This document shows, one piece after another, positions 1-64,000 of a stretch of 64,000 nucleotides of DNA; within the stretch, counting starts at the first letter, position 1; the number at the start of each line of letters is the position of its first letter. The notes under the pieces were generated by a model. That model did no database searches, was not told the DNA's origin, and saw only the letters and a program-made list of their open reading frames with translations. This DNA comes from an uncultured Gammaproteobacteria bacterium (lineage in GTDB: Bacteria; Patescibacteriota; Patescibacteriia; Magasanikbacterales; GWA2-37-8). The translations under genes were made by a program, and so were the position numbers. The stretch spans positions 12,830 to 76,829 of the forward strand of contig CAZQUL010000001.1 in assembly GCA_964596525.1 (NCBI GenBank). Reading direction: 5' to 3'.

Positions 1-382
1 GGATGTACTCAACGGCAAGGCAGGCCCCCAAGCTATGTCCCGCATACCCAATGATCGGGTAACGAAACTGCTCCCTAAGCCAAGTCTCGGCCCGCTCAAT
101 GTCGGAGAGACGGTCGGAGAACGAAAACTCCGCGTGGTACACCCGATCTTCGAGCAAGAAGCCCAAATCCAAAACTACCGTAGCAAAAGAATGCATGCCC
201 AGAGCTTGGGCTAACGCTCGGTACTTAAGCTCGGCAGACGAGCGATGATAACCCGGAAGCGCGATAACGACTCCCTGCGGATTGGGAATCGTAAACACGC
301 GCAAACCTATCGAACGCGGCCGGCACGGGCCGGCAGGAATCGAAAAATACGTTCCCTCCTCAGACGACGATGCTCTTTGCAC
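1..382 (-). CDS. alpha/beta hydrolase fold protein, 5' end present (GTG start at 382 preceded by GAGGAGG), 3' end runs off left window edge
   Basis: Manual translation of the minus strand gives an open frame to the window edge. It carries a nucleophile elbow GYAGHSLGA. The listed + ORF 245..466 is antisense to it. Confidence 0.5.
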   Translation of the reverse strand, partial: MQRASSSEEGTYFSIPAGPCRPRSIGLRVFTIPNPQGVVIALPGYHRSSAELKYRALAQALGMHSFATVVLDLGFLLEDRVYHAEFSFSDRLSDIERAETWLREQFRYPIIGYAGHSLGACLAVEYI

Positions 383-457
383 GACAGCCTCCTCAAACGA
401 GCTACCTCTTACTTAACGCGTCTTGGAGACTGGTGTCAACAAGCGGACTGTATATGC

Positions 458-874
458 TTAGCCTAGCACTCGTTGATACGCTTGCTGTATTCCTTCGCGC
501 ACATGGCCTGGAGCGATGAAAGTAGGGTCGGTCTGGTAATTATGGCCATACAACTTGTCTTCAAATATCATATCCTGAAAAACGCGATGGTCGGCATACC
601 GCGGAACAAAATGCGCGTGCAGGTGGCGGTTTTCATTGCCCAAAAAACTGTAGTTGAACCAATCGGGTTTGAAAAGTTCGTGTGCAGCGAGACGTAACTC
701 CTTAATGATCGTAAACAATTCAGCTTGCTCTTCGGGCGTAGCATCGGCGAGATCGAGCGCGTCGGTACGCTTGCACCATATTATGCAGCGGCCCAGGTAA
801 CCTTGATTATGATGTACGCTGACGGTCCAGTAAGCGTACTCCTTAACTACATCGCGATAAAAATCGTTGTTCAT
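458..874 (-). CDS. HIT (histidine triad) family nucleotide hydrolase/transferase
   Basis: Histidine triad HLHAHFVPRY near the C-terminus; 138 aa, typical HIT size. Confidence 0.8.
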   Translation of the reverse strand: MNNDFYRDVVKEYAYWTVSVHHNQGYLGRCIIWCKRTDALDLADATPEEQAELFTIIKELRLAAHELFKPDWFNYSFLGNENRHLHAHFVPRYADHRVFQDMIFEDKLYGHNYQTDPTFIAPGHVREGIQQAYQRVLG

Positions 875-937
875 AGTTTTTGGGAATTAAAAAAATAGCC
901 ATCGCTATTTCTATCAGCTTAGACCTTTTGCATTGGC

Positions 938-962
938 GCGCAAGGGTTTGGAGTGGATAAGA
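938..962 (+). repeat. 25-nt direct repeat copy 1 (gcgcaagggtttggagtggataaga), upstream of minus-strand gene 458..874
   Basis: Exact 25/25 match to 2273..2297. Confidence 0.7.
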
Positions 963-995
963 AACAATAAACACCCCAGACTCGAGGCCTGGATA

Positions 996-1364
996 CTACG
1001 GAGCACGTTTGGGTCCGGTGGTGAGATCAAGAAATGGCGGATCGGCTGGATGGACTAAAAGTCCAACATGGCGAAACCAAGCAAGGGCTTCTTCTAAAGA
1101 ACTTACATCTGAATAGAAAGGGACCTGGAGAATGGATCCTGGAACAGTCCCTACACCATCTTCCTCAGGACTCTCGTGATCAATATACAGAATCCCAGCC
1201 TTAACAGAGGACGGTGAAAAACGACCGGCCGCAGACTCTTCGGCAAGGTGGGTAACGCTGCCGTGAAAGAAGCTCGCTTGTTCAGCGTCTTTCCAGCCAT
1301 CAAAAACAAGGCGAGCAACGCGGAACGGATCGGAGGGGTCAATAGGAGGATAAAAAACCGGCAT
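996..1364 (-). CDS. hypothetical protein
   Basis: 122-aa ORF with ordinary amino-acid composition; no recognisable motif. Confidence 0.45.
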   Translation of the reverse strand: MPVFYPPIDPSDPFRVARLVFDGWKDAEQASFFHGSVTHLAEESAAGRFSPSSVKAGILYIDHESPEEDGVGTVPGSILQVPFYSDVSSLEEALAWFRHVGLLVHPADPPFLDLTTGPKRAP

Positions 1365-1428
1365 ACAAAGAAAGATAATTTCATTCTAAATAAAAGCTCC
1401 TTCCGAAGCAAGGAAGGAGCAAAGCCCT

Positions 1429-2178
1429 TTAGGCGAAAACCAGGATGGCGTAACAGGCGGCGGTCAAGACAGTGGCGATAGTTGCGGCAGTAGAAACATC
1501 GATCCGCAACCCCCGTAAAAAATCGACGAGCTCCCGATAGATCTTGTTCTGATCTTCAGGATCGCACGAGCACTTGTTAACGAGGTTACGCACGCTCTCG
1601 TAGAGGCCGATACACAACTGTGTTCCCTGTCTCCAGAAAGCGATGTGCAGATCAAAATACTGGATCTTTTGGTACCTATCGTTGCAACGAAAAGCGTACT
1701 TAAGGGCATTTCGCTTGACGCAGCCCGATACATACCCCCAATCCCAGCCACCGGTGATGACAAAATTGCCACCGTCGTATCGGAGCGCAGACTGACGCTG
1801 AAAGACTACATCAGCCGTCTTTTCTCCTCCCGAAGATTGGTTGGTCATACTCCCGACCAGGACGTAGGTAGCAACGGTTCCAAGCTCAAACCGCACCTCA
1901 AGTCCCGCCGCTTGAGCGGCCTTAATACGCTCAGGCACTTGAGAAAGAAAGACTGCCGTATCGGTATAGATCGTACCATCGGGTAAGGTGGCGGTAAAAC
2001 CACCCTCCGGGGTCGTGTCAGCTTGGATTACATACCAACCAGGGCCTACAACTTCGCCACCACATCCCTTTAAAAGCGTGGCGGCGAAAAGACCTGCCGC
2101 TGTGCCAACGCCTGTCGCCAGAAAAGTTCGACGACTCGACGTGCGCATACCCGACCGACCAACCGACGTTTTATTCAT
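1429..2178 (-). CDS. Tat-signal secreted hypothetical protein with C-terminal hydrophobic anchor
   Basis: N-terminal SRRTFLATGVGTAAGLFA twin-arginine signal. RBS GAGGAGCAGG lies before the ATG. The C-terminus ends in a hydrophobic segment. Confidence 0.6.
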   Translation of the reverse strand: MNKTSVGRSGMRTSSRRTFLATGVGTAAGLFAATLLKGCGGEVVGPGWYVIQADTTPEGGFTATLPDGTIYTDTAVFLSQVPERIKAAQAAGLEVRFELGTVATYVLVGSMTNQSSGGEKTADVVFQRQSALRYDGGNFVITGGWDWGYVSGCVKRNALKYAFRCNDRYQKIQYFDLHIAFWRQGTQLCIGLYESVRNLVNKCSCDPEDQNKIYRELVDFLRGLRIDVSTAATIATVLTAACYAILVFA

Positions 2179-2272
2179 GGCCTGCTCCTCACGTAGTTTC
2201 CTGTAACAAAAAGCGCCTCACCCGAGACGCTTCTGTGCACAGTTGAAACCAATTTAGCAACTAAAAATACGA

Positions 2273-2297
2273 GCGCAAGGGTTTGGAGTGGATAAGA
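2273..2297 (+). repeat. 25-nt direct repeat copy 2, upstream of minus-strand gene 1429..2178
   Basis: Exact match to 938..962. Confidence 0.7.
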
Positions 2298-2367
2298 TTG
2301 AAAGGCTAGAATCAAAAAAAACCTGCCACACGTTTCTAGACGTTAGGCAGGCCGATTCACGGACGAG

Positions 2368-3516
2368 TTACTTAAGAGGCGGAATGACGACGATCCCGTT
2401 CGCACGTAGGGCATTGGGACCGAGAACGACACGGGTCTTGATGGTGAGCTTAGGCGCTGCCGCCTCATAAAGGACGATGGAGGCAGCGAGCGGCTCGCGC
2501 ACCAAAGCGGCCACATACGTATCGATCGCGACGATCTCAGAAGGGCCGGCTTCAAATGTATCGAACGTGGCGGCTTTCGGATCATCGATCACCACGTTCA
2601 TACCGCGCAGATGAAGGGCAGTAATACTCTTTCCATCGCTGTTGGCACTCCAACACGCACCCGTCCAGCACGAGATGGTACGCGGCAGCGCTTCGGGAGA
2701 CGTCATGTCGGTGAGTACGTTACTGCTGAGTGCAAGGTACTGATTGGAGCGCGCCAGCGTGACCACAGCTTGGTCGCTCGTCACGCCGATACCGAACGGC
2801 ATCTTGTACGTACCGGCGGGCAGCGGCATGAGCGTGCTTACGCTCCCGGTTACAACCGCGCCGTTCACGAGGGATACCGATTCAACCGTGCCGCCCATGC
2901 CGATATCATCGCCTTTATTGGTTACGAGGAGGCGCCCGGGCGGGACGTAAGCTACCTGGGCCGGATTGGTTCCCTGCAGCGCAACCGTCCCCTCGGGAAC
3001 GGCTTCGACCATATCGCCGAAGCGTGCATACGACGCCACATGGCTCACGGTAAGAACGTAAAGATGCCGATCATCGGCGGAGAACGTCGCGCTCACCGGC
3101 GTGTCGGCGGTCTTGATGAGGTCGACATAGACGGGCTGGCGCGCACGAGCAAGACTGTAAATACCAACAGCACTGCTCCGAGCGTTTACGACCGCCAAAA
3201 GGCGACGATCGGTCGAGAGCGCCAAACCACCGGCATTCCCGCTCACACCACCCTTAAACGGCGTAGGCGTCTCGGTGATAAACCGCCCCAAGCCATCGTA
3301 GGTAACGAGACGATTGTATTCTACATCGTTCGTCATTGTTACGAGGAGGGGCTGATCCGAAACCGGCAGAACTGGTGACACCGACGGAGGCTGAACCGTC
3401 ACCATTCCGAAATCCGTTCGCTCTGGCGTCAACGCACCAGGCGGGGTATCAGCACACCCCGAGAGTAAAGCGCACGAAAGAAGTGAACACGTAAACAACC
3501 AACGCAATTCCATCAT
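2368..3516 (-). CDS. lipoprotein with YVTN-type beta-propeller repeats
   Basis: Internal start MMELRWLFTCSLLSCALLSGC (lipobox LSGC) with GAGGTG RBS. Repeated beta-strand-rich segments of the lactonase/YVTN-propeller type follow. Confidence 0.6.
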   Translation of the reverse strand: MMELRWLFTCSLLSCALLSGCADTPPGALTPERTDFGMVTVQPPSVSPVLPVSDQPLLVTMTNDVEYNRLVTYDGLGRFITETPTPFKGGVSGNAGGLALSTDRRLLAVVNARSSAVGIYSLARARQPVYVDLIKTADTPVSATFSADDRHLYVLTVSHVASYARFGDMVEAVPEGTVALQGTNPAQVAYVPPGRLLVTNKGDDIGMGGTVESVSLVNGAVVTGSVSTLMPLPAGTYKMPFGIGVTSDQAVVTLARSNQYLALSSNVLTDMTSPEALPRTISCWTGACWSANSDGKSITALHLRGMNVVIDDPKAATFDTFEAGPSEIVAIDTYVAALVREPLAASIVLYEAAAPKLTIKTRVVLGPNALRANGIVVIPPLK

Positions 3517-3681
3517 TACAGCACCTCGCTCATCATACGGGTTGGACGCGTTTTGACCTGAATACATACTGCACAGGCCGCCTGCCATGGAGCAGACCGT
3601 ACGGGAGTGTACGGAACAATCAAAAAAATGTAAAGATGGCTGCCGCCGTTACCATGCGGCCATCACACATTTTGCAAAAAA

Positions 3682-4281
3682 CTACTTTAAGAGACGGCGA
3701 TATCTTTCTTGTTTGGCGGCCAAGTATTTTTGATTCTGATTGTTCGAAGAAATAAGAAGCGGCACTGTTTTCACTATACTAACTCCACTCGCTGTGATAG
3801 CCAGGACTTTCTCGGAATTATTACTTAACAAACAAATCTCACTGATACGCAAATCGTTCAATACCGTCTTAACCATTTCATACGTGCGTTCGTCAGGCTT
3901 GTGGCCGAGCTTGATATTCGCCTCAAACGTGTCCAGACCTTTACGCTGCAGGGCATAGCTCCTTATTTTATCGTAGAGCCCAACTCCCCGCCCTTCTTGG
4001 CGCAGGTAGATAAGCACACCACCCTCATGCGCGATCTGCTTGAGCGAGAGGTGGAGCTGCTCGCCGCAATCGCAGTGACGGCTACCAAACACATCACCCG
4101 TGAGACATTCACTGTGCACACGCGTTAAAACAGGGTGAGATGGGTCAAGACTAGCTGTATAGAGAACCACCGTCTCCTTGCCTTGGCGAGCGCGGTAAAC
4201 GCGAATGGTAAACTCTCCGTAGTTCGTTACCAGAGTAGTTTCGGTGAAACGGGGACGAAAAAGAGCGGAAAGGATTTTCAT
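3682..4281 (-). CDS. ribA: GTP cyclohydrolase II
   Basis: RVHSECLTGDVFGSRHCDCGEQL zinc and GTP-binding motif. Start is placed at the internal Met MKILSALF, because the longer ORF would overlap the adjacent tRNA. Confidence 0.8.
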   Translation of the reverse strand: MKILSALFRPRFTETTLVTNYGEFTIRVYRARQGKETVVLYTASLDPSHPVLTRVHSECLTGDVFGSRHCDCGEQLHLSLKQIAHEGGVLIYLRQEGRGVGLYDKIRSYALQRKGLDTFEANIKLGHKPDERTYEMVKTVLNDLRISEICLLSNNSEKVLAITASGVSIVKTVPLLISSNNQNQKYLAAKQERYRRLLK

Positions 4282-4293
4282 ATAAAATACGTG

Positions 4294-4375
4294 TGCCGAC
4301 GGAGAGACTCGAACTCTCACGCCTTACGGCACCTGCTCCTAAGGCAGGCGTGTATACCAATTTCACCACGTCGGC
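4294..4375 (-). tRNA. tRNA-Leu (anticodon UAG), long variable arm
   Basis: Hand-folded cloverleaf. Acceptor GCCGACG/CGTCGGC, anticodon stem CCTGC/GCAGG with loop CUUAGGA, T-arm GAGAG-TTCGAGT-CTCTC. Confidence 0.8.
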
Positions 4376-4730
4376 AAACTACAATCTTTACGGGTAGATC
4401 ATACGGGAAGCGAATATTTTTTTCAATACCTCGGCGTTTAAAAGTAGAAAACCTCCCAGGTAAGAGGAGGTTGTGTTATGCGGTGGGAGGGAGATGGGAG
4501 AGCTCGGCATTAAGCCGGGCGGCCAGCTCTTCATACTGTTTCATCTAACGGCGGAAGCGGTCAGCTTCATGGTCGTAGTGCGCGGCACGCTTCTGTATTA
4601 ATTCGGCCAGAAGGGGCCCAAAAAACTCATCGACGTTTACTACTTCAGCGACTACGTCTGCAGCGGCGCAGATAACTGCCTTGAACTCCCTCTTGCCGAA
4701 GAGCCAATGCAGCATGGGAAACAGACCCTC

Positions 4731-5435
4731 TTAGCAGAAAAACTTCTCTGCGTAGTAGGTCACCGCCTCCCAGCTCTCGCACGTGATGAGGCGAGGATGA
4801 TTCGGGAGTTCGGTGTCGGTTCCGGTGAGATCCCTTCCAAAGAGGAAGATGTAGCCGGCGTATCCAAGCTTGAGAAGCTCCTGGGGAAGCGAACGGCTGT
4901 TGTCGACGATGGCGAGGAGCGGGCGCTCCCTTTTCATAATCTCCGGCGCCTTCCAGGCACTGCCCGCACTCTTCGCATCGAGCGAGCGCATGGTGAGGCT
5001 CGCCCAGGGAAGTCCGCTCTCAGTGAGTGAGCGCTCGGTGCCCGGGCGGATCGTCTCCGGACGGTCGGTGATGTAGGGCGTCTCAAAGCCGAGCTTGACG
5101 AGCTTTTCTACACCCTCGCGAGCACCGTTGACGAGCGGGATACGCAGCTGCATCTCGTTCGAGGTGGCCATATACTTGACGCGCTCCTTGATGAGTGCGA
5201 ACACCTCCGGCGAAACGTGCGGCTTCCAGTATGCCGCAAGCCGCCCGATGAACTGCCAGGCAATCTCCTCGACGGTCATACCGAACGGGTTTCCAAACTC
5301 CGCGACGAGCTGTTGCGCAAAAAACACGTGCGTGGTGTGGGTCGTATCATCGATATCGATCGCGACCTCATTCACCCCATCACCATCCTGAGCTTCATTC
5401 TGGACACCGGACTCGTGAATACCATTAGTACTCAT
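4731..5435 (-). CDS. HAD-superfamily hydrolase (nucleotidase-like)
   Basis: HAD motif I VAIDIDDTTH (DxDxT). Start is placed at the internal Met MSTNG, preceded by GGAGGTG; the track ORF starts further upstream at TTG. Confidence 0.5.
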   Translation of the reverse strand: MSTNGIHESGVQNEAQDGDGVNEVAIDIDDTTHTTHVFFAQQLVAEFGNPFGMTVEEIAWQFIGRLAAYWKPHVSPEVFALIKERVKYMATSNEMQLRIPLVNGAREGVEKLVKLGFETPYITDRPETIRPGTERSLTESGLPWASLTMRSLDAKSAGSAWKAPEIMKRERPLLAIVDNSRSLPQELLKLGYAGYIFLFGRDLTGTDTELPNHPRLITCESWEAVTYYAEKFFC

Positions 5436-5581
5436 GGCGTTACACCTCCGTTTTTCGGGTTTTAGGGAACAGGCGAGCATACCAGAAGCAGACGATAAGG
5501 TCAACGCAGATTGTTGACAAAAGAAAATTCCATGCTATAGTTGGCCCACTCCAGATACTGGAGAATGCGAAGGAGGTAGTC

Positions 5582-6346
5582 ATGTACCGCTCTCAACATG
5601 GTCGCCCGCTCCCCTATATCGGTATCACCGGCCTTTCGAGCCACACGGAAACCCGCGCCGTACTCGACGGCATCAATACTCCGCCAGGCCGTCTTACCAT
5701 GATTGGCGTTCTCAATAGCCAGAACAAGAACGAGGGCAAACCGCCCAAGTTCCCAGCCCGCTATCCAGAACTCAGCGCGATCAAGGAGATTTTCACGGAT
5801 GATAGCGATGTGCTGAACCTCATCCATTACGCCACAAGGGATCAGGCAACGCTCGCCGAACAGCTCTCCCATCTCATTCGCATTGGCGGTGCCAATCTGC
5901 ACGGGCTCCAGCTCAACATGGCCTGGCCTAAACCCTCGTCGCTCGAGGCAGCCAGCCGCTCTCTGGAGCGGATCGTGCTCCAGATCGGTTATCGAGCCCT
6001 CGAAACGGGCGGGCAACCCGACCAGGTGAGTGCGCGCCTCAAAGAGTACCAGGGTTTTATCACCGACATCTTGTTTGATATGAGCGGGGGCAAAGGCATT
6101 CCGCTCAACCCGTCGCTCGCGCGGCCATACCTCGAGCGCATCAGCGCCGATCATCCCGCACTCGGCATCGGGATCGCTGGCGGGCTTTCCGCCACCACTC
6201 TCCATCTGGCAGAGCCGATCATCAAGGATTTCCAGTTCATCTCGGTCGACATCGAAGGACGGGTACGTGAAGAAGGAACAGACCGCCTCATCATCGAGGA
6301 GGCGCGTAAGTACCGCCAGGGCATGAACGCACTCCTCAACCGCTAA
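5582..6346 (+). CDS. phosphoribosylanthranilate isomerase (TrpF)-like TIM-barrel protein
   Basis: Motifs LQLHG, LFDMSGGKG and GIAGGLSATT resemble the TrpF signatures VQLHG, LDxGGSG and AGGL. The overlapping minus ORF 5501..6358 has junk-like composition. Confidence 0.55.
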   Translation: MYRSQHGRPLPYIGITGLSSHTETRAVLDGINTPPGRLTMIGVLNSQNKNEGKPPKFPARYPELSAIKEIFTDDSDVLNLIHYATRDQATLAEQLSHLIRIGGANLHGLQLNMAWPKPSSLEAASRSLERIVLQIGYRALETGGQPDQVSARLKEYQGFITDILFDMSGGKGIPLNPSLARPYLERISADHPALGIGIAGGLSATTLHLAEPIIKDFQFISVDIEGRVREEGTDRLIIEEARKYRQGMNALLNR

Positions 6347-6452
6347 GCTCTTTTCCACCTCGGCCCTTACGGGCTTTTTTTGATACGTATTTATAAAAAC
6401 CCTTCATACACAAAGCTGAAGGGTTTGACGTGAGGGGTTCGACAGGTCAATA

Positions 6453-6926
6453 CTACTTCTTCTCGCCAGCGAGCTGCTTTTCGATCTCTTCAAGGCGGAG
6501 GGATCGGAATCCCATCATCCAACCTTCGAACGCGCCGGAGAAGACGACCACGAAGGAATTGGGAGGCAAGTGTTTGACCGGTTCGATAAACGCTGCCTGA
6601 TGCCCAGCATGATGTAACTGCTCGACGAGCGTTTGGGCAGTAACGAGCGGGTCAGCAACCGGAACCGTCAGGGCCGTACTCGGAAGGTTCAGCCCGCCGC
6701 TTCGGTCCAATCGGTTAACAACAGTTCCGTCCTCAAAAACGATCTGGTGCGAAGGTCCCGAGGAAAAACGACGGATCTCCTTGAGGCCGGTTGCCACGAG
6801 CGTCTCCGCGATAATACTCTGAACCGAAGCGTCGGGAACACCGAAAACGCGATGGCCGTGAGGGATCGGCATGACAGACTCCTTTTGTGCCAGAGGTTGC
6901 ATCAGCGATTTTTTTGTACCAAACAC
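6453..6926 (-). CDS. hypothetical protein
   Basis: 157-aa ORF; no confident motif assignment. Confidence 0.45.
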   Translation of the reverse strand: MFGTKKSLMQPLAQKESVMPIPHGHRVFGVPDASVQSIIAETLVATGLKEIRRFSSGPSHQIVFEDGTVVNRLDRSGGLNLPSTALTVPVADPLVTAQTLVEQLHHAGHQAAFIEPVKHLPPNSFVVVFSGAFEGWMMGFRSLRLEEIEKQLAGEKK

Positions 6927-7033
6927 CGAGAAGTTCTGTCAAAAATTCTGCATGTCAGCATTTTCCGTAATCTCTTTTACCCTCCCCTAAGACAGTTATC
7001 TGTGTTAGGCTACCCCCATCTTTAACCTTCATT

Positions 7034-9238
7034 ATGCGCACGCCTTGTATAGCCAGCAGTTTCATTCTTACACTTATAGCCGCCATCGGTTTCGCATCTA
7101 GTGCCGAAGCTAAAACGATTCTCACCGATGTACCGCGCGCCAGCTGGGCCCGCTACGGCATCAACCCGTGGAAGCTCGATACGGACAACGACGGCATAAA
7201 AGACAGCGAGGAAATTGCCGCCAAACAGTGCCCGACGAACGCCGACCCCACCTCTCTCACCGACAAAAACTGCAAGCGCGGCACGTTTAACCTCAAAACT
7301 GAGACATACACGGCTCCAGCGGGCGCTAATTTCCTTAAGGCGCGCGAAATTAAAAAATTCCGCTCATGCACGGAACTCACCGCTGCGTTTAAAACCGCAC
7401 AGCTCGAAGGGCAGCGTGATTACTATATGCCAGAAGCGTTCGGCATAAGCCAAACCATCCTTACGTCTGCCGCCCGTGAAGCAGTAAACATTTCCGCTCC
7501 CGCAGCAGCCGGTCTCCCTGCAGCGCCACCGATTTTTTCTACTACCAACATCCAAGTGCAAGGCGTTGACGAAGGCGATATCGTGAAAACCGATGGTAAA
7601 ACCATTTACTACCTCAAAGGGGGCAGCGCCATCTACATTACCTCGGCCGACCCGAATAAAACCGAGCCGCTCGGCGTGATTCCCATCAGCACTATCATGC
7701 AGGCGCAAGAAATGTACCTCGCGGACAACAAACTGGTCGTCGTTGGACGCGCTCATTACGGTTTAGTGCAGAGCGAAACATACACCCTCAAAAACGCTCT
7801 GGGGCTTGTAGCGAGTTCGCCTGTTTTTATGGGGAGCAATCGCACCATCGCCGCTATCTTTGATGTAAGCAATCCAGAACGCACAAGCGTGCCGCGCGTC
7901 GTTGAGATCACGGGTAATCTGCGCACATCACGCCTCACCAACGGGTATTTATATCTGATCCTCAACCAGTCCATTCCCTACTACCTCTCCCCTTCAGCCG
8001 CCACCGACGCATTGCCGCAGATGCGCAACTTCAATAACATCGCTTCCATTACCACGGTTGCAGACAGTCAGTCAGCTCCCGGTTTCAAACCACTCGCTAA
8101 CTGCACGAACGTAGAATATCTCTACCCTAACCGCGGTACCGGCTACGTAGAAATTGTCGCCATTCCGGTAAATGATGCAAAAGCAGCGATCGGCAGCAAG
8201 GTCATCTGGGGCGTCGGTTCAGCCGATGAAATCTATGTTTCGCCAACGAACCTCTACATCGCCTCCCCCAATTATCAGTATCGCTTCTGGCGCGGTACGG
8301 TAGAGAGAAGTGAGCTTTATAAATTCTCGCTCAACAAAAACACCATCAAATTCGTCGCTGCCCAAACCGTACCAGGACATGTGCTCAACCAGTTCTCAAT
8401 GGACGAACAGAGCGGACTTTTACGCCTTGTCACCACTGAACGCGAACGCACGCGCACCGGTGATTTCGTCAATCATCTCTTCGTTTTGAACGATGATTTA
8501 AGCAACCTCGGCAGCGTTGATCGTTTTGCCCCGACGGAGCGCATCTATTCAGCCCGTTTCATGGGTGATCGTGCCTACGTTGTCACGTTCCGCACGGTGG
8601 ATCCCTTCATCGTATTCGACCTTAAAGATCCGCGTTCACCGCAATACATCGGCGAACTCAAGATTCCGGGCTTCTCCACGTACCTACACCCATACGATGC
8701 CACGCACATCATCGGCATTGGCCGCAACACCGGTGCCGATGAAAACGGCACGGTCTGGACCGAAGGCATCAAACTCGGCCTCTTCGACGTGACGAATCCG
8801 AATATTCCGACCCAGATGTTCTCCACCACCATCGGGGACCGCGGCACGGATTCTATCGCGCTCGACGACCACCATGCTTTCCTTTTCTCGCGCGAGAAAA
8901 ACCTCCTCGCTTTCCCGGTGCGCATCCACACGTTCACGGACGAACAAAAAAATTCCACCACTACCCGGCCATGGGAATACGGTTCGCAGACCTTCCAAGG
9001 ACTTCTTGCATACCGACTCGATCTTATGAACGGCTTTAGGGAAATCGGCCGCGTGACGCACCATTCCACGACCACGCCGGATGAAGTCTGCATCTATAGC
9101 GCAGCGCTCTTTGGCTGCGGCAGCGACGAGGTGCGTCGTTCCTTCTACATCAACGATAATCTCTATGTCTTCTCGGATAAGCAGATGACGGTGCATAGCC
9201 TGGGTAATCTGCTCAAACTATCTGAAGTGAAATATTAA
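7034..9238 (+). CDS. secreted beta-propeller domain protein (signal peptide)
   Basis: N-terminal signal peptide ending SSAEA. The VQGVDEGDIVKTDGKTIYYL segment is typical of the secreted Beta_propel domain family. It is followed by a terminator hairpin. Confidence 0.65.
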   Translation: MRTPCIASSFILTLIAAIGFASSAEAKTILTDVPRASWARYGINPWKLDTDNDGIKDSEEIAAKQCPTNADPTSLTDKNCKRGTFNLKTETYTAPAGANFLKAREIKKFRSCTELTAAFKTAQLEGQRDYYMPEAFGISQTILTSAAREAVNISAPAAAGLPAAPPIFSTTNIQVQGVDEGDIVKTDGKTIYYLKGGSAIYITSADPNKTEPLGVIPISTIMQAQEMYLADNKLVVVGRAHYGLVQSETYTLKNALGLVASSPVFMGSNRTIAAIFDVSNPERTSVPRVVEITGNLRTSRLTNGYLYLILNQSIPYYLSPSAATDALPQMRNFNNIASITTVADSQSAPGFKPLANCTNVEYLYPNRGTGYVEIVAIPVNDAKAAIGSKVIWGVGSADEIYVSPTNLYIASPNYQYRFWRGTVERSELYKFSLNKNTIKFVAAQTVPGHVLNQFSMDEQSGLLRLVTTERERTRTGDFVNHLFVLNDDLSNLGSVDRFAPTERIYSARFMGDRAYVVTFRTVDPFIVFDLKDPRSPQYIGELKIPGFSTYLHPYDATHIIGIGRNTGADENGTVWTEGIKLGLFDVTNPNIPTQMFSTTIGDRGTDSIALDDHHAFLFSREKNLLAFPVRIHTFTDEQKNSTTTRPWEYGSQTFQGLLAYRLDLMNGFREIGRVTHHSTTTPDEVCIYSAALFGCGSDEVRRSFYINDNLYVFSDKQMTVHSLGNLLKLSEVKY

Positions 9239-9262
9239 ACCAAGACAGCTAAACATAGACAA

Positions 9263-9292
9263 ATACTCTCCGTAATGGAGAGTATTTAATTT
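9263..9292 (+). terminator. Rho-independent terminator after 7034..9238
   Basis: Stem atactctcc/ggagagtat with a 5-nt loop, then a T-rich tract. Confidence 0.7.
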
Positions 9293-9394
9293 ACCGCAAC
9301 CTTGACAGAAAACAGTAGTTCAGGCATAATAAGCCGTTCCTGCATTGCTCTGTCTGCACCACAAACGCCTTTACTGCGAGATAGGAGAGCGCTC

Positions 9395-9865
9395 ATGACG
9401 ACCACCGGATCAACACCGCAGACCCCCTCCCTGGCCGATGAAGTTCGGAACACGAAGCCGGAGATCATCGACATACACAAGCTTGAAGAATGCCATCGTG
9501 ACGACGATGACGACGAATTTACGCTGGATAACGTCATAAATAGTTCGCATGTGCAGGACTGCTTCGCCTGCCTCACCAAGCTCCAGCACATGATCCAGGC
9601 GCATCGAGCCAAGCTTGTCGTTAAAGACTTGGTCCGCCGCGCGAAGCGTGTTCGGGCGGCGGGCATCAACCACATCTGCTCGCTAAAGGCGGCTCGCTTC
9701 TCGAGCGATGACATCGAGTATCACGGGGTGGAAGACTGCGCCACACCCTCAATCCACATGAAGGATGGCTCGCTCATGGAATCAACGGCCAAGGCCCTGC
9801 GTGCCGCTGGATTCACCGTCACCCACGACCAGAACGACCCCAGCAACCTCATCGCCTCCTGGTAG
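9395..9865 (+). CDS. hypothetical acidic protein
   Basis: Start at MTTTGS, preceded by AGGAGAG. Contains a poly-Asp stretch; no known motif. Confidence 0.45.
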   Translation: MTTTGSTPQTPSLADEVRNTKPEIIDIHKLEECHRDDDDDEFTLDNVINSSHVQDCFACLTKLQHMIQAHRAKLVVKDLVRRAKRVRAAGINHICSLKAARFSSDDIEYHGVEDCATPSIHMKDGSLMESTAKALRAAGFTVTHDQNDPSNLIASW

Positions 9866-9885
9866 CACCACTCCTTCTCCTCCAA

Positions 9886-9917
9886 CCCCTCGTCCTTGAA
9901 CGAGGGGTTTGCAATTT
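9886..9917. terminator. bidirectional terminator between convergent genes
   Basis: Stem cccctcg/cgagggg with an 8-nt loop, flanked by A- and T-rich tracts. Confidence 0.65.
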
Positions 9918-9933
9918 AAATCGTTTTAAAAAA

Positions 9934-10542
9934 TTATTCCTTACCTGATACAGTTGCATCTTTCTCATTAACCAACCACTCTCCCAGCTGCGTAAAATGA
10001 TTATGTTCCGCAAAATAATCGAGCAGGTTTTTAAATTCATCATCAGGCATATCACTCAGCGCATACGCATTTGTTGTCATAAACTTAGGAATATACAACC
10101 GCCAGTAGTCGGACATGAGCGGACGTTTAATTTCGCGCGGCTCAAGAGCTAGTTCACCTGCTTCAACAAGCGTAAAAACCCGGCACTCGCCCGGCCCTGT
10201 GGCGTACGCGACGCTTCGCCGCCATGAACACGAACGATCAGAAGCGCCTTCCATCATCTTAAGGATATTTTCGATACCAAGCGTTTTGAGCGAGAATTTT
10301 ACGTGCGTCATCGGAAACCCGCCGAGCGCATGGATGAAAAATCCGGAATCTTCGACTATAACCGGCTCGTTGCACAGCTTAAACGCCTGCATCGCTTTTT
10401 CGCGGGCGATATCGGCCGGATCTTCAGCCCGACTCTCAACCAAATCAGCATCCCATTGTTCAACGGAAATGCCGAATTTTAACAGTGCTTTGTGCGCCTG
10501 CTCGACTTTGCTTGTATTGGAAGTGACGAAGCGTAGTAGCAT
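9934..10542 (-). CDS. non-canonical purine NTP pyrophosphatase (HAM1/RdgB family)-like
   Basis: N-terminal VTSNTSKVEQ (ATxNxxKxxE-like) and VIVEDSGFFIHALGGFPMTHVKF (EDSGLxxxALxGxPG-like). Confidence 0.55.
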   Translation of the reverse strand: MLLRFVTSNTSKVEQAHKALLKFGISVEQWDADLVESRAEDPADIAREKAMQAFKLCNEPVIVEDSGFFIHALGGFPMTHVKFSLKTLGIENILKMMEGASDRSCSWRRSVAYATGPGECRVFTLVEAGELALEPREIKRPLMSDYWRLYIPKFMTTNAYALSDMPDDEFKNLLDYFAEHNHFTQLGEWLVNEKDATVSGKE

Positions 10543-10616
10543 ACAATATTGACGTTAGTTTATTCTTCTGATACACAACGAACGGTTCTCTCAAACGGTA
10601 TGAAAAGGAGCTCTTC

Positions 10617-11600
10617 ATGACTTACGACCTCGTTATTGTCGGCGGCGGCCCAGCCGGGCTTTCGGCCGCGATCACCGCCGCTTCCGATGGGTTGCGTACC
10701 GCCATTATTGATTCCAAGCAGGGCTGGGGCGGTCAGGCCAAAGAAAGCTCGTTCATCGAAAACTACCCGGGATTTCCACTCGGAGTGAACGGTGGTGAGC
10801 TGATCAGCAAGTTCGTTGCCCAGGCCGGAAAATTCGGCGTCGAGATGCATTGTCCGGTCAAAGTCGTCGGTCTACGGCGCGACGGCGACCGCATCATACT
10901 GACAACGCCAAGTGGGGCACTCGAAACCCGCACGGTCATTCTGGCCGTTGGCCTATCGTATATTCGGCTCGAAGCGCAGAATATCGGCCAGTTTGTCGGT
11001 CGCGGAGTGTGGTATTACAGCACCTTAACCGTTTTGCCGCACGGCCACAATCCATCATATTTCGTCATTGGCGGCGGCAATTCCGCCGGGCAAGCTGCCT
11101 TGCATCTGGCAAAAAATCCGTTCGCAACCGTGAACCTCACGGTGCGTGGATCCACGCTTGACGGCATGTCCGAATACCTGCGGCTCAAAATCGCCGCTGA
11201 AAAAAACATTCGCGTGCGCCTCGCCACCGAGATCATCAAAGTGTGCGGGCACGACGGACTAGAAGAAGTAACTCTCAAAGAGCGGGATAAAACCGAGTCA
11301 TACCAGGAACCCGCGAATGGCGTGTACATCTTTATCGGCGCACAACCCAAGACGTATTGGCTGCGTGAAACCCTCACTCTCGACCGGCGCGGCTATATTG
11401 TTACCGGCTCGGACCTGCGTGATTTGAGCGCGGGAGAGGGGCGTCCACCGCTTGATTTTGAAACGAGCATGTCCGGAGTATTCGCTGCCGGTGACGTACG
11501 CTCAGGTGCAACGAAACGAGTCGTTTCCGCCTGCGGTGCAGGAACGATCGCGGTCCAGATGGTCCGCCGCTATCTAGCCGAAAAAAATTCGGGAATCTAA
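10617..11600 (+). CDS. thioredoxin-reductase-like FAD-dependent oxidoreductase, probably ferredoxin-NADP reductase type
   Basis: DLVIVGGGPAGLSAA FAD-binding site, a second dinucleotide-binding GGGNSAG, and C-terminal GVFAAGDV. There is no CxxC redox centre at the TrxB position. Confidence 0.75.
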   Translation: MTYDLVIVGGGPAGLSAAITAASDGLRTAIIDSKQGWGGQAKESSFIENYPGFPLGVNGGELISKFVAQAGKFGVEMHCPVKVVGLRRDGDRIILTTPSGALETRTVILAVGLSYIRLEAQNIGQFVGRGVWYYSTLTVLPHGHNPSYFVIGGGNSAGQAALHLAKNPFATVNLTVRGSTLDGMSEYLRLKIAAEKNIRVRLATEIIKVCGHDGLEEVTLKERDKTESYQEPANGVYIFIGAQPKTYWLRETLTLDRRGYIVTGSDLRDLSAGEGRPPLDFETSMSGVFAAGDVRSGATKRVVSACGAGTIAVQMVRRYLAEKNSGI

Positions 11601-11649
11601 CCAACCGCAAACAACAGTACCGACGAGATGATCGCCGGTATTTTATTAA

Positions 11650-12291
11650 TCACATTCTTTTTTTGGCAATAAGAGTTTTCAGACGCCCCACCACAGCCGC
11701 ACATTTCTCTTCCACTGTTTCTTTAAGATCCACGTGCCAGTGCCGCGGATGCTGGCGCCACAGCATCGATGTTTTTTGAGCCAACTCCAGAGCTTCTTGA
11801 ATATTTTCACTCAGGTGCAGACTGCTTTTTTGATCGCGGGCATAGAGCTCTGGCACGGTAGCGACGGTTGCCAGTTCGATCACCACGTCGTAACGCCGAT
11901 ACACATCCTCAGGTGTCAGCTTGTAGCGTTCTTTGAATTCTTCCAATCCCCCATGCAGATACGCAGCAGTATCGAGCATCCCGCGATCGCATACGACGAT
12001 CGGCACGCGTGTCCGACGAGCACGGGCGCGCGCGGCTGCTTCAAGTCTCATCTGCCGGGCAATGATAGCATCCTGGAACGCCCAAAGCCGCTTATTCGTT
12101 CCGTCAGGCCGCGGAAATCCATGGTGCAACAAAAAACTTGCCGCCTCGCGTACGATGATCACGTCGCGAGCCGAAAACGCACGGCGTACGGCTTTAAGAA
12201 CGCTGCTTTTTCCGCTTGCCGGACCACCGATAAGCGAAACGACGAATGGTTCAAACGTTTTATTAGAAGTTCGTTTTGACGGCATACGCAC
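11650..12291 (-). CDS. P-loop NTPase (AAA-domain) protein
   Basis: Walker A LIGGPASGKSS. Confidence 0.6.
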   Translation of the reverse strand: MRMPSKRTSNKTFEPFVVSLIGGPASGKSSVLKAVRRAFSARDVIIVREAASFLLHHGFPRPDGTNKRLWAFQDAIIARQMRLEAAARARARRTRVPIVVCDRGMLDTAAYLHGGLEEFKERYKLTPEDVYRRYDVVIELATVATVPELYARDQKSSLHLSENIQEALELAQKTSMLWRQHPRHWHVDLKETVEEKCAAVVGRLKTLIAKKRM

Positions 12292-12343
12292 AACTCACAT
12301 GCTCGAGTTTAAAGGATAAATGCACTATACACAAAAGAAGAGC

Positions 12344-14638
12344 CTAGAATGGCTCTTCTCCGGGGAAGGGTTTAGGTTGGAAGGCATCGGGCGCAGGATT
12401 CATCGGGCGACGGGGCGGGCCATTGTGGTCGCGGCGACCACCACCGAAACCGCCAGATCGATCATTGCCGCCGCGACGCGGACCACGATCAAATCCACCA
12501 GACGGAGGCTGGTAGCCTTCAGGTTTGGGCAACAATGCTTTCATACTGAGATTAACGCGGCCGAGATTGTCGATTTCCTTAACAAGCACTTTTACTTTAT
12601 CGCCGATTTTGAGAACATCACTCGGCTTGTTGGTACGGGCCCAGGCAATCTCACTCACATGCACCAGACCGTCTTTGCCGGGAAGCACCTGCACAAAAGC
12701 GCCAAAGTCTTCGAGACGGACAACCGTGCCTTCAAAGGTTTCACCGGGCATGACTTCGCGGACAATGTCTTTGATCCAATTGACCGCTTTTTCCATACCG
12801 ACAGCATCGGTCGACGTAACGTTCACACGACCGTCATCTTCGATGTCGATCGAGACACCGGTTTCGGCGATGATCTTGTTGATCATCTTGCCACCCGGAC
12901 CGATGACTTCGCGGATCTTGTCCGGATCGATCATAATGGTGACGATGCGCGGTGCATACGGGGAGAGTTCGCTCCGGTGCGTCGGCAGGGTGCTTGTCAT
13001 CGCGCTAAGAATCTGAAGGCGCGCGTCGTACGCCGAGCGAAGCGTTTCATTGACGATATCCCACGACAAACCGAGAGTTTTGGTGTCCATCTGGATGGCA
13101 GTAATGCCGTCTTTCGTACCGGCGATCTTGAAATCCATACCGCCCGGCCCGTCTTCGATGTCTTGTAAGTCAGTAATGACGACCGCACGACCAGAGCCAT
13201 TACTCGCGAGACCCATCGCAATACCCGCAACCGGTTTCTTGATCGGTACCCCAGCATCCATAAGCGCAAGAGACGATCCGCAGGTCGAGGCCATCGAGCT
13301 TGAACCGTTCGAGCCTAGCACCTCGGATACGACGCGGATGGCGTACGGAAAATCGGTTTCGGGCGGAAGCACAGGTTCAAGAGCGCGCTCAGCCAAGGCA
13401 CCGTGGCCGATAGCCCGGTTGCCTGGACCACGCAAGGGGCCGGTCTCGCCGTAGGTTGCTGGCGTGTCATTGTAGTGGTGCATGTAACGCTTAGTACCTT
13501 CTTCTTCCATGGTATCGAGCGTTTGCACGTCGCCGGGCGCGCCGAGCGTCACAACGGAAAGTACCTGTGTATCACCACGCATGAAGATAGCTGAACCGTG
13601 CGTGCGCGGCAAAAGCGCGACCTGTGTATCCAAAGCACGGATCTCTTTAACACCGCGGCCATCGAGACGCTGTCCGCCGCTGAGAAGCCGCTCTGTAATA
13701 TACTTTTCGAGGTAAATTTTCACTTTGCCCAAGATGATTTTTTGGGCTGAATCGCTCGCCTCTTTGGCTGCCAAAAGCTCGGCGATCGCGGTTTTGAATT
13801 TGTCGACCATGGCAACTCGTTCGAGTTTGCCTTTTTTAGGCGCATCAAACATCCAATCGTCCACATGGCTGGCAACGAAAGCGTCTACCTCTTGCTCCAA
13901 AGCACGCAACGTTGCCTCGCTTTCACTGAGCTCGTGATCAAGATTCATTTTCGGCCGACCTACTTCGCGCTGGATTGTAGTGATCAGTTCGATAACCGGA
14001 GCCATAGCTCGAGCGCCGAACTGCATGGCTTTAAGCATTTCTTCTTCCGGCACTTCACGCGCACCGGCTTCCACCATGACGAGCTTGTCAGGTGTACCAG
14101 CGATCACCAAATCCAAATCGCTCGTTTCGCGTTCGGCAATGGTTGGGTTGATTTTCCACACACCATCAACACGTCCAACGCGTACGCCGGCCATCGGACC
14201 ATTCCACGGCGCTGGAGAAAGACTCGCAACAAGCGCGGCGGCTATAAGGGCCGGCACCTGCGAATCGTTTTCATTATCAAATGACAAAGCGGTGAGAATC
14301 ACCTGTACATCGTTGCGCAACCGCTGATCGAACAGCGGACGGATAGCACGGTCGACAAGGCGACCAGAAAGGACCGCTTCATCGGTAGGGCGGCCTTCGC
14401 GCTTAATGAAACGACTGCCTTTGATTTTACCGGCAGCGTACAGCTTTTCCTCGAAGTTCACCATGAGCGGAAAGAAATCGAGGCCTTCGCGGACGGTGGA
14501 ACTAACGATAAGCGTAGCTAAAATAACGGTATCGCCATAGCGTACCGTACACGAAGCATGCGCGTTGAGCGCCAGGCGCCCGATTTCTACCGTGAGCGTG
14601 CGGCCAGCCCATTCAATAGACCATTGACGCGGAGTCAT
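12344..14638 (-). CDS. pnp: polyribonucleotide nucleotidyltransferase (PNPase) with Gly/Arg-rich C-terminal tail
   Basis: Two RNase PH domains plus KH and S1 domains, collinear with rpsO upstream. The tail reads GGFDRGPRRGGNDRSGGFGGGRRD. Confidence 0.95.
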   Translation of the reverse strand: MTPRQWSIEWAGRTLTVEIGRLALNAHASCTVRYGDTVILATLIVSSTVREGLDFFPLMVNFEEKLYAAGKIKGSRFIKREGRPTDEAVLSGRLVDRAIRPLFDQRLRNDVQVILTALSFDNENDSQVPALIAAALVASLSPAPWNGPMAGVRVGRVDGVWKINPTIAERETSDLDLVIAGTPDKLVMVEAGAREVPEEEMLKAMQFGARAMAPVIELITTIQREVGRPKMNLDHELSESEATLRALEQEVDAFVASHVDDWMFDAPKKGKLERVAMVDKFKTAIAELLAAKEASDSAQKIILGKVKIYLEKYITERLLSGGQRLDGRGVKEIRALDTQVALLPRTHGSAIFMRGDTQVLSVVTLGAPGDVQTLDTMEEEGTKRYMHHYNDTPATYGETGPLRGPGNRAIGHGALAERALEPVLPPETDFPYAIRVVSEVLGSNGSSSMASTCGSSLALMDAGVPIKKPVAGIAMGLASNGSGRAVVITDLQDIEDGPGGMDFKIAGTKDGITAIQMDTKTLGLSWDIVNETLRSAYDARLQILSAMTSTLPTHRSELSPYAPRIVTIMIDPDKIREVIGPGGKMINKIIAETGVSIDIEDDGRVNVTSTDAVGMEKAVNWIKDIVREVMPGETFEGTVVRLEDFGAFVQVLPGKDGLVHVSEIAWARTNKPSDVLKIGDKVKVLVKEIDNLGRVNLSMKALLPKPEGYQPPSGGFDRGPRRGGNDRSGGFGGGRRDHNGPPRRPMNPAPDAFQPKPFPGEEPF

Positions 14639-14770
14639 ACAAAAAAGATTATGGTTGGCCCGCAGACCGGAGACCTACGTAGGAGGTCTGTGCGTGTGCG
14701 GACCAGCCGGAATAAAGTTACTATGCTAACCTTGTCACCTGCTTCCCCAGCCAGATGACAAGGTAACAAA

Positions 14771-15364
14771 CTAACTCAGGGTAGCACCTGCAGTTTTAGC
14801 ATTGTCGTTTTTTGGCCACGGACGGCGTTTGATGGGACGCTGCGGAATGAGGAACTTCGCTTTGTCCAAGCTTAAATCGGTAAAGTCGTCTGACGCTTCG
14901 AGCAGTTTGCCGCTCGTCGTATTACCAAAGGCCATTACTTCCACCTGCTTACCTTGATTGCGCAGATACTCAATAAGCGGCACGTAGTCACCATCACCGC
15001 TGACGAGCACGATCGCGTCAAGGCTCGGCGCCAAGCGGATGGCATCAACAGCAATACCCACGTCCCAATCGGCTTTTTTCTCCCCACCATAAAAGATCTG
15101 GAGCGGCTTGTCTTTGGTTTCGATGCCTTGATTATAGAGCGCATCGAAAAATGGCTGCTCTTCTTTGCTTTCCGTGGAAACTACGTAGGCAATGGCGCGG
15201 ATGAGCTTGCGGCCAGCCGTGGCTTCTTCTACGATGCGGCCGAAATTGACTTTAGCGCCAAAAAGGTTCTTGGCGCTATAGTACATATTCTGAACATCGA
15301 TAAACACCCCGACGCGCTGATCGGGGTGTTTAAGCGGATGATTTTTATCGTTAATGTGCGGCAT
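14771..15364 (-). CDS. NYN-domain (LabA-like) predicted RNase
   Basis: GVFIDVQNMYY and LVSGDGDYVPLI NYN signatures. Confidence 0.7.
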   Translation of the reverse strand: MPHINDKNHPLKHPDQRVGVFIDVQNMYYSAKNLFGAKVNFGRIVEEATAGRKLIRAIAYVVSTESKEEQPFFDALYNQGIETKDKPLQIFYGGEKKADWDVGIAVDAIRLAPSLDAIVLVSGDGDYVPLIEYLRNQGKQVEVMAFGNTTSGKLLEASDDFTDLSLDKAKFLIPQRPIKRRPWPKNDNAKTAGATLS

Positions 15365-15378
15365 GACGGATTGAAGTA

Positions 15379-15744
15379 CTAGGCGGCGGCTTCAGCCTCT
15401 TTGAGGTTCGGTTCTTCGGCTTCTTCTTCAAGGAGGGCAGCTTCGTCATTGGCAGCACCCGGTTTCTTAACGGTGCGCGCCTGTTTGATTTTGAGTTTTT
15501 TCATGAGCTTTTCGAAGCTCTCGTTGTTTTCCTTCTTGAGATACTGCATGAGATGGCGGCGGCCAGAGACTTTGCGCAAGAGACCGCGACGCGAGGAATG
15601 GTCTTTGGGATGCGTCTTAAGGTGCTCGATCAGCTCTTCGATTTCAGCGGTAAGGATGGCGATCTGGACTTCACTTGAGCCCGTATCACCCTTGTGGGTC
15701 TGGTATTTCTTGATAACTTGCGCTTTCTTTTGGGGGTCTAACAT
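15379..15744 (-). CDS. rpsO: 30S ribosomal protein S15 with Ala/Glu-rich C-terminal extension
   Basis: S15 core EVQIAILTAEIEELIEHLKTHPKDHSSRRGLLRKVSGRRHLMQYL. Lies immediately upstream of pnp. Confidence 0.9.
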   Translation of the reverse strand: MLDPQKKAQVIKKYQTHKGDTGSSEVQIAILTAEIEELIEHLKTHPKDHSSRRGLLRKVSGRRHLMQYLKKENNESFEKLMKKLKIKQARTVKKPGAANDEAALLEEEAEEPNLKEAEAAA

Positions 15745-15834
15745 ACCTGAATGATGATGATTAAGTTGCGAGCGCTCAAAGGGTATGTGCCTCTGAGGTT
15801 CGTCCCGGAGTCCGGGAAATTAAGGCTCCTTCAG

Positions 15835-15861
15835 CTTATAAGGTAGTTACTCACTTGTCAA
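15835..15861 (-). promoter_or_regulatory. sigma70-like promoter for rpsO-pnp (TTGACA-15-TATAAG)
   Basis: Read on the minus strand: ttgacaagtgagtaactaccttataag. A palindrome tcccggagtccggga lies in the leader. Confidence 0.5.
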
Positions 15862-15890
15862 GCGAAAAGGTGTTTCTTGGCCAATTTTGG

Positions 15891-16637
15891 CTAAGAACCG
15901 CCACAGGTTTTAGTATTCATGCCGCAGGTATTACCGTTGACGCAATCGCTATTCGTCGTGCATTTGCGACCCGCACCGCAGGGGCTGCAGACCGTTCCAC
16001 CGCAGTCAGTGTCGCTTTCCAGACCATCTTTTACGCCGTTCGTACAGCTTGAACCGCCCGGCATACAAGAACCGTTCTGGCAGTTGTTTGAAACGCAGTC
16101 TTTGTTCTGGGTGCAGACACGGCCGTCTTTGCAGGCATCGCAGGACCCACCGCAATCGGTGTCGGTTTCGGTACCATCGCGGAGCTTATTGTAACAAGAT
16201 TGCGCGAGCTGGGAACGCGGACCGGTCGTGTTAGCGTCGAGGAGTTCTTGGTTAGGGTCAGTGGGCGGGCGTACCTGCAGACGGTTGATGATAAAGGTGG
16301 AAATGCCGTAGGCACTCAATACTACCACCAAACCAATGACGGACGCGCTCAAAATGGATTTGGCTTTTTCGATATATTCTTCGCGACCGTTGGCTGTCAT
16401 CCAACGCACGCCAGCAAAGAGTACGAGTCCAAAAAAGATGATGCTGAGCGAACCGAGAATGATATTGACGACGGCGCCGATGAGCCCGTAAATATCCTGG
16501 TTTTGATTGTAACCGCTTAACCGAGCGGTATCCTTGAGGCCATAACTCTGTGCGGCCACGTCGGTTACGACACCACTTACTATCAAAAGAGCGAGCAGTC
16601 CGCCTATCAAGCTATAACGCACAAAGCGTGTACGCAT
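15891..16637 (-). CDS. VirB2/TrbC-like pilin-family membrane protein with C-terminal Cys-rich tandem repeats
   Basis: Signal peptide MRTRFVRYSLIGG...AAQ and the family motif FAGVRWMTANGREEYIEKAKSILSASVIGLVVVLSAYGI. The C-terminus carries two copies of E[ST]DTDCGG...C...C...C repeats. Confidence 0.65.
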   Translation of the reverse strand: MRTRFVRYSLIGGLLALLIVSGVVTDVAAQSYGLKDTARLSGYNQNQDIYGLIGAVVNIILGSLSIIFFGLVLFAGVRWMTANGREEYIEKAKSILSASVIGLVVVLSAYGISTFIINRLQVRPPTDPNQELLDANTTGPRSQLAQSCYNKLRDGTETDTDCGGSCDACKDGRVCTQNKDCVSNNCQNGSCMPGGSSCTNGVKDGLESDTDCGGTVCSPCGAGRKCTTNSDCVNGNTCGMNTKTCGGS

Positions 16638-16705
16638 ACAATATAAATCTCGAAAGAAACGAGGCCCGAACGCGGTCGCGGGGGCGTACATAGCATAGCA
16701 CAATC

Positions 16706-16734
16706 TTGCTTCTGAGGTAAAAAATAGCTATAGT
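16706..16734 (+). promoter_or_regulatory. promoter for tRNA-Arg (TTGCTT-17-TATAGT)
   Basis: Spacing and hexamers match; ends about 13 nt before the tRNA 5' end. Confidence 0.5.
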
Positions 16735-16747
16735 GGGAGCGATCTTC

Positions 16748-16819
16748 GGTCCCGTAGTTCAATGGATAGAACGAGAGCCTTCTAAGCTCTAGACCTAGGT
16801 TCGATTCCTAGCGGGACTA
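16748..16819 (+). tRNA. tRNA-Arg (anticodon UCU)
   Basis: Hand-folded. Acceptor GGTCCCG/CGGGACT, anticodon stem AGAGC/GCTCT with loop CUUCUAA, T-arm CTAGG-TTCGATT-CCTAG. Confidence 0.8.
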
Positions 16820-16886
16820 CATAAACAAAGCGTGGGTTCTTAGCAAACAATCCACCAAAAATAATCATCGATTTTTGATAGATTCC

Positions 16887-16914
16887 TTGACAAAAAGGAT
16901 TTTTTTGGTATACT
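16887..16914 (+). promoter_or_regulatory. promoter (TTGACA-16-TATACT) for 16962..17567
   Basis: Near-consensus hexamers downstream of tRNA-Arg. Confidence 0.55.
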
Positions 16915-16961
16915 GAGCGGTCCGACTGACCCCAGACAATTACCGGAAAGGAGGCTTGACT

Positions 16962-17567
16962 ATGAGCATGGAAATGATGATGGGACCACGGCTCGAACAG
17001 CACCAGACGCAGGAGCAGAAGGAAGTACAGCGAATGGAGATGCGGATGCATCTAGCCCAGATCCTGCGCGGCGAGCAGATCAATCCCGAAGCGATCTGTC
17101 CGCAATGCAACCACCGCCTCACGCCAGAGGAGATACTCGCCGGATTCACGCGCGACCCGAACGATTTTACAACGCAATGCCCTCAGACGGACTGCAAACG
17201 ACGCTTCGAAGCCCAGCTCGTTTGGGCGCGCGGAGCCGGTACGCGGGCCGAAGTGACGTTTCTGTGCCCCTCTCAAGCACTCGAACAGCTTAAGGGCCGC
17301 GATCAGCTTTCTCCCGAAACGATCATGCAGAATCACGGACAGGTATACCGCTCCGCCCTCGTGCACTTCGGGTCGCTTAAGGCGGCGTTCAAGGAGAACG
17401 GCGTCGACTATCTCTTCGATGAAATCGACGGGTGGAAGAGCAAAATCGAGCCGTTCCTCGGCTCGATGCCTGACACGATTATCGCCGAGTGCTGCGGTGT
17501 ATCGGTCGACCGTATCCGTCGGCTGCGCACCAAACTGTGCATCCGACCGTTCAATTTCAGATCCTAA
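16962..17567 (+). CDS. hypothetical zinc-ribbon protein
   Basis: ATG sits 7 nt after GGAAAGGAGG. Contains CPQC...CPQTDC Cys pairs. Confidence 0.5.
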   Translation: MSMEMMMGPRLEQHQTQEQKEVQRMEMRMHLAQILRGEQINPEAICPQCNHRLTPEEILAGFTRDPNDFTTQCPQTDCKRRFEAQLVWARGAGTRAEVTFLCPSQALEQLKGRDQLSPETIMQNHGQVYRSALVHFGSLKAAFKENGVDYLFDEIDGWKSKIEPFLGSMPDTIIAECCGVSVDRIRRLRTKLCIRPFNFRS

Positions 17568-17621
17568 GGACACCCTCTCTACCCTGGCTTTTGGCCGGGG
17601 TTTAAAAAGCTCATTTTTCCC

Positions 17622-17650
17622 TTGACGAAAGAAAAAAAGCTCGTTACAAT
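17622..17650 (+). promoter_or_regulatory. promoter for tRNA-His (TTGACG-17-TACAAT)
   Basis: Ends about 16 nt upstream of the tRNA. Confidence 0.55.
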
Positions 17651-17666
17651 GGCACCTGATATATGT

Positions 17667-17739
17667 GGTGGCCATGGTATAATGGTTATTACGCGAGATT
17701 GTGGCTCTCGCAATACGGGTTCGATTCCCGTTGGTCACC
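17667..17739 (+). tRNA. tRNA-His (anticodon GUG) with encoded G-1
   Basis: Extra 5' G pairs with discriminator C. Acceptor GTGGCCA/TGGTCAC, anticodon stem CGAGA/TCTCG with loop UUGUGGC. Confidence 0.8.
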
Positions 17740-17911
17740 CCTACGAAAGGAAAACCATGCCGAAATATGGCATGGTTTTCTGATTATCGGCGTTTTTTCT
17801 CCTATTACCAGTTGACAAAAACTAATTTTTTGGTTACTATCACACGTTACTAACCGCGCCTGAACTGTGCGGGATATGCTCTGTTTAGAACCCACAACCA
17901 CGAGGTGCCGT

Positions 17912-18226
17912 ATGAGCGATGTGCAGCTTGACTACGAATTCGACTCCCGCAACCCCCGCAACATCGGCCTGAGCATCTTTGAGAATAATCACTACGACAA
18001 TAGTCTGAAGACGATGACTGAGCTCGCCGAGAGACTCAAGGCGCTCGTGTCCTTCCCCCACGTTATTGATATCGAGCCACGAATCCGGGTACTGAGTGGT
18101 CCGCGGCATAAAGGCAGGTACGGCATCTTGATGTGGATCACCCTCACGGATATTTCTGCTGAGGAAGCCCGGACGGCTCTCCAAGCGAAAGGCTTCAACA
18201 AGGGCCTACCACCCTGCATCTTCTAA
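17912..18226 (+). CDS. hypothetical protein
   Basis: Start at MSDVQ, preceded by CGAGGTG. Confidence 0.4.
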   Translation: MSDVQLDYEFDSRNPRNIGLSIFENNHYDNSLKTMTELAERLKALVSFPHVIDIEPRIRVLSGPRHKGRYGILMWITLTDISAEEARTALQAKGFNKGLPPCIF

Positions 18227-18283
18227 AGAGCCTCTCTCTCACCACCGAGCGCTCACGAGCACACACCGCCCCTCCGGGCGGTT

Positions 18284-18706
18284 TTATGATTGCGGACGGA
18301 TCTCAAACGCTTCATGCACCGCTTCGATCATTTTAGTATACAGAGGTTCATGGAGGAAATTTCCTGGCACATGCAAGCATTCGCGATCCGGAAACACCCG
18401 CTTGAACTCATCGCGTACGCGGTTTTTTATTTCTTCGGGCGCTACGGTGATAAGCTCAGCACAACCGGCCGATTCCCAGATCGTACGGGTTTTATGCGCA
18501 CCGGAACGGAGATGTTCTTGGGTTTCATGTTCCCACTCTTGCGTATTGTTGACAGACTGCCAACGGGATTCATGGTCACTATAGCGCGCTTTAGGATGGA
18601 CTTCGGTATTGAGGCGCGTATAAGAATTTTTTCCATCGACGCGAAACCAGGCGGACTCGTGGGTGTTGGTAGCCCATACTAAGATGGGATAACTTAGCGG
18701 TTTCAT
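18284..18706 (-). CDS. hypothetical protein
   Basis: 140-aa ORF; no motif recognised. Confidence 0.45.
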   Translation of the reverse strand: MKPLSYPILVWATNTHESAWFRVDGKNSYTRLNTEVHPKARYSDHESRWQSVNNTQEWEHETQEHLRSGAHKTRTIWESAGCAELITVAPEEIKNRVRDEFKRVFPDRECLHVPGNFLHEPLYTKMIEAVHEAFEIRPQS

Positions 18707-18782
18707 AGGCGTAGAATTAAGACTTATAGAGGTACGATACCACTTTGGACAAATGATGCAGAGCGCGGGTGAGGATTTTTAA

Positions 18783-18808
18783 ACCAAAAGCAGACCGTGA
18801 GGTCCGCT
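18783..18808 (-). terminator. terminator for 18827..19495
   Basis: Minus-strand hairpin agcggacc-tcac-ggtctgct followed by a U-run. Confidence 0.55.
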
Positions 18809-18826
18809 TTCTTTTTATCTATTTAT

Positions 18827-19495
18827 CTACGGCAGACGCCATGGAACTACCTGTTCTTTAAATACGATATTTTGTTTTGACCACGGCCACCGACGGGCGC
18901 TTTCGTATACCAAAACGGCAGCGTTGGGCACGACCGATTCTTTTTTGTAGCGCTCAACCACGTCTTCGGGCGAGGTGTCGTGCAGGATTTTCTGAAGGAG
19001 TAGTAGCCAATTGCCATGAGTAACCACCAAGATACGCTGCCCCACGAAATCACGCCGCAGCATGTCGAGGAAGCTATGGATACGCAACTCCACATCGGGC
19101 CAATTTTCGCCACCAAGCGGACGGTAATGATAGAGCCCCTCCTGTTTCTTGCGGATTTCCTCGTGCGGGAAGAGCGTGCTAACCTGCTCGGCGGTAACAT
19201 TGTTCCAATAGCCGCGTTGTGCTTCGGCCAAGCGGGCATCGAGACGCGGTGTTATGCTAGGGTAAATGTACCGAAGCGTTTCGCGCGCCCGCGTGTAATA
19301 GGAAGCGAAATACGTATCGAACGCTCCGAAACGGGCACGCAGATACGCCCCGGTTTTTTCGGCTTGCTCCACGCCGTAGGGACTGAGCGGAAAAGCATGG
19401 TTAGGGATCGTAAGCAGCGCCCGCTCGTCGGGCGTACGAATATTTCCCTCGGACTCCGCATGGCGGACAAAGACGATGAGGCGCGGCCAGGACAT
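18827..19495 (-). CDS. histidine phosphatase family protein (phosphoglycerate mutase-like)
   Basis: RHAESEGN catalytic motif and VVTHGNW. Confidence 0.75.
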   Translation of the reverse strand: MSWPRLIVFVRHAESEGNIRTPDERALLTIPNHAFPLSPYGVEQAEKTGAYLRARFGAFDTYFASYYTRARETLRYIYPSITPRLDARLAEAQRGYWNNVTAEQVSTLFPHEEIRKKQEGLYHYRPLGGENWPDVELRIHSFLDMLRRDFVGQRILVVTHGNWLLLLQKILHDTSPEDVVERYKKESVVPNAAVLVYESARRWPWSKQNIVFKEQVVPWRLP

Positions 19496-19515
19496 AGAGG
19501 AGTTACTGAAAACTT

Positions 19516-20940
19516 TTACTCGATTCGAGCGGAGCGTTTTTGGCGGTCGTTGTCCATGTCTTCATGGTGTTCTACCAAACGCCGGAGCTTACGGAGCATC
19601 TCTTCGGTAATGTTATTACGGTCGTATTTTATACGATGCCCATCGCCGACATCGTAATCATAATCGGCAACATTCTTTTTGAAACGACCGGTTTTTCCAA
19701 AACGTTCGGCGTAATGATCAAAGATAGCGTGTTGAGTGGCGGTAAGGATATCAGAAGTATTCGCCATTACTTCTGGCGGAAGAACGACCTCGGAAAAAAG
19801 TCGGGAAAGCTTCTTGGCCCTGGTATTTCGAATCAGCTCAACGTCTTTCTCCCATTGCGCTCGATCAGATTCTTCTTGTGTCGCCAATTTTTCGGCGCGC
19901 GCAAAGCTGAGCTTGGCCACATCAACGGCTGGCGGCTGCACACGATCAAACATCGCAATACTCCTTTTCAGTTCGGCATTTGTTTCGGAGTGATCAATAC
20001 TTTTTCCGGCACTGCCCTGTCGCGGCAAAATTCCAGAAATATATTTTGGGTCAAGCGATCCTTTAATGGCAACTTCGGTGCCCATAGCGCCAAAATCTTC
20101 GATTTCCGAGAGCGGAATATCGATAACCACTACACCTTCTTGGCCATAACCACTCGCTTCGAAAGGATCGGTAGTGGCCGAAAGATACGGCGTAATTCCC
20201 CATTCGGCGCCGCTAATACCACCTAAGTGCTTAATCTGATTGAATACCAATTCTTTGCGCATGGTGACTCCACCAAGCACGGCCTGTTCTATTTCTTCGA
20301 GCTCAGCATCCAGTCGGCTCTGTTCTTCGGGTCGCAGGAGCGGACGCACTTTCTGTACGTACGCAACCAGATTCTCGTATGACGGTTCGTGGGTCAGCAC
20401 GTTGACTTCATGACGTACGGCTTCAAGCTTAGTGGGTTTATCAAGCCGGCCGTTCTTAACATTCTGACTACGCATGGCGTATGGAATCTGGTCGAGAAGC
20501 GATTCATCCAGATGATTGATGCCCCGATAAAGGCGGATGGTCGGCTCTTTTCCCTCGGTCGCCGCGGCTTCTTTGGTGAAGATAATGGCTTCTTTGAAAT
20601 CTCGGTTATTAGACGCGACATGAACCTCGGACTTAAAACCCGCTTTATCGAAAACCTCTACTATCTGCTTGGATGCGCGAGAATACTCGCCGGGTGCACG
20701 AGAGGAACGTCGATCAACGGATGGTTTTTCGTCTTCGACGATCTCGGCGAACTCCGTCAAATCCGGTAAAGCATCGATTTCCGAAGCGCTCAACGGGCGA
20801 GCAGGATGTTCGCCACTCTTACCTGAGTAGAACGAGGAAGCGGACTCTCTTCGCATAGTGCACAAATAAAGAATAAAGACCTTTTTTGCTGCGTAGTATA
20901 TCAGACTCCGGAGCGTAAATTCGATGCTAAGATTTTTCAT
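19516..20940 (-). CDS. hypothetical protein (474 aa; true start may be the internal Met at 20856)
   Basis: Long ORF with coding-like composition; no family recognised. Confidence 0.45.
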   Translation of the reverse strand: MKNLSIEFTLRSLIYYAAKKVFILYLCTMRRESASSFYSGKSGEHPARPLSASEIDALPDLTEFAEIVEDEKPSVDRRSSRAPGEYSRASKQIVEVFDKAGFKSEVHVASNNRDFKEAIIFTKEAAATEGKEPTIRLYRGINHLDESLLDQIPYAMRSQNVKNGRLDKPTKLEAVRHEVNVLTHEPSYENLVAYVQKVRPLLRPEEQSRLDAELEEIEQAVLGGVTMRKELVFNQIKHLGGISGAEWGITPYLSATTDPFEASGYGQEGVVVIDIPLSEIEDFGAMGTEVAIKGSLDPKYISGILPRQGSAGKSIDHSETNAELKRSIAMFDRVQPPAVDVAKLSFARAEKLATQEESDRAQWEKDVELIRNTRAKKLSRLFSEVVLPPEVMANTSDILTATQHAIFDHYAERFGKTGRFKKNVADYDYDVGDGHRIKYDRNNITEEMLRKLRRLVEHHEDMDNDRQKRSARIE

Positions 20941-21679
20941 CCTTCAACCGAACAGCCGAAGCTTCGGTAGTAACAGCTTTTTTAAGGAAGATGGTGGAGA
21001 AATAATTTACGGTGTAACGCCAGGCAGTCACGAGGTAGCCTTCTTTTTTAAGACGGCGGGCCGACGAAGCGATCGGCAGCTTGAAGGTGAAAATCACGTC
21101 ACCATACTTGTGTAGGCGGCGGGCGATGTCGGCATCCTCACCGTAAAAATTGAAGCGCGTATCAAAGCCGCCGGCAGCGCGCAAAGCGCTCGCCCGGACA
21201 ACGAAGTTGCCGCCCTGCACGAGCGAGCCCACGCGAAATACGAAACGATTAATAAGATACATGACAAATCCGGCACCGTAAAAAAATCTCACCAGGATAT
21301 TTCCCCTTGATGACAAATCATAATAACGGAACGGGCCGCTGAGCACAGCAAGACGAGGACGGGTAGAAAAAAAATCGAGGACTGTAACAAGCCAGGATTC
21401 GGTAACGCGCGTGTCGGCATCGATGTTAGCGATAAGCTCGCCCGTGGCACGGGCAAAACCAGCCTGGCGCGCGCGAGCCAATCCTTTTTCTGGTTCATCG
21501 ACCAAAACAACATCGGGAAACGACTGGATGATAGCGCGCGTACCATCAGTACTCGCATTGTTGACGACGATAACCTCAATAGCAAACGCACCCGAACGCT
21601 TGAGTTTTAGCACAGCTTCGAGGCACGGACGCAGATACTTTTCTTCGTTGTAGGCCGGAATGACAAAGCTTACTTTCAT
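20927..21679 (-). CDS. glycosyltransferase family 2
   Basis: Start MKVSFVIPAYNEEKYL. The DxD region NIDADT is present. Confidence 0.8.
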   Translation of the reverse strand: MKVSFVIPAYNEEKYLRPCLEAVLKLKRSGAFAIEVIVVNNASTDGTRAIIQSFPDVVLVDEPEKGLARARQAGFARATGELIANIDADTRVTESWLVTVLDFFSTRPRLAVLSGPFRYYDLSSRGNILVRFFYGAGFVMYLINRFVFRVGSLVQGGNFVVRASALRAAGGFDTRFNFYGEDADIARRLHKYGDVIFTFKLPIASSARRLKKEGYLVTAWRYTVNYFSTIFLKKAVTTEASAVRLKDEKS

Positions 21680-21749
21680 ACAAGAACACCAAAAGTATAC
21701 AGACCTAGAAATACCATACCACCGCCGAAACGTCCAGAAAAAGCGAATA

Positions 21750-22650
21750 AAAAAAACTCGCCTGCAGCATGCTGCCCACAGGCGAATGGATGCTCGACGT
21801 GAGCGTCCGCATCTCCAGGCATCCGGGCCGGAGAGCGGTAGGCGCACGAAGCGCGCTGGCGATTCCGGGGCAGGAAAGCCTCGGGGCCAGCGGCCGTCTC
21901 AGTCACGTCGTTGTTCGCGCCGCGCCCGACTCAGAAAGGGTCACTTCCCGGGTCGAAGCCGCTGCGCCATCGATCAGCCCCAGCCGAAGTTGCAGCCGCA
22001 GTGCCGCCCGACGCGCGAGCCCTGGTAGGCTCCCCCGCTCAGACGGAAGGTTGCAGCATGCGTCGCCGCGCCGGCAAAGTCGCGTAGTTCCGCGCTCGCC
22101 GCGTTGGCTAGACTGGTTGCGCACCTGGCGAGGGGCTGGCCCCATGCGCGTCAGGTCGCTCATCAAAGAAGGCATCAGATGATGTGATGTGTCGTTGCGT
22201 TGAGGCCCGTTGTGGGCCACACCTACATGAAGCCGCTTTGCGACTGTGACCGTCGCGGGCGGCGCCGTTGCCGGCCCTGCGTCATCGTCATGTCTTTCCT
22301 CCTTTCCTGGTCTGCGCCGTTGATGGCGAGCGCCGTCCCCTGTCCCGCGTCGCTGTGCGGGCAGAGGCCAGTCCGCCGCGCTGGCCCGAGGCAGCCCCTC
22401 AGGGCTCCTGGCCGCGCCGCGCGCGCTGCCTACTTGAACGGTTGGTTCCACGCTGCAGAAGAGTAAAAGTCCTCCCTTCACGTGAAACCGTCATCATCGA
22501 CGTGAGACGTCAGATGACAGTCCATGCTACCTCCTTTCTTTGGGACCGGTTGTTTTGATGAGACCTTCTGTTGTTGTTCGTTGGTAACCCTAGGGACAAG
22601 CTGGCCAAAGGCCGCTTTTCGACGCGCGGGTCTGTCGCGCCGACTCATAA
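21750..22650. other. GC-rich (approx 70% GC) island without a credible ORF
   Basis: Abrupt shift in composition relative to its flanks. Overlapping ORFs on both strands translate to Arg/Ala/Gly/Pro low-complexity sequence. Confidence 0.6.
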
Positions 22651-22998
22651 ATATACACGCTCCGATGAATGCTGTCAATATCTGATATCCACAGGTTATT
22701 AAGATGGCATGACATGCAGTCTACCATCGAAGCAAACGTGCGCGTGCAGACGATAGCGGCGCATCGGTTGTGGTTACTGCAAATGCGCACCGTTTATAAT
22801 CATTACACAAAAATTTTGCACGAGAAATAGAAAAATTTTTTTGAAAAATGCTATAATAAACGGGGAATCACACGCAGTGCACGCTGCTGACGTTGCGTAC
22901 GCTGTACCTATTTGTAAAACTTTGCTATCATACGCGGCGCCACGCTCTCTAAAAATTAGAGAAAAAAATCTCATCAAGTTATCAACAGTTTTTCTTTC

Positions 22999-23027
22999 TT
23001 GACCCACGTTGCACTCACCCGTACAAT
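22999..23027 (+). promoter_or_regulatory. strong sigma70-like promoter (TTGACC-17-TACAAT)
   Basis: ttgacc-cacgttgcactcacccg-tacaat. Confidence 0.6.
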
Positions 23028-23034
23028 GAGTAAT

Positions 23035-23236
23035 AATTTTCACCCTTCTGGCGCGGCAGCGTCGAGGCTATCCTTACTGCGGTGTCTCGCTGATCTATTT
23101 CCTCTCTCCACCCACGAAATCCTTGCGGTTTCATGGGTTTGGTCAACTAGCCGTCGCACCATATCGGATCTTCAATGCTGTCCGCACCAGAGTGGTGAAT
23201 CAAAAAACAATCCCGCACATCGGGACTGTTTTTATT
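23035..23236 (+). ncRNA. candidate structured small RNA (6S-like closing helix), approx 200 nt
   Basis: Bounded by the promoter above and a hairpin plus T-run at 23210..23236. The 5' segment 23039..23051 pairs with 23187..23199: 13 positions with one mismatch and one G-U. No convincing ORF. Confidence 0.35.
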
Positions 23237-23248
23237 TCAAGAAAAATA

Positions 23249-24505
23249 TTAGCGTTTGAGCATATCGGCCACAATGCTCAGGCCGTAGCGGACCAGGGCG
23301 GTAATATTGCGCCAGCGGACAATAATGGAAAGCAGACTGCGGTGGCGGTCTTTGCTGTCGCAAAATTGATATAGGAATGTTTCTTTCTCGCGCGAAATAA
23401 GATCGAAAAGAAGGCTGAAGGTACGATTGGTTTTCATACGATCCCACAAGAAGCGGTACCAGACCTGCTTACGGAAATACGTCATGAGGCCGTTGTAGCC
23501 TTGGATATGTGGGTAAAATTCGTGCAGCGCATCGCTTTCACCGGCTAGATGGCGCGGTATGAGCTCGCCTGCAACCTTGCCTGAAACAAGCGCTCCTTTG
23601 ATGCCATCGGCTGCGAAGGCACCGCAAAGACCAGCGGCGTCGCCTACCAGAAGCACGTGTCGGTTAAAAACGTTCCTGAGCGGACCGCCGATAGGAATAA
23701 GATGGCCAAAGCCGACGACCGGCTTGGTTTTATCACCATCGATGCGGATCATCTTTTTTGCCAGTAAAAGATCGATGAACTCATCGAGCTTTTTAATATC
23801 TTTAATGTCCTTTTCGAGTTTGGCCAAGCCAAGTCGGAACGCTTTCTTGCCCTTAATGATAGTAGGCGAAAGCCAGCCGCCGTAGCCAAGCGAGAATTCG
23901 CCGAACCAGAAATGGTAGATAGTTGATTCGGGGTGATCGCCGAGTAAAATATCGCCGTAAAAAACTTTTTCAAAGCCAGCCAGAAAGCGTTTGTTAAGAG
24001 AGAGTCCGGGAGTCTGACGTGCTACGGTGGAATGAGAACCGTCGGCACCAACAATGAAGCGAGCACGAATTTCTTTTTTCTGGCCCTCGTGCAGATAGGT
24101 GACTTTTACGGGATATGCCTCCCCTTCTTCGATGGCATAGCTTACGAAACCGGCACCAAGTAACAATTCGACGTTTTTGGGAACGTGCCGGGCGACATGT
24201 GCCAGCAGTTCCGGCGTGTCAGTAGAATATATCCAGGGTTTGTCGGTATGCGAGAAGAAGGAACGCTCGAAGCTTGGATCGATAACGCCGATCGTCGTGA
24301 TGCGGTTTGGGATATACGGATCACTCGTTACAAAGGTATCGAGAATTTTTTTGGTATGTTCGGTAATAAGGCCGGTACTTTCGATGGCGGTGGATAACGT
24401 TTTTTTACGGTCGAGAACAGTAACCGAAAAATGCGGCGGCAGATGATAGGCCGCAGCTAAACCGGAAAAACTGGCTCCCACGATGAGTACGTCGCAAGTG
24501 GACAT
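23249..24505 (-). CDS. geranylgeranyl reductase family FAD-dependent oxidoreductase
   Basis: N-terminal DVLIVGASFSGLAAA; GDAAG motif LLVGDAAGL. Confidence 0.7.
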   Translation of the reverse strand: MSTCDVLIVGASFSGLAAAYHLPPHFSVTVLDRKKTLSTAIESTGLITEHTKKILDTFVTSDPYIPNRITTIGVIDPSFERSFFSHTDKPWIYSTDTPELLAHVARHVPKNVELLLGAGFVSYAIEEGEAYPVKVTYLHEGQKKEIRARFIVGADGSHSTVARQTPGLSLNKRFLAGFEKVFYGDILLGDHPESTIYHFWFGEFSLGYGGWLSPTIIKGKKAFRLGLAKLEKDIKDIKKLDEFIDLLLAKKMIRIDGDKTKPVVGFGHLIPIGGPLRNVFNRHVLLVGDAAGLCGAFAADGIKGALVSGKVAGELIPRHLAGESDALHEFYPHIQGYNGLMTYFRKQVWYRFLWDRMKTNRTFSLLFDLISREKETFLYQFCDSKDRHRSLLSIIVRWRNITALVRYGLSIVADMLKR

Positions 24506-24652
24506 AGTATGCGCGAATAAAAAAATGTAGGCGCGCGGTGAACTACCATGTAAACATAGTTACGTAACGAGCGCAATGGTTTGGCCTGGATAAAAAACAA
24601 GTGCCGTGACAGGCAACAAGTGACACCTCAAAAACAACGTATGGGTGAGAGC

Positions 24653-25600
24653 TTATTTGACCACAACAAACGCCCCGTACAGAAGCTTAATAAGTCTTTC
24701 TTCCTGGTCTTTGTTTTGGATTTGCACGCGCCGCCAGTCGTACAGATGAGTGATGCCCGGTTTTTTACCTGAATAAATACTAACTGCACCGGTGAAACCC
24801 GCTTCGCGCGCCGCATCTATGACCGCCGCATTAAAGCTGCCGAAAGGATAGGCCAAGGAAACTACTGTAATACCCAACTTCTTCTCTAGATCTTTTTTAC
24901 TTTCCTCCAGCTGAAAACGCACTTCGCTTAGCGTAATTTTCGTGAGCTGCTTATGATTGACCGTATGCGCGCCGATTTCTACCAGGCCGCTTGCAATCAT
25001 TTCTTTCATCATCGCCCAGGTGACATTGCCGTTTTTGCCGATATCCTGGTTGATAACAAAAAGCGTAGCAGGAACGCGATATTTCTTGAGGAGTGGAAAA
25101 ACGTTAGTATAAAAACTACGGTAGCCATCATCAAACGTGAGCACTAACGTTCGGTTAGGCAGGGACCCGGTCGTGCTGGCATGCTCAAAGACATCTTTAA
25201 GGGCAAGAAAAGAGTATCCTTCATTTTGAAGAAAACGGATCTGCCGCTCGAGATTGGCTGGGGTAACGGTATAGCGGATCTGGCGCGGGCGAGCGGCTTG
25301 GGCATCAATATGATGGTACATGAGAATGCCGAACGGTATTTCGGCAAAGCGCGACGAAGAGGGACTGGCGGCAGTTGGAGCAATAGGGGCAGTCACATCC
25401 TGAAACGGAATAGAGCAGGCACTTCCGCGGACGCAAAAACCGTCCTGAGGACGAGGCGGTGCGGTAACAGGAAAAACGCGGCTTGGCACGACGACCGGCG
25501 GCAAGGTTGCCGCATATGCCAAAATGAGGCTGAGGATAAAAAATCCGGCGACAGCGAGCGGATGACGAATAATTTTATACACAACACGGGGCATGGACAT
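24653..25600 (-). CDS. polysaccharide deacetylase (NodB domain), membrane-anchored
   Basis: LTFDDGY and HTVNH motifs. N-terminal TM segment follows the MSMPRVVYKII start. Confidence 0.7.
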   Translation of the reverse strand: MSMPRVVYKIIRHPLAVAGFFILSLILAYAATLPPVVVPSRVFPVTAPPRPQDGFCVRGSACSIPFQDVTAPIAPTAASPSSSRFAEIPFGILMYHHIDAQAARPRQIRYTVTPANLERQIRFLQNEGYSFLALKDVFEHASTTGSLPNRTLVLTFDDGYRSFYTNVFPLLKKYRVPATLFVINQDIGKNGNVTWAMMKEMIASGLVEIGAHTVNHKQLTKITLSEVRFQLEESKKDLEKKLGITVVSLAYPFGSFNAAVIDAAREAGFTGAVSIYSGKKPGITHLYDWRRVQIQNKDQEERLIKLLYGAFVVVK

Positions 25601-25680
25601 AGTGTATATAAAAACTATCCGGCGAGCCATGCCATAGTTAATAAAAGCCGCCCACAAGGAACGGCTTAGAAGCTGTTTTT

Positions 25681-26055
25681 TTAGGCGCGAAAGACGATCT
25701 GGCCTGTACCGGCGACGTAGAATCGCCGGACCTTGTCGAGGTCCATGTCGCGGCCGCTGACGCGCAAGGCGTTGTAATTGGTGGCAACGCCGGCGATGTA
25801 GTCGGGAAGATCGCCCTCATTATCCCGGTAGTCGCACAAGACTCCTATGGTGTAGCCGTCATAGATGACGACCATGCCATTAACAATGGCGAAGGCTGCC
25901 TTGATGACGCCGGGCAGGATCTGGATCCGAACGTCTGCAAAAATATCGTGGACTTGCAGCGCGATTGGACGCGACATGTCGAGATCACGGCCGTGCTCGC
26001 CGCAATTGATCGACAGATGAATCGGCAACTTACTTTCGAACAATGTCCGCGGCAT
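25681..26055 (-). CDS. hypothetical protein
   Basis: 124-aa ORF. Confidence 0.4.
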   Translation of the reverse strand: MPRTLFESKLPIHLSINCGEHGRDLDMSRPIALQVHDIFADVRIQILPGVIKAAFAIVNGMVVIYDGYTIGVLCDYRDNEGDLPDYIAGVATNYNALRVSGRDMDLDKVRRFYVAGTGQIVFRA

Positions 26056-26242
26056 TCTCGACCCCCTCAGGTATTCATCGGGTTGAAGTCCACACCAGAA
26101 GATGCTCTAGTGTAGAACAGAAAACAGTAACGCATTCCTGTGCTTGGCGTCAAATTTTTGGCCTGACAGGTTTGACAAACATTGTACGGCGGATGTATAT
26201 TTGCCTGTTCCTCGAACGTGAGGAAACACTGAGGAGGGGCCG

Positions 26243-27229
26243 ATGTACGAACATCTTGTGAGCCGTTTCAACCTTCAGCCGGGTGACTACGAATTGTGGC
26301 AGCGGTGGGAACGTACCCGCAGTCAGGGAGTCAGCTGGCGGGATTACCTAAGCGTCCTTTGCACACCTGAAGTAAGGAATCCGTTCAAGGCTTTGGCGAT
26401 TATCGCACTTCTCACACCACGCAGCGCCCACATGTTTGCGCTCCACGAGCTCGACCTCACCTTGCTTTCGGCTGATGCACTGCAGTTCTTTGCGTACCAA
26501 CTCGAAAAATTCACAAAGAGCCAGGCGCTCGGCGGTACCCGGCGGCGTTACAACGATCTCATCATCAAGACACTCGAAGTCCTGGGTGAGACCGAAGAAC
26601 AGGCCGTCGCGCTCTTCCGGCTGTTTTCGATCGTCGACCCGATGGACAAGCAGGGAACGCCGGAGTACTACGGCTATCGACCACTCGGGAACCTGTGGAT
26701 TTCGGGAGTTCCGGAATTCTGGAAGCGCGAAGCCGACCGACGCATGCGCGACCGGATCGCGAGCGAAGCCCAGACGCCCAACGACGTACCGGGCGTACGA
26801 TCTCTTCTCAGCTCTTTTGCCGAAGAAATCGAGCGCGCGCACGAACAGAAAGGTCGGCCCTACAGCGGGCACCTCCTCGAGCGGCAGCTTAATACCATTA
26901 TTTTCGAGCAGCCGCAGCGTATCATCCATGGCTATAACCCGTTCCGATCAAGTCATGTATGGTACCTGCTCAGGAACCTTGGTTACTCGCGCATGGCGAA
27001 AAGCCTGATCAAGTTCGTGCGCAGCTCCGAGCGTGGTGATACGGCGTTCAAAGTGCGCGATGACGCAAGCCTGCGAAGCGCTGAGAAGATGGTGGATGTT
27101 CTAAAGGATGATACCGAGGTGGCAGAGGAAATCCGGGACATGATCCGCACCTACACTAGTTCTCCCGAAGTTAGAGAACGCGAACACGCAATGCAAGAGT
27201 CCGAGCTCGCTTTCCACGCTCTGTGCTAG
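26243..27229 (+). CDS. hypothetical protein
   Basis: 328-aa ORF with coding-like composition, followed by a terminator. Confidence 0.5.
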   Translation: MYEHLVSRFNLQPGDYELWQRWERTRSQGVSWRDYLSVLCTPEVRNPFKALAIIALLTPRSAHMFALHELDLTLLSADALQFFAYQLEKFTKSQALGGTRRRYNDLIIKTLEVLGETEEQAVALFRLFSIVDPMDKQGTPEYYGYRPLGNLWISGVPEFWKREADRRMRDRIASEAQTPNDVPGVRSLLSSFAEEIERAHEQKGRPYSGHLLERQLNTIIFEQPQRIIHGYNPFRSSHVWYLLRNLGYSRMAKSLIKFVRSSERGDTAFKVRDDASLRSAEKMVDVLKDDTEVAEEIRDMIRTYTSSPEVREREHAMQESELAFHALC

Positions 27230-27236
27230 CACACAC

Positions 27237-27270
27237 AAAAACCAGTCCGGTCGGGCCGCACTGGTTTTTA
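27237..27270. terminator. bidirectional terminator between 26243..27229 and leuS
   Basis: Stem accagt/actggt flanked by A- and T-runs. Confidence 0.6.
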
Positions 27271-27284
27271 TAATTACTGTCGTT

Positions 27285-30200
27285 TTAGACCACAACGGAA
27301 AGAAGCTTGCCTTTCACGTAAATGATCTTCTTCGGTTCATTGCCTTCGAGCCATTTTATCACTTTCTCGCTCGCGAGCGCGCGCTTTTTTATTTCATCCT
27401 CGCTCGTTTCAGCGGCAACGGTGAGCGTATCGCGTACCTTGCCGTTAACCTGCACGGCGATTTCGAGTTCCTGCGCTTTGGCAAGATCTGAATCATATGC
27501 GGGCCAGGCGGCGTACGCCACACTCCCCTCTTCGCCGAGCGCGCGCCACAGCTCTTCGGACAGGTGTGGCGCAAAAGGTGCGACGAGCCGAACGACGATT
27601 GATAGCGTTTCACGGGTTAAATTTTCTTCACGAGCCAAATCGTTAGAAAGTTCCATCAAACTTGCGACCGCAGTGTTGAAACGCATCGCTTCGATGTCTT
27701 CGGAAACTTTCTTGATGGTCCGATGGAGAGTATTGAGCACACCGGGAGAATCCGAGGTTTGAGATTCAGTTTCTGCAATCTTTATTTTCTGCGTGAGCCC
27801 CCACACTTTTTCCAAGAACCTTCTCACCCCGACGAGTCCGTTCGTGTCCCATTCGACCGGCTGATCGAACGGTCCCATGAACATGATGTAGGTGCGGAGC
27901 GTATCGGCACCGTAGTCGGCGATCACGTCGTCGGGATTCACCACGTTACCTTTGCTTTTGCTCATCTTCTCACCACCTTTGGCGAGGATGAGGCCGTGCG
28001 AAGTGCGTTTTTTGTACGGTTCGCTCACCGGTACAAGCCCGATGTCGAATAAGAATTGGTTCCAGAACCGCGAGTAGAGCAGATGGAGCACCGTGTGTTC
28101 CATACCGCCGTTATACCAATCGACTCCGCCTTCGCCTGGCTTCGGCGAGGCAAGCCCGCCATTCGTCATCCAGTATTTTAGTTTTTCCGATGAGGCGAAT
28201 TGTTTGTCGTTATGCGGATCGCAATAACGCAAGAAATACCAGCTCGAACCGGCCCAGTTGGGCATGGTGTCGGTTTCGCGGCGAGCGGCTCCGCCACAGC
28301 GCGGACACGTAGTTTTAACCCAGGATTCGATGGCGGCCAGAGGAGATTCCCCCGTATCGGTCGGTTCGTATTTTTCCACCTTCGGCAACTTGAGTGGAAG
28401 TTCAGATTCAGGAAGCGGAATCCAACCAGGATTAAGCTTTTCTCCTTCTGTTCTAAAAGTTATGGAATCTTTATTATTAGCGCACGAGAAACAGAACACA
28501 AGCGGAATCGGCTCGCCCCAATAACGCTGACGTGAAAATACCCAATCACGCAGCTTGAACTGCACTTCTTTTTTTCCGAGACCGCGCTCTTCGAGTCGAG
28601 CGATGATTTTTTCACGCGCCTCGGCCGTTCCAAGGCCGGTGAATTCGTGGGAGTTGGTAAGAACGCCTTCGCCGGTCCAGAGCTCGTCTTTAAGGACGCG
28701 TTTCCACATGAGGCGCATGTCCTGCACCCATGAGAGGAATTGATCAACTTCGTTCTTGTTTACCCAGTGCAGATCTTGGATATCTTGCTCTTCTTTGGAC
28801 ACTTCTTTCCGGTCGCCATTCTCGAGCTGAAAAAGAAACGGCTGAAAATGCGCCCAGCGGTTTTCGCTCTTTACTACTTGGTAGTACTGCGCATGAATGA
28901 TGCCGCCGAGTTTGCGCACAAGCTTGGCCGAGGTATAACCCGTTTCTTCCACGATTTCGCGCGCGGCGGTTTGGGCCGCGTCTTCGCCATCTTCGATGCC
29001 GCCGATGACGAACCCGCGCCAATCGGTTTTTTTCCATTTGAAGCAAAGATACTTGTCTTCACTCCAGTGTTTGACGATCGCGACCGCGTTGTGGCGTTTC
29101 TTGAAGGGTTCACTGCTGCGCACCGCATCGTCGCCGGTGGTTTTCTTGAAGAGCGGTTCAACAACTTCTCTCACCGGCAAACCGAACGTTTGGGCGAATT
29201 CGAAATCGCGTTCGTCGTGCGCTGGCACGGCCATGATGGCGCCGGTGCCGTAACCCGGAAGCACATAGTCAGCGACGAATATTGGCAGTTCCTTGCCCGT
29301 GAGCGGATGAAGCGCTTTCAATCCTTTAAGCTCTACCCCACTCTTGCCTTTCGCCAGATCGGTACGTTCCAAATCCGATTTCTTGCGGGTTGCTTCGATA
29401 TACTTTCTCACCTCGTCTGCATTTGTGATATCTGCTACCCACGCTTCGACATCTTTATGTTCGGGCGCAACAACGAGAAATTCGACGCCAAACAAAGTGT
29501 CGGGCCGGGTGGTGAAGACTTCGATTGTAGTTTCGTCATTGCGAGCCGAGGTACGGGGTGAATCAATCGCTTTGTTATCAGAACTTATTTTGGCAGCAGA
29601 GTCCGAAGTTGATTTTGGGGATTGCTTCGCTTTGCTCGCAATGACAGAGAAGATAATTCGCGCCCCTTCGCTTTTCCCGATCCAATTCTCTTGCTGCGTT
29701 TTTGCCTGCGGAATGTAATCAACGTCTTTGAGCCCGGCGAGGAGTTTGTCGGCGTACTTCGTAATGGCGAGCATCCACTGTTCTTTGTCACGGCGCTCCA
29801 CGGCCGTACCGCACCGCTCACAACAGCCGTTTACCACTTCTTCGTTGGCGAGACCGATTTTGTCTTTGGGGCACCAATTGATGGGCTGGTTTTTTTTGTA
29901 GGCGAGACCATGTTTATAAAATTGTAAAAACAACCACTGCGTCCATTTAAAGTACGCGGGGTCGGTGGTATCGACGACACGCGACCAGTCGAAACTGAAA
30001 CCAGACGCTTTGAGCTGGCGCGTAAAGGTAGCGATGTTTTCAGCGGTCACGTCGGAGGGCAGCCGGCCAGTTTTGATAGCAAAGTTTTCAGTCGGGAGTC
30101 CGAACGCGTCGAAGCCGATGGGGTACAACACGTTCTCTCCCTGCATGCGGCGCTTGCGGGCGATAACGTCCATGGCCGTAAACGGACGGCTATGACCCAC

Positions 30201-30347
30201 ATGCAAGCCAGCGCCGGAGGGATACGGAAATTCAATAAGGGCGAAAAATTTTTTCTTAGCTTCGTCTTCAGAGACGGCGAACGTCTTGTTTTTATCCCAG
30301 AATTCCTGCCATTTCTTTTCGATCTCGGCGGGGGTGTACTTGTGCAT
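27285..30347 (-). CDS. leuS: leucyl-tRNA synthetase with inserted Nudix hydrolase domain
   Basis: HVGH, the editing-domain segments TTRPDTLFG and GTGAIMAVPAHDERDFEFA, and KMSKS are all present. The Nudix box GGIEDGEDAAQTAAREIVEETGY lies within an approx 160-aa insertion (aa 395-555). Confidence 0.95.
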   Translation of the reverse strand: MHKYTPAEIEKKWQEFWDKNKTFAVSEDEAKKKFFALIEFPYPSGAGLHVGHSRPFTAMDVIARKRRMQGENVLYPIGFDAFGLPTENFAIKTGRLPSDVTAENIATFTRQLKASGFSFDWSRVVDTTDPAYFKWTQWLFLQFYKHGLAYKKNQPINWCPKDKIGLANEEVVNGCCERCGTAVERRDKEQWMLAITKYADKLLAGLKDVDYIPQAKTQQENWIGKSEGARIIFSVIASKAKQSPKSTSDSAAKISSDNKAIDSPRTSARNDETTIEVFTTRPDTLFGVEFLVVAPEHKDVEAWVADITNADEVRKYIEATRKKSDLERTDLAKGKSGVELKGLKALHPLTGKELPIFVADYVLPGYGTGAIMAVPAHDERDFEFAQTFGLPVREVVEPLFKKTTGDDAVRSSEPFKKRHNAVAIVKHWSEDKYLCFKWKKTDWRGFVIGGIEDGEDAAQTAAREIVEETGYTSAKLVRKLGGIIHAQYYQVVKSENRWAHFQPFLFQLENGDRKEVSKEEQDIQDLHWVNKNEVDQFLSWVQDMRLMWKRVLKDELWTGEGVLTNSHEFTGLGTAEAREKIIARLEERGLGKKEVQFKLRDWVFSRQRYWGEPIPLVFCFSCANNKDSITFRTEGEKLNPGWIPLPESELPLKLPKVEKYEPTDTGESPLAAIESWVKTTCPRCGGAARRETDTMPNWAGSSWYFLRYCDPHNDKQFASSEKLKYWMTNGGLASPKPGEGGVDWYNGGMEHTVLHLLYSRFWNQFLFDIGLVPVSEPYKKRTSHGLILAKGGEKMSKSKGNVVNPDDVIADYGADTLRTYIMFMGPFDQPVEWDTNGLVGVRRFLEKVWGLTQKIKIAETESQTSDSPGVLNTLHRTIKKVSEDIEAMRFNTAVASLMELSNDLAREENLTRETLSIVVRLVAPFAPHLSEELWRALGEEGSVAYAAWPAYDSDLAKAQELEIAVQVNGKVRDTLTVAAETSEDEIKKRALASEKVIKWLEGNEPKKIIYVKGKLLSVVV

Positions 30348-30489
30348 AGGTAAGGTGATTATGGGCGTAGTTTAGCGGTTCATGCGCTGGAAAGCAAGTT
30401 CGAAGCGAAGGACGAGTCTGTTTTTTGTTTTGACAAAAAAACATGCTCATGAAACTATATGACCGGTCCAACCGCGATAGGAGAAACCC

Positions 30490-30999
30490 ATGCCCCATCC
30501 GCCGATCGGAGCCCATTTCCTCAACCACATGGCCGGCTGCAACCAAGAGATGCGCGAGCTCCGTCTCGCACGAGAACGGAAGGATCCGAATTTTCAGAAG
30601 ATCCAAGAAATCGTGGAATGGTTCGAAAAGTTTTTTGCGGGTCAAGCCGGCCGCATTACCAAAGAAACGCTCACCGAATACCGCGCCCGAGCGCGTTTGT
30701 GTGCCATGCCGGAGGGGAACGGCAAGCGAGAGCGATTTTACTTTCTGACAAGCGAAGGCCTAGTCGTGTCCGGGGCAGACTGGAGCATGCTCTTCGCCAC
30801 TACTCTGCACGCCTTTGCCCGCGATGTGGTGGAAAGCGGTGTTGAATTCTCGACTATCATGCACCATCTCACGCGCTCGATCGAGAACCTGGTCAACTGG
30901 ATGCCGGTTCCGTGCGATCCCGAGCCAAGCCTGCCGCTAGCTCTCATCGTTTCTCCCCAAGCCAAAGCCAACACCGCAGAACACGGTACGGCCAGCTAA
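30490..30999 (+). CDS. hypothetical protein
   Basis: 169-aa ORF. Confidence 0.45.
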   Translation: MPHPPIGAHFLNHMAGCNQEMRELRLARERKDPNFQKIQEIVEWFEKFFAGQAGRITKETLTEYRARARLCAMPEGNGKRERFYFLTSEGLVVSGADWSMLFATTLHAFARDVVESGVEFSTIMHHLTRSIENLVNWMPVPCDPEPSLPLALIVSPQAKANTAEHGTAS

Positions 31000-31148
31000 G
31001 TACGGAAGGCACTTTCTAAGCCTATGACAGCAGACTCTCCGTCTGCTTTTTTGCACCATAATTTCTCGCGGACCGAGTTGACAAAATTATACTGTCGCCT
31101 ATAGTGTGTAAGCCCTGCATCCACGCAATTCTACGACGGAGAGACACC

Positions 31149-31610
31149 ATGCAAACCGCTCTGAGCGAACTTGCTTCGGAGATTGACAGTACGCTGCAAC
31201 GAGCAGCCGCGCAGCGCAAAGCGCACGAAGAGGCAGGCAGAAGGCAGCATTTCAAAGAATTGCTCGACAAACTAGAGGAATACCTGGTCGGAACTGGGCC
31301 AGGCGGTGGATACGATATGCCTTTGCGCCGTGAAGGGGAACAGATCCGACAGCTCCTTAGCCAAACCGGCACGTTCATCGTCCTTTTTCAAGAGACCGGA
31401 CAAGTTCCGCTTACCCGCGAATTGATACTCAACCCCTCAGGCGAGATTATCTCGAGGCCACGCGGGCCGGGCTACGAATCCACGATCGAATTCTCTCGGC
31501 TCGCCGAAGTTCTGACGAGAAATGCCATTTCCTTCGAAGAGCTCCGACTGAGAGTTCAGAATCAAGCCCGTGCTATACTAACAGATCTAAAAGCCACGCT
31601 CGACATCTAA
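31149..31610 (+). CDS. hypothetical protein
   Basis: Start at MQTAL, preceded by GGAGAG. Followed by a terminator. Confidence 0.45.
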   Translation: MQTALSELASEIDSTLQRAAAQRKAHEEAGRRQHFKELLDKLEEYLVGTGPGGGYDMPLRREGEQIRQLLSQTGTFIVLFQETGQVPLTRELILNPSGEIISRPRGPGYESTIEFSRLAEVLTRNAISFEELRLRVQNQARAILTDLKATLDI

Positions 31611-31675
31611 ATGAGCAGTCTCTTGGGCGAGCACTCTAGACACGACGGTGTCAATTCGTACAAGCAATCCATAAC

Positions 31676-31723
31676 AGACCCGCCTACCTCTAGGTAGAGA
31701 GTGTTATACGGGTCTTTTTGTTT
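31676..31723 (+). terminator. terminator after 31149..31610
   Basis: Stem agacccg/cgggtct with a long loop, then TTTTTGTTT. Confidence 0.5.
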
Positions 31724-31727
31724 ATTA

Positions 31728-31756
31728 TTGACAAAAGGGCATTTTTATAGTACAAT
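31728..31756 (+). promoter_or_regulatory. consensus sigma70 promoter (TTGACA-17-TACAAT)
   Basis: ttgacaaaagggcatttttatagtacaat, directly upstream of the small-ORF pair. Confidence 0.65.
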
Positions 31757-31803
31757 TTTTTGTCCGCTTTGCGCGGCTTTGACAATCAATGAAAGGAGTC
31801 GTC

Positions 31804-32010
31804 ATGGCAACACTCGTACCGAAAATCCTACATCAGGACGCTGAGTCGGTTATCTGGAGGTTCAATCGAATTCTCGACAGCGAGCAAGAACGAGAGGTGA
31901 AAGCTGCCATCCTTGGCGAATTTAAAAGTTCCAGCCGCACAGCCGTAACAGTGCTGCCAGTCAACCGGTCATCTACCATCGTCGTTGCCCGGATCATGGA
32001 TTCTTTCTAG
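31804..32010 (+). CDS. small hypothetical protein (68 aa)
   Basis: ATG 5 nt after GAAAGGAG; 17 nt from the next ORF. Confidence 0.45.
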   Translation: MATLVPKILHQDAESVIWRFNRILDSEQEREVKAAILGEFKSSSRTAVTVLPVNRSSTIVVARIMDSF

Positions 32011-32027
32011 CACCCAAGGAGCATGCC

Positions 32028-32603
32028 ATGGACAGCCGAATCAACGTAATCATCGAAAAGATCCAGGCCTTCTTGAAAGGCCCGCAGTGGAAGCAGGCGC
32101 TCGAGAAGCTCAACCCCAAGCAAAAAACCAACCCGCTGATCTTCTTCTACACCGGGAAAGGCCGCTTCATCATCCTCAGGCCCGACGGATTCTACGAGTC
32201 GCAGTGGGCCGAAAAAAAGAACACGCTCACTCCGCGTAGCATCGCGGAAGTCGCTGATGCCGTGACACTGCAAGAGGCCTCGATCGACCAAATCTTGACC
32301 AAGCTCATCAACGAGCTCAAGAGAAGACGGCTCATTCCGCAGTCGATCACCATCGCAATCGAAGGCCGGAACTACCAATTCCTTGTTCCGCGCGGCGTCG
32401 GACTCATCCAGATCGGCATCGAGCACGCCCTGGTCGAGTACTCCTCTTCTGAGGATTCTTACGCCGGCCACTCCCTGCGCGGAACCGGGCTTGTAATCGC
32501 CCGCGGCGAGAAAGTTCTACGCTCGATCGTTACGACCAAACTCCTTTCTACCGACTACCGAGAGTACGACGGAGCGCCGATCAATCCAGGCACGCTCATG
32601 TAG
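32028..32603 (+). CDS. hypothetical protein
   Basis: RBS CAAGGAG; 191 aa. Confidence 0.5.
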   Translation: MDSRINVIIEKIQAFLKGPQWKQALEKLNPKQKTNPLIFFYTGKGRFIILRPDGFYESQWAEKKNTLTPRSIAEVADAVTLQEASIDQILTKLINELKRRRLIPQSITIAIEGRNYQFLVPRGVGLIQIGIEHALVEYSSSEDSYAGHSLRGTGLVIARGEKVLRSIVTTKLLSTDYREYDGAPINPGTLM

Positions 32604-32871
32604 ACGCACCCCGCTTACCCCCGCCCGACGCATATCCGCGCCATCCGATGGGCACACAACAGACCCATCTCCCTTTCTTTCCAAAAAATTGGGAAAAGAG
32701 GGAGGGTCTGTTTTGTTTTTCGCTAAAAAACCACACGAAACTAAACGCGCAGTGATGAGAATTTTCCATATATTTGTCTAAATTTTGATAATCCCATCAT
32801 ATTGTTGACAATATTAAATAAAGGTGATAGGCTGTCCCCGCCTTCCAAACCAACTCGACAAGGACAACGAC

Positions 32872-33276
32872 ATGTACCAGAAGATCCGAAACGCACTTAT
32901 CGCTGCCGGCTGCACGTTTTTCCTCTCGTTTTCCGCCTGCAACGACGACGGCCTGACCGCAGAGGCCATGTCCGAAACCTGGCGCAAGATGACCAGTCCC
33001 AACGAGCTTTTGATCCGCGATGCCTGCGCGGGGAATCTCATCGATGGATTTCCTGGCAGCGGTGAAGTGAAGAGGCGCTCCATCTGCATTCTCAATCCAG
33101 AGGTATCGACCGAGGAATGCCGATATGAGATGGACAGAGCTGCCCCGATTCTGGCCAACAAGCGAACCTTGATGCCCGAGGATGGCAGCGGCAGCTGCGG
33201 CATTTCGAAGCTCCCCTTCATGGGTGGCGAGATCATTGGCTGTACCTACTGCGAATGGACAGTCCAGAAGAAGTAG
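32872..33276 (+). CDS. small Cys-rich lipoprotein
   Basis: MYQKIRNALIAAGCTFFLSFSAC lipobox; 10 Cys in the mature part. Confidence 0.5.
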   Translation: MYQKIRNALIAAGCTFFLSFSACNDDGLTAEAMSETWRKMTSPNELLIRDACAGNLIDGFPGSGEVKRRSICILNPEVSTEECRYEMDRAAPILANKRTLMPEDGSGSCGISKLPFMGGEIIGCTYCEWTVQKK

Positions 33277-33308
33277 CCAGCAACGCTAGCTAGATTTTCC
33301 CCGACGAC

Positions 33309-33330
33309 AGCCCTGCGGGGCTTTTTTATT
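33309..33330 (+). terminator. terminator after 32872..33276
   Basis: agccc-tgcg-gggct followed by TTTTTTATTTT. Confidence 0.65.
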
Positions 33331-33410
33331 TTATGCGAAAGATGTTTAAGAATTGACAAGAAACCACAGCTTCATTAAGGTTGCAAAGAACCTCCCGCTA
33401 GGAGCCCATC

Positions 33411-33803
33411 ATGAAAGCGTTCTTTGCCGCATCCATACTCAGCACCGTCGCCCTGTGCGCACCCGCTACAGGCCGTGCCGAAAACAACAATCCCGACGCC
33501 TACTGCCAAACAGATCAAGGCCTGCACGAACTGAAAGCGGGCGATCACTGCCCGGGCGTCTATGTCACCAAGCTCGCGCTTAACACCTGGTATGAAAGCG
33601 TGTGCAAGGGCGTGCTCATGGTCGATTTTGTAGGCCGAATCAACATAATTTTCAGCTGCTACTCGTCCCTGGGCCGCATCCAGCGCTCCCATGTCTGCGC
33701 CGAAAATCGACCCGATGTTCATATTTCACACTCGGGCCCGCATAAAGGCGCCGGAACAGGCGGCGGGAGCTCCATCAAAGCGCTGTGCGCGATTCGCAAA
33801 TAA
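33411..33803 (+). CDS. small secreted Cys-rich protein
   Basis: RBS AGGAG. Signal peptide MKAFFAASILSTVALCAPATGRA. Confidence 0.55.
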   Translation: MKAFFAASILSTVALCAPATGRAENNNPDAYCQTDQGLHELKAGDHCPGVYVTKLALNTWYESVCKGVLMVDFVGRINIIFSCYSSLGRIQRSHVCAENRPDVHISHSGPHKGAGTGGGSSIKALCAIRK

Positions 33804-33839
33804 CCGCCAACAAGACTGCTGCAATATTCGCATCCAGCG

Positions 33840-33866
33840 CGCGCCTTCTGGCGCGTTTTTTATTTT
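33840..33866 (+). terminator. terminator after 33411..33803
   Basis: GC stem cgcgcc/ggcgcg with loop ttct, then T6. Confidence 0.7.
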
Positions 33867-33903
33867 AATAAATCTTGCACGATAGAATCGTTGAGACAAA
33901 TAT

Positions 33904-33929
33904 AAAAGGTCCTCTTTTGCGAAGACCTT
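33904..33929 (-). terminator. terminator for 33971..35044
   Basis: Stem aaaggtc/gaccttt with a 12-nt loop, then a U-rich tract on the minus strand. Confidence 0.5.
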
Positions 33930-33970
33930 TGCAGTACTGAGACTACCGTTTTTCTCCTAGGAACTTACTA

Positions 33971-35044
33971 TCAGTCTGTTCCCAGCGTAATTCCAGCCAC
34001 ATCTCCCCGCTCGGTGAAGTGGTAGAGCGTGTTAGGAGGACTGTAGTCAATGACCGGAACTGACCGCGCACTCATGCTTGTCCGGAGGAAGCACCAGGCA
34101 TCCATTGCGATGTTGTAGGCCTGGAGCCAATCGGAGCCCGTACCGGCCACCTCGTACTTGGTCAGGCCGTTTGCCTGCCAGACGACATCACCACGCAGCG
34201 TATACGCACCACCGCGGTTGGCGAGCCCGGCCGGCGTCTTGGATACCCAAGCGGAATTGACGAGAACGGTCACGTCGGTCGAAAACGTTTCGATGTCCTT
34301 GCCGAAGACGTAAAGGGCACCGTTGTACACCACTGCCCCATCACCCATTCCCTGCGGGCGGTCGGGCAGCATGCGCCACATCATAGTCGCGACATCATAC
34401 GCCATGGCCTTGGCCGGAGAACCGACCGGGCCGCTCAGCGCATACATCGTCCCCCCGCCAGATGCAGTGGTAGGCGGGTATTTGGGCGTTTCGGCCAGAG
34501 GGAAAGACATCACATCAACCCACGTGTCCGAGGCCATATTGTACCGCATCAGGCGATTCCCGGCCATCTTGGGGACGAAAGCATAAAGCACATTCTGCAC
34601 TTCCGCTACCGCCACCGGTCCCGTAACTCCGGCGATCGATGATCGCGGAGCCCAAGCATTTGTCTGCAAGTTGAGCTCGTAGTGATCGCCGTCGGCAACC
34701 AAGTTGAAAGCGTGGAAGCTGTTCCCTACCAGGGTCGCTCCGGCGACCTTGGGCGGGTTACGCAGGGCATAACCCGAGAAGACAGCTCCGCGATGGTTGG
34801 CTCCTGCACCCGTGGTGGTCACCAGGCCGTGGGTGATCTGCGGTGCTTGAAAGCACGGCGTAGGCCCATTAGGAGACAAATCGTCCGGACTAGGCTTGAG
34901 ATCGCTCCCGCTCATATCAACGCCACCTGCGTCCGAACATCCGCCGGTAGATAGGCAGCCCATCGTCGTATCCGGGGGAGAACCCATCATGTTGCAGCCA
35001 AAACCCGAAAACCCAATCAACGCAAGCACGAGAACTTTCTTCAT
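33971..35044 (-). CDS. lipoprotein, probable beta-propeller/Kelch-like
   Basis: Start MKKVLVLALIGFSGFGC (lipobox), preceded by AGGAG. Confidence 0.55.
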   Translation of the reverse strand: MKKVLVLALIGFSGFGCNMMGSPPDTTMGCLSTGGCSDAGGVDMSGSDLKPSPDDLSPNGPTPCFQAPQITHGLVTTTGAGANHRGAVFSGYALRNPPKVAGATLVGNSFHAFNLVADGDHYELNLQTNAWAPRSSIAGVTGPVAVAEVQNVLYAFVPKMAGNRLMRYNMASDTWVDVMSFPLAETPKYPPTTASGGGTMYALSGPVGSPAKAMAYDVATMMWRMLPDRPQGMGDGAVVYNGALYVFGKDIETFSTDVTVLVNSAWVSKTPAGLANRGGAYTLRGDVVWQANGLTKYEVAGTGSDWLQAYNIAMDAWCFLRTSMSARSVPVIDYSPPNTLYHFTERGDVAGITLGTD

Positions 35045-35282
35045 GGTCAACTCCTGACTGTCGCCTGGGGTTTCTAAGCCAAGAGGTCCTGTGTAAGCGG
35101 TCCGATGGTACGAACGCCCATTCGGGCCGTAGAGCAAAACCATCTCGTCAGTCGAGATGGCTGAGAGCAGGTTATACCATTCAAAAAGAAAGTAAAGACA
35201 ATAAAGTGGATAAGTTAGCCAAATCCGAACATATCTTGACGATGATGCTAGACCATGCTAGATTGCTGCCTTGGAGGGAACT

Positions 35283-35681
35283 ATGCTCATTATTAAAAGA
35301 AAAGTGCGGTTGACATGCCTGCTTGGGTTTTTCTTAGCTATGTGGCACACCCCGGTACAGGCACAAACAACGGAACAGGCATCCAATTCGAACACCGCCC
35401 AGCCGCCGCTTACCATCCTCAAACGCAGCTACGACTACTCGGTATTTTGCCGCGATTATAGCCGGCTTATCGTAGAAACGCAGCCGAATAAGGAATTCCA
35501 ACGGATCAGTTGCCTTCACGATGACGGCAGCGAAGACGTTATGATCTTCGCCTGCGAAAGCGGCTTCGATCAGGTGTCGCACAGCACTACCTATCGCCAA
35601 CCCAACGGCACATCGGTAACGGTGAGCTGCACCCCAGCACGGCGACATCGGCACCACCGACGATCCAACGATCGGTCGTAG
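35283..35681 (+). CDS. small secreted Cys-containing protein
   Basis: RBS GGAGGG. Signal peptide ends VQAQ. Confidence 0.5.
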   Translation: MLIIKRKVRLTCLLGFFLAMWHTPVQAQTTEQASNSNTAQPPLTILKRSYDYSVFCRDYSRLIVETQPNKEFQRISCLHDDGSEDVMIFACESGFDQVSHSTTYRQPNGTSVTVSCTPARRHRHHRRSNDRS

Positions 35682-35792
35682 ACCAACGTTTAGGCGCCAT
35701 CCACCTGCTTCATTGACGCCAACCGCTCACTCGGGCAGACTGGCGCTTGAAGGCCTTGAGATTCAGCAACCGTTCGCTTTATGGAGGAAACG

Positions 35793-36224
35793 ATGAAACG
35801 CTTTTCGCTCGCTTTTTCCCTGTTCCTTGGCACTGTTTCTGCCGCCCCAGCTTCGGCCGACTCAAATCAGGCCAGTTTCAGGGCAGAATACTGCATGAAT
35901 GAAAAGAATCAAGGGGAAGTGCGCAAGCTCGAGCAGGGCGAGGCCTGCCACGGCCTGCCCGTAAGCTACGGCACCGTTGGCGATGGGTTCTACTACTCTC
36001 TTATCTGCCCCACCTCGAAGAAGCTAAGCCATTACACGCCAACCAATCTGGGTCCGCAGGAGGATAAGACGTCGGTCGTCTTTACGTGCGACGATGTGTC
36101 GTACATGGTCATTTGTACTGCCAACGGTAAAGGTAGCAAAGAAATGTCCATTACCGTACGCGGCCCCACGCGCTTTTCGTTAAAGAAAGCTAACGTCCTT
36201 ACTGCGGAGTGCCTAAAGAAGTAA
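35793..36224 (+). CDS. small secreted Cys-rich protein
   Basis: RBS GGAGGA. Signal peptide MKRFSLAFSLFLGTVSAAPASA. Confidence 0.55.
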   Translation: MKRFSLAFSLFLGTVSAAPASADSNQASFRAEYCMNEKNQGEVRKLEQGEACHGLPVSYGTVGDGFYYSLICPTSKKLSHYTPTNLGPQEDKTSVVFTCDDVSYMVICTANGKGSKEMSITVRGPTRFSLKKANVLTAECLKK

Positions 36225-36237
36225 ACGGCCTTTCATC

Positions 36238-37101
36238 TCACTTCTGACACACGCTACACCAGTGCGTACCGCGTCCCGCGACGCGGCTTTTTTGTATCGG
36301 GCCTTTTTGGCACGTCGGACAGGTCTCCCCTTCTTTCTCATACACTTTCAAAATACTCGAAAAATTCCCCGTCTTTCCTTCGCTGTCGACGTAATTGTTA
36401 AAGGTCGTGCCGCGATACTCAATGGCAAGCGCGATAATGCGGATGGTTTCATCATACAACGCTCGGATCTCTTTCGGTTTAAGAGTGGAAGTTCGGCGAG
36501 ATGGCGCTACATGCGCGGCATGGCAGATTTCGTCGGCATAAATATTGCCGATACCAGAAACAAACGCCTGGTTTAAAAGCAATGCTTTGATATTCATCTT
36601 TTTCTTTTTGATAAGAACGGCGAACACGTCGAACGTAAAATCGTCACGCAACGGTTCGATGCCGTACTTTTCGAGAACGTTTTCCAACTCTTCATCATTT
36701 ACGATTTTGATGTATCCAAACCGGCGTGAGTCATTAAAAAACAACGTTGAACCGTCGGTGAACGTAATCGCCGCTTGTGTGTGCTTGTTCGGCAGCTCAG
36801 TATCCATGGTAGAAAAACTGTGCCCGCCGGCGAATACTTTTTCTTTCACTTTGTAAATCAGCTGCCCGGTCATTTTAAGGTGCAAGAGCACCGCGCCAGC
36901 ACGATCTTTAAGGCGGAACATAAGCAACTTACCGCGCCGTTCGATCTCGATGAATTCTGAGTGCGTTAAAAAATTAATGGTTTCCACGCGCTTCCCACCT
37001 ACGACTTTATCAAACCAAATCTCGACCTTATCGATCGGTTTATTCAAGATTTTGCGCCGCAGATCCTGGCGGATGGTTTCTACTTCGGGGAGTTCGGGCA
37101 T
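36238..37101 (-). CDS. mutM: formamidopyrimidine-DNA glycosylase (Fpg/MutM)
   Basis: N-terminal MPELPEVE and C-terminal zinc finger CPTCQ...CSVCQ. Confidence 0.9.
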   Translation of the reverse strand: MPELPEVETIRQDLRRKILNKPIDKVEIWFDKVVGGKRVETINFLTHSEFIEIERRGKLLMFRLKDRAGAVLLHLKMTGQLIYKVKEKVFAGGHSFSTMDTELPNKHTQAAITFTDGSTLFFNDSRRFGYIKIVNDEELENVLEKYGIEPLRDDFTFDVFAVLIKKKKMNIKALLLNQAFVSGIGNIYADEICHAAHVAPSRRTSTLKPKEIRALYDETIRIIALAIEYRGTTFNNYVDSEGKTGNFSSILKVYEKEGETCPTCQKGPIQKSRVAGRGTHWCSVCQK

Positions 37102-37195
37102 ATGACGTAGGATGGTAGCTTGTTAACTAGTTAGCTAGTAGGGAAAACCTGCTGCAACTGTAAACCAGCGGACGGAAGCTGGCAAATGGCTACAA

Positions 37196-37228
37196 TAAAA
37201 AAGCGCCTCGTGCTGGGGAAACACGAGG
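37196..37228 (-). terminator. terminator for 37241..37645
   Basis: Stem cctcgtg/cacgagg followed by U-run on minus strand. Confidence 0.6.
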
Positions 37229-37240
37229 CAGAAGGCTGGC

Positions 37241-37645
37241 CTAAATATCGCCGGGACACCACGCGCAGAGAGCTACGTGGCCGAACGCCTCGGTGAGGCG
37301 CTCAAGTGACGGGGCGCAGTACTCGCGGGGCGCGAAGCGGACTTCCTGCCAGCGGAGCGCGGTCGAAATGCCGAGGCAATGCGACTCTTCGCTCCGACCG
37401 TTATCCAGATCTTCCACTTCATCGTCCCACTGAGCAAAACCGAGCTCGGTCCGATCGAAGGTTGAATTCGACCCGGAGGTCAAATTTTCTCCCACGAGCA
37501 CGAACACACCCGGCTCGCGCTCCTCAACATCGATCCAGTTACTATCGAGCAGGGCTTTCGCCTCGCCCTTAAGCACTTCGATCATGTTCCCCAATGACCG
37601 GCTGAATCCTCGATGCGACAGCATGATGCGGTGAACGGTTCCCAT
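37241..37645 (-). CDS. hypothetical protein
   Basis: 134-aa ORF. Confidence 0.45.
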   Translation of the reverse strand: MGTVHRIMLSHRGFSRSLGNMIEVLKGEAKALLDSNWIDVEEREPGVFVLVGENLTSGSNSTFDRTELGFAQWDDEVEDLDNGRSEESHCLGISTALRWQEVRFAPREYCAPSLERLTEAFGHVALCAWCPGDI

Positions 37646-37880
37646 AGCAGGCTCCTTGGCGTGTTGACATGCAGGTCATTCACCACGTCGCGCGCCTGAG
37701 AAGCGTTCTCCTACCGGTTATCGCATGAATCACTCTTCGTTAGACCGCGAAGAGTAACGAGTCAGATTACTTTAAATCGAGAAGAAAGTCAAGATTGTAA
37801 ACTGAATTTTAAAGGGAAATCATCATTTTTTGGCTAAAAACAAGGCTTTAAAATCTAAGGGTATTCAGACCAGCTGATAC

Positions 37881-37909
37881 TTGACAATTTTGGCTAATTG
37901 TAGTATAAT
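37881..37909 (+). promoter_or_regulatory. consensus sigma70 promoter (TTGACA-17-TATAAT)
   Basis: ttgacaattttggctaattgtagtataat. The track ORF start at 37881 is the TTG of the -35 box. Confidence 0.7.
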
Positions 37910-37943
37910 TTTTTGTTCTGTCCCAACCCAATCTACGGAGGAA

Positions 37944-38528
37944 ATGTCCATGCAGTACGTTACGCTTCAGAATGCGACCTTCGTCATCGGAGTGCTCAGC
38001 CTCGCGTTCACGCTCTATCTGAACGTGAACATGACCCTGCGCCAGCGGCGGCACGAACGCGACAAGAAGATGAACGAGCTCGAGCGGGCCTACTACCACG
38101 CTGCCCGCTACAACGCCAAGGCCGAAAGCGATGAGCTCAAGCTCAAGATCCTGCTCTTCCTTTCGGTCGCGTCGGTCGTGATGCTACCGCTCACCATGAA
38201 GTGGCTGCCGGATCTGAGTCTCGTGGTGTACGCCATCGGCGTCGTGGCCTTCAGCCTCTACAAAGGGCTCAACCCTCAGGCCAACTGGCTGACCAACGGC
38301 AAGGCTGCCAAGGCGATCGAGGAGGCGATCGAAGACCACCACACCAAGCTCCTCACCATGGAAGAGCTCGGCAAGATCGTCTCCGCGACGATCAAGGAGC
38401 GCAACAAGAGCTGGTTCCTGGCCGCGGCGAGCATGTACCTCATCACCGCGCCCGGCTCCGACAAGGCCGACAGCACCCCTCCGAAGACTGGCTGCACCTG
38501 CAGCGCCGACAAGAACGCGCCGAAGTAG
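37944..38528 (+). CDS. membrane protein (2-3 TM), hypothetical
   Basis: ATG after ACGGAGGAA; hydrophobic helices present. Confidence 0.55.
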   Translation: MSMQYVTLQNATFVIGVLSLAFTLYLNVNMTLRQRRHERDKKMNELERAYYHAARYNAKAESDELKLKILLFLSVASVVMLPLTMKWLPDLSLVVYAIGVVAFSLYKGLNPQANWLTNGKAAKAIEEAIEDHHTKLLTMEELGKIVSATIKERNKSWFLAAASMYLITAPGSDKADSTPPKTGCTCSADKNAPK

Positions 38529-38670
38529 CCAGACACAACCCCAACCCAACCGCCCCTCGCACGTCACTTCTGTGACCTATCGCGAGGCGGCGGTTTTAAA
38601 ATTTCCAAAAATAAAGCCGCCCGTCTTACGAACGAGCGGCTTTTTCTGGTATGAATTTTATTGTTGATCG

Positions 38671-40566
38671 TTACACCTCAATCACCACCGGCAAGATCAT
38701 CGGCCGCTTTTCCGTCTTGGTGAAGAGGAACTGCGCCACGTACTCGCGGATTTTGTTACGGATCTCGTTGGTATCGGCCCACGAAAGCGGGTCCGAATCA
38801 GTGATGAGTTTTTTGACGCGCACGCGCAAATCTTCGATAAGGTCTTTATGGCTCTTGAGGAATACGAAGCCGCGCGAGATGATATCCGGATTCTGGATAA
38901 GCGTACCGGTTTTGCTGTCGACGGTCGCGATGATGACCACCATACCTTCTTCCGAGAGGAGCTGGCGGTCGCGCACGACCACGTTGGTTTGGTCACTCAC
39001 GCCAAGACCATCGACGAAGACGTAATCCGACGGAATCTTGGTTTTGGTGAGCGCGCCTTCGCCGGCTTTAAATTCCATTACCTGACCGTTGTCGGCGATG
39101 AAGGTGCGTTCTTTGGGTACGCCCACGCTCTGCGCCACTTTGGCGTTGTAGTGCAACAAGAAGTGGTTGCCGTGGATCGGCACGAAATATTTGGGGTTGA
39201 GGAGACGCACCATGAGTTTCACATCTTCGGCTTTGGCATGACCACCGGCATGCACGTCCATCATCTGGTAATGGATGACTTCGGCACCTTTGCGGAAAAG
39301 CGTGTCTTTGAGACGCTGGACACTGCGTTCGTTACCCGGAATGACGGACGACGAAAAGACCACCGTGTCACCTGGGGTGAGCACCACTTCGCGGTGCTCG
39401 CCGTTGGCGATACGCATGAGCGAAGCGTTCTGTTCGCCCTGCGCCCCGGTACAAATGATCACCACCTGTTCGGGCGGATACTTTTCGATGTTTTTGAGAT
39501 CGATGATGGTGCGCTGATGGAATTTCATGTAGCCGAGCTCTTTGGCGATTTCCACGTTACTCCGCATACTAAAGCCGCCGATCGCCACGTACTTGCCGAT
39601 CTTTTCGGCGGTTTCGATGATCTGTTTGATACGCGCGAGAAGCGAGGCGAACGTGCCGATAATCACGCGGCCCGGCGCTTTCTTCATAATGTCTTCCAAG
39701 TTCGTGGAGATTTCGTATTCAGAAACCTGGTGACCGGGCTGGCCGGCGTTGGTACTGTCGGAGAGAAGTGCCAAGACGCCTTCGCTGCCGATTTTGGCGA
39801 TGCGCTGCAGGTCGGCCGGTTCTTCGCCGGTCGGCTGGTAGTCGAATTTCCAGTCACCGGTATGGATGACGACGCCTTCCGGAGTGCGGATGACGACACC
39901 CATCGAGTCTGGAATGTTATGGTTGATGTGGAAAAACTCGATGTCAAAATTACCGAGACGGATTTTATCCCACAGATTCACGTTCTTGATGGTGAGCGGC
40001 TTAATGTTCGGGAAATCTTCCTGGCGTTTTTTGATGACGGCGCTCGTGATGGGAAGGGCAAAGATGGGCGGATAACCAATTTCCGGCATGATATGCGGTA
40101 TACCGCCGATATGGTCGTAGTGACCGTGGGTGATGATAACGCCGCGGATGTTTTTTTCTTTGCCGCGCAAATAACTCATGTTCGGGATGATGTAGTCGAT
40201 GCCGGGCATGTCGTCTTCGGGAAACTGCAAACCAAGGTCGATGATGATGATATCATCGCCGTATTCGAAGATGGTACAATTGCGGCCGATTTCTTCGAGG
40301 CCGCCGAGCACGGCAATGCGGAGTTTTTTCTCGCCCGGAGCAAGGGGCGGAAGGGTGTGCGGCACAGCGCGCAAATGGGCCGGCTGCACATGCGAAACGC
40401 GGCGTTGCGGCGCGCGGGGACGGCCATGGTGCGAACGCTCCGGAGCGGAATGCCCGGTATGGCGGCGGTCGGCCGCGGCCCGGCGGCTAGCATAACTGCC
40501 GCGCAGCGTAGGCGGCGTGTGACGGGCTGTAAAACGGCGATTCGGAGCTGCTGAAGTACTTTGCAT
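38671..40566 (-). CDS. rnj: ribonuclease J with Arg/His-rich N-terminal extension
   Basis: Metallo-beta-lactamase motif VIITHGHYDHIGG in a beta-CASP architecture. An approx 85-aa basic low-complexity N-terminal extension is present. Confidence 0.9.
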   Translation of the reverse strand: MQSTSAAPNRRFTARHTPPTLRGSYASRRAAADRRHTGHSAPERSHHGRPRAPQRRVSHVQPAHLRAVPHTLPPLAPGEKKLRIAVLGGLEEIGRNCTIFEYGDDIIIIDLGLQFPEDDMPGIDYIIPNMSYLRGKEKNIRGVIITHGHYDHIGGIPHIMPEIGYPPIFALPITSAVIKKRQEDFPNIKPLTIKNVNLWDKIRLGNFDIEFFHINHNIPDSMGVVIRTPEGVVIHTGDWKFDYQPTGEEPADLQRIAKIGSEGVLALLSDSTNAGQPGHQVSEYEISTNLEDIMKKAPGRVIIGTFASLLARIKQIIETAEKIGKYVAIGGFSMRSNVEIAKELGYMKFHQRTIIDLKNIEKYPPEQVVIICTGAQGEQNASLMRIANGEHREVVLTPGDTVVFSSSVIPGNERSVQRLKDTLFRKGAEVIHYQMMDVHAGGHAKAEDVKLMVRLLNPKYFVPIHGNHFLLHYNAKVAQSVGVPKERTFIADNGQVMEFKAGEGALTKTKIPSDYVFVDGLGVSDQTNVVVRDRQLLSEEGMVVIIATVDSKTGTLIQNPDIISRGFVFLKSHKDLIEDLRVRVKKLITDSDPLSWADTNEIRNKIREYVAQFLFTKTEKRPMILPVVIEV

Positions 40567-40630
40567 ACATTACGAAATAATTCCTACCTAAAGAGGAAAA
40601 AATAAAAAGGTTGAGTTAGGATGTTTAGTG

Positions 40631-40712
40631 TGGGGATAGAGGGACTCGAACCCTCAAGGATTACTCCATACGCTTCTGAGACGTACGCGTATACCAATTC
40701 CGCCATATCCCC
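40631..40712 (-). tRNA. tRNA-Leu (anticodon CAG), long variable arm
   Basis: Hand-folded. Acceptor GGGGATA/TATCCCC, anticodon loop CUCAGAA, T-arm GAGGG-TTCGAGT-CCCTC. Confidence 0.75.
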
Positions 40713-40746
40713 TTTCGTTACCCTTCGCGGACACGTTATGAAATGC

Positions 40747-42699
40747 TTACTCTTTATTCGGCTTCCACTTCCAGGTAGTTTCTAAATACCAATCCGCAAA
40801 CGAACGGTACCGATCGCTTGGCGAAACGAGCAAGCTGAAAGAAACGTTGCGCAAATGTTCGTTCGATAAAAACCGATACGTCGGCGAGTACAAGAATACG
40901 GCCGGCACCTCGTCTTCAAGAATCGACGTAAACTGCCGGTAAAGACGATCACGCTCTACCGTAGAGGTGGTAACACGCGCATCTTCGAGCACTTTATCGA
41001 CGGTACGATTGCTGTAGAGAGAAATGTTGAGACCTGGATATTCGCGCTGCGAAGAATGCCAGAACGGGTACGGATCCGGATCACCGCCCAAGACTTCGCC
41101 GTAGAGCACCATATCATACTCGCGGTTTTTTACCACCGTGCGCAAGAAGAATTGGCGGTTGATGAGCCGAACCATAGCGCTGACACCCACCGAGCGCCAC
41201 TCGCGGGCAATCTCTTCGGCCACACGCTCATATTCGGGCGTATCGACGGTGGTAATGGTAAAAGTGAGCGGCGCTTTCTTTTTGGTGATGCGGTAGTAGG
41301 GCTGCTCGGCTACCATTTCTTTCTGCACGAGAGCGACGACATCCGGATTAAGTTCGGTGGAAGTGGAATTAACCGTGGACGTGCTTGGGTTGGCCTTGCG
41401 CACCGCATCGTAGCGGAGTGAAAAATATTCCTCCGGCGTAATACGCGTGGTTTCTTTGTCGAGGAGCCGTTCGGCTTCTTCAGCCGAGAACGTAAGCGAG
41501 CTCGAGGCGAGGGCAAACCCGGTCATGCCCGGCAAGATCGGCCCGTACTGCTCTTCACCTTCGCCGAGGAGCCCTTCGCTCACGATGCGCTTGCGGTCAA
41601 GTGCACGCGCCAAAGCTTGGCGTACGGTTTTGGTGAGCACTTCGGTCTGAGCTTCTTGGTTAAAGAAAAGCGCGGTGTACTGCGGCAGTTTAAGCGGTGC
41701 AGAAACGACTTGTTTGAGACTGAGCGTTGACGTAGCAAGACGCGGCGGGAAACTCGTCGCCGTGATTTCTTCGGTACGCAGCGCTTCGAGGAGCGTACCG
41801 TAATCGGAATAAAACCGATAGGCAAGTGTCGTGATGTGTGGTTTGGGACCGTAGTAGCGTTCATTTGGGGTAAGCTCGAGCATTTCCACACCACTACCTT
41901 CGCGTTTCACGATGCGCGACACTTTCCACGGACCGCTCCCAACCGGCTCCATGTTGTATTTGCTGAGTTTGAGATGCGCTGGATTTTCTACGGTCTCCCA
42001 AATATGTTCGGGGATGATACCAAGCGCAAGAGCGTGGATGAATGGTGCAAAAGCCTGCTTAAGGGTAAGGCGCACCGTACGTTCGTCAACGACCGCAACA
42101 GCAACACCTTGAAACGTAGGCAAGAGTGGACTTTCTACTTCCGGATTCTGGATCATTTCAATGGTAAAGGCAACGTCCTGGCTGGTGATCGGTTTGCCGT
42201 CAGCCCACATCAAATCTGGCTTGAGCTTAACAGTATATACTTTGCCATCACTCGAAAGCGTATAGCTTTCGGCCAAATCGCCGACAATCTGACGACCTTC
42301 ATCGTACGCAAACAAACGCGCGTAGATAAGATTCGTCACATCAGCATCGACTTCGCTTGGCAATGAAAACAACGGATTGAGGTATTTAGGCTGCCCCACT
42401 ACACCTTCGCGGTACACACCGCCCTGAGCGGGAATATGCTCAATACGTTCATATACAAACGTGCCGCCAGTAAGAACGGCGAAAATAACTGCAAATACGA
42501 TCCCCCAGTTCACAAGCCTTTTTTCTGCAGCTGTCAAAAAACGACCCACATACTTGAGCTGGCGCAATGACGGCAGAAAACTCGCCCGCGTTTGGGCGAT
42601 GAGCCGGCGATCGAGCTTTTTAGTATGAAGAACGGCGCGTTCGGTCATCTTGGAACGCAGCGAACTAGAAGGGGGACGATCAGGTGTCATGGGACACAA
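40747..42699 (-). CDS. ABC transporter substrate-binding protein, family 5 (peptide/oligopeptide type), N-terminal TM anchor
   Basis: DGKVYTVKLKPDLMWADGKPITSQDVAFTIE, the typical SBP_bac_5 signature region. Confidence 0.7.
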   Translation of the reverse strand: MCPMTPDRPPSSSLRSKMTERAVLHTKKLDRRLIAQTRASFLPSLRQLKYVGRFLTAAEKRLVNWGIVFAVIFAVLTGGTFVYERIEHIPAQGGVYREGVVGQPKYLNPLFSLPSEVDADVTNLIYARLFAYDEGRQIVGDLAESYTLSSDGKVYTVKLKPDLMWADGKPITSQDVAFTIEMIQNPEVESPLLPTFQGVAVAVVDERTVRLTLKQAFAPFIHALALGIIPEHIWETVENPAHLKLSKYNMEPVGSGPWKVSRIVKREGSGVEMLELTPNERYYGPKPHITTLAYRFYSDYGTLLEALRTEEITATSFPPRLATSTLSLKQVVSAPLKLPQYTALFFNQEAQTEVLTKTVRQALARALDRKRIVSEGLLGEGEEQYGPILPGMTGFALASSSLTFSAEEAERLLDKETTRITPEEYFSLRYDAVRKANPSTSTVNSTSTELNPDVVALVQKEMVAEQPYYRITKKKAPLTFTITTVDTPEYERVAEEIAREWRSVGVSAMVRLINRQFFLRTVVKNREYDMVLYGEVLGGDPDPYPFWHSSQREYPGLNISLYSNRTVDKVLEDARVTTSTVERDRLYRQFTSILEDEVPAVFLYSPTYRFLSNEHLRNVSFSLLVSPSDRYRSFADWYLETTWKWKPNKE

Positions 42700-42747
42700 A
42701 AGTTAATCGGGAGCTTCTAGACTACTACCACCGGACCAAAGAAGAAC

Positions 42748-42966
42748 TTACAGCCAGAGACGGGCAAGGGACAAACCAAAGAAGAGAACGGCAACGACAA
42801 TCGTAACGTAATGGACGATCTTGTCGATGCCACGCTTGGTACTGTAGACGTTGGTTGAGCCGCCAAAAAGAGCGCTCGTACCGCCGCCTTTCTGCTGCAG
42901 CAATACCACAATAATAAGAATGATGCTCAAGATGATCTGAATGATGCTAAGTGCGGTTTCTTGCAT
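42748..42966 (-). CDS. secG: preprotein translocase subunit SecG
   Basis: LLQQKGGGTSALFGG motif and two TM helices; 72 aa. Confidence 0.85.
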   Translation of the reverse strand: MQETALSIIQIILSIILIIVVLLQQKGGGTSALFGGSTNVYSTKRGIDKIVHYVTIVVAVLFFGLSLARLWL

Positions 42967-43095
42967 AACGGGATGAGGGATAGGTAAGAGTGGCAGGAAA
43001 TAGAGTGCCCGAAGGAGCAGAGCTCCCGGTTCTTAGGATGGACCTACCCTACAATACTAGGCGCAGATTGTCAACAGAGCCCGCTTAATAAAGCC

Positions 43096-43119
43096 AAAAA
43101 CCTCCTCAAGTAAGGAGAT
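43096..43119 (-). terminator. terminator for HU gene
   Basis: Minus-strand hairpin atctcct-tacttg-aggaggt with one G-U pair, followed by a U-run. Confidence 0.55.
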
Positions 43120-43140
43120 TTCTGGTCAGGAACGGTAGAG

Positions 43141-43419
43141 TTACTTTTTGAGTTCGTCTTTGAGACCTTTACCGGCTTTGAATTTCGGAACCTTGACGGC
43201 CGGAATGGTGATTTTCTCGGTCGGTTTCTGTGGGTTGACACCCGTGCGAGCAGCGCGCGTTTTCACGCTGAAAGCGCCGAAACCAGTGAGAACGACTTCG
43301 TCGCCTTTCTTGAGCGTCATGGTGATGGTGTCGATGAAGGCGTTAACCATATCTTCACCTTCGCGTTTGGAAACGTTCATTTTTTCGGCGAGAGCCTGGG
43401 CCAATTCTGCTTTGTTCAT
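43141..43419 (-). CDS. hup: HU family DNA-binding protein
   Basis: Start MNKAELAQALAEK, preceded by AAGGGGG. GFGAFSVKTRAARTGVNPQ arm. Confidence 0.85.
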   Translation of the reverse strand: MNKAELAQALAEKMNVSKREGEDMVNAFIDTITMTLKKGDEVVLTGFGAFSVKTRAARTGVNPQKPTEKITIPAVKVPKFKAGKGLKDELKK

Positions 43420-43732
43420 AACGTCACCCCCTTTCCGTGGAACATGATTCTGTACATACACGCTACGTTAAGCGGAGCAAAAATGTGATAACCACACGGT
43501 GAGTATAGCACGGTGCTTATTTCTTCGCTAGTTTCAGCGAAGAATTATCCACAGACCTGTTACAAAACGAAGAAAAAATGTCAAATTGTGAAAAATGTGG
43601 ATAAAGAAGAGGTGAAATTATTCCAATTTTCCTCATTAATTAACTATCGCTATAAGCTCGTCTGTACCAAATTTTGAAAATATTTACATACCAAAAAAGA
43701 GCGGACCATACCGCCCTTTTTTGGTATGAAGA

Positions 43733-45259
43733 TTAACGTGCGTACTCAACGATTCTCGTCTCGCGCAAAACCGTGACGCGGATCTCGCCCGGATACTGGA
43801 GTTCCTGCTCAATCTTGTGGGCGATATCTTTGGCGAGCTGGTGCGCGGAGTAATCGTCCACTTCGCCGGATTTGACGAAGACGCGCACTTCGCGGCCGGC
43901 CTGGATGGCGTACACTTTATCGATGCCCGGAAAACCGCTGGCGGTTTTTTCGAGATCTTCGAGGCGGGCGATGTACTGTTCGTAGGTATCACGACGGGCG
44001 CCGACGCGGGCGGCAGAGATAGCGTCGGCCGCTTTGGCGATACTCGAGTAGATGTTGTACGGCTTGTCGTCGTGGTGCGTGAGCGCAGCCTGGCACACAT
44101 CCTCGTCGGCGTTGAATTTTTTGAGGATCATGTAACCGATCTGCGGATGCGAGCCTTGGGTTTCGTGATCAACGGATTTGCCGATGTCGTGGAAGAAACC
44201 GCAGCGCTTGGCTTTGGCTTCATCAAGGCCGAGTTCAGCCGCGATCATGGCCGAGAGATAGCCCACTTCCATACAATGATTCATCACGTTCTGGCTGTAG
44301 CTCGTACGGAATTTGAGGCGGCCGACGATGGTGACGAGTTTGGGGTCAATGCCGGTGATACCCATTTTATAGAGCGATTCTTCGCCGGCTTTCTTGATTT
44401 CGGCGGAGAGATCCTGCTTGGCGCGTTCGACGAATTCTTCGATACGCGCGGGCTGGATGCGACCGTCGGCGATAAGGCGCTCAAGCGCGATGCGCGCCAC
44501 TTCGCGGCGGATCGGCGAGAAACCGGAGATAACGATCGAGTCAGGCGTTTCATCGATAATGAGTTCGCAGCCGGTGAGTTTTTCGATGGTTTTGATGTTG
44601 CGACCTTCCTTACCGATGATGCGACCCTTCATGTCTTCACTCGTGATGTGCACCACGGTGGCGGTGGTTTCGGCAGCGTGCGAAGCAGCACAGCGCTGCA
44701 TGCAATCGACCACGAGTTCACGCGCTTTGTGCTGAAACTGCTCACTCCCCTCTTTTTCAAGTTTCATGATACGGCCCAAGATATCGGTCTTGCTTTCTTC
44801 TTCCACGATGGTGAGGAGTTCCATCTTGGCCGCATCCGTCGTGAGACCAGAAATTTCGCTGAGTTTTTTGAGCTGGTCGTCTTTTACTTTTTCCACTTCT
44901 TCTTTGATCTGTTTGACGCGTTCGATTTTTTCTTGGAGTTTTTGTTCGCGGTCTTGGAGCTCGAGAATTTTCTGATCAAACGTGCTTTCGCGGCGCTCGA
45001 GACGTTCCTGGACGGAACGGAGTTCCTGGCGGATCTGTTTTTCTTCGCGCTTAGCTTCGTCTACGATATGGACGGCTTTTTCTTTAGCTTCGAGGAGCAG
45101 TTCCTGTTGTTTGGTCTTGGCCTCAGTCAAAATTTTATCGGCTTTGGCTTCGAGGGAGTTGGCTTCGGCTTGAGCGATTTTTTTACGCGCTACGTAGCCG
45201 ATTGCAGCGCCCAGTGCCGCACCTCCGAGGAGAGCGAGCACCACTAACCATGGATTCAT
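43733..45259 (-). CDS. rny: ribonuclease Y
   Basis: N-terminal TM, coiled coil, a KH domain, and HD domain motif FHDIGK. Confidence 0.9.
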   Translation of the reverse strand: MNPWLVVLALLGGAALGAAIGYVARKKIAQAEANSLEAKADKILTEAKTKQQELLLEAKEKAVHIVDEAKREEKQIRQELRSVQERLERRESTFDQKILELQDREQKLQEKIERVKQIKEEVEKVKDDQLKKLSEISGLTTDAAKMELLTIVEEESKTDILGRIMKLEKEGSEQFQHKARELVVDCMQRCAASHAAETTATVVHITSEDMKGRIIGKEGRNIKTIEKLTGCELIIDETPDSIVISGFSPIRREVARIALERLIADGRIQPARIEEFVERAKQDLSAEIKKAGEESLYKMGITGIDPKLVTIVGRLKFRTSYSQNVMNHCMEVGYLSAMIAAELGLDEAKAKRCGFFHDIGKSVDHETQGSHPQIGYMILKKFNADEDVCQAALTHHDDKPYNIYSSIAKAADAISAARVGARRDTYEQYIARLEDLEKTASGFPGIDKVYAIQAGREVRVFVKSGEVDDYSAHQLAKDIAHKIEQELQYPGEIRVTVLRETRIVEYAR

Positions 45260-45589
45260 ACAAAAAACACCTAACCAGACGGTCGGTGAAAGCGGTTTTC
45301 CGGGTTGTATGACAAATCTTTACGGCCTTTGCGGACAGCCCAACATGCGCGCTAGCTAACAACCAAAGACGTTCGTACAAGCAAAACATCCCTTGCAGGA
45401 AGGGAAACAAGGGCTCTCGAAACGCGCATTGTAGATAAAGATGTCATAAATAGGGAGGTCGGCGGCAGCAGGCAAAAGCACACAGGCAGAGCAGGCATTC
45501 CACGGAAGACGGATCACTGATCGTATGGGATACGAATAAAGTGCCTATAAGGTAGCACGCGGTAAGGCGAAATGTCAATGTAGATATTA

Positions 45590-45616
45590 GAAAACCCGCT
45601 ACCAGAAGGAGCGGGT
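45590..45616 (-). terminator. terminator for 45655..46596
   Basis: Stem acccgct/agcgggt followed by a U-run on the minus strand. Confidence 0.5.
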
Positions 45617-45654
45617 ACTCTCAAGCGAGAGGAAAGAGCGAGGGAGCTGGCCGG

Positions 45655-46596
45655 TTATGGCTTGCAGGAGTTGGGGATGCCGGGCTCCGGGGTGGTGCAG
45701 GGCACGCTCTCGGTCTCACCGTCCGGACGCTGGTAAGCGCGGCGCAGCTGAGCGCCGGCGGGTGCGCGCACCGAGGTAAGCTCGTCGCCCGAGCGGCCGA
45801 CCAAGTGAATCACGGTATCATTTCCCGTCCGTTGCACGCACTGCCCGTCGGCGCTGCACAGGTCGATGTTCTGGCCATTGGCGTTCAAGACCAACACTCC
45901 TAACGGGAAGTTCGCATTGGCCGCGACGCCGAGCGATCCATACACACCGCCGTTCTGAATGGTGTAGGGCGCCTGGTAAAGGGCGGTTCCCACCATGTCG
46001 CGCGTACTCTTGTTGGGCACGCAGCCGTAGCTTCCGATGGTCTTGTCGCGCTCGAGCCGGTAGCAGGGGCCCGAGGGCAGCTTGTACGGGCAGCCGGGAC
46101 GCTTGGGATCGGGAACGATGCCGGGACCGCTGTTGGGCTCGGTGGGGCATTGATCCGTGGCATTGGACACGCCGTCGCCGTCGGTGTCGTTCGGGTCGTA
46201 TCCCGTGCCGCCGAGTCCGGCGACTACATCGTTGATAGGCTTTGCCACGAACTGCGGCCAGCCGGTCGGACCGCACCATGCCTGATCGACAGCACTCGCC
46301 TCGATGCGGTAAGCCTCAAGACTTCCCTTGCTCTGCTCGGTGACGAGGCAGACGGCTTGCGCTTTGGCATCGCCGTCGGGGCAGCAGGTCGCGGCTTGCG
46401 CACTATACTGATAGACCACATACCCGCCGCCTTGGCCACACATATCGATGGCCTCGTCGAGCTTCTGGCGCAGCGGAGTATCGCTCTGGCAGGTGAGGTC
46501 GGTGCGCGCCGAAAGACCGAGCCCACACCCGGAAAGCACCGTCGAAACAAGGGTGAGGATGAAGGTGGGAGGAATGAGAGAGCGAGAAGTGTGCAT
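45655..46596 (-). CDS. lipoprotein with thrombospondin type-3-like Ca-binding repeat (paralog A of 3)
   Basis: Lipobox LSGC; CCPDGDA motif; DTDGDGVSNATDQCP; RPGCPY; C-terminus ends SCKP. Confidence 0.65.
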   Translation of the reverse strand: MHTSRSLIPPTFILTLVSTVLSGCGLGLSARTDLTCQSDTPLRQKLDEAIDMCGQGGGYVVYQYSAQAATCCPDGDAKAQAVCLVTEQSKGSLEAYRIEASAVDQAWCGPTGWPQFVAKPINDVVAGLGGTGYDPNDTDGDGVSNATDQCPTEPNSGPGIVPDPKRPGCPYKLPSGPCYRLERDKTIGSYGCVPNKSTRDMVGTALYQAPYTIQNGGVYGSLGVAANANFPLGVLVLNANGQNIDLCSADGQCVQRTGNDTVIHLVGRSGDELTSVRAPAGAQLRRAYQRPDGETESVPCTTPEPGIPNSCKP

Positions 46597-46800
46597 GCTC
46601 AGACTCCTTGTTACGCAGCTACTTCATAAACAACAGCACTTATTCCGATATGATACCGGCAAGTACTGATAAAAAAATCCTATGACTTTTTTGCCTACTT
46701 GTCAACAGTATGACGGAATAAGCTGATAGGCCTGAAACAAAAAAGCCCGTTATTCAGCAGAGAAAACAGGCTTGTTTAAAAGTTGTGTGAAACCGCAGGG

Positions 46801-47742
46801 TTAGGGCTTACAACTGCCGCTCGCGCCGTTGTCCTTGGTGTCACAGGGCAGTTCGTAGATTGCGCGATTCACGAGCGAGTAGTACGTCTTAACGAGCGTG
46901 GCGCTCGCAAGACCTGTGCGTACGGAGGCAATCTCGTGGTTTGGTCCGACCACGAATACGCGGGTACTGCTCGCCCCAACTTGCTTGCACGCACCGGCGG
47001 CCGTGCACAGGTCGAACGAGCCGCTCAGGTTGGGCGTCGCAACACGCACTCCCAAAAGCACGTCGCCGACCAAATCGGTCCACAGACCGTCACTGCTTGA
47101 ACCGAACAGACGGGTCTCACGATCAAAGCTGACCGTCATGGCAAGCGTAGAGCGTTTGGGAATGCACGCGCGCTTTACGACTACGTTATCCCCCTTCACC
47201 TCGCCACACTCCCCGTCCGGAATCGGATAAGGGCAGCCGAAACGCTTAGGATCTGGGTCCGGGTAGGGCTCGGGCTTCTGGTCCGGACAGGCATCATCTG
47301 CATCCGGTACGCTATCGCGGTCACGGTCCGGCTTGACGGTCGGGCCCGTGCCTGTGAGACCAGCCATGACATCGTTGAGCTGGTAACGGCTCTTGGCATC
47401 GCCGGAAGCGAAGCCGCACCAACTGGTCAGCGCCGCTCCTTTGTTGACCCGATACAGCGAATGGATGTCCGTGGAATGGGCTTGCACGCCTTCCAGGCAG
47501 GCGATCTGATCCGGAGCATTACCATCCGGACAGCACGCCGCATAATCCGGAGCCTTCTGCGCCACGTAGCCACCGGTTCTAGCACAGCCTTCGAGCGCCT
47601 GATCGATCTTGATCGAAAAGATTTTGTCAGCTGACGCACCACAGATCAAATCTTCGGGTGGCGGCGAAGCAGTGCCGCAACCGATAGCGGTTGCAAGCAA
47701 AATGCCGAAACCACCACTCCTGTGCCGAAAAAATTCTTTCAT
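46801..47742 (-). CDS. lipoprotein, paralog B of TSP3-repeat family
   Basis: Lipobox AIGC; CCPDGNA; DRDRDSVPDADDACPD; RFGCPY; ends SCKP. Confidence 0.65.
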   Translation of the reverse strand: MKEFFRHRSGGFGILLATAIGCGTASPPPEDLICGASADKIFSIKIDQALEGCARTGGYVAQKAPDYAACCPDGNAPDQIACLEGVQAHSTDIHSLYRVNKGAALTSWCGFASGDAKSRYQLNDVMAGLTGTGPTVKPDRDRDSVPDADDACPDQKPEPYPDPDPKRFGCPYPIPDGECGEVKGDNVVVKRACIPKRSTLAMTVSFDRETRLFGSSSDGLWTDLVGDVLLGVRVATPNLSGSFDLCTAAGACKQVGASSTRVFVVGPNHEIASVRTGLASATLVKTYYSLVNRAIYELPCDTKDNGASGSCKP

Positions 47743-47940
47743 TATCTACCTCCGTAGTTTTACAGCATTGCAGCCGATACATTCGGGCAACACTGCCGTA
47801 GGGACGGTAGCGCGAAGAATCTTACCCGTCAAGAATAAGACGGAACGAATAAAAAACCTGCCTTCCCCGAAGGGTTGGCAGGCCAGAATCAAAGATCAAA
47901 TGGAAATTACAGAATCAAAGTGGAGGCAGAAGGCGGTTCA

Positions 47941-48867
47941 CTATGGCATGAGCACACAGGAGCCCGCCTCACCCATGTACTGGGCGGGGCAGGGGTCCGG
48001 GGTGACGATCGCCTTGGCGGCCACGTCCCAGTACGCCGGGCGCACGCTGAACGTGGCATTGCGCGTCCGAACCGTGGTGATGCCGCCCGGCGACACGACG
48101 TAGACCGTCTTGTTCGCCACGGGAACAGGGCGGCAGTTCCCACCCGCATCACAGACATCGACGTTGCCGGAGATCGTCCCCTGGCCGTCGACCGCGATGC
48201 CGACGAGGACCCGCGGACCGTTCGCCTTCACGTAGATGCCGCCACCCGGGGCGAGCGCACGCGAGTTCTGGTCGAAGCTCACAGGCATGGCGAACGTCGA
48301 AGGGCGCGAGACGCAGACCACGTCAGACACGACCGGATCGCTCTCGATCTTGTTGCAGGCTCCTCCGATGGGCTCCGCGTAGGGGCAGCCGGGGCGGGCC
48401 GGATCCTCGTACTGTCCGCGCGCCTCGTTGGGGCACTGGTCGTTCGCATCGGCGATGCCGTCGTTGTCGTTGTCCGGGTCGGGGCAGCCGTCGTCGTCCT
48501 TGAAGCCGTCCTTGTCCTCGGCCTCGTTCGGGCACTGGTCGCCCGTGTCCTGGAAGCCGTCCTTGTCCTTGTCGTTGTCGGGCGTGGCTTCGCAGTTGAT
48601 CGCCGCGAACTGGGACATGTCCTCGCCATCGAGGCAGGCCGCCTGGTCGCCGGTGTTGGGGCAGTACTTCTGCTTGTCGGCGAAGACCTCGGCTCCGCCG
48701 CGGCACAGGCCGTTGCCCTTCTGGGCACACTGATCGCTGCACCACTGCGGCGGGCCCTTGAGCCAGCTGCTAAACACTGAGTCGCAGCCGCTCACGAAGA
48801 ACGCTGCGATGCTCAGACACAGCACGCCAGCCGAGCGATAGACATTCTTGCCAATCTTCTTGCTCAT
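47941..48867 (-). CDS. lipoprotein, paralog C of TSP3-repeat family (three Asp-rich repeats)
   Basis: Start MSKKIG after GGAGGGA; lipobox VSGC. Repeats DKDKDGFQDTGDQCPNEAEDKDGFKDDDGCPDPDNDNDGIADANDQCP; RPGCPY present. Confidence 0.65.
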   Translation of the reverse strand: MSKKIGKNVYRSAGVLCLSIAAFFVSGCDSVFSSWLKGPPQWCSDQCAQKGNGLCRGGAEVFADKQKYCPNTGDQAACLDGEDMSQFAAINCEATPDNDKDKDGFQDTGDQCPNEAEDKDGFKDDDGCPDPDNDNDGIADANDQCPNEARGQYEDPARPGCPYAEPIGGACNKIESDPVVSDVVCVSRPSTFAMPVSFDQNSRALAPGGGIYVKANGPRVLVGIAVDGQGTISGNVDVCDAGGNCRPVPVANKTVYVVSPGGITTVRTRNATFSVRPAYWDVAAKAIVTPDPCPAQYMGEAGSCVLMP

Positions 48868-49139
48868 GACGATTCCCTCCCTATGCACTTCGATTTTCAA
48901 GGCTATCCCAATTTTGGAACCATTCCTCATTGGGACGATATAACGATGATTAGCATACCACAAAATCTGCCTATTGTCAAGACTATTTCGGGAACTATGT
49001 AGAGACGCTTTTTTCATTTAAATAAGCGAAAAAACCTTGTGTGCTTCTATTTGTTTAAGAATTGCCTACGAACTAGAATTAATATGACGGTAAGGAAGTC
49101 TGATGGTTGTGCAATTTTATCTCATATAAGCCAAACTTA

Positions 49140-49168
49140 TTGACACCGCGGCGCTTTTTACCTATACT
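49140..49168 (+). promoter_or_regulatory. promoter for infB (TTGACA-17-TATACT)
   Basis: ttgacaccgcggcgctttttacctatact, about 30 nt before the start codon. Confidence 0.55.
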
Positions 49169-49197
49169 TCCCCCATCACTCTTCTCTTCTACTCCGT

Positions 49198-51216
49198 ATG
49201 AATGTTTCAGAACTCGCCCGCCAGCTTGGGGTGCACCCGCCCCAGAAACTCCTGCAGATCTTGCCGGAATTTGGTTTTGATATTGGCGCTCGGGCGGTAA
49301 AAATTGATGACCGCGTGGCTGAACAGATTAAAAAGGAGTGGCGCCGTATCAAATTCATCATTGAACAGCGCGAACGTGCTGAACGTGAAAAGCAACGCGA
49401 ACTAGAGCGCCAGGCCCGCAAAGAAGCCGGCTTATTGGTAGAAATTCCTAACCTCATAACGGTTAAGGATTTGGCGCAGCGCTTATCGCTTCCGGTCAAC
49501 AAGCTCATCGTGGAACTCATGAAAAACGGCGTTCTGGCTACTCAAAACGAAAATATCGACCACGACACGGCCTCGATCATCGCAAGCGAGCTTGGGTTCA
49601 CCGTTAAAGCCCAAGACAAAACTGCCCAAACACCCCAGGACACGCAATTCGTTGAAGAGCTGGCCGCTAAACTTACCGAACACCTCACTACGCCGCGCGC
49701 TCCGATCGTGGTCGTGATGGGTCACGTTGACCACGGTAAAACCACGCTTCTTGATGCCGTGCGGAGCGCTGACGTAGCAGCCGGCGAAGCCGGTGGCATC
49801 ACCCAGCATATCGGCGCCTACCAAGTAGCTTGGAAAAATCCCAAGACCAAAGCCGAAAGCAATCTCACCTTCATCGACACGCCGGGCCACGAAGCGTTCA
49901 CTGTCATGAGAAGCCGCGGTGCCAAAGTAGCCGACATCGCGATTCTGGTCGTTGCCGCCGATGATGGCGTGAAGCCGCAGACCGTCGAAGCCATAAATAT
50001 TATTAAAGCTGCCAAACTACCAACCGTTGTCGCTATCAATAAAATCGACAAACCAGGCGCAGACATCGAACGCGTCAAAAGCGAACTCGCGCAGCACAAC
50101 ATCATTTCCGATGCCTGGGGCGGCGATATTCCGATGGTTGAAATTTCTGCCAAACAAAAACTCCATATCGACAAGCTCCTCGACACTCTTCTTTTGGTCG
50201 CCGACCTTAACGCCGAAAGCATCAAGGCCGACCCAGAACTGCCAGCCGCCGGCACGGTCATCGAAGCCAAAGTGGACAAAGGCGAAGGTGCGGTGGTTAC
50301 CATTCTCGTACAAACAGGAACACTCCGGGTGAACGACCCCTTGGTCGTCAACGGCGAGATCTACGGCAAGGCGCGCGCGCTTAAAAACTACCGCGGCGAA
50401 ACCATCAAAGAGGCTGGGCCAAGTACGCCGGCCCGTATTCTGGGCTTCAAAATCGCTCCGCGCGTCGGTGACGTACTTGATGTCGCTGCCGCAAGTAGCG
50501 CAAGTGCTGTTAACCTCAAAACCAAACGCACCGAACAAACCGGTGCGGAACGCAGCATTGTCGCTGATGTCAATCGTGACACGGACGAACCGACTGCCAT
50601 TCTCAATGTGGTCGTCAAAGCCGATACGCTTGGCTCACTCGAAGCCCTGGTTGGCTCGCTTGAACGCATCAAGAACAACGAGGCTGGCGTTAAAATCGTC
50701 AGTAAAGGCCTCGGCAACATCATGGCCGACGACGTTAATCGCGCGGAAGCCGCGCACGCACTACTTTTCGGCTTCAACGTCACTACCACCCCGATCGCAT
50801 TCGAACTCATCAACAAAAGCGGTGTGCGTTACTTTGAATATCGCGTCATCTACGATCTCATCGACAAAATAAAAGTCGAGCTCGAAAAAATCCTCAACCC
50901 CGAGCTCATCACGAAAGAACTTGGCAACTTCAAAGTGCTTGCCCTCTTCAAAACCGAAAAGAATAACCAGATCATCGGCGGTCGCGTAGAAATGGGCAAG
51001 ATCAGCAAAGATGCCAAGGTGCGCGTCAAACGTTCTGGCGAAATCATCGGCGTCGGAAAAATCGCTAAACTCCAGCTTGGCCGCCAGGAGCTCGGCGAGG
51101 TCCAGTCCGGATCCGAGTGCGGCGTCGAATACCATGGTAAACTGAAAGTAGAAGTAGGCGATGTGCTTGAAGCCTATAGTGAAGAGAAGAAAGAAAAGAA
51201 ACTCGTACTGAACTAA
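49198..51216 (+). CDS. infB: translation initiation factor IF-2
   Basis: G-domain motifs GHVDHGKTTLLD, DTPGH and NKID. Confidence 0.95.
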   Translation: MNVSELARQLGVHPPQKLLQILPEFGFDIGARAVKIDDRVAEQIKKEWRRIKFIIEQRERAEREKQRELERQARKEAGLLVEIPNLITVKDLAQRLSLPVNKLIVELMKNGVLATQNENIDHDTASIIASELGFTVKAQDKTAQTPQDTQFVEELAAKLTEHLTTPRAPIVVVMGHVDHGKTTLLDAVRSADVAAGEAGGITQHIGAYQVAWKNPKTKAESNLTFIDTPGHEAFTVMRSRGAKVADIAILVVAADDGVKPQTVEAINIIKAAKLPTVVAINKIDKPGADIERVKSELAQHNIISDAWGGDIPMVEISAKQKLHIDKLLDTLLLVADLNAESIKADPELPAAGTVIEAKVDKGEGAVVTILVQTGTLRVNDPLVVNGEIYGKARALKNYRGETIKEAGPSTPARILGFKIAPRVGDVLDVAAASSASAVNLKTKRTEQTGAERSIVADVNRDTDEPTAILNVVVKADTLGSLEALVGSLERIKNNEAGVKIVSKGLGNIMADDVNRAEAAHALLFGFNVTTTPIAFELINKSGVRYFEYRVIYDLIDKIKVELEKILNPELITKELGNFKVLALFKTEKNNQIIGGRVEMGKISKDAKVRVKRSGEIIGVGKIAKLQLGRQELGEVQSGSECGVEYHGKLKVEVGDVLEAYSEEKKEKKLVLN

Positions 51217-51325
51217 AGAGGGAAACAGCACCGGTAGATAAGCACATGCCAAGCCACTGTTTACTTTTTACCGCCCACCGTTTACTCTTCAAGATACACC
51301 TTCACTCATTAACATTTTTATTCAT

Positions 51326-51649
51326 ATGGAAAAACACTTCACGGACGCCACGTTCCAAGCCGAAGTCCTTAACTCTTCCACGCCCGTCTTCGTTGATTTC
51401 TGGGCACCCTGGTGCGGACCATGCCAAATGATGGGTCCGATCGTCGAGGAATTGGCTGCGGAATACGCCGGCAAAAACATCGTTATCGGCAAATGCAACG
51501 TTGACGAAAACCCAAACAGCGCGTCCGAATACGGCGTGATGAGCATCCCCACCTTCATCGTATTCAAGGGTGGCAAGCCGGTCGACCAGGTCGTTGGCGG
51601 CACACAGAAAGAAACACTCCAGCAACTCATCGATAAACATCTTGCGTAA
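51326..51649 (+). CDS. trxA: thioredoxin
   Basis: [11 protein letters not shown] active site; 107 aa. Confidence 0.9.
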
Positions 51650-51666
51650 TTCTCTGAGGGCAGACC

Positions 51667-52656
51667 ATGTGTCTGTCCCTCGTTGTTTTTAACCGTATGA
51701 ATAAACGCATCATTATCGGCCTCGTTATCGTACTAGTTCTTGCTTCATCAGGCTATCTTCTTTCCGAGAAAATAAAAAACCATAGCTACTCTGAAGAGGT
51801 TTCTTACTCTTCAAGCGGAGGAAGCGGCGGATACGATGTCGCCGCCGATTCAATAGCGCTCACTGACACAGCGTATGCCAAAAACGGAGAGGGTATGGCG
51901 CAGCAACGTGCTATGAGCAACGCGGTACCAACCGGTATGCCGCTGCCGCCAAGCGTTCAACCGGGCGTCGCACCGGACGTACAAGAGCGCATGGTAGTGC
52001 GTAACGGTACTGTTTCTTTAGTCGTTAAAAATGTTTCCACTACGGCTGATGCCATTTACAGCCTGGTCGCGCGCTCGAACGGTTTTATCGGCAGCAGCAG
52101 TTTGTATAAAAACGGGACAGCACTCATCGGCACGCTCACACTGCGCATTCCCGTAAAAAACTTCGACGCAGTCGTTGCGGAAATAAAAACCATGGGCGAA
52201 CTCGTGAACGAGAATTTCCAGGGCGTTGACGTGACCGCCCAGTACGTCGATCTTGATTCTAATCTGCGCAACCTGCGCGCCACCGAAGAACAACTTCTTC
52301 TCATCATGAAGAAAGCCACGCGCATTTCGGACGTGCTTGAAGTACAAAACCAGCTCACCTACACGCGCGGGCAGATCCAGACCATACAAGGACAGATGAA
52401 TTATTTGAAGCAGACTTCTGATTACGCCTCGCTCACCGTTACCCTTACAACCGACCCAAGCACCTTGCCAGTGGTAGAAAAAGAAGGCGAAAAATGGCGC
52501 CCGCTTGCGACATTCAAAGCGGCGATCCGTACGCTTATCTCGTTTGCGCAAGCGCTGGTGGACATTCTCATCTGGTTCGTTATCTTCCTGCCGCTCGCCG
52601 CACTTGTCTTAGGTGGCATCTACTGGATGGTACGCAAAACGCTCATCAAACGATAA
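51667..52656 (+). CDS. DUF4349-like membrane protein (N-terminal TM, coiled coil, C-terminal TM)
   Basis: The architecture and the segment TLRIPVKNFDAVVAEIKTMGELVNE...LTVTL match DUF4349 family proteins. Confidence 0.55.
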   Translation: MCLSLVVFNRMNKRIIIGLVIVLVLASSGYLLSEKIKNHSYSEEVSYSSSGGSGGYDVAADSIALTDTAYAKNGEGMAQQRAMSNAVPTGMPLPPSVQPGVAPDVQERMVVRNGTVSLVVKNVSTTADAIYSLVARSNGFIGSSSLYKNGTALIGTLTLRIPVKNFDAVVAEIKTMGELVNENFQGVDVTAQYVDLDSNLRNLRATEEQLLLIMKKATRISDVLEVQNQLTYTRGQIQTIQGQMNYLKQTSDYASLTVTLTTDPSTLPVVEKEGEKWRPLATFKAAIRTLISFAQALVDILIWFVIFLPLAALVLGGIYWMVRKTLIKR

Positions 52657-52666
52657 TCATAAAACT

Positions 52667-52700
52667 AAAAACTACCTCGCATGGACGAGGTAGTTTTTAG
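52667..52700. terminator. bidirectional terminator
   Basis: Perfect 12-bp stem aaaactacctcg/cgaggtagtttt with loop catgga. Confidence 0.8.
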
Positions 52701-52704
52701 TTTG

Positions 52705-53538
52705 CTAGCGGGCCGCAAGAATAGGCGTAGAAGTAACTCCGGGGGTGACACCGACTACCGTCGGGGTAGCGAGTGGTTTGCGGGGCGTGGCGCCCTTCAC
52801 TTCTACCGTATCACCCACCTGGAGGAATGCATATAACGCTTCTACGTCCTTGTACGCCACGTTTACGCAACCATGACTCATCGGGCGGATGCCGAACTGA
52901 TTATGCCAGTACGCGCCATGGATATAGTAGCTGCGCTTGAATTCCAGATTCCATTTGGTGTTGGGCAAATTGTAGCCTGGGCCGATGTAGTGCACAACCG
53001 GAACTTTGCGTATGACGCTAAAGGTGCCAAGCGGCGTTGGGGTACTGAGCTTGCCGCTTGAAACCGGCATGTCCCCAACAAGGACATTGTTGAGATAGTA
53101 GCTAAGCCGTTGCGTAGTAAGGTCTACAATCACTTTGCGCGGCAGCGCTGTATCGCGCCCTGCTTCCAGGGGATTGCCGCCTTTTTTAACCTCTTCGCCA
53201 TCATTTTTACCGTCTTTATCGGTATCGGCTTTGCCCAGATCGGTACCAAGCTTGAGCTCTAAGGCATCGCTTAAACCGTCTTTATCAGTATCCACCTCGG
53301 AGAGGCGCTTGCCGGCGGCAAGCGGCGAGTAATCGGCAAAAACTTCTTCTGCATCCGAAAAACCGTCGCCGTCGGTATCGGTTTTTTTAGGATCAGTATG
53401 ATACACGGCTACTTCCTCATGGTCGAACAAATTATCACCATCAGCATCAAATGCTGACACCTGCGCCTGAACTGAGGGGGCGCAGAGCAGTGCAGTTGCA
53501 ACCGCACAACCGAGCACAATATTCTTCATCATATGCAT
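52705..53538 (-). CDS. L,D-transpeptidase (YkuD) with N-terminal TSP3/dockerin-like Ca-binding repeats
   Basis: Catalytic HGCVNV; repeats DTDGDGFSDAEE, DTDKDGLSDALE and DTDKDGKNDGEE; signal peptide. Confidence 0.75.
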   Translation of the reverse strand: MHMMKNIVLGCAVATALLCAPSVQAQVSAFDADGDNLFDHEEVAVYHTDPKKTDTDGDGFSDAEEVFADYSPLAAGKRLSEVDTDKDGLSDALELKLGTDLGKADTDKDGKNDGEEVKKGGNPLEAGRDTALPRKVIVDLTTQRLSYYLNNVLVGDMPVSSGKLSTPTPLGTFSVIRKVPVVHYIGPGYNLPNTKWNLEFKRSYYIHGAYWHNQFGIRPMSHGCVNVAYKDVEALYAFLQVGDTVEVKGATPRKPLATPTVVGVTPGVTSTPILAAR

Positions 53539-53591
53539 ACCTTCTACCTCTAGTCAGAGACTCATGAGGGTACTATGTAAGTAAGATTATA

Positions 53592-54497
53592 TTAATAGTG
53601 ATTGAAAATACCTTTTCCGTCAAACCGGAAACTACCAGCTTCGTCGGTGCGCCAAACAGGTATTCCGGCACGTTCCAAACGGCGCAGCACTCGGCGTGAG
53701 GGGTGGCCGAACCGATTCTGTTCGCCCGCAGAAATTATGGCTTCGCGTGGCGCAACAGCGGCAATAAAATCTTCGCTGCTTGACGTATCGCTGCCATGGT
53801 GGCCGACCTTAAGGATCGGCGCACTAAGCTTCGGGCAGGAGAACTGTTTGACAGTTGAGGTAACGGACGTTGCAGGATCAGTATTACAGTACGTGGTGAG
53901 CAAAAACTGCTCAAGCGGCGCTTCCGCATCACCCGTAAAGAGCACGAGCGGTTTGCGCTCCGGGTCCACCAAACGAAAGACGATCGATGAGTTATTACTG
54001 TCTGCCGACTCACCGCTAAAACGTGGGTGCGGCGAAAGAATTTCGAACGCATACCCATCTATCTCCCAGACGTCCGGCGCCGTTACTGCGGCAAGCGGGA
54101 TTGCCCGTTCCTCAAAAGAACGCAATAGCTCTTTCCAAGCCGCATCATCCTTATCGTGACCATTGATGATGACGGCATGTACGGCGTAGCGCTCGACGAT
54201 TCCTTGGCACCCGGCATAGTGGTCGCTATCGGGATGTGTGATAACCAAAAAATCGATAGAACGGTCGTACCAGGGCAAAAGGCGCCCCACCTCGGCAAGC
54301 ACACGGCGGTCAGGGCCGCAATCGATGAGGATACGTTTACCGGAAGGAAGCGTTATAAAAGTTGCATCGCCTTGCCCTACATCAAGAAAATCGACGTAAA
54401 AACCTTGTTTTGAATGGGCGATGAACGCACCGATACTCAGGATAGTCATGACAACCACAGCGACGATAACGCACTGGCGAAAAAACGACACACGCAC
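53592..54497 (-). CDS. ComEC C-terminal-type metallo-beta-lactamase domain protein (stand-alone, TM-anchored)
   Basis: VGQGDATFITLPSGKRILIDCGPD and HPDSDHY, as in the ComEC/Rec2 MBL domain. Confidence 0.7.
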   Translation of the reverse strand: MRVSFFRQCVIVAVVVMTILSIGAFIAHSKQGFYVDFLDVGQGDATFITLPSGKRILIDCGPDRRVLAEVGRLLPWYDRSIDFLVITHPDSDHYAGCQGIVERYAVHAVIINGHDKDDAAWKELLRSFEERAIPLAAVTAPDVWEIDGYAFEILSPHPRFSGESADSNNSSIVFRLVDPERKPLVLFTGDAEAPLEQFLLTTYCNTDPATSVTSTVKQFSCPKLSAPILKVGHHGSDTSSSEDFIAAVAPREAIISAGEQNRFGHPSRRVLRRLERAGIPVWRTDEAGSFRFDGKGIFNHY

Positions 54498-55114
54498 TAT
54501 TTATTAATCTGTGCCGCGAAAAGTTCGGCGATCCACTGTCCGTTTTCGGTGATGCGCTCGCGACGCAAGATGGTAAAAAGGCTTTCTTCGAGCGCTTCAG
54601 CCACTGCTTCGGGACGGTGATAGTACGACTCGATCTTAACAATTCCTTGGGCTGTCTTGATTTCTGGCGGATCTTTCTGGTTGATAGCTGAAACGATAAA
54701 ACGGCCGTTAGGCACAAGTACGCGCCGCACTTCATCAAAGAAGTAATCGAGCCGTTTGAGGTGCACGATAAGGAAAAGCGCGGTCACCACATCGAATGAA
54801 GCATCGGGAAAGGGTATGTTTTCGGCTTCTCCCACGACAGTTGTAAGCCGCGCACTCCGCCCTTGTGCCACTTTGAGCATGGCCGGCGAATGATCAAGCA
54901 CAACTACTTCTCGGGCAGTAGCCGCAAACTTAACCGCTGTGCGGCCGGTACCACCACCCACATCAAGCAAACGCTGACCCGAAATGTCGCCGGTAAGCGC
55001 CCCAAGCATGCCCTGCTCAAAAGAATCCAGATACGCCTCATAGCGCCGGTACAGGGGCGCCACCGCTTCGTATCCAGCCTGTGAGGGCAGAAATTGTATT
55101 CGTTTTGAGGACAT
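54497..55114 (-). CDS. class I SAM-dependent methyltransferase
   Basis: LLDVGGGTGRTAVKFA motif I. The stop/start overlaps the downstream gene. Confidence 0.8.
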   Translation of the reverse strand: MSSKRIQFLPSQAGYEAVAPLYRRYEAYLDSFEQGMLGALTGDISGQRLLDVGGGTGRTAVKFAATAREVVVLDHSPAMLKVAQGRSARLTTVVGEAENIPFPDASFDVVTALFLIVHLKRLDYFFDEVRRVLVPNGRFIVSAINQKDPPEIKTAQGIVKIESYYHRPEAVAEALEESLFTILRRERITENGQWIAELFAAQINK

Positions 55115-55131
55115 AGCAAACTATATCGGGG

Positions 55132-56676
55132 TTATCGCACAGTTCGCTTATGCATGTCAATCCTTAAACGTGTATAACCAATACCGAAGATAAGCGCAGC
55201 ATACGCGGCAAACATGCCGAAGCGGCCCATCGCTACCGACACCACAGCAAACGGCACACGAGCCAACAAGCGCAGAAGATAAAAAATGATCCGCACTAAA
55301 CCGCCGGCTACAACACCCACTACGCTTCCCAACCCCTCATGCACCAAACCAACAAGAGTGGCAATAAAAGCAAAGAACATGATGAACGACGTGAGGGGCA
55401 CAACCAAGGTATTAGCTACAAGAGCAACAAGCGACACGCGGCCGAAATAGTACATAATGAACGGCAAGGTGCTGATGGTTGCAGATAACGTGGTAAGGCC
55501 AGCCTCGGCAAGAGCCGCCACAACACCCGTGAACCTCTTCCTCGGCACCCACCGCTCGAGGAGCGGCTGCACATACAGCAAACCGAGCGTTGCCGCCACT
55601 GAGAGATGAAAACCGATATCAAAAAGCAAGCTATACGGACTGAAGGTGATAAGAACGGCCACGGCATACATTATAAGGAGAGCTGGATTAAGCCGTCGGC
55701 TCATCTGGCGCGCCATAAGGGTGATAACCACCATGATACCAGCCCGCACCACCGAAGCCGAGGCACCGGCGAAAAGGACAAACACAATAATCGCCGCCAC
55801 GGTGATAAACCAGGTTTTACGCTCCGAAAGACCGCCCCATATAAACGCCTGCGCCACCGCGACAATGATAATGTTGAGATTCGCACCCGAAACTGCGATG
55901 AGGTGCGTTACCCCGGTTGCTGCAAATAAATCTGTTAAAGCCGGTGGCAAACCGGATCGGCTGCCATAGAGAATGCCCGCGATAAAACTCGACTCCGGTT
56001 CTTTCCATACTGCATCGATAGCGCGAGCCACCCGGGAACGCACTGCAAAAAGTATACGCCAAAACACCGACGACTCTCCTTTCCCCACAACTCCAATAGC
56101 TGAAGCCGTGCATTCGCCTACAAAACCGTTGATCCAGGCGTAGCGATCATACCGGAAAGCTTCATCGACAGCTGCCTCGGGGATACGCGGCGTACACGCA
56201 AACCGCACCAGGTCTCCGTAACGAGGCCCACTCTCACGCGGCGCACGAACGCGCAGCGCGACGGATTGTAGTTTTTCGGGACGTTCTATTTGCACGAGGT
56301 AGTACGTTCGGTCTAACCGGCGATCTGGATCATGCACGACCACCCCTTCAATATTAATCCGTTTACCTACCGCGGACGCGATACGTTCTACCGCCACAGC
56401 CGGCGTCGCGGTTTCTACGCGCCAGATGGCAAGAGTAGCTGCCAAACCAGCGGCTATCAACAAACGCAACTGCGGCCTACTCCACCACAAGCTTACCGCA
56501 CATAACAACCCGATCACCGCAAAAGGTATCAAAAAACTTATCGCGGCAACCACAGTTGGCGCTACGGTGCTCCACCCGATCGCAACGATATAGGTAACAA
56601 AAAAGACAACAACCACACCGTGCGCGCTATACCAGGGAAACCGCCGCCATCGCGAGAAGATATTCATATGAGACAA
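55132..56676 (-). CDS. comEC: ComEC/Rec2 N-terminal part (DUF4131 plus competence membrane domain), lacking the MBL domain
   Basis: THLIAVSGANLNII (compare HLLAISGLH), ASVVRAGIMV and FHLSVAATLGL competence-domain motifs; many TM helices. Confidence 0.75.
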   Translation of the reverse strand: MSHMNIFSRWRRFPWYSAHGVVVVFFVTYIVAIGWSTVAPTVVAAISFLIPFAVIGLLCAVSLWWSRPQLRLLIAAGLAATLAIWRVETATPAVAVERIASAVGKRINIEGVVVHDPDRRLDRTYYLVQIERPEKLQSVALRVRAPRESGPRYGDLVRFACTPRIPEAAVDEAFRYDRYAWINGFVGECTASAIGVVGKGESSVFWRILFAVRSRVARAIDAVWKEPESSFIAGILYGSRSGLPPALTDLFAATGVTHLIAVSGANLNIIIVAVAQAFIWGGLSERKTWFITVAAIIVFVLFAGASASVVRAGIMVVITLMARQMSRRLNPALLIMYAVAVLITFSPYSLLFDIGFHLSVAATLGLLYVQPLLERWVPRKRFTGVVAALAEAGLTTLSATISTLPFIMYYFGRVSLVALVANTLVVPLTSFIMFFAFIATLVGLVHEGLGSVVGVVAGGLVRIIFYLLRLLARVPFAVVSVAMGRFGMFAAYAALIFGIGYTRLRIDMHKRTVR

Positions 56677-56721
56677 AACACTCTGGGGTATCCCAGAGTG
56701 TTGTACGTAATGAGTGTATCT

Positions 56722-57168
56722 TTACAAAAAGAGGGCTACGAAACTGTTCGTCGGCCGACCAATGGCGATATTGATCGCCATGCTGGTCAACGAATACGAG
56801 GAGAGAATAATGACGAGACCAATCGTAGCGTTGCGGATGGTATGTTTGGCTTTATCGATCTGTTCGTCGTTGCCACCGGCCGTGAGCCAGAGATAACCGG
56901 CGTACAACATGTAGCAAAAGACGATAATAGCCAAGAGCCGCAGAATGGAGCGCACCAAAAGCATGATGGTTACCCGTGGATCCACCGGATCACCAAAACC
57001 AGCACCGCGTTTGCCGCCAGCAGCAGCAAGCTGCGCGCCAATGTCTTCACCTACGCCGGTATCTTGCGCTTGTACAGGCAGAGCCGGAAGAGCGATTGGA
57101 AGCGCAACCAAAACTGCCATACCAAGGAAGGCGAGGGTGCGTTGAACGCGGCGAGCAAACGTAGCCAT
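56722..57168 (-). CDS. VirB2/TrbC-like pilin-family protein (array member 1)
   Basis: Signal peptide, then YAGYLWLTAGGNDEQIDKAKHTIRNATIGLVIILSSYSL. Confidence 0.65.
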   Translation of the reverse strand: MATFARRVQRTLAFLGMAVLVALPIALPALPVQAQDTGVGEDIGAQLAAAGGKRGAGFGDPVDPRVTIMLLVRSILRLLAIIVFCYMLYAGYLWLTAGGNDEQIDKAKHTIRNATIGLVIILSSYSLTSMAINIAIGRPTNSFVALFL

Positions 57169-57199
57169 ACAAAATGAAGAAAGGTAAAAGAAACGAGAT

Positions 57200-57685
57200 C
57201 TAGAAAACGTAATTCCACCAGTTATCTTTGAAGGATTTGCCAAAACTAGTCCAAAAACCGCCTGTACCGTAGCCCGGGCCAACGGAACCACTTGAGGGCG
57301 CACCCGACGTAAGCGCAACGACACCTACCAAGAAGGCCGACAAACCATAGGCCGCCATTACCACGACAAGACCCATAGTAGAGGTCTTAATGATATCTTT
57401 TGCCTTATCGACCTGACCTTCATCACCCTGCGCCGTGAGCCACAAGAAACCGGCGTATACGAGCAGGATGAAAAAAATAGTACCGATAAGCGACATGGCG
57501 ATGCGGATGATGCGGCCGATGGTTTCGGACAAGGTCGTATCCGTCACTTGTTTAACATCGTAACCGCTTTTTCCAGCCACTTCTTCGGTTAAACTCATAA
57601 TGTCCGGCTGAGCCAGAGAAACGACCGGCAAAGCGAAGGCGGTCGTAGCTACAACACCGAGAATAAGGCGCGATACTTTTGTCAT
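57200..57685 (-). CDS. VirB2/TrbC-like pilin-family protein (2)
   Basis: YAGFLWLTAQGDEGQVDKAKDIIKTSTMGLVVVMAAYGLS. Confidence 0.7.
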   Translation of the reverse strand: MTKVSRLILGVVATTAFALPVVSLAQPDIMSLTEEVAGKSGYDVKQVTDTTLSETIGRIIRIAMSLIGTIFFILLVYAGFLWLTAQGDEGQVDKAKDIIKTSTMGLVVVMAAYGLSAFLVGVVALTSGAPSSGSVGPGYGTGGFWTSFGKSFKDNWWNYVF

Positions 57686-57693
57686 ACCAGAAA

Positions 57694-58104
57694 TTATTTA
57701 GCGGCCGTTGAAGAGGCCGGAGCAGCCGCTCGGGTCAAGCGATTGCCGACGAAGTAGGTTACCGAGTAGGCCGACAGTGTAATGATAAGACCCATGACGC
57801 ATGCCTTTATGATTGACTGCGCTTTTTCGATTTTTCCTTCATCGCCCTGAGCTGTCATCCAGAGAATGCCGGCGTAAATGGTGAGCAGGAAGAAGATGGT
57901 ACCGGTAATCGCCAGCACACCGCGCACCACGGTACCTATCGTACCGGTCAAATCACGGCTCAAGCCCGTACCGCTTTTATCACCCACAGCTTTATCGAGA
58001 TTACTCATTGCCTTGTCGAGCTGGGCGTGGGTAAAAGAAACCGGAGCTAAAGCCATAATACCGGCTACGAGCGAAACAGTGAGAAACGAGAAGAAACGGC
58101 GCAT
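57694..58104 (-). CDS. VirB2/TrbC-like pilin-family protein (3)
   Basis: YAGILWMTAQGDEGKIEKAQSIIKACVMGLIITLSAYSV. Confidence 0.7.
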   Translation of the reverse strand: MRRFFSFLTVSLVAGIMALAPVSFTHAQLDKAMSNLDKAVGDKSGTGLSRDLTGTIGTVVRGVLAITGTIFFLLTIYAGILWMTAQGDEGKIEKAQSIIKACVMGLIITLSAYSVTYFVGNRLTRAAAPASSTAAK

Positions 58105-58158
58105 AAAAAGTTATATAATTAACACTAATGAAGAGGAGTAAAAGCAGGCTAAGAGATA

Positions 58159-58713
58159 TTAATTTCCCACATCAACGCAACGAGCATTGTCAGTTCCTTC
58201 GTTTATCCACGCACATATCGAAGCATTCGCATTGGTGTTTTCGGCAAGACAGGAATCACGCGTAACGTTGATGACACACGAGACATTATTTCCAGCCGCA
58301 CTTGAGGCAGCAGCGTTACGGGATAACTGATCGAAGACGAACTGAGTAATAGCGTACGCAGCCAAAACGATCACCAAACCGATAACCGAAGCTTCCATGA
58401 TACTTTTCGCTTTGCTGATACTGTCTTCGCTGCCGCGAGCCGTCATCCAGAGAATGCCGGCGTAAAAGATGAGTCCAAAGAAAACGATACCCAAAAAGCC
58501 CAACACCGCACCAACCAACGTACCGACCAGCTCGGGAACGGTGCCTGCGCCGGCTATTTTAGAAGGTAAAAGATTCGCGTTGCCGCGATTAACTTCTTGG
58601 ACCGTAAGAGACAGGCCGTAATCTTTTTTCTGTTGCGCATGAGCGCCAGAAAACGGCAGGACAAGTGAGGCAAGCCCTACCACAAGGCTGCCGATGACAA
58701 GCATTTTTTTCAT
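58159..58713 (-). CDS. VirB2/TrbC-like pilin-family protein (4) with Cys-containing C-terminal tail
   Basis: YAGILWMTARGSEDSISKAKSIMEASVIGLVIVLAAYAI. Start placed at the MKKML ATG; the track uses an upstream TTG. Confidence 0.7.
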   Translation of the reverse strand: MKKMLVIGSLVVGLASLVLPFSGAHAQQKKDYGLSLTVQEVNRGNANLLPSKIAGAGTVPELVGTLVGAVLGFLGIVFFGLIFYAGILWMTARGSEDSISKAKSIMEASVIGLVIVLAAYAITQFVFDQLSRNAAASSAAGNNVSCVINVTRDSCLAENTNANASICAWINEGTDNARCVDVGN

Positions 58714-58847
58714 ACCGTACAAGGTCCTAAATGAAGAAGGTAATGCCCCGAAAAGTTGGGTCTTTGCGAAGCACTCTCTTCTTCAAACCCCTCAGTCCGA
58801 GGGAGTGGCGGCCGCACACCCCCTCGAACATAAGAGAGATTCTCGTT

Positions 58848-59264
58848 TTAGAGTCCTGAGCCCGTAGTACCGGTACCTGTCGTTGCCGCTACGAGCTGGT
58901 TGATGATGAAGCTGGTAAGGGCGTAAGCCATGAGGATGATAGCCAAACCGATAGCCGATCCGGTGATCCAAGCTTTAGCCTGAGCAGTCTGGTCTTCGTT
59001 GCCTCCGGCGGTCATCCAAAGGAAACCGGCGTAGAGCATGATAACTACCATGACGGTAGCGATAAGACCAAGAAGGGCTTTGATAATGTTGGAAACCACG
59101 ATGCGGAAATCACGGTCCGGGAGCCCCGTAGCCTTGATCTGCGAGACACCGAAGGTGTCAGCAGTTACCGATTGAGCGGAAGCCGTCGAGACAAACGTCC
59201 CAGCGGAAGCTACGAGCGTCAAACCCATTACGAAAGCGGTCATGAGTTTTTTGGTTGTGGACAT
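58848..59264 (-). CDS. VirB2/TrbC-like pilin-family protein (5)
   Basis: YAGFLWMTAGGNEDQTAQAKAWITGSAIGLAIILMAYAL. Confidence 0.7.
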   Translation of the reverse strand: MSTTKKLMTAFVMGLTLVASAGTFVSTASAQSVTADTFGVSQIKATGLPDRDFRIVVSNIIKALLGLIATVMVVIMLYAGFLWMTAGGNEDQTAQAKAWITGSAIGLAIILMAYALTSFIINQLVAATTGTGTTGSGL

Positions 59265-59441
59265 ACTGTCACCTCCCTTCGTGATAAAGCTAGGTATGGC
59301 ATGCCGTCATCCGACACACCGCTGACACAATCTTTTGAGCTTGTGCCAATGGTGTTTCTGATGATCTAAACGGCCTATGCTAGCATGATTTAGTAATTTT
59401 GTCAAGTATCCTGAGAAGCGTCCTCATTGTAGCATGTTTTT

Positions 59442-59882
59442 TTACTTCGCGCCAGTCAGATAATCCAGATAGGTGCCAAGCAGGATGTAGCTCGCTAAAA
59501 TAACGAGCACGCCAATGACGGCCCACATCATGGTCTTGCTCCCCTGCGCAATCTGGTCGCTATTTCCAGCTGCAGTAAGCCACATGAAACCGCCCCATAC
59601 CACCATCATGAGCGTTAAGGAACCCATGATAAGAAGCACGAACTGAATAAAACCACCGACTTGGGCAAAGATGTTAGTGCCGCGCGACTGGAGCGGATTG
59701 GGAATTGTGGTGCATGTGCCAACACCATCAGGGCACGGTGCGCTATTGGTGGCGTTGAAACCAGGCGTATTGGCATTCGGAAGCGACGTGGTCTGTGCCA
59801 GAACGGCGGAGCCGGATAATGCACCAACAAAAACGAGCGCGGTAATGAAGAGGCGGGGTGCGCGATGCACAAAAGATAGCAT
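59442..59882 (-). CDS. VirB2/TrbC-like pilin-family protein (6)
   Basis: WGGFMWLTAAGNSDQIAQGSKTMMWAVIGVLVILASY. Start placed at the internal Met MLSFVHR to avoid overlap. Confidence 0.65.
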   Translation of the reverse strand: MLSFVHRAPRLFITALVFVGALSGSAVLAQTTSLPNANTPGFNATNSAPCPDGVGTCTTIPNPLQSRGTNIFAQVGGFIQFVLLIMGSLTLMMVVWGGFMWLTAAGNSDQIAQGSKTMMWAVIGVLVILASYILLGTYLDYLTGAK

Positions 59883-59892
59883 AAAGTAAGAA

Positions 59893-60855
59893 TTATCCAA
59901 CGGTATCAAAGATGAACTTAACGATAAGCGAACTGCCAAGCATAGCCACTACGCCAAGCGTTGTCCATACGATGATCGTTTTCGCTTTATCGATGCGATC
60001 GCCATTGCCTGCAGCTGTCATCCACAAGATACCGGCCCAGACATAGAGCGCAAGAGCAAAAGAACCGATGAAGGCCAAAAAGACATTGATGATCTGAGCA
60101 ATAACTTCGGTGATCGTGCGGAATTTGGTTTGATTAAGTACGCTTGCTTCTTGCGTTAAGTTGATATTCCCCTGCAAAGCATCTTGCTGGGTTTGATCTT
60201 CGGCGTCGCGGAGATTCTCTTCTTGGTTGACACGCGCTTGGAAGGCCTGGCACCCAGCACCGCGGGCGATAACGTCTTTATATTTGGGATATGTCGTGCC
60301 AGTGAACGGACGGTAATCTTGGCCAAAAGAAGCGCAGGAAGGCGTAAATTTAAGGGCATCGCCCTCTTGATCATAGTCGACAGCTCTGCTGCAATCTGAT
60401 AAACGCCCACCTTGATTTCGGCAGCAGCAGAACGGGTCGAGATAGTTGCATTTTTTGGCAAAATCTTCTCCATCTCGGCTGCCACCATACCACTGCACCT
60501 CACCTACTTTTATGTCGCAACCATTTTCATTAGACGAATAGAGGAGTGGATATCGATTATACGGTTTGTCATCGACGGACTTACGCAAAACTTCAAAGAG
60601 AGGCAGGTCGTCAAAAGTATTAAAACTCATCCATTTATAACTTCGTTTGGCACCACCATCAATTTTAAAGTCAATTTCACAATAGCATGCACCGACGCAG
60701 GTTGACGGATCCCGACATTCATCGTCGTATACCTCTCTAACTCCTGACAGGTCATTAACGATGTAGGCAGCCTGAATAGATTGTGGTTTGAAAAAACCGC
60801 CGATCAAGAAAAATAGGCCCACGATGACAATCAACCTGACAAGACGTTGTACCAT
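59893..60855 (-). CDS. VirB2/TrbC-like pilin-family protein (7) with large Cys-rich N-terminal ectodomain
   Basis: WAGILWMTAAGNGDRIDKAKTIIVWTTLGVVAMLGSS at the C-terminus; 20+ Cys in the N-terminal domain. Confidence 0.65.
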   Translation of the reverse strand: MVQRLVRLIVIVGLFFLIGGFFKPQSIQAAYIVNDLSGVREVYDDECRDPSTCVGACYCEIDFKIDGGAKRSYKWMSFNTFDDLPLFEVLRKSVDDKPYNRYPLLYSSNENGCDIKVGEVQWYGGSRDGEDFAKKCNYLDPFCCCRNQGGRLSDCSRAVDYDQEGDALKFTPSCASFGQDYRPFTGTTYPKYKDVIARGAGCQAFQARVNQEENLRDAEDQTQQDALQGNINLTQEASVLNQTKFRTITEVIAQIINVFLAFIGSFALALYVWAGILWMTAAGNGDRIDKAKTIIVWTTLGVVAMLGSSLIVKFIFDTVG

Positions 60856-60859
60856 ATAA

Positions 60860-61582
60860 TTATTGCAAACGGAATTGTTGGCTGAGACCCAGAGCATCGG
60901 CCAAGATGGTAATGAGAAGATACGCACCGAAGACAACCGCGAGACCGATGACCGCGGCCACCATGGTATTCTTACCCGATTCGATCATGTCAGAACTGCC
61001 GCGCGAAAGAATGAACTTGAAGCCGCCGATGAGGAAAGCGACAAGGGCGATGCCACCGACAAGGCCGAGCAGCAAATTGGCCAGATCGATAGCCAGTTTG
61101 ATGAAAATACGCACGTCTTTGCACTCGCCACGGACCGTGCTTTCGAATACGCAGGCAGGCATGATGCGCTGCAAAATACCGGTTTGACCATTACTTTGCG
61201 CTTCAACGTTCGTCTGGTTTTTCTTGCTCACGAGGAGCCGGGCAGCATCTTGCAAGGTGGCGGTTTTAAAGTTACGGACTTTTACCGAACACGCTTCAGC
61301 GTTAGGCTGAAATTCACAGGTGGTGTATTTGCTGTTAATAGCCGGATTGCCCGGAGCACACGAAGTGGCATCGGCTTCAAAACATTCCGCGTCAAAACGA
61401 TTGGCATCATCGAATATGCTCACGTCGGTTTCTTGGACTACAGCATCTTCGGGAAACTTAAAGACATAGCAATAACAGGAACCGGCTGCCTGCGCGCCCT
61501 GAGCATTCCCTAACAGCCCTGCCAACAAGGCGAAGGCAAGAAGAGAACTAGAAACTAAACGGCGAAGAAGAAACATAGGCAT
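60860..61582 (-). CDS. divergent pilin-family-like protein (8) with Cys-rich N-terminal domain
   Basis: Same architecture: signal peptide, then C-terminal double TM GGIALVAFLIGGFKFILSRGSSDMIESGKNTMVAAVIGLAVVFGAY. The loop motif is degenerate. Confidence 0.5.
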   Translation of the reverse strand: MPMFLLRRLVSSSLLAFALLAGLLGNAQGAQAAGSCYCYVFKFPEDAVVQETDVSIFDDANRFDAECFEADATSCAPGNPAINSKYTTCEFQPNAEACSVKVRNFKTATLQDAARLLVSKKNQTNVEAQSNGQTGILQRIMPACVFESTVRGECKDVRIFIKLAIDLANLLLGLVGGIALVAFLIGGFKFILSRGSSDMIESGKNTMVAAVIGLAVVFGAYLLITILADALGLSQQFRLQ

Positions 61583-62988
61583 TAGAAGGTCTGATCAATT
61601 TTGGCGGCGGCACGATTGAGGATGGCCTGATACCAACGGCCCGGTTCTTGGCCTTCGGGAAGCGGTACCTGCCATTCGTTGATCATGTCGGAAAGGGCTT
61701 TGACGGCAGCTTCATAATTGGTTCCTTTGTACCAGTTGCGGGCAACGAGGATATGGGTGACGAACGGGAAAAGATTGGGGTTCTCGAGCTGGGTGCCGAC
61801 ATAGGTGCGCAGCGCGGTGGGGCGCTCGGTTTTGTCGAGGTATTCTTTGGTGGCCGGTGAATGGGCAATGTAGTCGATAAACGCCCAGGCTGCTTCTTGG
61901 TCCGGAGATTTTTTGGTAACGGTCTGGACCCAGTAATTAGCTACGTTGCGGGCCCGATCCGGGTCGATCTGGAAGAGCGGAATGATACCAAAATTGAGCT
62001 GCGGGGCGCGCGCCTTAATGACTGGCAAGTGATAATTATATCCAAAGAAGAACGCCAAGGAACCGTTAGTGAACGCATCGAGGGCGCTCGGCAAACTGGA
62101 GGACCAGCTGTAGGTTTCGGCAGCCGGATTGGCAAAGTCGGCGTAAAAGTTGAGGATATTGTACGCTGGCGGTTGCTCTTCGTAGGCCAGCGTGCGTGGC
62201 GGCAGCTGGAACGTAGGGCGGCCGGCTTTGTCGACAAAACTAAGACGGTTTTGCTCAAAAAGAGTGAACAGAATATCGTCAGCACCCGGAATATTGTTGC
62301 CGGTGCCGAGCGCTACGCCGGACTGGAGGATTTTGCCGTCCTTATCGATTTTGCTGATTTTTTGCACGGCGGCTTGCAGTTCGGACCAGGTTTTGGGCAC
62401 TTCGGGAATACCGGCGCGATCGAGGATGTCGCGATTATAATAGACCGCAAGAGAATCGAGCGATAAGGGCAAACCGTAAATCTGATTATCAAAAACTACG
62501 TCTTCGGCGACAGCCGGAACATATTCATTAACGAGCTGTGGAACCGTGAGCAAGCGGCGTGCGCCGGGAACAACCGTAGATTTGCTATCAAAAGAGCTGC
62601 CAGAACTGATGACGCGGTTATCCGGAACTTCGAGCGGCATGGTGGCCAGCTTGGAGCGCATGAGCGGAAGGGAGCGGTTGCGCAGAGAAACGATATCTGG
62701 ACCGCGGTCTTCGGCCAATTCTTCGATAAGGCGCTGGTAGAGCTCTTCGGGGCGGAGCTGGCGGATAGTAATGGAGATGTGGGGGCGCTCAGCCTGGAAC
62801 GCAGCTGCGAGTGCTTTGAGCTGATCCACATCGTCATAGACCGTCCAGTATTCGAGCTGTGCTGGTTTGACCGCTGCCGCCTGCTCGGCCTGTTGCGTGG
62901 ATTTGCAGCCCAAACCAGTGAAGGCGAGGATGCCTATGAGAAGGATGGCAAGGAGAGAATTTTTCTTAACGCTTTGATGCCTTAGCAT
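61582..62988 (-). CDS. ABC transporter substrate-binding lipoprotein, family 1 (sugar type)
   Basis: Lipobox LGC; overall SBP_bac_1-like architecture. Confidence 0.7.
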   Translation of the reverse strand: MLRHQSVKKNSLLAILLIGILAFTGLGCKSTQQAEQAAAVKPAQLEYWTVYDDVDQLKALAAAFQAERPHISITIRQLRPEELYQRLIEELAEDRGPDIVSLRNRSLPLMRSKLATMPLEVPDNRVISSGSSFDSKSTVVPGARRLLTVPQLVNEYVPAVAEDVVFDNQIYGLPLSLDSLAVYYNRDILDRAGIPEVPKTWSELQAAVQKISKIDKDGKILQSGVALGTGNNIPGADDILFTLFEQNRLSFVDKAGRPTFQLPPRTLAYEEQPPAYNILNFYADFANPAAETYSWSSSLPSALDAFTNGSLAFFFGYNYHLPVIKARAPQLNFGIIPLFQIDPDRARNVANYWVQTVTKKSPDQEAAWAFIDYIAHSPATKEYLDKTERPTALRTYVGTQLENPNLFPFVTHILVARNWYKGTNYEAAVKALSDMINEWQVPLPEGQEPGRWYQAILNRAAAKIDQTF

Positions 62989-63022
62989 AGCGTTAATACG
63001 GAAGATAAAAACAGTGGGCTTA

Positions 63023-63889
63023 TTATATCACACTCTTTAGGAACTTCCTAAAATCGGGAGCTAGCTTTTTGTCACGGAGGGCAAAATCGACGTTGGCTTT
63101 GAGGTAGCCGAGCTTGGAACCAGTGTCGTAATGGATTCCTTCTACCTTGCACGCATATACCGCGCGCTGCTTGATAATCTTGGCAATCGCATCGGGGAGC
63201 CAGATTTCGCGGTCTTTGCCGGGTTTGGTTTTTTCAAGTGCAGGGAAAATATCGGGCGTAAGGATGTAGCCACCGAGGCACGCGAGGCGCGAGGCGGTTT
63301 TTTCGGGACCGGGTTTTTCAATGAGACTCGAAACTTGCGCGATTTTGGAGGTAACAGGCTCGGCTTCGATAATACCGTATTTCTTGGTTCCTTCATCATC
63401 AACATTAAAGGCGGTTAAAACCGGATTTTGATACCGCTCATACACTTCGATGAGCTGTGCCAAATGGGGTTTTTTGGGCGAATAGAAAAACTCATCGCCC
63501 CAGACGACGGCAAAGGGTTCGTCGCCGACGAGGTTCTTGGCGCAGAGAACGGGCGTACCGTTACCATACGGACCTTTCTGGCGGATAAAGACGAAATTCG
63601 CCAGATCGGTGATGCGCTCAATCTCTTCGGCCTGCTCGTATTTGCCCTGTTTTTTGAGCCAGTTAACGAGTTCGGAATTGGGGCTAAAATGGTCTTCGAT
63701 GGCGCGTTTGTTGGCGCCGGTGACGAGAATGATGTCTTTGATACCGGATTTAACGGCGTCTTCTACCACGTACTGAATAGTCGGTTTATCGACGATGGGC
63801 AGCATTTCTTTGGGCTGGGCTTTGGTGGCCGGAAGAAAACGCGTGCCGAGGCCGGCGACCGGAATGATGAGTTTGCGGACGGAAGACAT
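63023..63889 (-). CDS. galU: UTP-glucose-1-phosphate uridylyltransferase
   Basis: LIIPVAGLGTRFLPATKAQPKEMLPIVDKPTIQYVVEDAVKSGI. Start at the internal Met MSSVRKL. Confidence 0.85.
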   Translation of the reverse strand: MSSVRKLIIPVAGLGTRFLPATKAQPKEMLPIVDKPTIQYVVEDAVKSGIKDIILVTGANKRAIEDHFSPNSELVNWLKKQGKYEQAEEIERITDLANFVFIRQKGPYGNGTPVLCAKNLVGDEPFAVVWGDEFFYSPKKPHLAQLIEVYERYQNPVLTAFNVDDEGTKKYGIIEAEPVTSKIAQVSSLIEKPGPEKTASRLACLGGYILTPDIFPALEKTKPGKDREIWLPDAIAKIIKQRAVYACKVEGIHYDTGSKLGYLKANVDFALRDKKLAPDFRKFLKSVI

Positions 63890-64000
63890 AGTGAAGGCAG
63901 TAAAAGATAGCTCAAGTTTAACAAACAAACGAACGACGAGCAATAAACGAACAAAGTTCGGGATATCTTGACATAGTTTTGGAGCCGTGCCAAGGTGATT

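Follow-up and report, generated by a model that had tools for sequence, protein, structure and literature searches.

Why would a bacterium keep nine divergent pilin-like genes, and why would eight of them stand in a row beside the competence gene comEC? The window, that is, the whole 64-kb stretch of DNA analysed here, contains eight consecutive pilin ORFs on its minus strand (56722-61582) and a ninth, m9, at a distance (15891-16637), all present where a preliminary description of the sequence had placed them. From its upstream end, the run consists of m8 (60860..61582; 240 aa, with 8 Cys in an N-terminal outer domain), m7 (59893..60855; 320 aa, with 12 Cys in a beta-rich N-terminal outer domain), m6 (59442..59882; 146 aa, with 2 Cys in the N-terminal outer part), m5 (58848..59264; 138 aa, among the shortest paralogs), m4 (58159..58713; 184 aa, with a C-terminal tail of 4 Cys), m3 (57694..58104; 136 aa), m2 (57200..57685; 161 aa) and, as the final pilin, m1 (56722..57168; 148 aa from the ATG at 57168). 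The distant m9, also on the minus strand, encodes 248 aa and ends in two Cys-rich repeats that hold 16 Cys. The lengths of m8 to m1 are those of an independent gene call on a Logan contig, by which the apparent overlaps between m8 and m7, m7 and m6, and m2 and m1 are an artefact of taking the longest ORF. Searched against all six frames of the window, a profile of the nine C-terminal domains recovered exactly these nine copies (E 2e-26 to 3e-34); the next match has E = 0.14. There are no recent duplicates in the window.

That these proteins are VirB2-like T4SS pilins and not of the PilA type, as had been proposed, is borne out by a Pfam search in which eight of the nine pass the gathering score of PF18895, T4SS_pilin (m1 30 bits, m2 38, m3 31.3, m4 29.6, m5 33, m6 27.3, m8 31.5 and m9 35.2) and none matches N_methyl. 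The exception, m7, reaches 18.3 bits, under the gathering score of 26.6, and is recovered by our own profile with E 1e-30. No member attains the threshold of PF04956, TrbC/VirB2 (best m8, 15.9 bits), and all nine match NF045849 at 15-28 bits, under its cut-off of 40, in alignments covering almost all of its 80 positions (E from 1e-6 to 1e-2). No solved pilin emerged when PDB sequences were searched with a profile. The AF2 model of m3 is a helical hairpin (H47-84/H89-127, core pLDDT 81-88), for which the top Foldseek match in the PDB is the conjugation pilus of Aeropyrum pernix and the T-pilus of A. tumefaciens ranks 18th, neither match being significant.

The architecture described earlier (signal peptide, variable outer part, two-helix hairpin) is common to all nine, and hydropathy agrees with it: each member has one N-terminal and two C-terminal hydrophobic segments in Kyte-Doolittle windows. 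Seven of the nine are predicted to be cut after a small-x-small site so that the mature protein begins with Gln, as does the mature VirB2 of A. tumefaciens. The alignment consensus, YAGxLWMTAxGxEDxIxKAKxII...VIGLV..L.AY, matches the loop motif that had been claimed, but calling this loop near-invariant was too strong, since three glycines are the only strictly invariant positions and m6 and m8 diverge from the consensus. The paralogs share 25-57% identity in local alignments, and their outer parts are highly divergent whereas the hairpin core is conserved.

The outer parts are also where the cysteines are. Counted on the translations of the nine genes, the N-terminal outer domains of m7, m8 and m6 have 12, 8 and 2 Cys, and the C-terminal tails of m4 and m9 have 4 and 16, in line with the Cys-rich ectodomains and the Cys-containing tail noticed beforehand. 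The two tandem repeats seen in the m9 tail are likewise real, being 56% identical over 41 aa (E 3e-13). For m7, 18 full-length homologues keep the conserved Cys, including an FCCC motif; its outer domain is modelled by AF2 with a pLDDT of 85-94 and has no fold match in the PDB. Among 678 related pilins, Cys accounts for 4.0% of residues in the N-terminal outer part and 7.3% in the C-terminal tail, versus 0.10% in the TM-loop-TM core. Of 188 N-terminal parts, 164 have an even number of Cys, as do 206 of 208 C-terminal tails.

Does the array work with its neighbour ComEC? The comEC gene is split, as had been noted. Its N-terminal part (55132..56667, minus strand; DUF4131 and Competence channel domains), a neighbour lying outside the conserved locus described below, aligns to positions 79-371 of the ComEC/Rec2 model TIGR00361, and the C-terminal metallo-beta-lactamase (MBL) part, a separate gene (53592..54497, minus strand; PF00753), to positions 420-663 (150.9 bits); a class I SAM methyltransferase gene (54497..55114, minus strand) lies between them. 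A split ComEC is normal for this lineage: the MBL domain is missing from all 120 closest homologues of the N-terminal part, a separate MBL gene follows in loci L082-L085, and the order comEC-N - methyltransferase - MBL - YkuD recurs in L082 and L083. One could picture the array as a ComB-like conduit through which DNA or nucleotides reach the neighbouring ComEC channel. The array does adjoin comEC-N on the same strand in this genome, the ComB system of H. pylori is a precedent (cited in PMC11665869), and virB4 loci of class ABY1 often come with comF, recG and radA (PMC12102498). However, a ComEC profile built from 120 homologues of the lineage found no ComEC in the flanking DNA retrieved for 80 related arrays (at most 10 kb on either side), four ComEC loci of relatives are preceded by a LeuRS, deacetylase or ABC-F gene and not by pilins, and the closest relative, L002, keeps the ancestral glycosyltransferase after its m1 orthologue. 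Also, comEC is dispensable in Southlakia epibionticum, whose pilins are essential (PMC12857230).

The single operon that had been suggested is weakened too, as a terminator-like hairpin (56671..56703, minus strand) separates the m1 stop from the comEC-N start. Its sequence is ACACUCUGGG-AUAC-CCCAGAGUGU, followed by UUUUGUCU, with a perfect stem of 10-11 bp; it was missed by a generic scan and folds at -20.6 kcal/mol (z -5.16), a stability equalled by 0 of 200 shuffles. In L002, too, the m1 orthologue is followed by a comparable hairpin. Because of this hairpin and the 0/80 adjacency in relatives, the link to DNA uptake, and with it the view of arrays beside ComEC as a hallmark of these bacteria, is unsupported. 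A filament feeding ComEC is thus already largely refuted by synteny and, to us, very unlikely, and the adjacency is, judging by gene order, an accident of this one genome.

The surroundings that are conserved are others. Dozens of relatives have the order galU - solute-binding protein (SBP) - 8-11 pilins - glycosyltransferase - tRNA-His/Arg - last pilin - rpsO - NYN - pnp. The nearest loci come from Candidatus Magasanikbacteria MAGs, which confirms the suggested CPR/Patescibacteria origin: the source genome is that of a Magasanikbacteria-type patescibacterium, class ABY1. In the window, the conserved first gene encodes a galU-like UTP-glucose-1-phosphate uridylyltransferase (63023..63889, minus strand; PF00483; 323.3 bits with TIGR01099 GalU, cut-off 326.8), and 56 related loci likewise place galU upstream of their array. 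Next comes an orphan SBP_bac_1 solute-binding protein, probably a lipoprotein (61582..62988, minus strand; PF01547 and PF13416; weak MalE/GanS-type matches), which about 60 relatives also have directly before the array; in seven loci an m7-like pilin lies between galU and SBP. The SBP stop overlaps the m8 start as TAATG, and the two genes are translationally coupled. Family matches thus agree with the identities first given to the flanking genes (galU, sugar-binding lipoprotein, comEC-N, methyltransferase, comEC-MBL).

The same synteny explains the solitary m9. Its orthologue in relatives stands right after the array and before rpsO-NYN-pnp. Once the final gene of the ancestral locus, m9 has been displaced from the tandem array by about 35-39 kb of housekeeping genes that came to lie in between. 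The old junction is marked by tRNA-Arg (16748-16820) and tRNA-His (17668-17741), both on the plus strand; in most of the related loci that extend this far, the same pair stands between the array and the last pilin. The conserved tail is formed by pnp (12344-14638), NYN (14771-15364) and rpsO (15379-15744), all on the minus strand, with homologues directly after the terminal pilin in 47-50 related loci. A GT2 glycosyltransferase (20927..21847, minus strand) has its homologue between array and tRNA pair in 15 relatives; others have a diglucosyl-diacylglycerol-synthase-like enzyme in that slot.

On another reading the paralogs are interchangeable alternative subunits, which would widen or switch the range of host strains or evade recognition. 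The VirB2 paralogs of Bartonella and Anaplasma have been proposed to act in this way. It is also suggested in PMC12102498, and a variable repertoire was the first interpretation of the present array. The low identity between paralogs and the divergence of their outer parts would fit, as would the sporadic local duplications of the m5, m4 and m3 classes in relatives. Orthologues also differ among themselves in the length of outer domains and tails, and therefore some diversification occurs. Still, the paralogs of the window pair with those of relatives position by position, each with a positional orthologue across about 45-74 genomes (m1 in 57 loci, m2 in 71, m3 in 74, m4 in 66, m6 in 62 and m8 in 61). 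Collinearity with m8-m7-m6-m5-m4-m3-m2-m1-m9 is perfect in 41 of the 65 arrays with at least eight pilins, and of 2798 gene pairs in the related arrays just 98 break this order. The spacing of the sub-operons is conserved too. This match by position indicates an old, fixed set and not a fast-changing repertoire. The tight spacing within the array (4-31 nt, plus a start/stop overlap) points to co-expression, and in-frame multi-domain fusions force it. The tandem, divergent T4SS pilin genes of Bartonella Trw and Anaplasma phagocytophilum, thought to vary the surface, are recent amplifications within T4SS operons of intracellular animal pathogens, unlike the present paralogs, which are old and positionally conserved across an order. 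Interchangeable subunits are therefore a poor fit and, in our view, unlikely.

The nine genes represent the form that the VirB2-like T4SS_pilin array takes in Magasanikbacteria. We consider it likely that the paralogs co-assemble into one mixed surface structure, because the nine classes recur in fixed order and other lineages fuse up to 17 pilin domains in one polypeptide. Every one of the best 150 by score of 77,644 family representatives has 2-17 tandem domains, and a protein with 8 domains (P0147) was found in two independent assemblies. What suggests co-assembly is conserved gene order together with the fusions, and the filament itself is putative in this lineage. In this reading the pilins are exported through Sec, probably cut by signal peptidase I, and sit in the membrane as helical hairpins with both termini extracellular and the short acidic/basic loop (G-x-E-D...K-A-K) toward the cytoplasm, their outer ends bearing disulfide-bonded modules of varying size. 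Assembled jointly, they may form a short pilus or stalk, in which the m5 class, small and well translated, would provide the bulk of the structure and the decorated m7, m8, m4 and m9 could serve as contact or tip modules, possibly toward a host cell. They would have a conserved partner in the sugar-type solute-binding lipoprotein that is transcribed with them, and assembly would be driven by a monoderm-type T4SS (VirB4, VirB6 and others) whose genes would lie in another part of the genome. As a separate observation, the long poly-domain fusions are hard to square with a classical helical pilus and count against the pilus reading.

We recognised neither VirB4 nor VirB6 nor any other T4SS component in the window, although about a dozen of its ORFs match no family. 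In the flanking DNA retrieved for the 80 related arrays, clustering with a Walker-A scan, as opposed to family models, found no VirB4-like ORF. Magasanikbacteria GW2011_GWA2_37_8, the source of locus L026, is on record as having VirB4. Given this distance from recognisable T4SS genes, the two-helix proteins might not be a pilus at all, but an oligomeric membrane scaffold for the envelope or transport, T4SS-independent and associated with the SBP and UDP-glucose/glycolipid genes. The conserved galU - SBP - array - glycosyltransferase link speaks for such a scaffold, together with the coupling of SBP to m8 with no ABC permease genes seen nearby, the fusions of up to 17 units and fold matches to pilins that are not significant. 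On the other side stand the Pfam T4SS pilin match, with weak ones to TrbC and Mycoplasma ICE pilin-like models, the pilin gene near virB4 in 1135 of 1948 assemblies (PMC12102498), and the homologous arrays of Saccharibacteria inside a T4SS gene cluster, a pilin series that is essential in the cultured S. epibionticum (Wang et al., 2023, PMC10633639; PMC12857230). We regard the scaffold as distinctly improbable.

VirB2-like pilin arrays of ultrasmall Patescibacteria are already known, with 2-11 genes in 383 assemblies (Quinonero-Coronel et al., 2025, PMC12102498), and the present one belongs among them by its PF18895 family, tandem layout, low paralog identity, size and monoderm ultrasmall host. 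It differs from T4SS-cluster arrays in its order-wide galU - SBP - array - GT - tRNA - pilin - rpsO locus. That survey emphasises Microgenomatia and Saccharimonadia and mentions neither the SBP link nor a conserved paralog order; new here are the conserved locus with its fixed order, the displacement of m9 and the lack of a conserved comEC adjacency. With the Gram-negative VirB2/TrbC/TraA pilins (PF04956; T-pilus 8EXH) our proteins share a signal peptide, a hairpin with both ends outside and a small size, but differ in their sub-threshold PF04956 scores, the lack of significant fold or sequence matches to solved pilins, the absence of adjacent VirB3-B11 genes, the presence of nine paralogs versus one and the large disulfide-rich modules of several members. 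The Mycoplasma ICE pilin-like conjugal transfer proteins Mbov_0395/MMCAP2_0565 (NF045849) come from a similar setting, wall-less or monoderm bacteria with FATA-type T4SSs, and all nine members align to their model near full length; scores are nevertheless below the cut-off, and in Mycoplasma the genes occur singly, within mobile elements.

The 177-nt gap between m6 and m5 contains a promoter-like site, TTGACA-17-TAGCAT with an upstream TG (59377..59405, minus strand; 10/12 matches), which is only a hint because the regional count of promoter-like sites does not exceed chance. Among the paralogs of the window, m5 alone has a strong Shine-Dalgarno sequence, GGGAGGTG, and in relatives SD-like motifs reach an appreciable frequency in the m5 class alone (22%, versus 0-4% in the other classes). 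The m5 class is also the one most often duplicated in relatives, and m5 is our candidate for the major subunit.

Arrays of this kind were already described between 2023 and 2025, and the one reported here is a real example. A survey of Patescibacteria found VirB2 arrays in 383 assemblies, 441 in all, which comprise 2-11 genes and have a mean identity of 25% (Quinonero-Coronel et al., 2025, PMC12102498). In Southlakia epibionticum the T4SS cluster contains an essential series of pilin genes (Wang et al., 2023, PMC10633639), to which a 2025 review draws attention as what may be a pilus of a monoderm (PMC12857230). T4SS-type pilin arrays are among the few envelope features specific to Patescibacteria that are essential in a cultured species. 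What we add is modest: a locus conserved order-wide with a fixed order of paralogs, its link to a solute-binding protein and to galU and glycosyltransferase genes, a displaced ninth member, and widespread poly-pilin fusions.

The listing of open reading frames between 54 and 64 kb contains eight co-directional minus-strand genes at 56722-61582 (m8 to m1 in the direction of transcription), and a similar ninth gene (m9) lies at 15891-16637. The tandem array with a distant copy that had been noticed at first reading is thus confirmed, also by genes called independently on a Logan contig of 10.4 kb carrying the same DNA as the array region, in which the products of m8 to m1 measure 240, 320, 146, 138, 184, 136, 161 and 148 aa; the gene overlaps in the earlier coordinates arose because the longest ORF had been chosen. 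A profile of the nine C-terminal domains finds exactly nine matches in the six-frame translation of the whole window (E ~1e-26 to 1e-34) and no tenth copy, nothing further falling below E = 0.1. The genes are closely packed at both ends of the array: the upstream SBP_bac_1 solute-binding protein gene (SBP) overlaps m8 by 1 nt (TAATG), and the gaps that follow are of 4 nt (m8-m7), 10 nt (m7-m6), 177 nt (m6-m5), 134 nt (m5-m4), 54 nt (m4-m3), 8 nt (m3-m2) and 31 nt (m2-m1). Rfam detects no structured RNA in these gaps, and only four tRNAs in the whole window.

All nine proteins belong with the T4SS pilins and not with PilA, as had been proposed. PF18895 (T4SS_pilin) is the top match for each, and its gathering score of 26.6 bits is exceeded in eight of nine (m1 30.0, m2 38.0, m3 31.3, m4 29.6, m5 33.0, m6 27.3, m8 31.5 and m9 35.2 bits). 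The exception, m7, scores a sub-threshold 18.3 bits, and matches the profile of its eight neighbors at E 1e-30. Membership of the set in PF18895 is thus established; with respect to the solved VirB2 pilins, homology is still assigned at the level of the family. Published arrays were defined as at least two pilin genes (PF04956 or PF18895 at i-E < 0.001, aligned over >50% of the model), either in tandem or split by one non-pilin gene (PMC12102498); seven of the eight tandem genes pass the E cut, and m7 (E 0.0025) would be the one interruption allowed. None of the nine reaches the gathering score of TrbC/VirB2 PF04956 (27.9 bits), the sole match being a sub-threshold one of m8 (15.9 bits, E 0.015). 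A PilA-type identity was rejected, N_methyl (PF07963, G/FTLIE) giving no match at E <= 1 in any of the nine proteins. The family itself is very large, with 77,644 representatives at 50% identity (E <= 1e-3). We also observed a consistent, sub-threshold similarity of all nine to NF045849, the Mbov_0395 pilin-like conjugal transfer protein of Mycoplasma ICEs; at 15.2-27.8 bits they fall under its 40-bit cut-off and are to be considered related to it, not members. Because the resemblance extends to all nine, VirB2-like hairpin proteins may also occur in the FATA-type T4SSs of Mollicutes, which are usually said to be pilin-free.

The predicted architecture of a signal peptide followed by two C-terminal transmembrane segments holds for the whole set, hydropathy giving every protein one hydrophobic segment near the N terminus and two near the C terminus. 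The loop motif of the preliminary description agrees with the consensus of our alignment (YAGxLWMTAxGxEDxIxKAKxII..VIGLV..L.AY), except that only three glycines are invariant among the nine, m6 and m8 being divergent. An AlphaFold2 model of m3, computed from an alignment of the nine paralogs, is a helical hairpin (H47-84/H89-127, core pLDDT 81-88). Foldseek finds no PDB match to it at E <= 0.001; the Aeropyrum pernix conjugation pilus ranks first (8dfu, E 0.74, TM 0.59) and the A. tumefaciens T-pilus 18th (8exh, E 3.9). Searched against PDB sequences, the nine-domain profile recovers no solved pilin, only spurious matches to repeat proteins and CorA. The cysteines bear on the orientation. The Cys-rich parts noted earlier are real (12 Cys in the N-terminal domain of m7, 8 in that of m8, 4 in the tail of m4, and 16 in m9, within two tail repeats 56% identical), and the N-terminal part of m6 contains 2. 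Among 678 related pilins, cysteine makes up 4.0% of the N-terminal outer part, 0.10% of the TM-loop-TM core and 7.3% of the C-terminal tail, and the number is even in 164/188, 2/50 and 206/208 of the respective Cys-bearing proteins. As terminal cysteines are both enriched and even-numbered, both ends are predicted to lie outside the cytoplasm as disulfide-bonded modules, a pattern consistent with an N-out/C-out hairpin like that of T4SS pilins. Hydropathy, the AlphaFold2 model and cysteine parity hence converge on the organization of PF18895 proteins: a signal peptide and a two-helix hairpin with both ends out. The outer domain of m7 is common to 18 homologues, with 11-12 fixed cysteines and an FCCC motif; its model is beta-rich (pLDDT 85-94), and matches no solved fold and no Pfam family. 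Scanned alone, the Cys-rich modules of m7, m8 and m9 match nothing in Pfam or NCBIfam. In relatives, a small-x-small|Q cleavage motif is modestly enriched (295/713 versus 171 after shuffling).

The motif YAG[IF]LW[ML]TA, taken from a four-sequence alignment, was used to scan the species genomes of GTDB and yielded 597 confirmed loci. The best 80 of these, our related loci, come nearly all from MAGs of Candidatus Magasanikbacteria (Magasanikiibacteriota), placed in class ABY1 (PMC12102498), in keeping with the assignment of this DNA to CPR/Patescibacteria. Many of these GTDB representatives (L004, L006, L008 and L010 among others) are titled 'uncultured Gammaproteobacteria bacterium', and the titles are evidently wrong. 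The order in the related loci is galU, SBP_bac_1, 8-11 pilins, an oppositely oriented glycosyltransferase gene, tRNA-His and tRNA-Arg, then one more pilin, rpsO, a NYN-domain gene and pnp. The tRNA pair stands between array and terminal pilin, on the strand opposite to the array, in most related loci reaching that point (about 60). In the window, m9 is followed by the same tail, rpsO (15379-15744), NYN (14771-15364) and pnp (12344-14638), and is adjoined by tRNA-Arg (16748-16820, +) and tRNA-His (17668-17741, +), at the edge of the synteny break. Because this tail and the tRNAs have stayed beside it, we conclude from gene order that m9 once closed the same ancestral locus. Some 35-39 kb of housekeeping genes, among them those for LeuRS, RNase J, RNase Y and IF2 as well as the comEC block, now stand between the array and this old tail. 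In 15 relatives the glycosyltransferase position is occupied by homologues of a GT2 gene that the window carries at 20927-21847.

The comparison also bears on the emphasis initially given to ComEC, which proved misplaced. A phmmer search with the window protein finds no ComEC in the flanks (up to 10 kb each side) of the 80 related arrays, and a ComEC profile of 120 lineage homologues finds none there either, its only match being the window's own contig. ComEC loci of relatives are ordered as comEC-N, methyltransferase, MBL, YkuD ... NusA in some and as LeuRS, (deacetylase), comEC-N, MBL in others, with no pilins upstream in either case. Since relatives lack ComEC at the array, and since the ancestral glycosyltransferase directly follows the m1 orthologue in L002, the closest relative, the adjacency of pilins and ComEC is a recent rearrangement; the m1-comEC junction is supported by the assembly of the window and by that of the Logan contig. 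That comEC belongs to a single operon with the pilins is doubtful too, because a hairpin at 56671-56703 on the minus strand separates the m1 stop from the comEC-N start. It has a perfect stem of 10-11 bp, then UUUUGUCU, with a U-rich tail (dG -20.6 kcal/mol, z -5.2), and a similar hairpin lies downstream of m1 in L002; to judge from these features, m1 and comEC-N are probably not one transcription unit. A generic terminator scan overlooked the hairpin, apparently since one extra A-U stem pair shortens the U-tract. A ComEC-coupled filament for DNA uptake, the function that the neighborhood of this one genome would evoke, is thus largely refuted by synteny, and S. epibionticum can do without comEC but not without its pilins (PMC12857230). 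This is a caution that function should not be read from one genome's gene neighborhood.

The description of ComEC as split was correct, and the split is normal for the lineage. All its domains are present (OB/DUF4131, Competence channel and MBL nuclease) over two genes that cover TIGR00361 positions 79-371 (comEC-N) and 420-663 (MBL), with the methyltransferase gene between. The 120 closest comEC-N homologues all have DUF4131 and Competence domains only, and in all contexts inspected the MBL domain is encoded by a gene of its own downstream, in some of them with the same methyltransferase between. A YkuD gene after the MBL gene is seen in relatives too. Several secreted-looking proteins of the window, at 52705-53538 (-), 7034-9238 (+), 45655-46596 (-) and 47941-49017 (-), bear bacterial thrombospondin type 3 (calcium-binding) repeats; the L,D-transpeptidase YkuD is one of them, and a Beta_propel protein of 734 aa another. 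The window LeuRS (27285-30347, -, 1020 aa) contains a NUDIX hydrolase domain inserted at 418-542, directly after the editing domain, an architecture shared by the 999-aa LeuRS of relative L084 and missing from the 817-aa one of L085.

The paralogs are old and keep their places. When each related pilin is given the class of the window member that it matches best, most related loci show the order m8-m7-m6-m5-m4-m3-m2-m1-m9, with perfect collinearity in 41 of 65 arrays of at least eight genes, only 98 inverted gene pairs out of 2798, and reciprocal-best orthologues of each class in 45-74 loci; additional copies are mostly local duplicates of the m5, m4 and m3 classes. Spacing is conserved as well, [SBP-m8-m7-m6] and [m4-m3-m2-m1] being tight, whereas wider gaps precede m5 and m4. 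A Shine-Dalgarno-like motif is common only in the m5 class (22% versus 0-4% in the others); that of the window's m5 is GGGAGGTG. This gene is also preceded by a TTGACA-17-TAGCAT site with an upstream TG, in a region where promoter-like sites as a whole are not above chance in number. Moreover, each of the best 150 matches of the family profile is one polypeptide chain in which 2-17 pilin domains stand in tandem (P0147, P0148 and P0158 among them). P0147, found in two independent assemblies (L086 9925-12387; L087 230-2692), has 820 aa, one signal peptide and eight hairpin units; downstream of it come a further two pilin genes, one of which encodes a PKD domain, and the gene of a PKD-repeat protein. 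Fusion forces co-expression in equal amounts, and suggests that the fused domains sit adjacent within one assembly. As their domain order differs from the gene order of the window, the fusions are independent expansions. Positional orthology, tight coupling and fusions all go against a variable repertoire of surface filaments, the function first suggested for the array, and this explanation is accordingly weakened.

The best-supported reading of these sequence data is that the genes encode Sec-exported, VirB2-like hairpin subunits that co-assemble into one mixed surface structure. This structure would serve a patescibacterial monoderm-type T4SS encoded elsewhere, a dependence we infer because the arrays of Saccharibacteria lie inside a T4SS cluster and because VirB4 is recorded as 'Yes' for the Magasanikbacteria genomes GW2011_GWA2_37_8 (which carries related locus L026) and GWC2_37_14. 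Neither VirB4, VirB6 nor any other T4SS component was recognized in the 64-kb window, and no VirB4-like ORF at the 80 related loci (ORFs of at least 400 aa clustered, 17 outliers checked for Walker A). Since about a dozen window ORFs have no family match, a very divergent component may be hidden among them. A membrane scaffold independent of any T4SS, with the conserved SBP as its companion, seems to us an unlikely account of the same locus. ORFs of 130-474 aa without Pfam match, at 19516-20940 (-), 2368-3588 (-), 26243-27229 (+), 46801-47742 (-) and 30490-33803, are typical of Patescibacteria.

Mixed assembly can be taken one step further, tentatively and as a whole: the galU-SBP-nine-pilin locus might encode a surface organelle of fixed subunit proportions, each of the about nine old paralog classes in its own structural position, with m5 as the bulk subunit, the disulfide-rich m7, m8, m4 and m9 as distal or contact modules, and the sugar-type solute-binding lipoprotein as an obligatory partner. 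If true, a monoderm would build a T4SS-type pilus from many kinds of subunit, encoded apart from its secretion ATPase, unlike the solved T4SS pili, which are to date essentially single-pilin. Order-wide, the array consists of fixed, ordered paralogs tied to an SBP lipoprotein and to UDP-glucose/glycolipid genes, not to ComEC, and this narrows the hypotheses: co-assembly is now likelier than variant switching, and contact with host-surface sugars likelier than DNA uptake. The locus also offers concrete targets for complex structure prediction and expression studies.

The glycosyltransferase of many relatives (L036 11231-12301 (-) and its equivalents) resembles the UDP-glucose-using diglucosyl-diacylglycerol synthase, and galU, which makes UDP-glucose (window 63023-63889), opens the locus, so that genes for glycolipid synthesis bracket the pilin array. 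Solved T4SS pili contain stoichiometric lipid. Upstream of galU the window stops short, and the Logan contig carries different genes. Directly upstream of galU in many relatives (L036 403-4292) are two PilA-type N_methyl proteins, of ~600 aa (with a CarboxypepD_reg domain) and ~207 aa, and a conserved unknown protein of ~474 aa, in protein clusters covering 30 and 38 related loci; in those relatives, pilin genes of the T4SS type thus have type IV pilus-like genes as neighbors.
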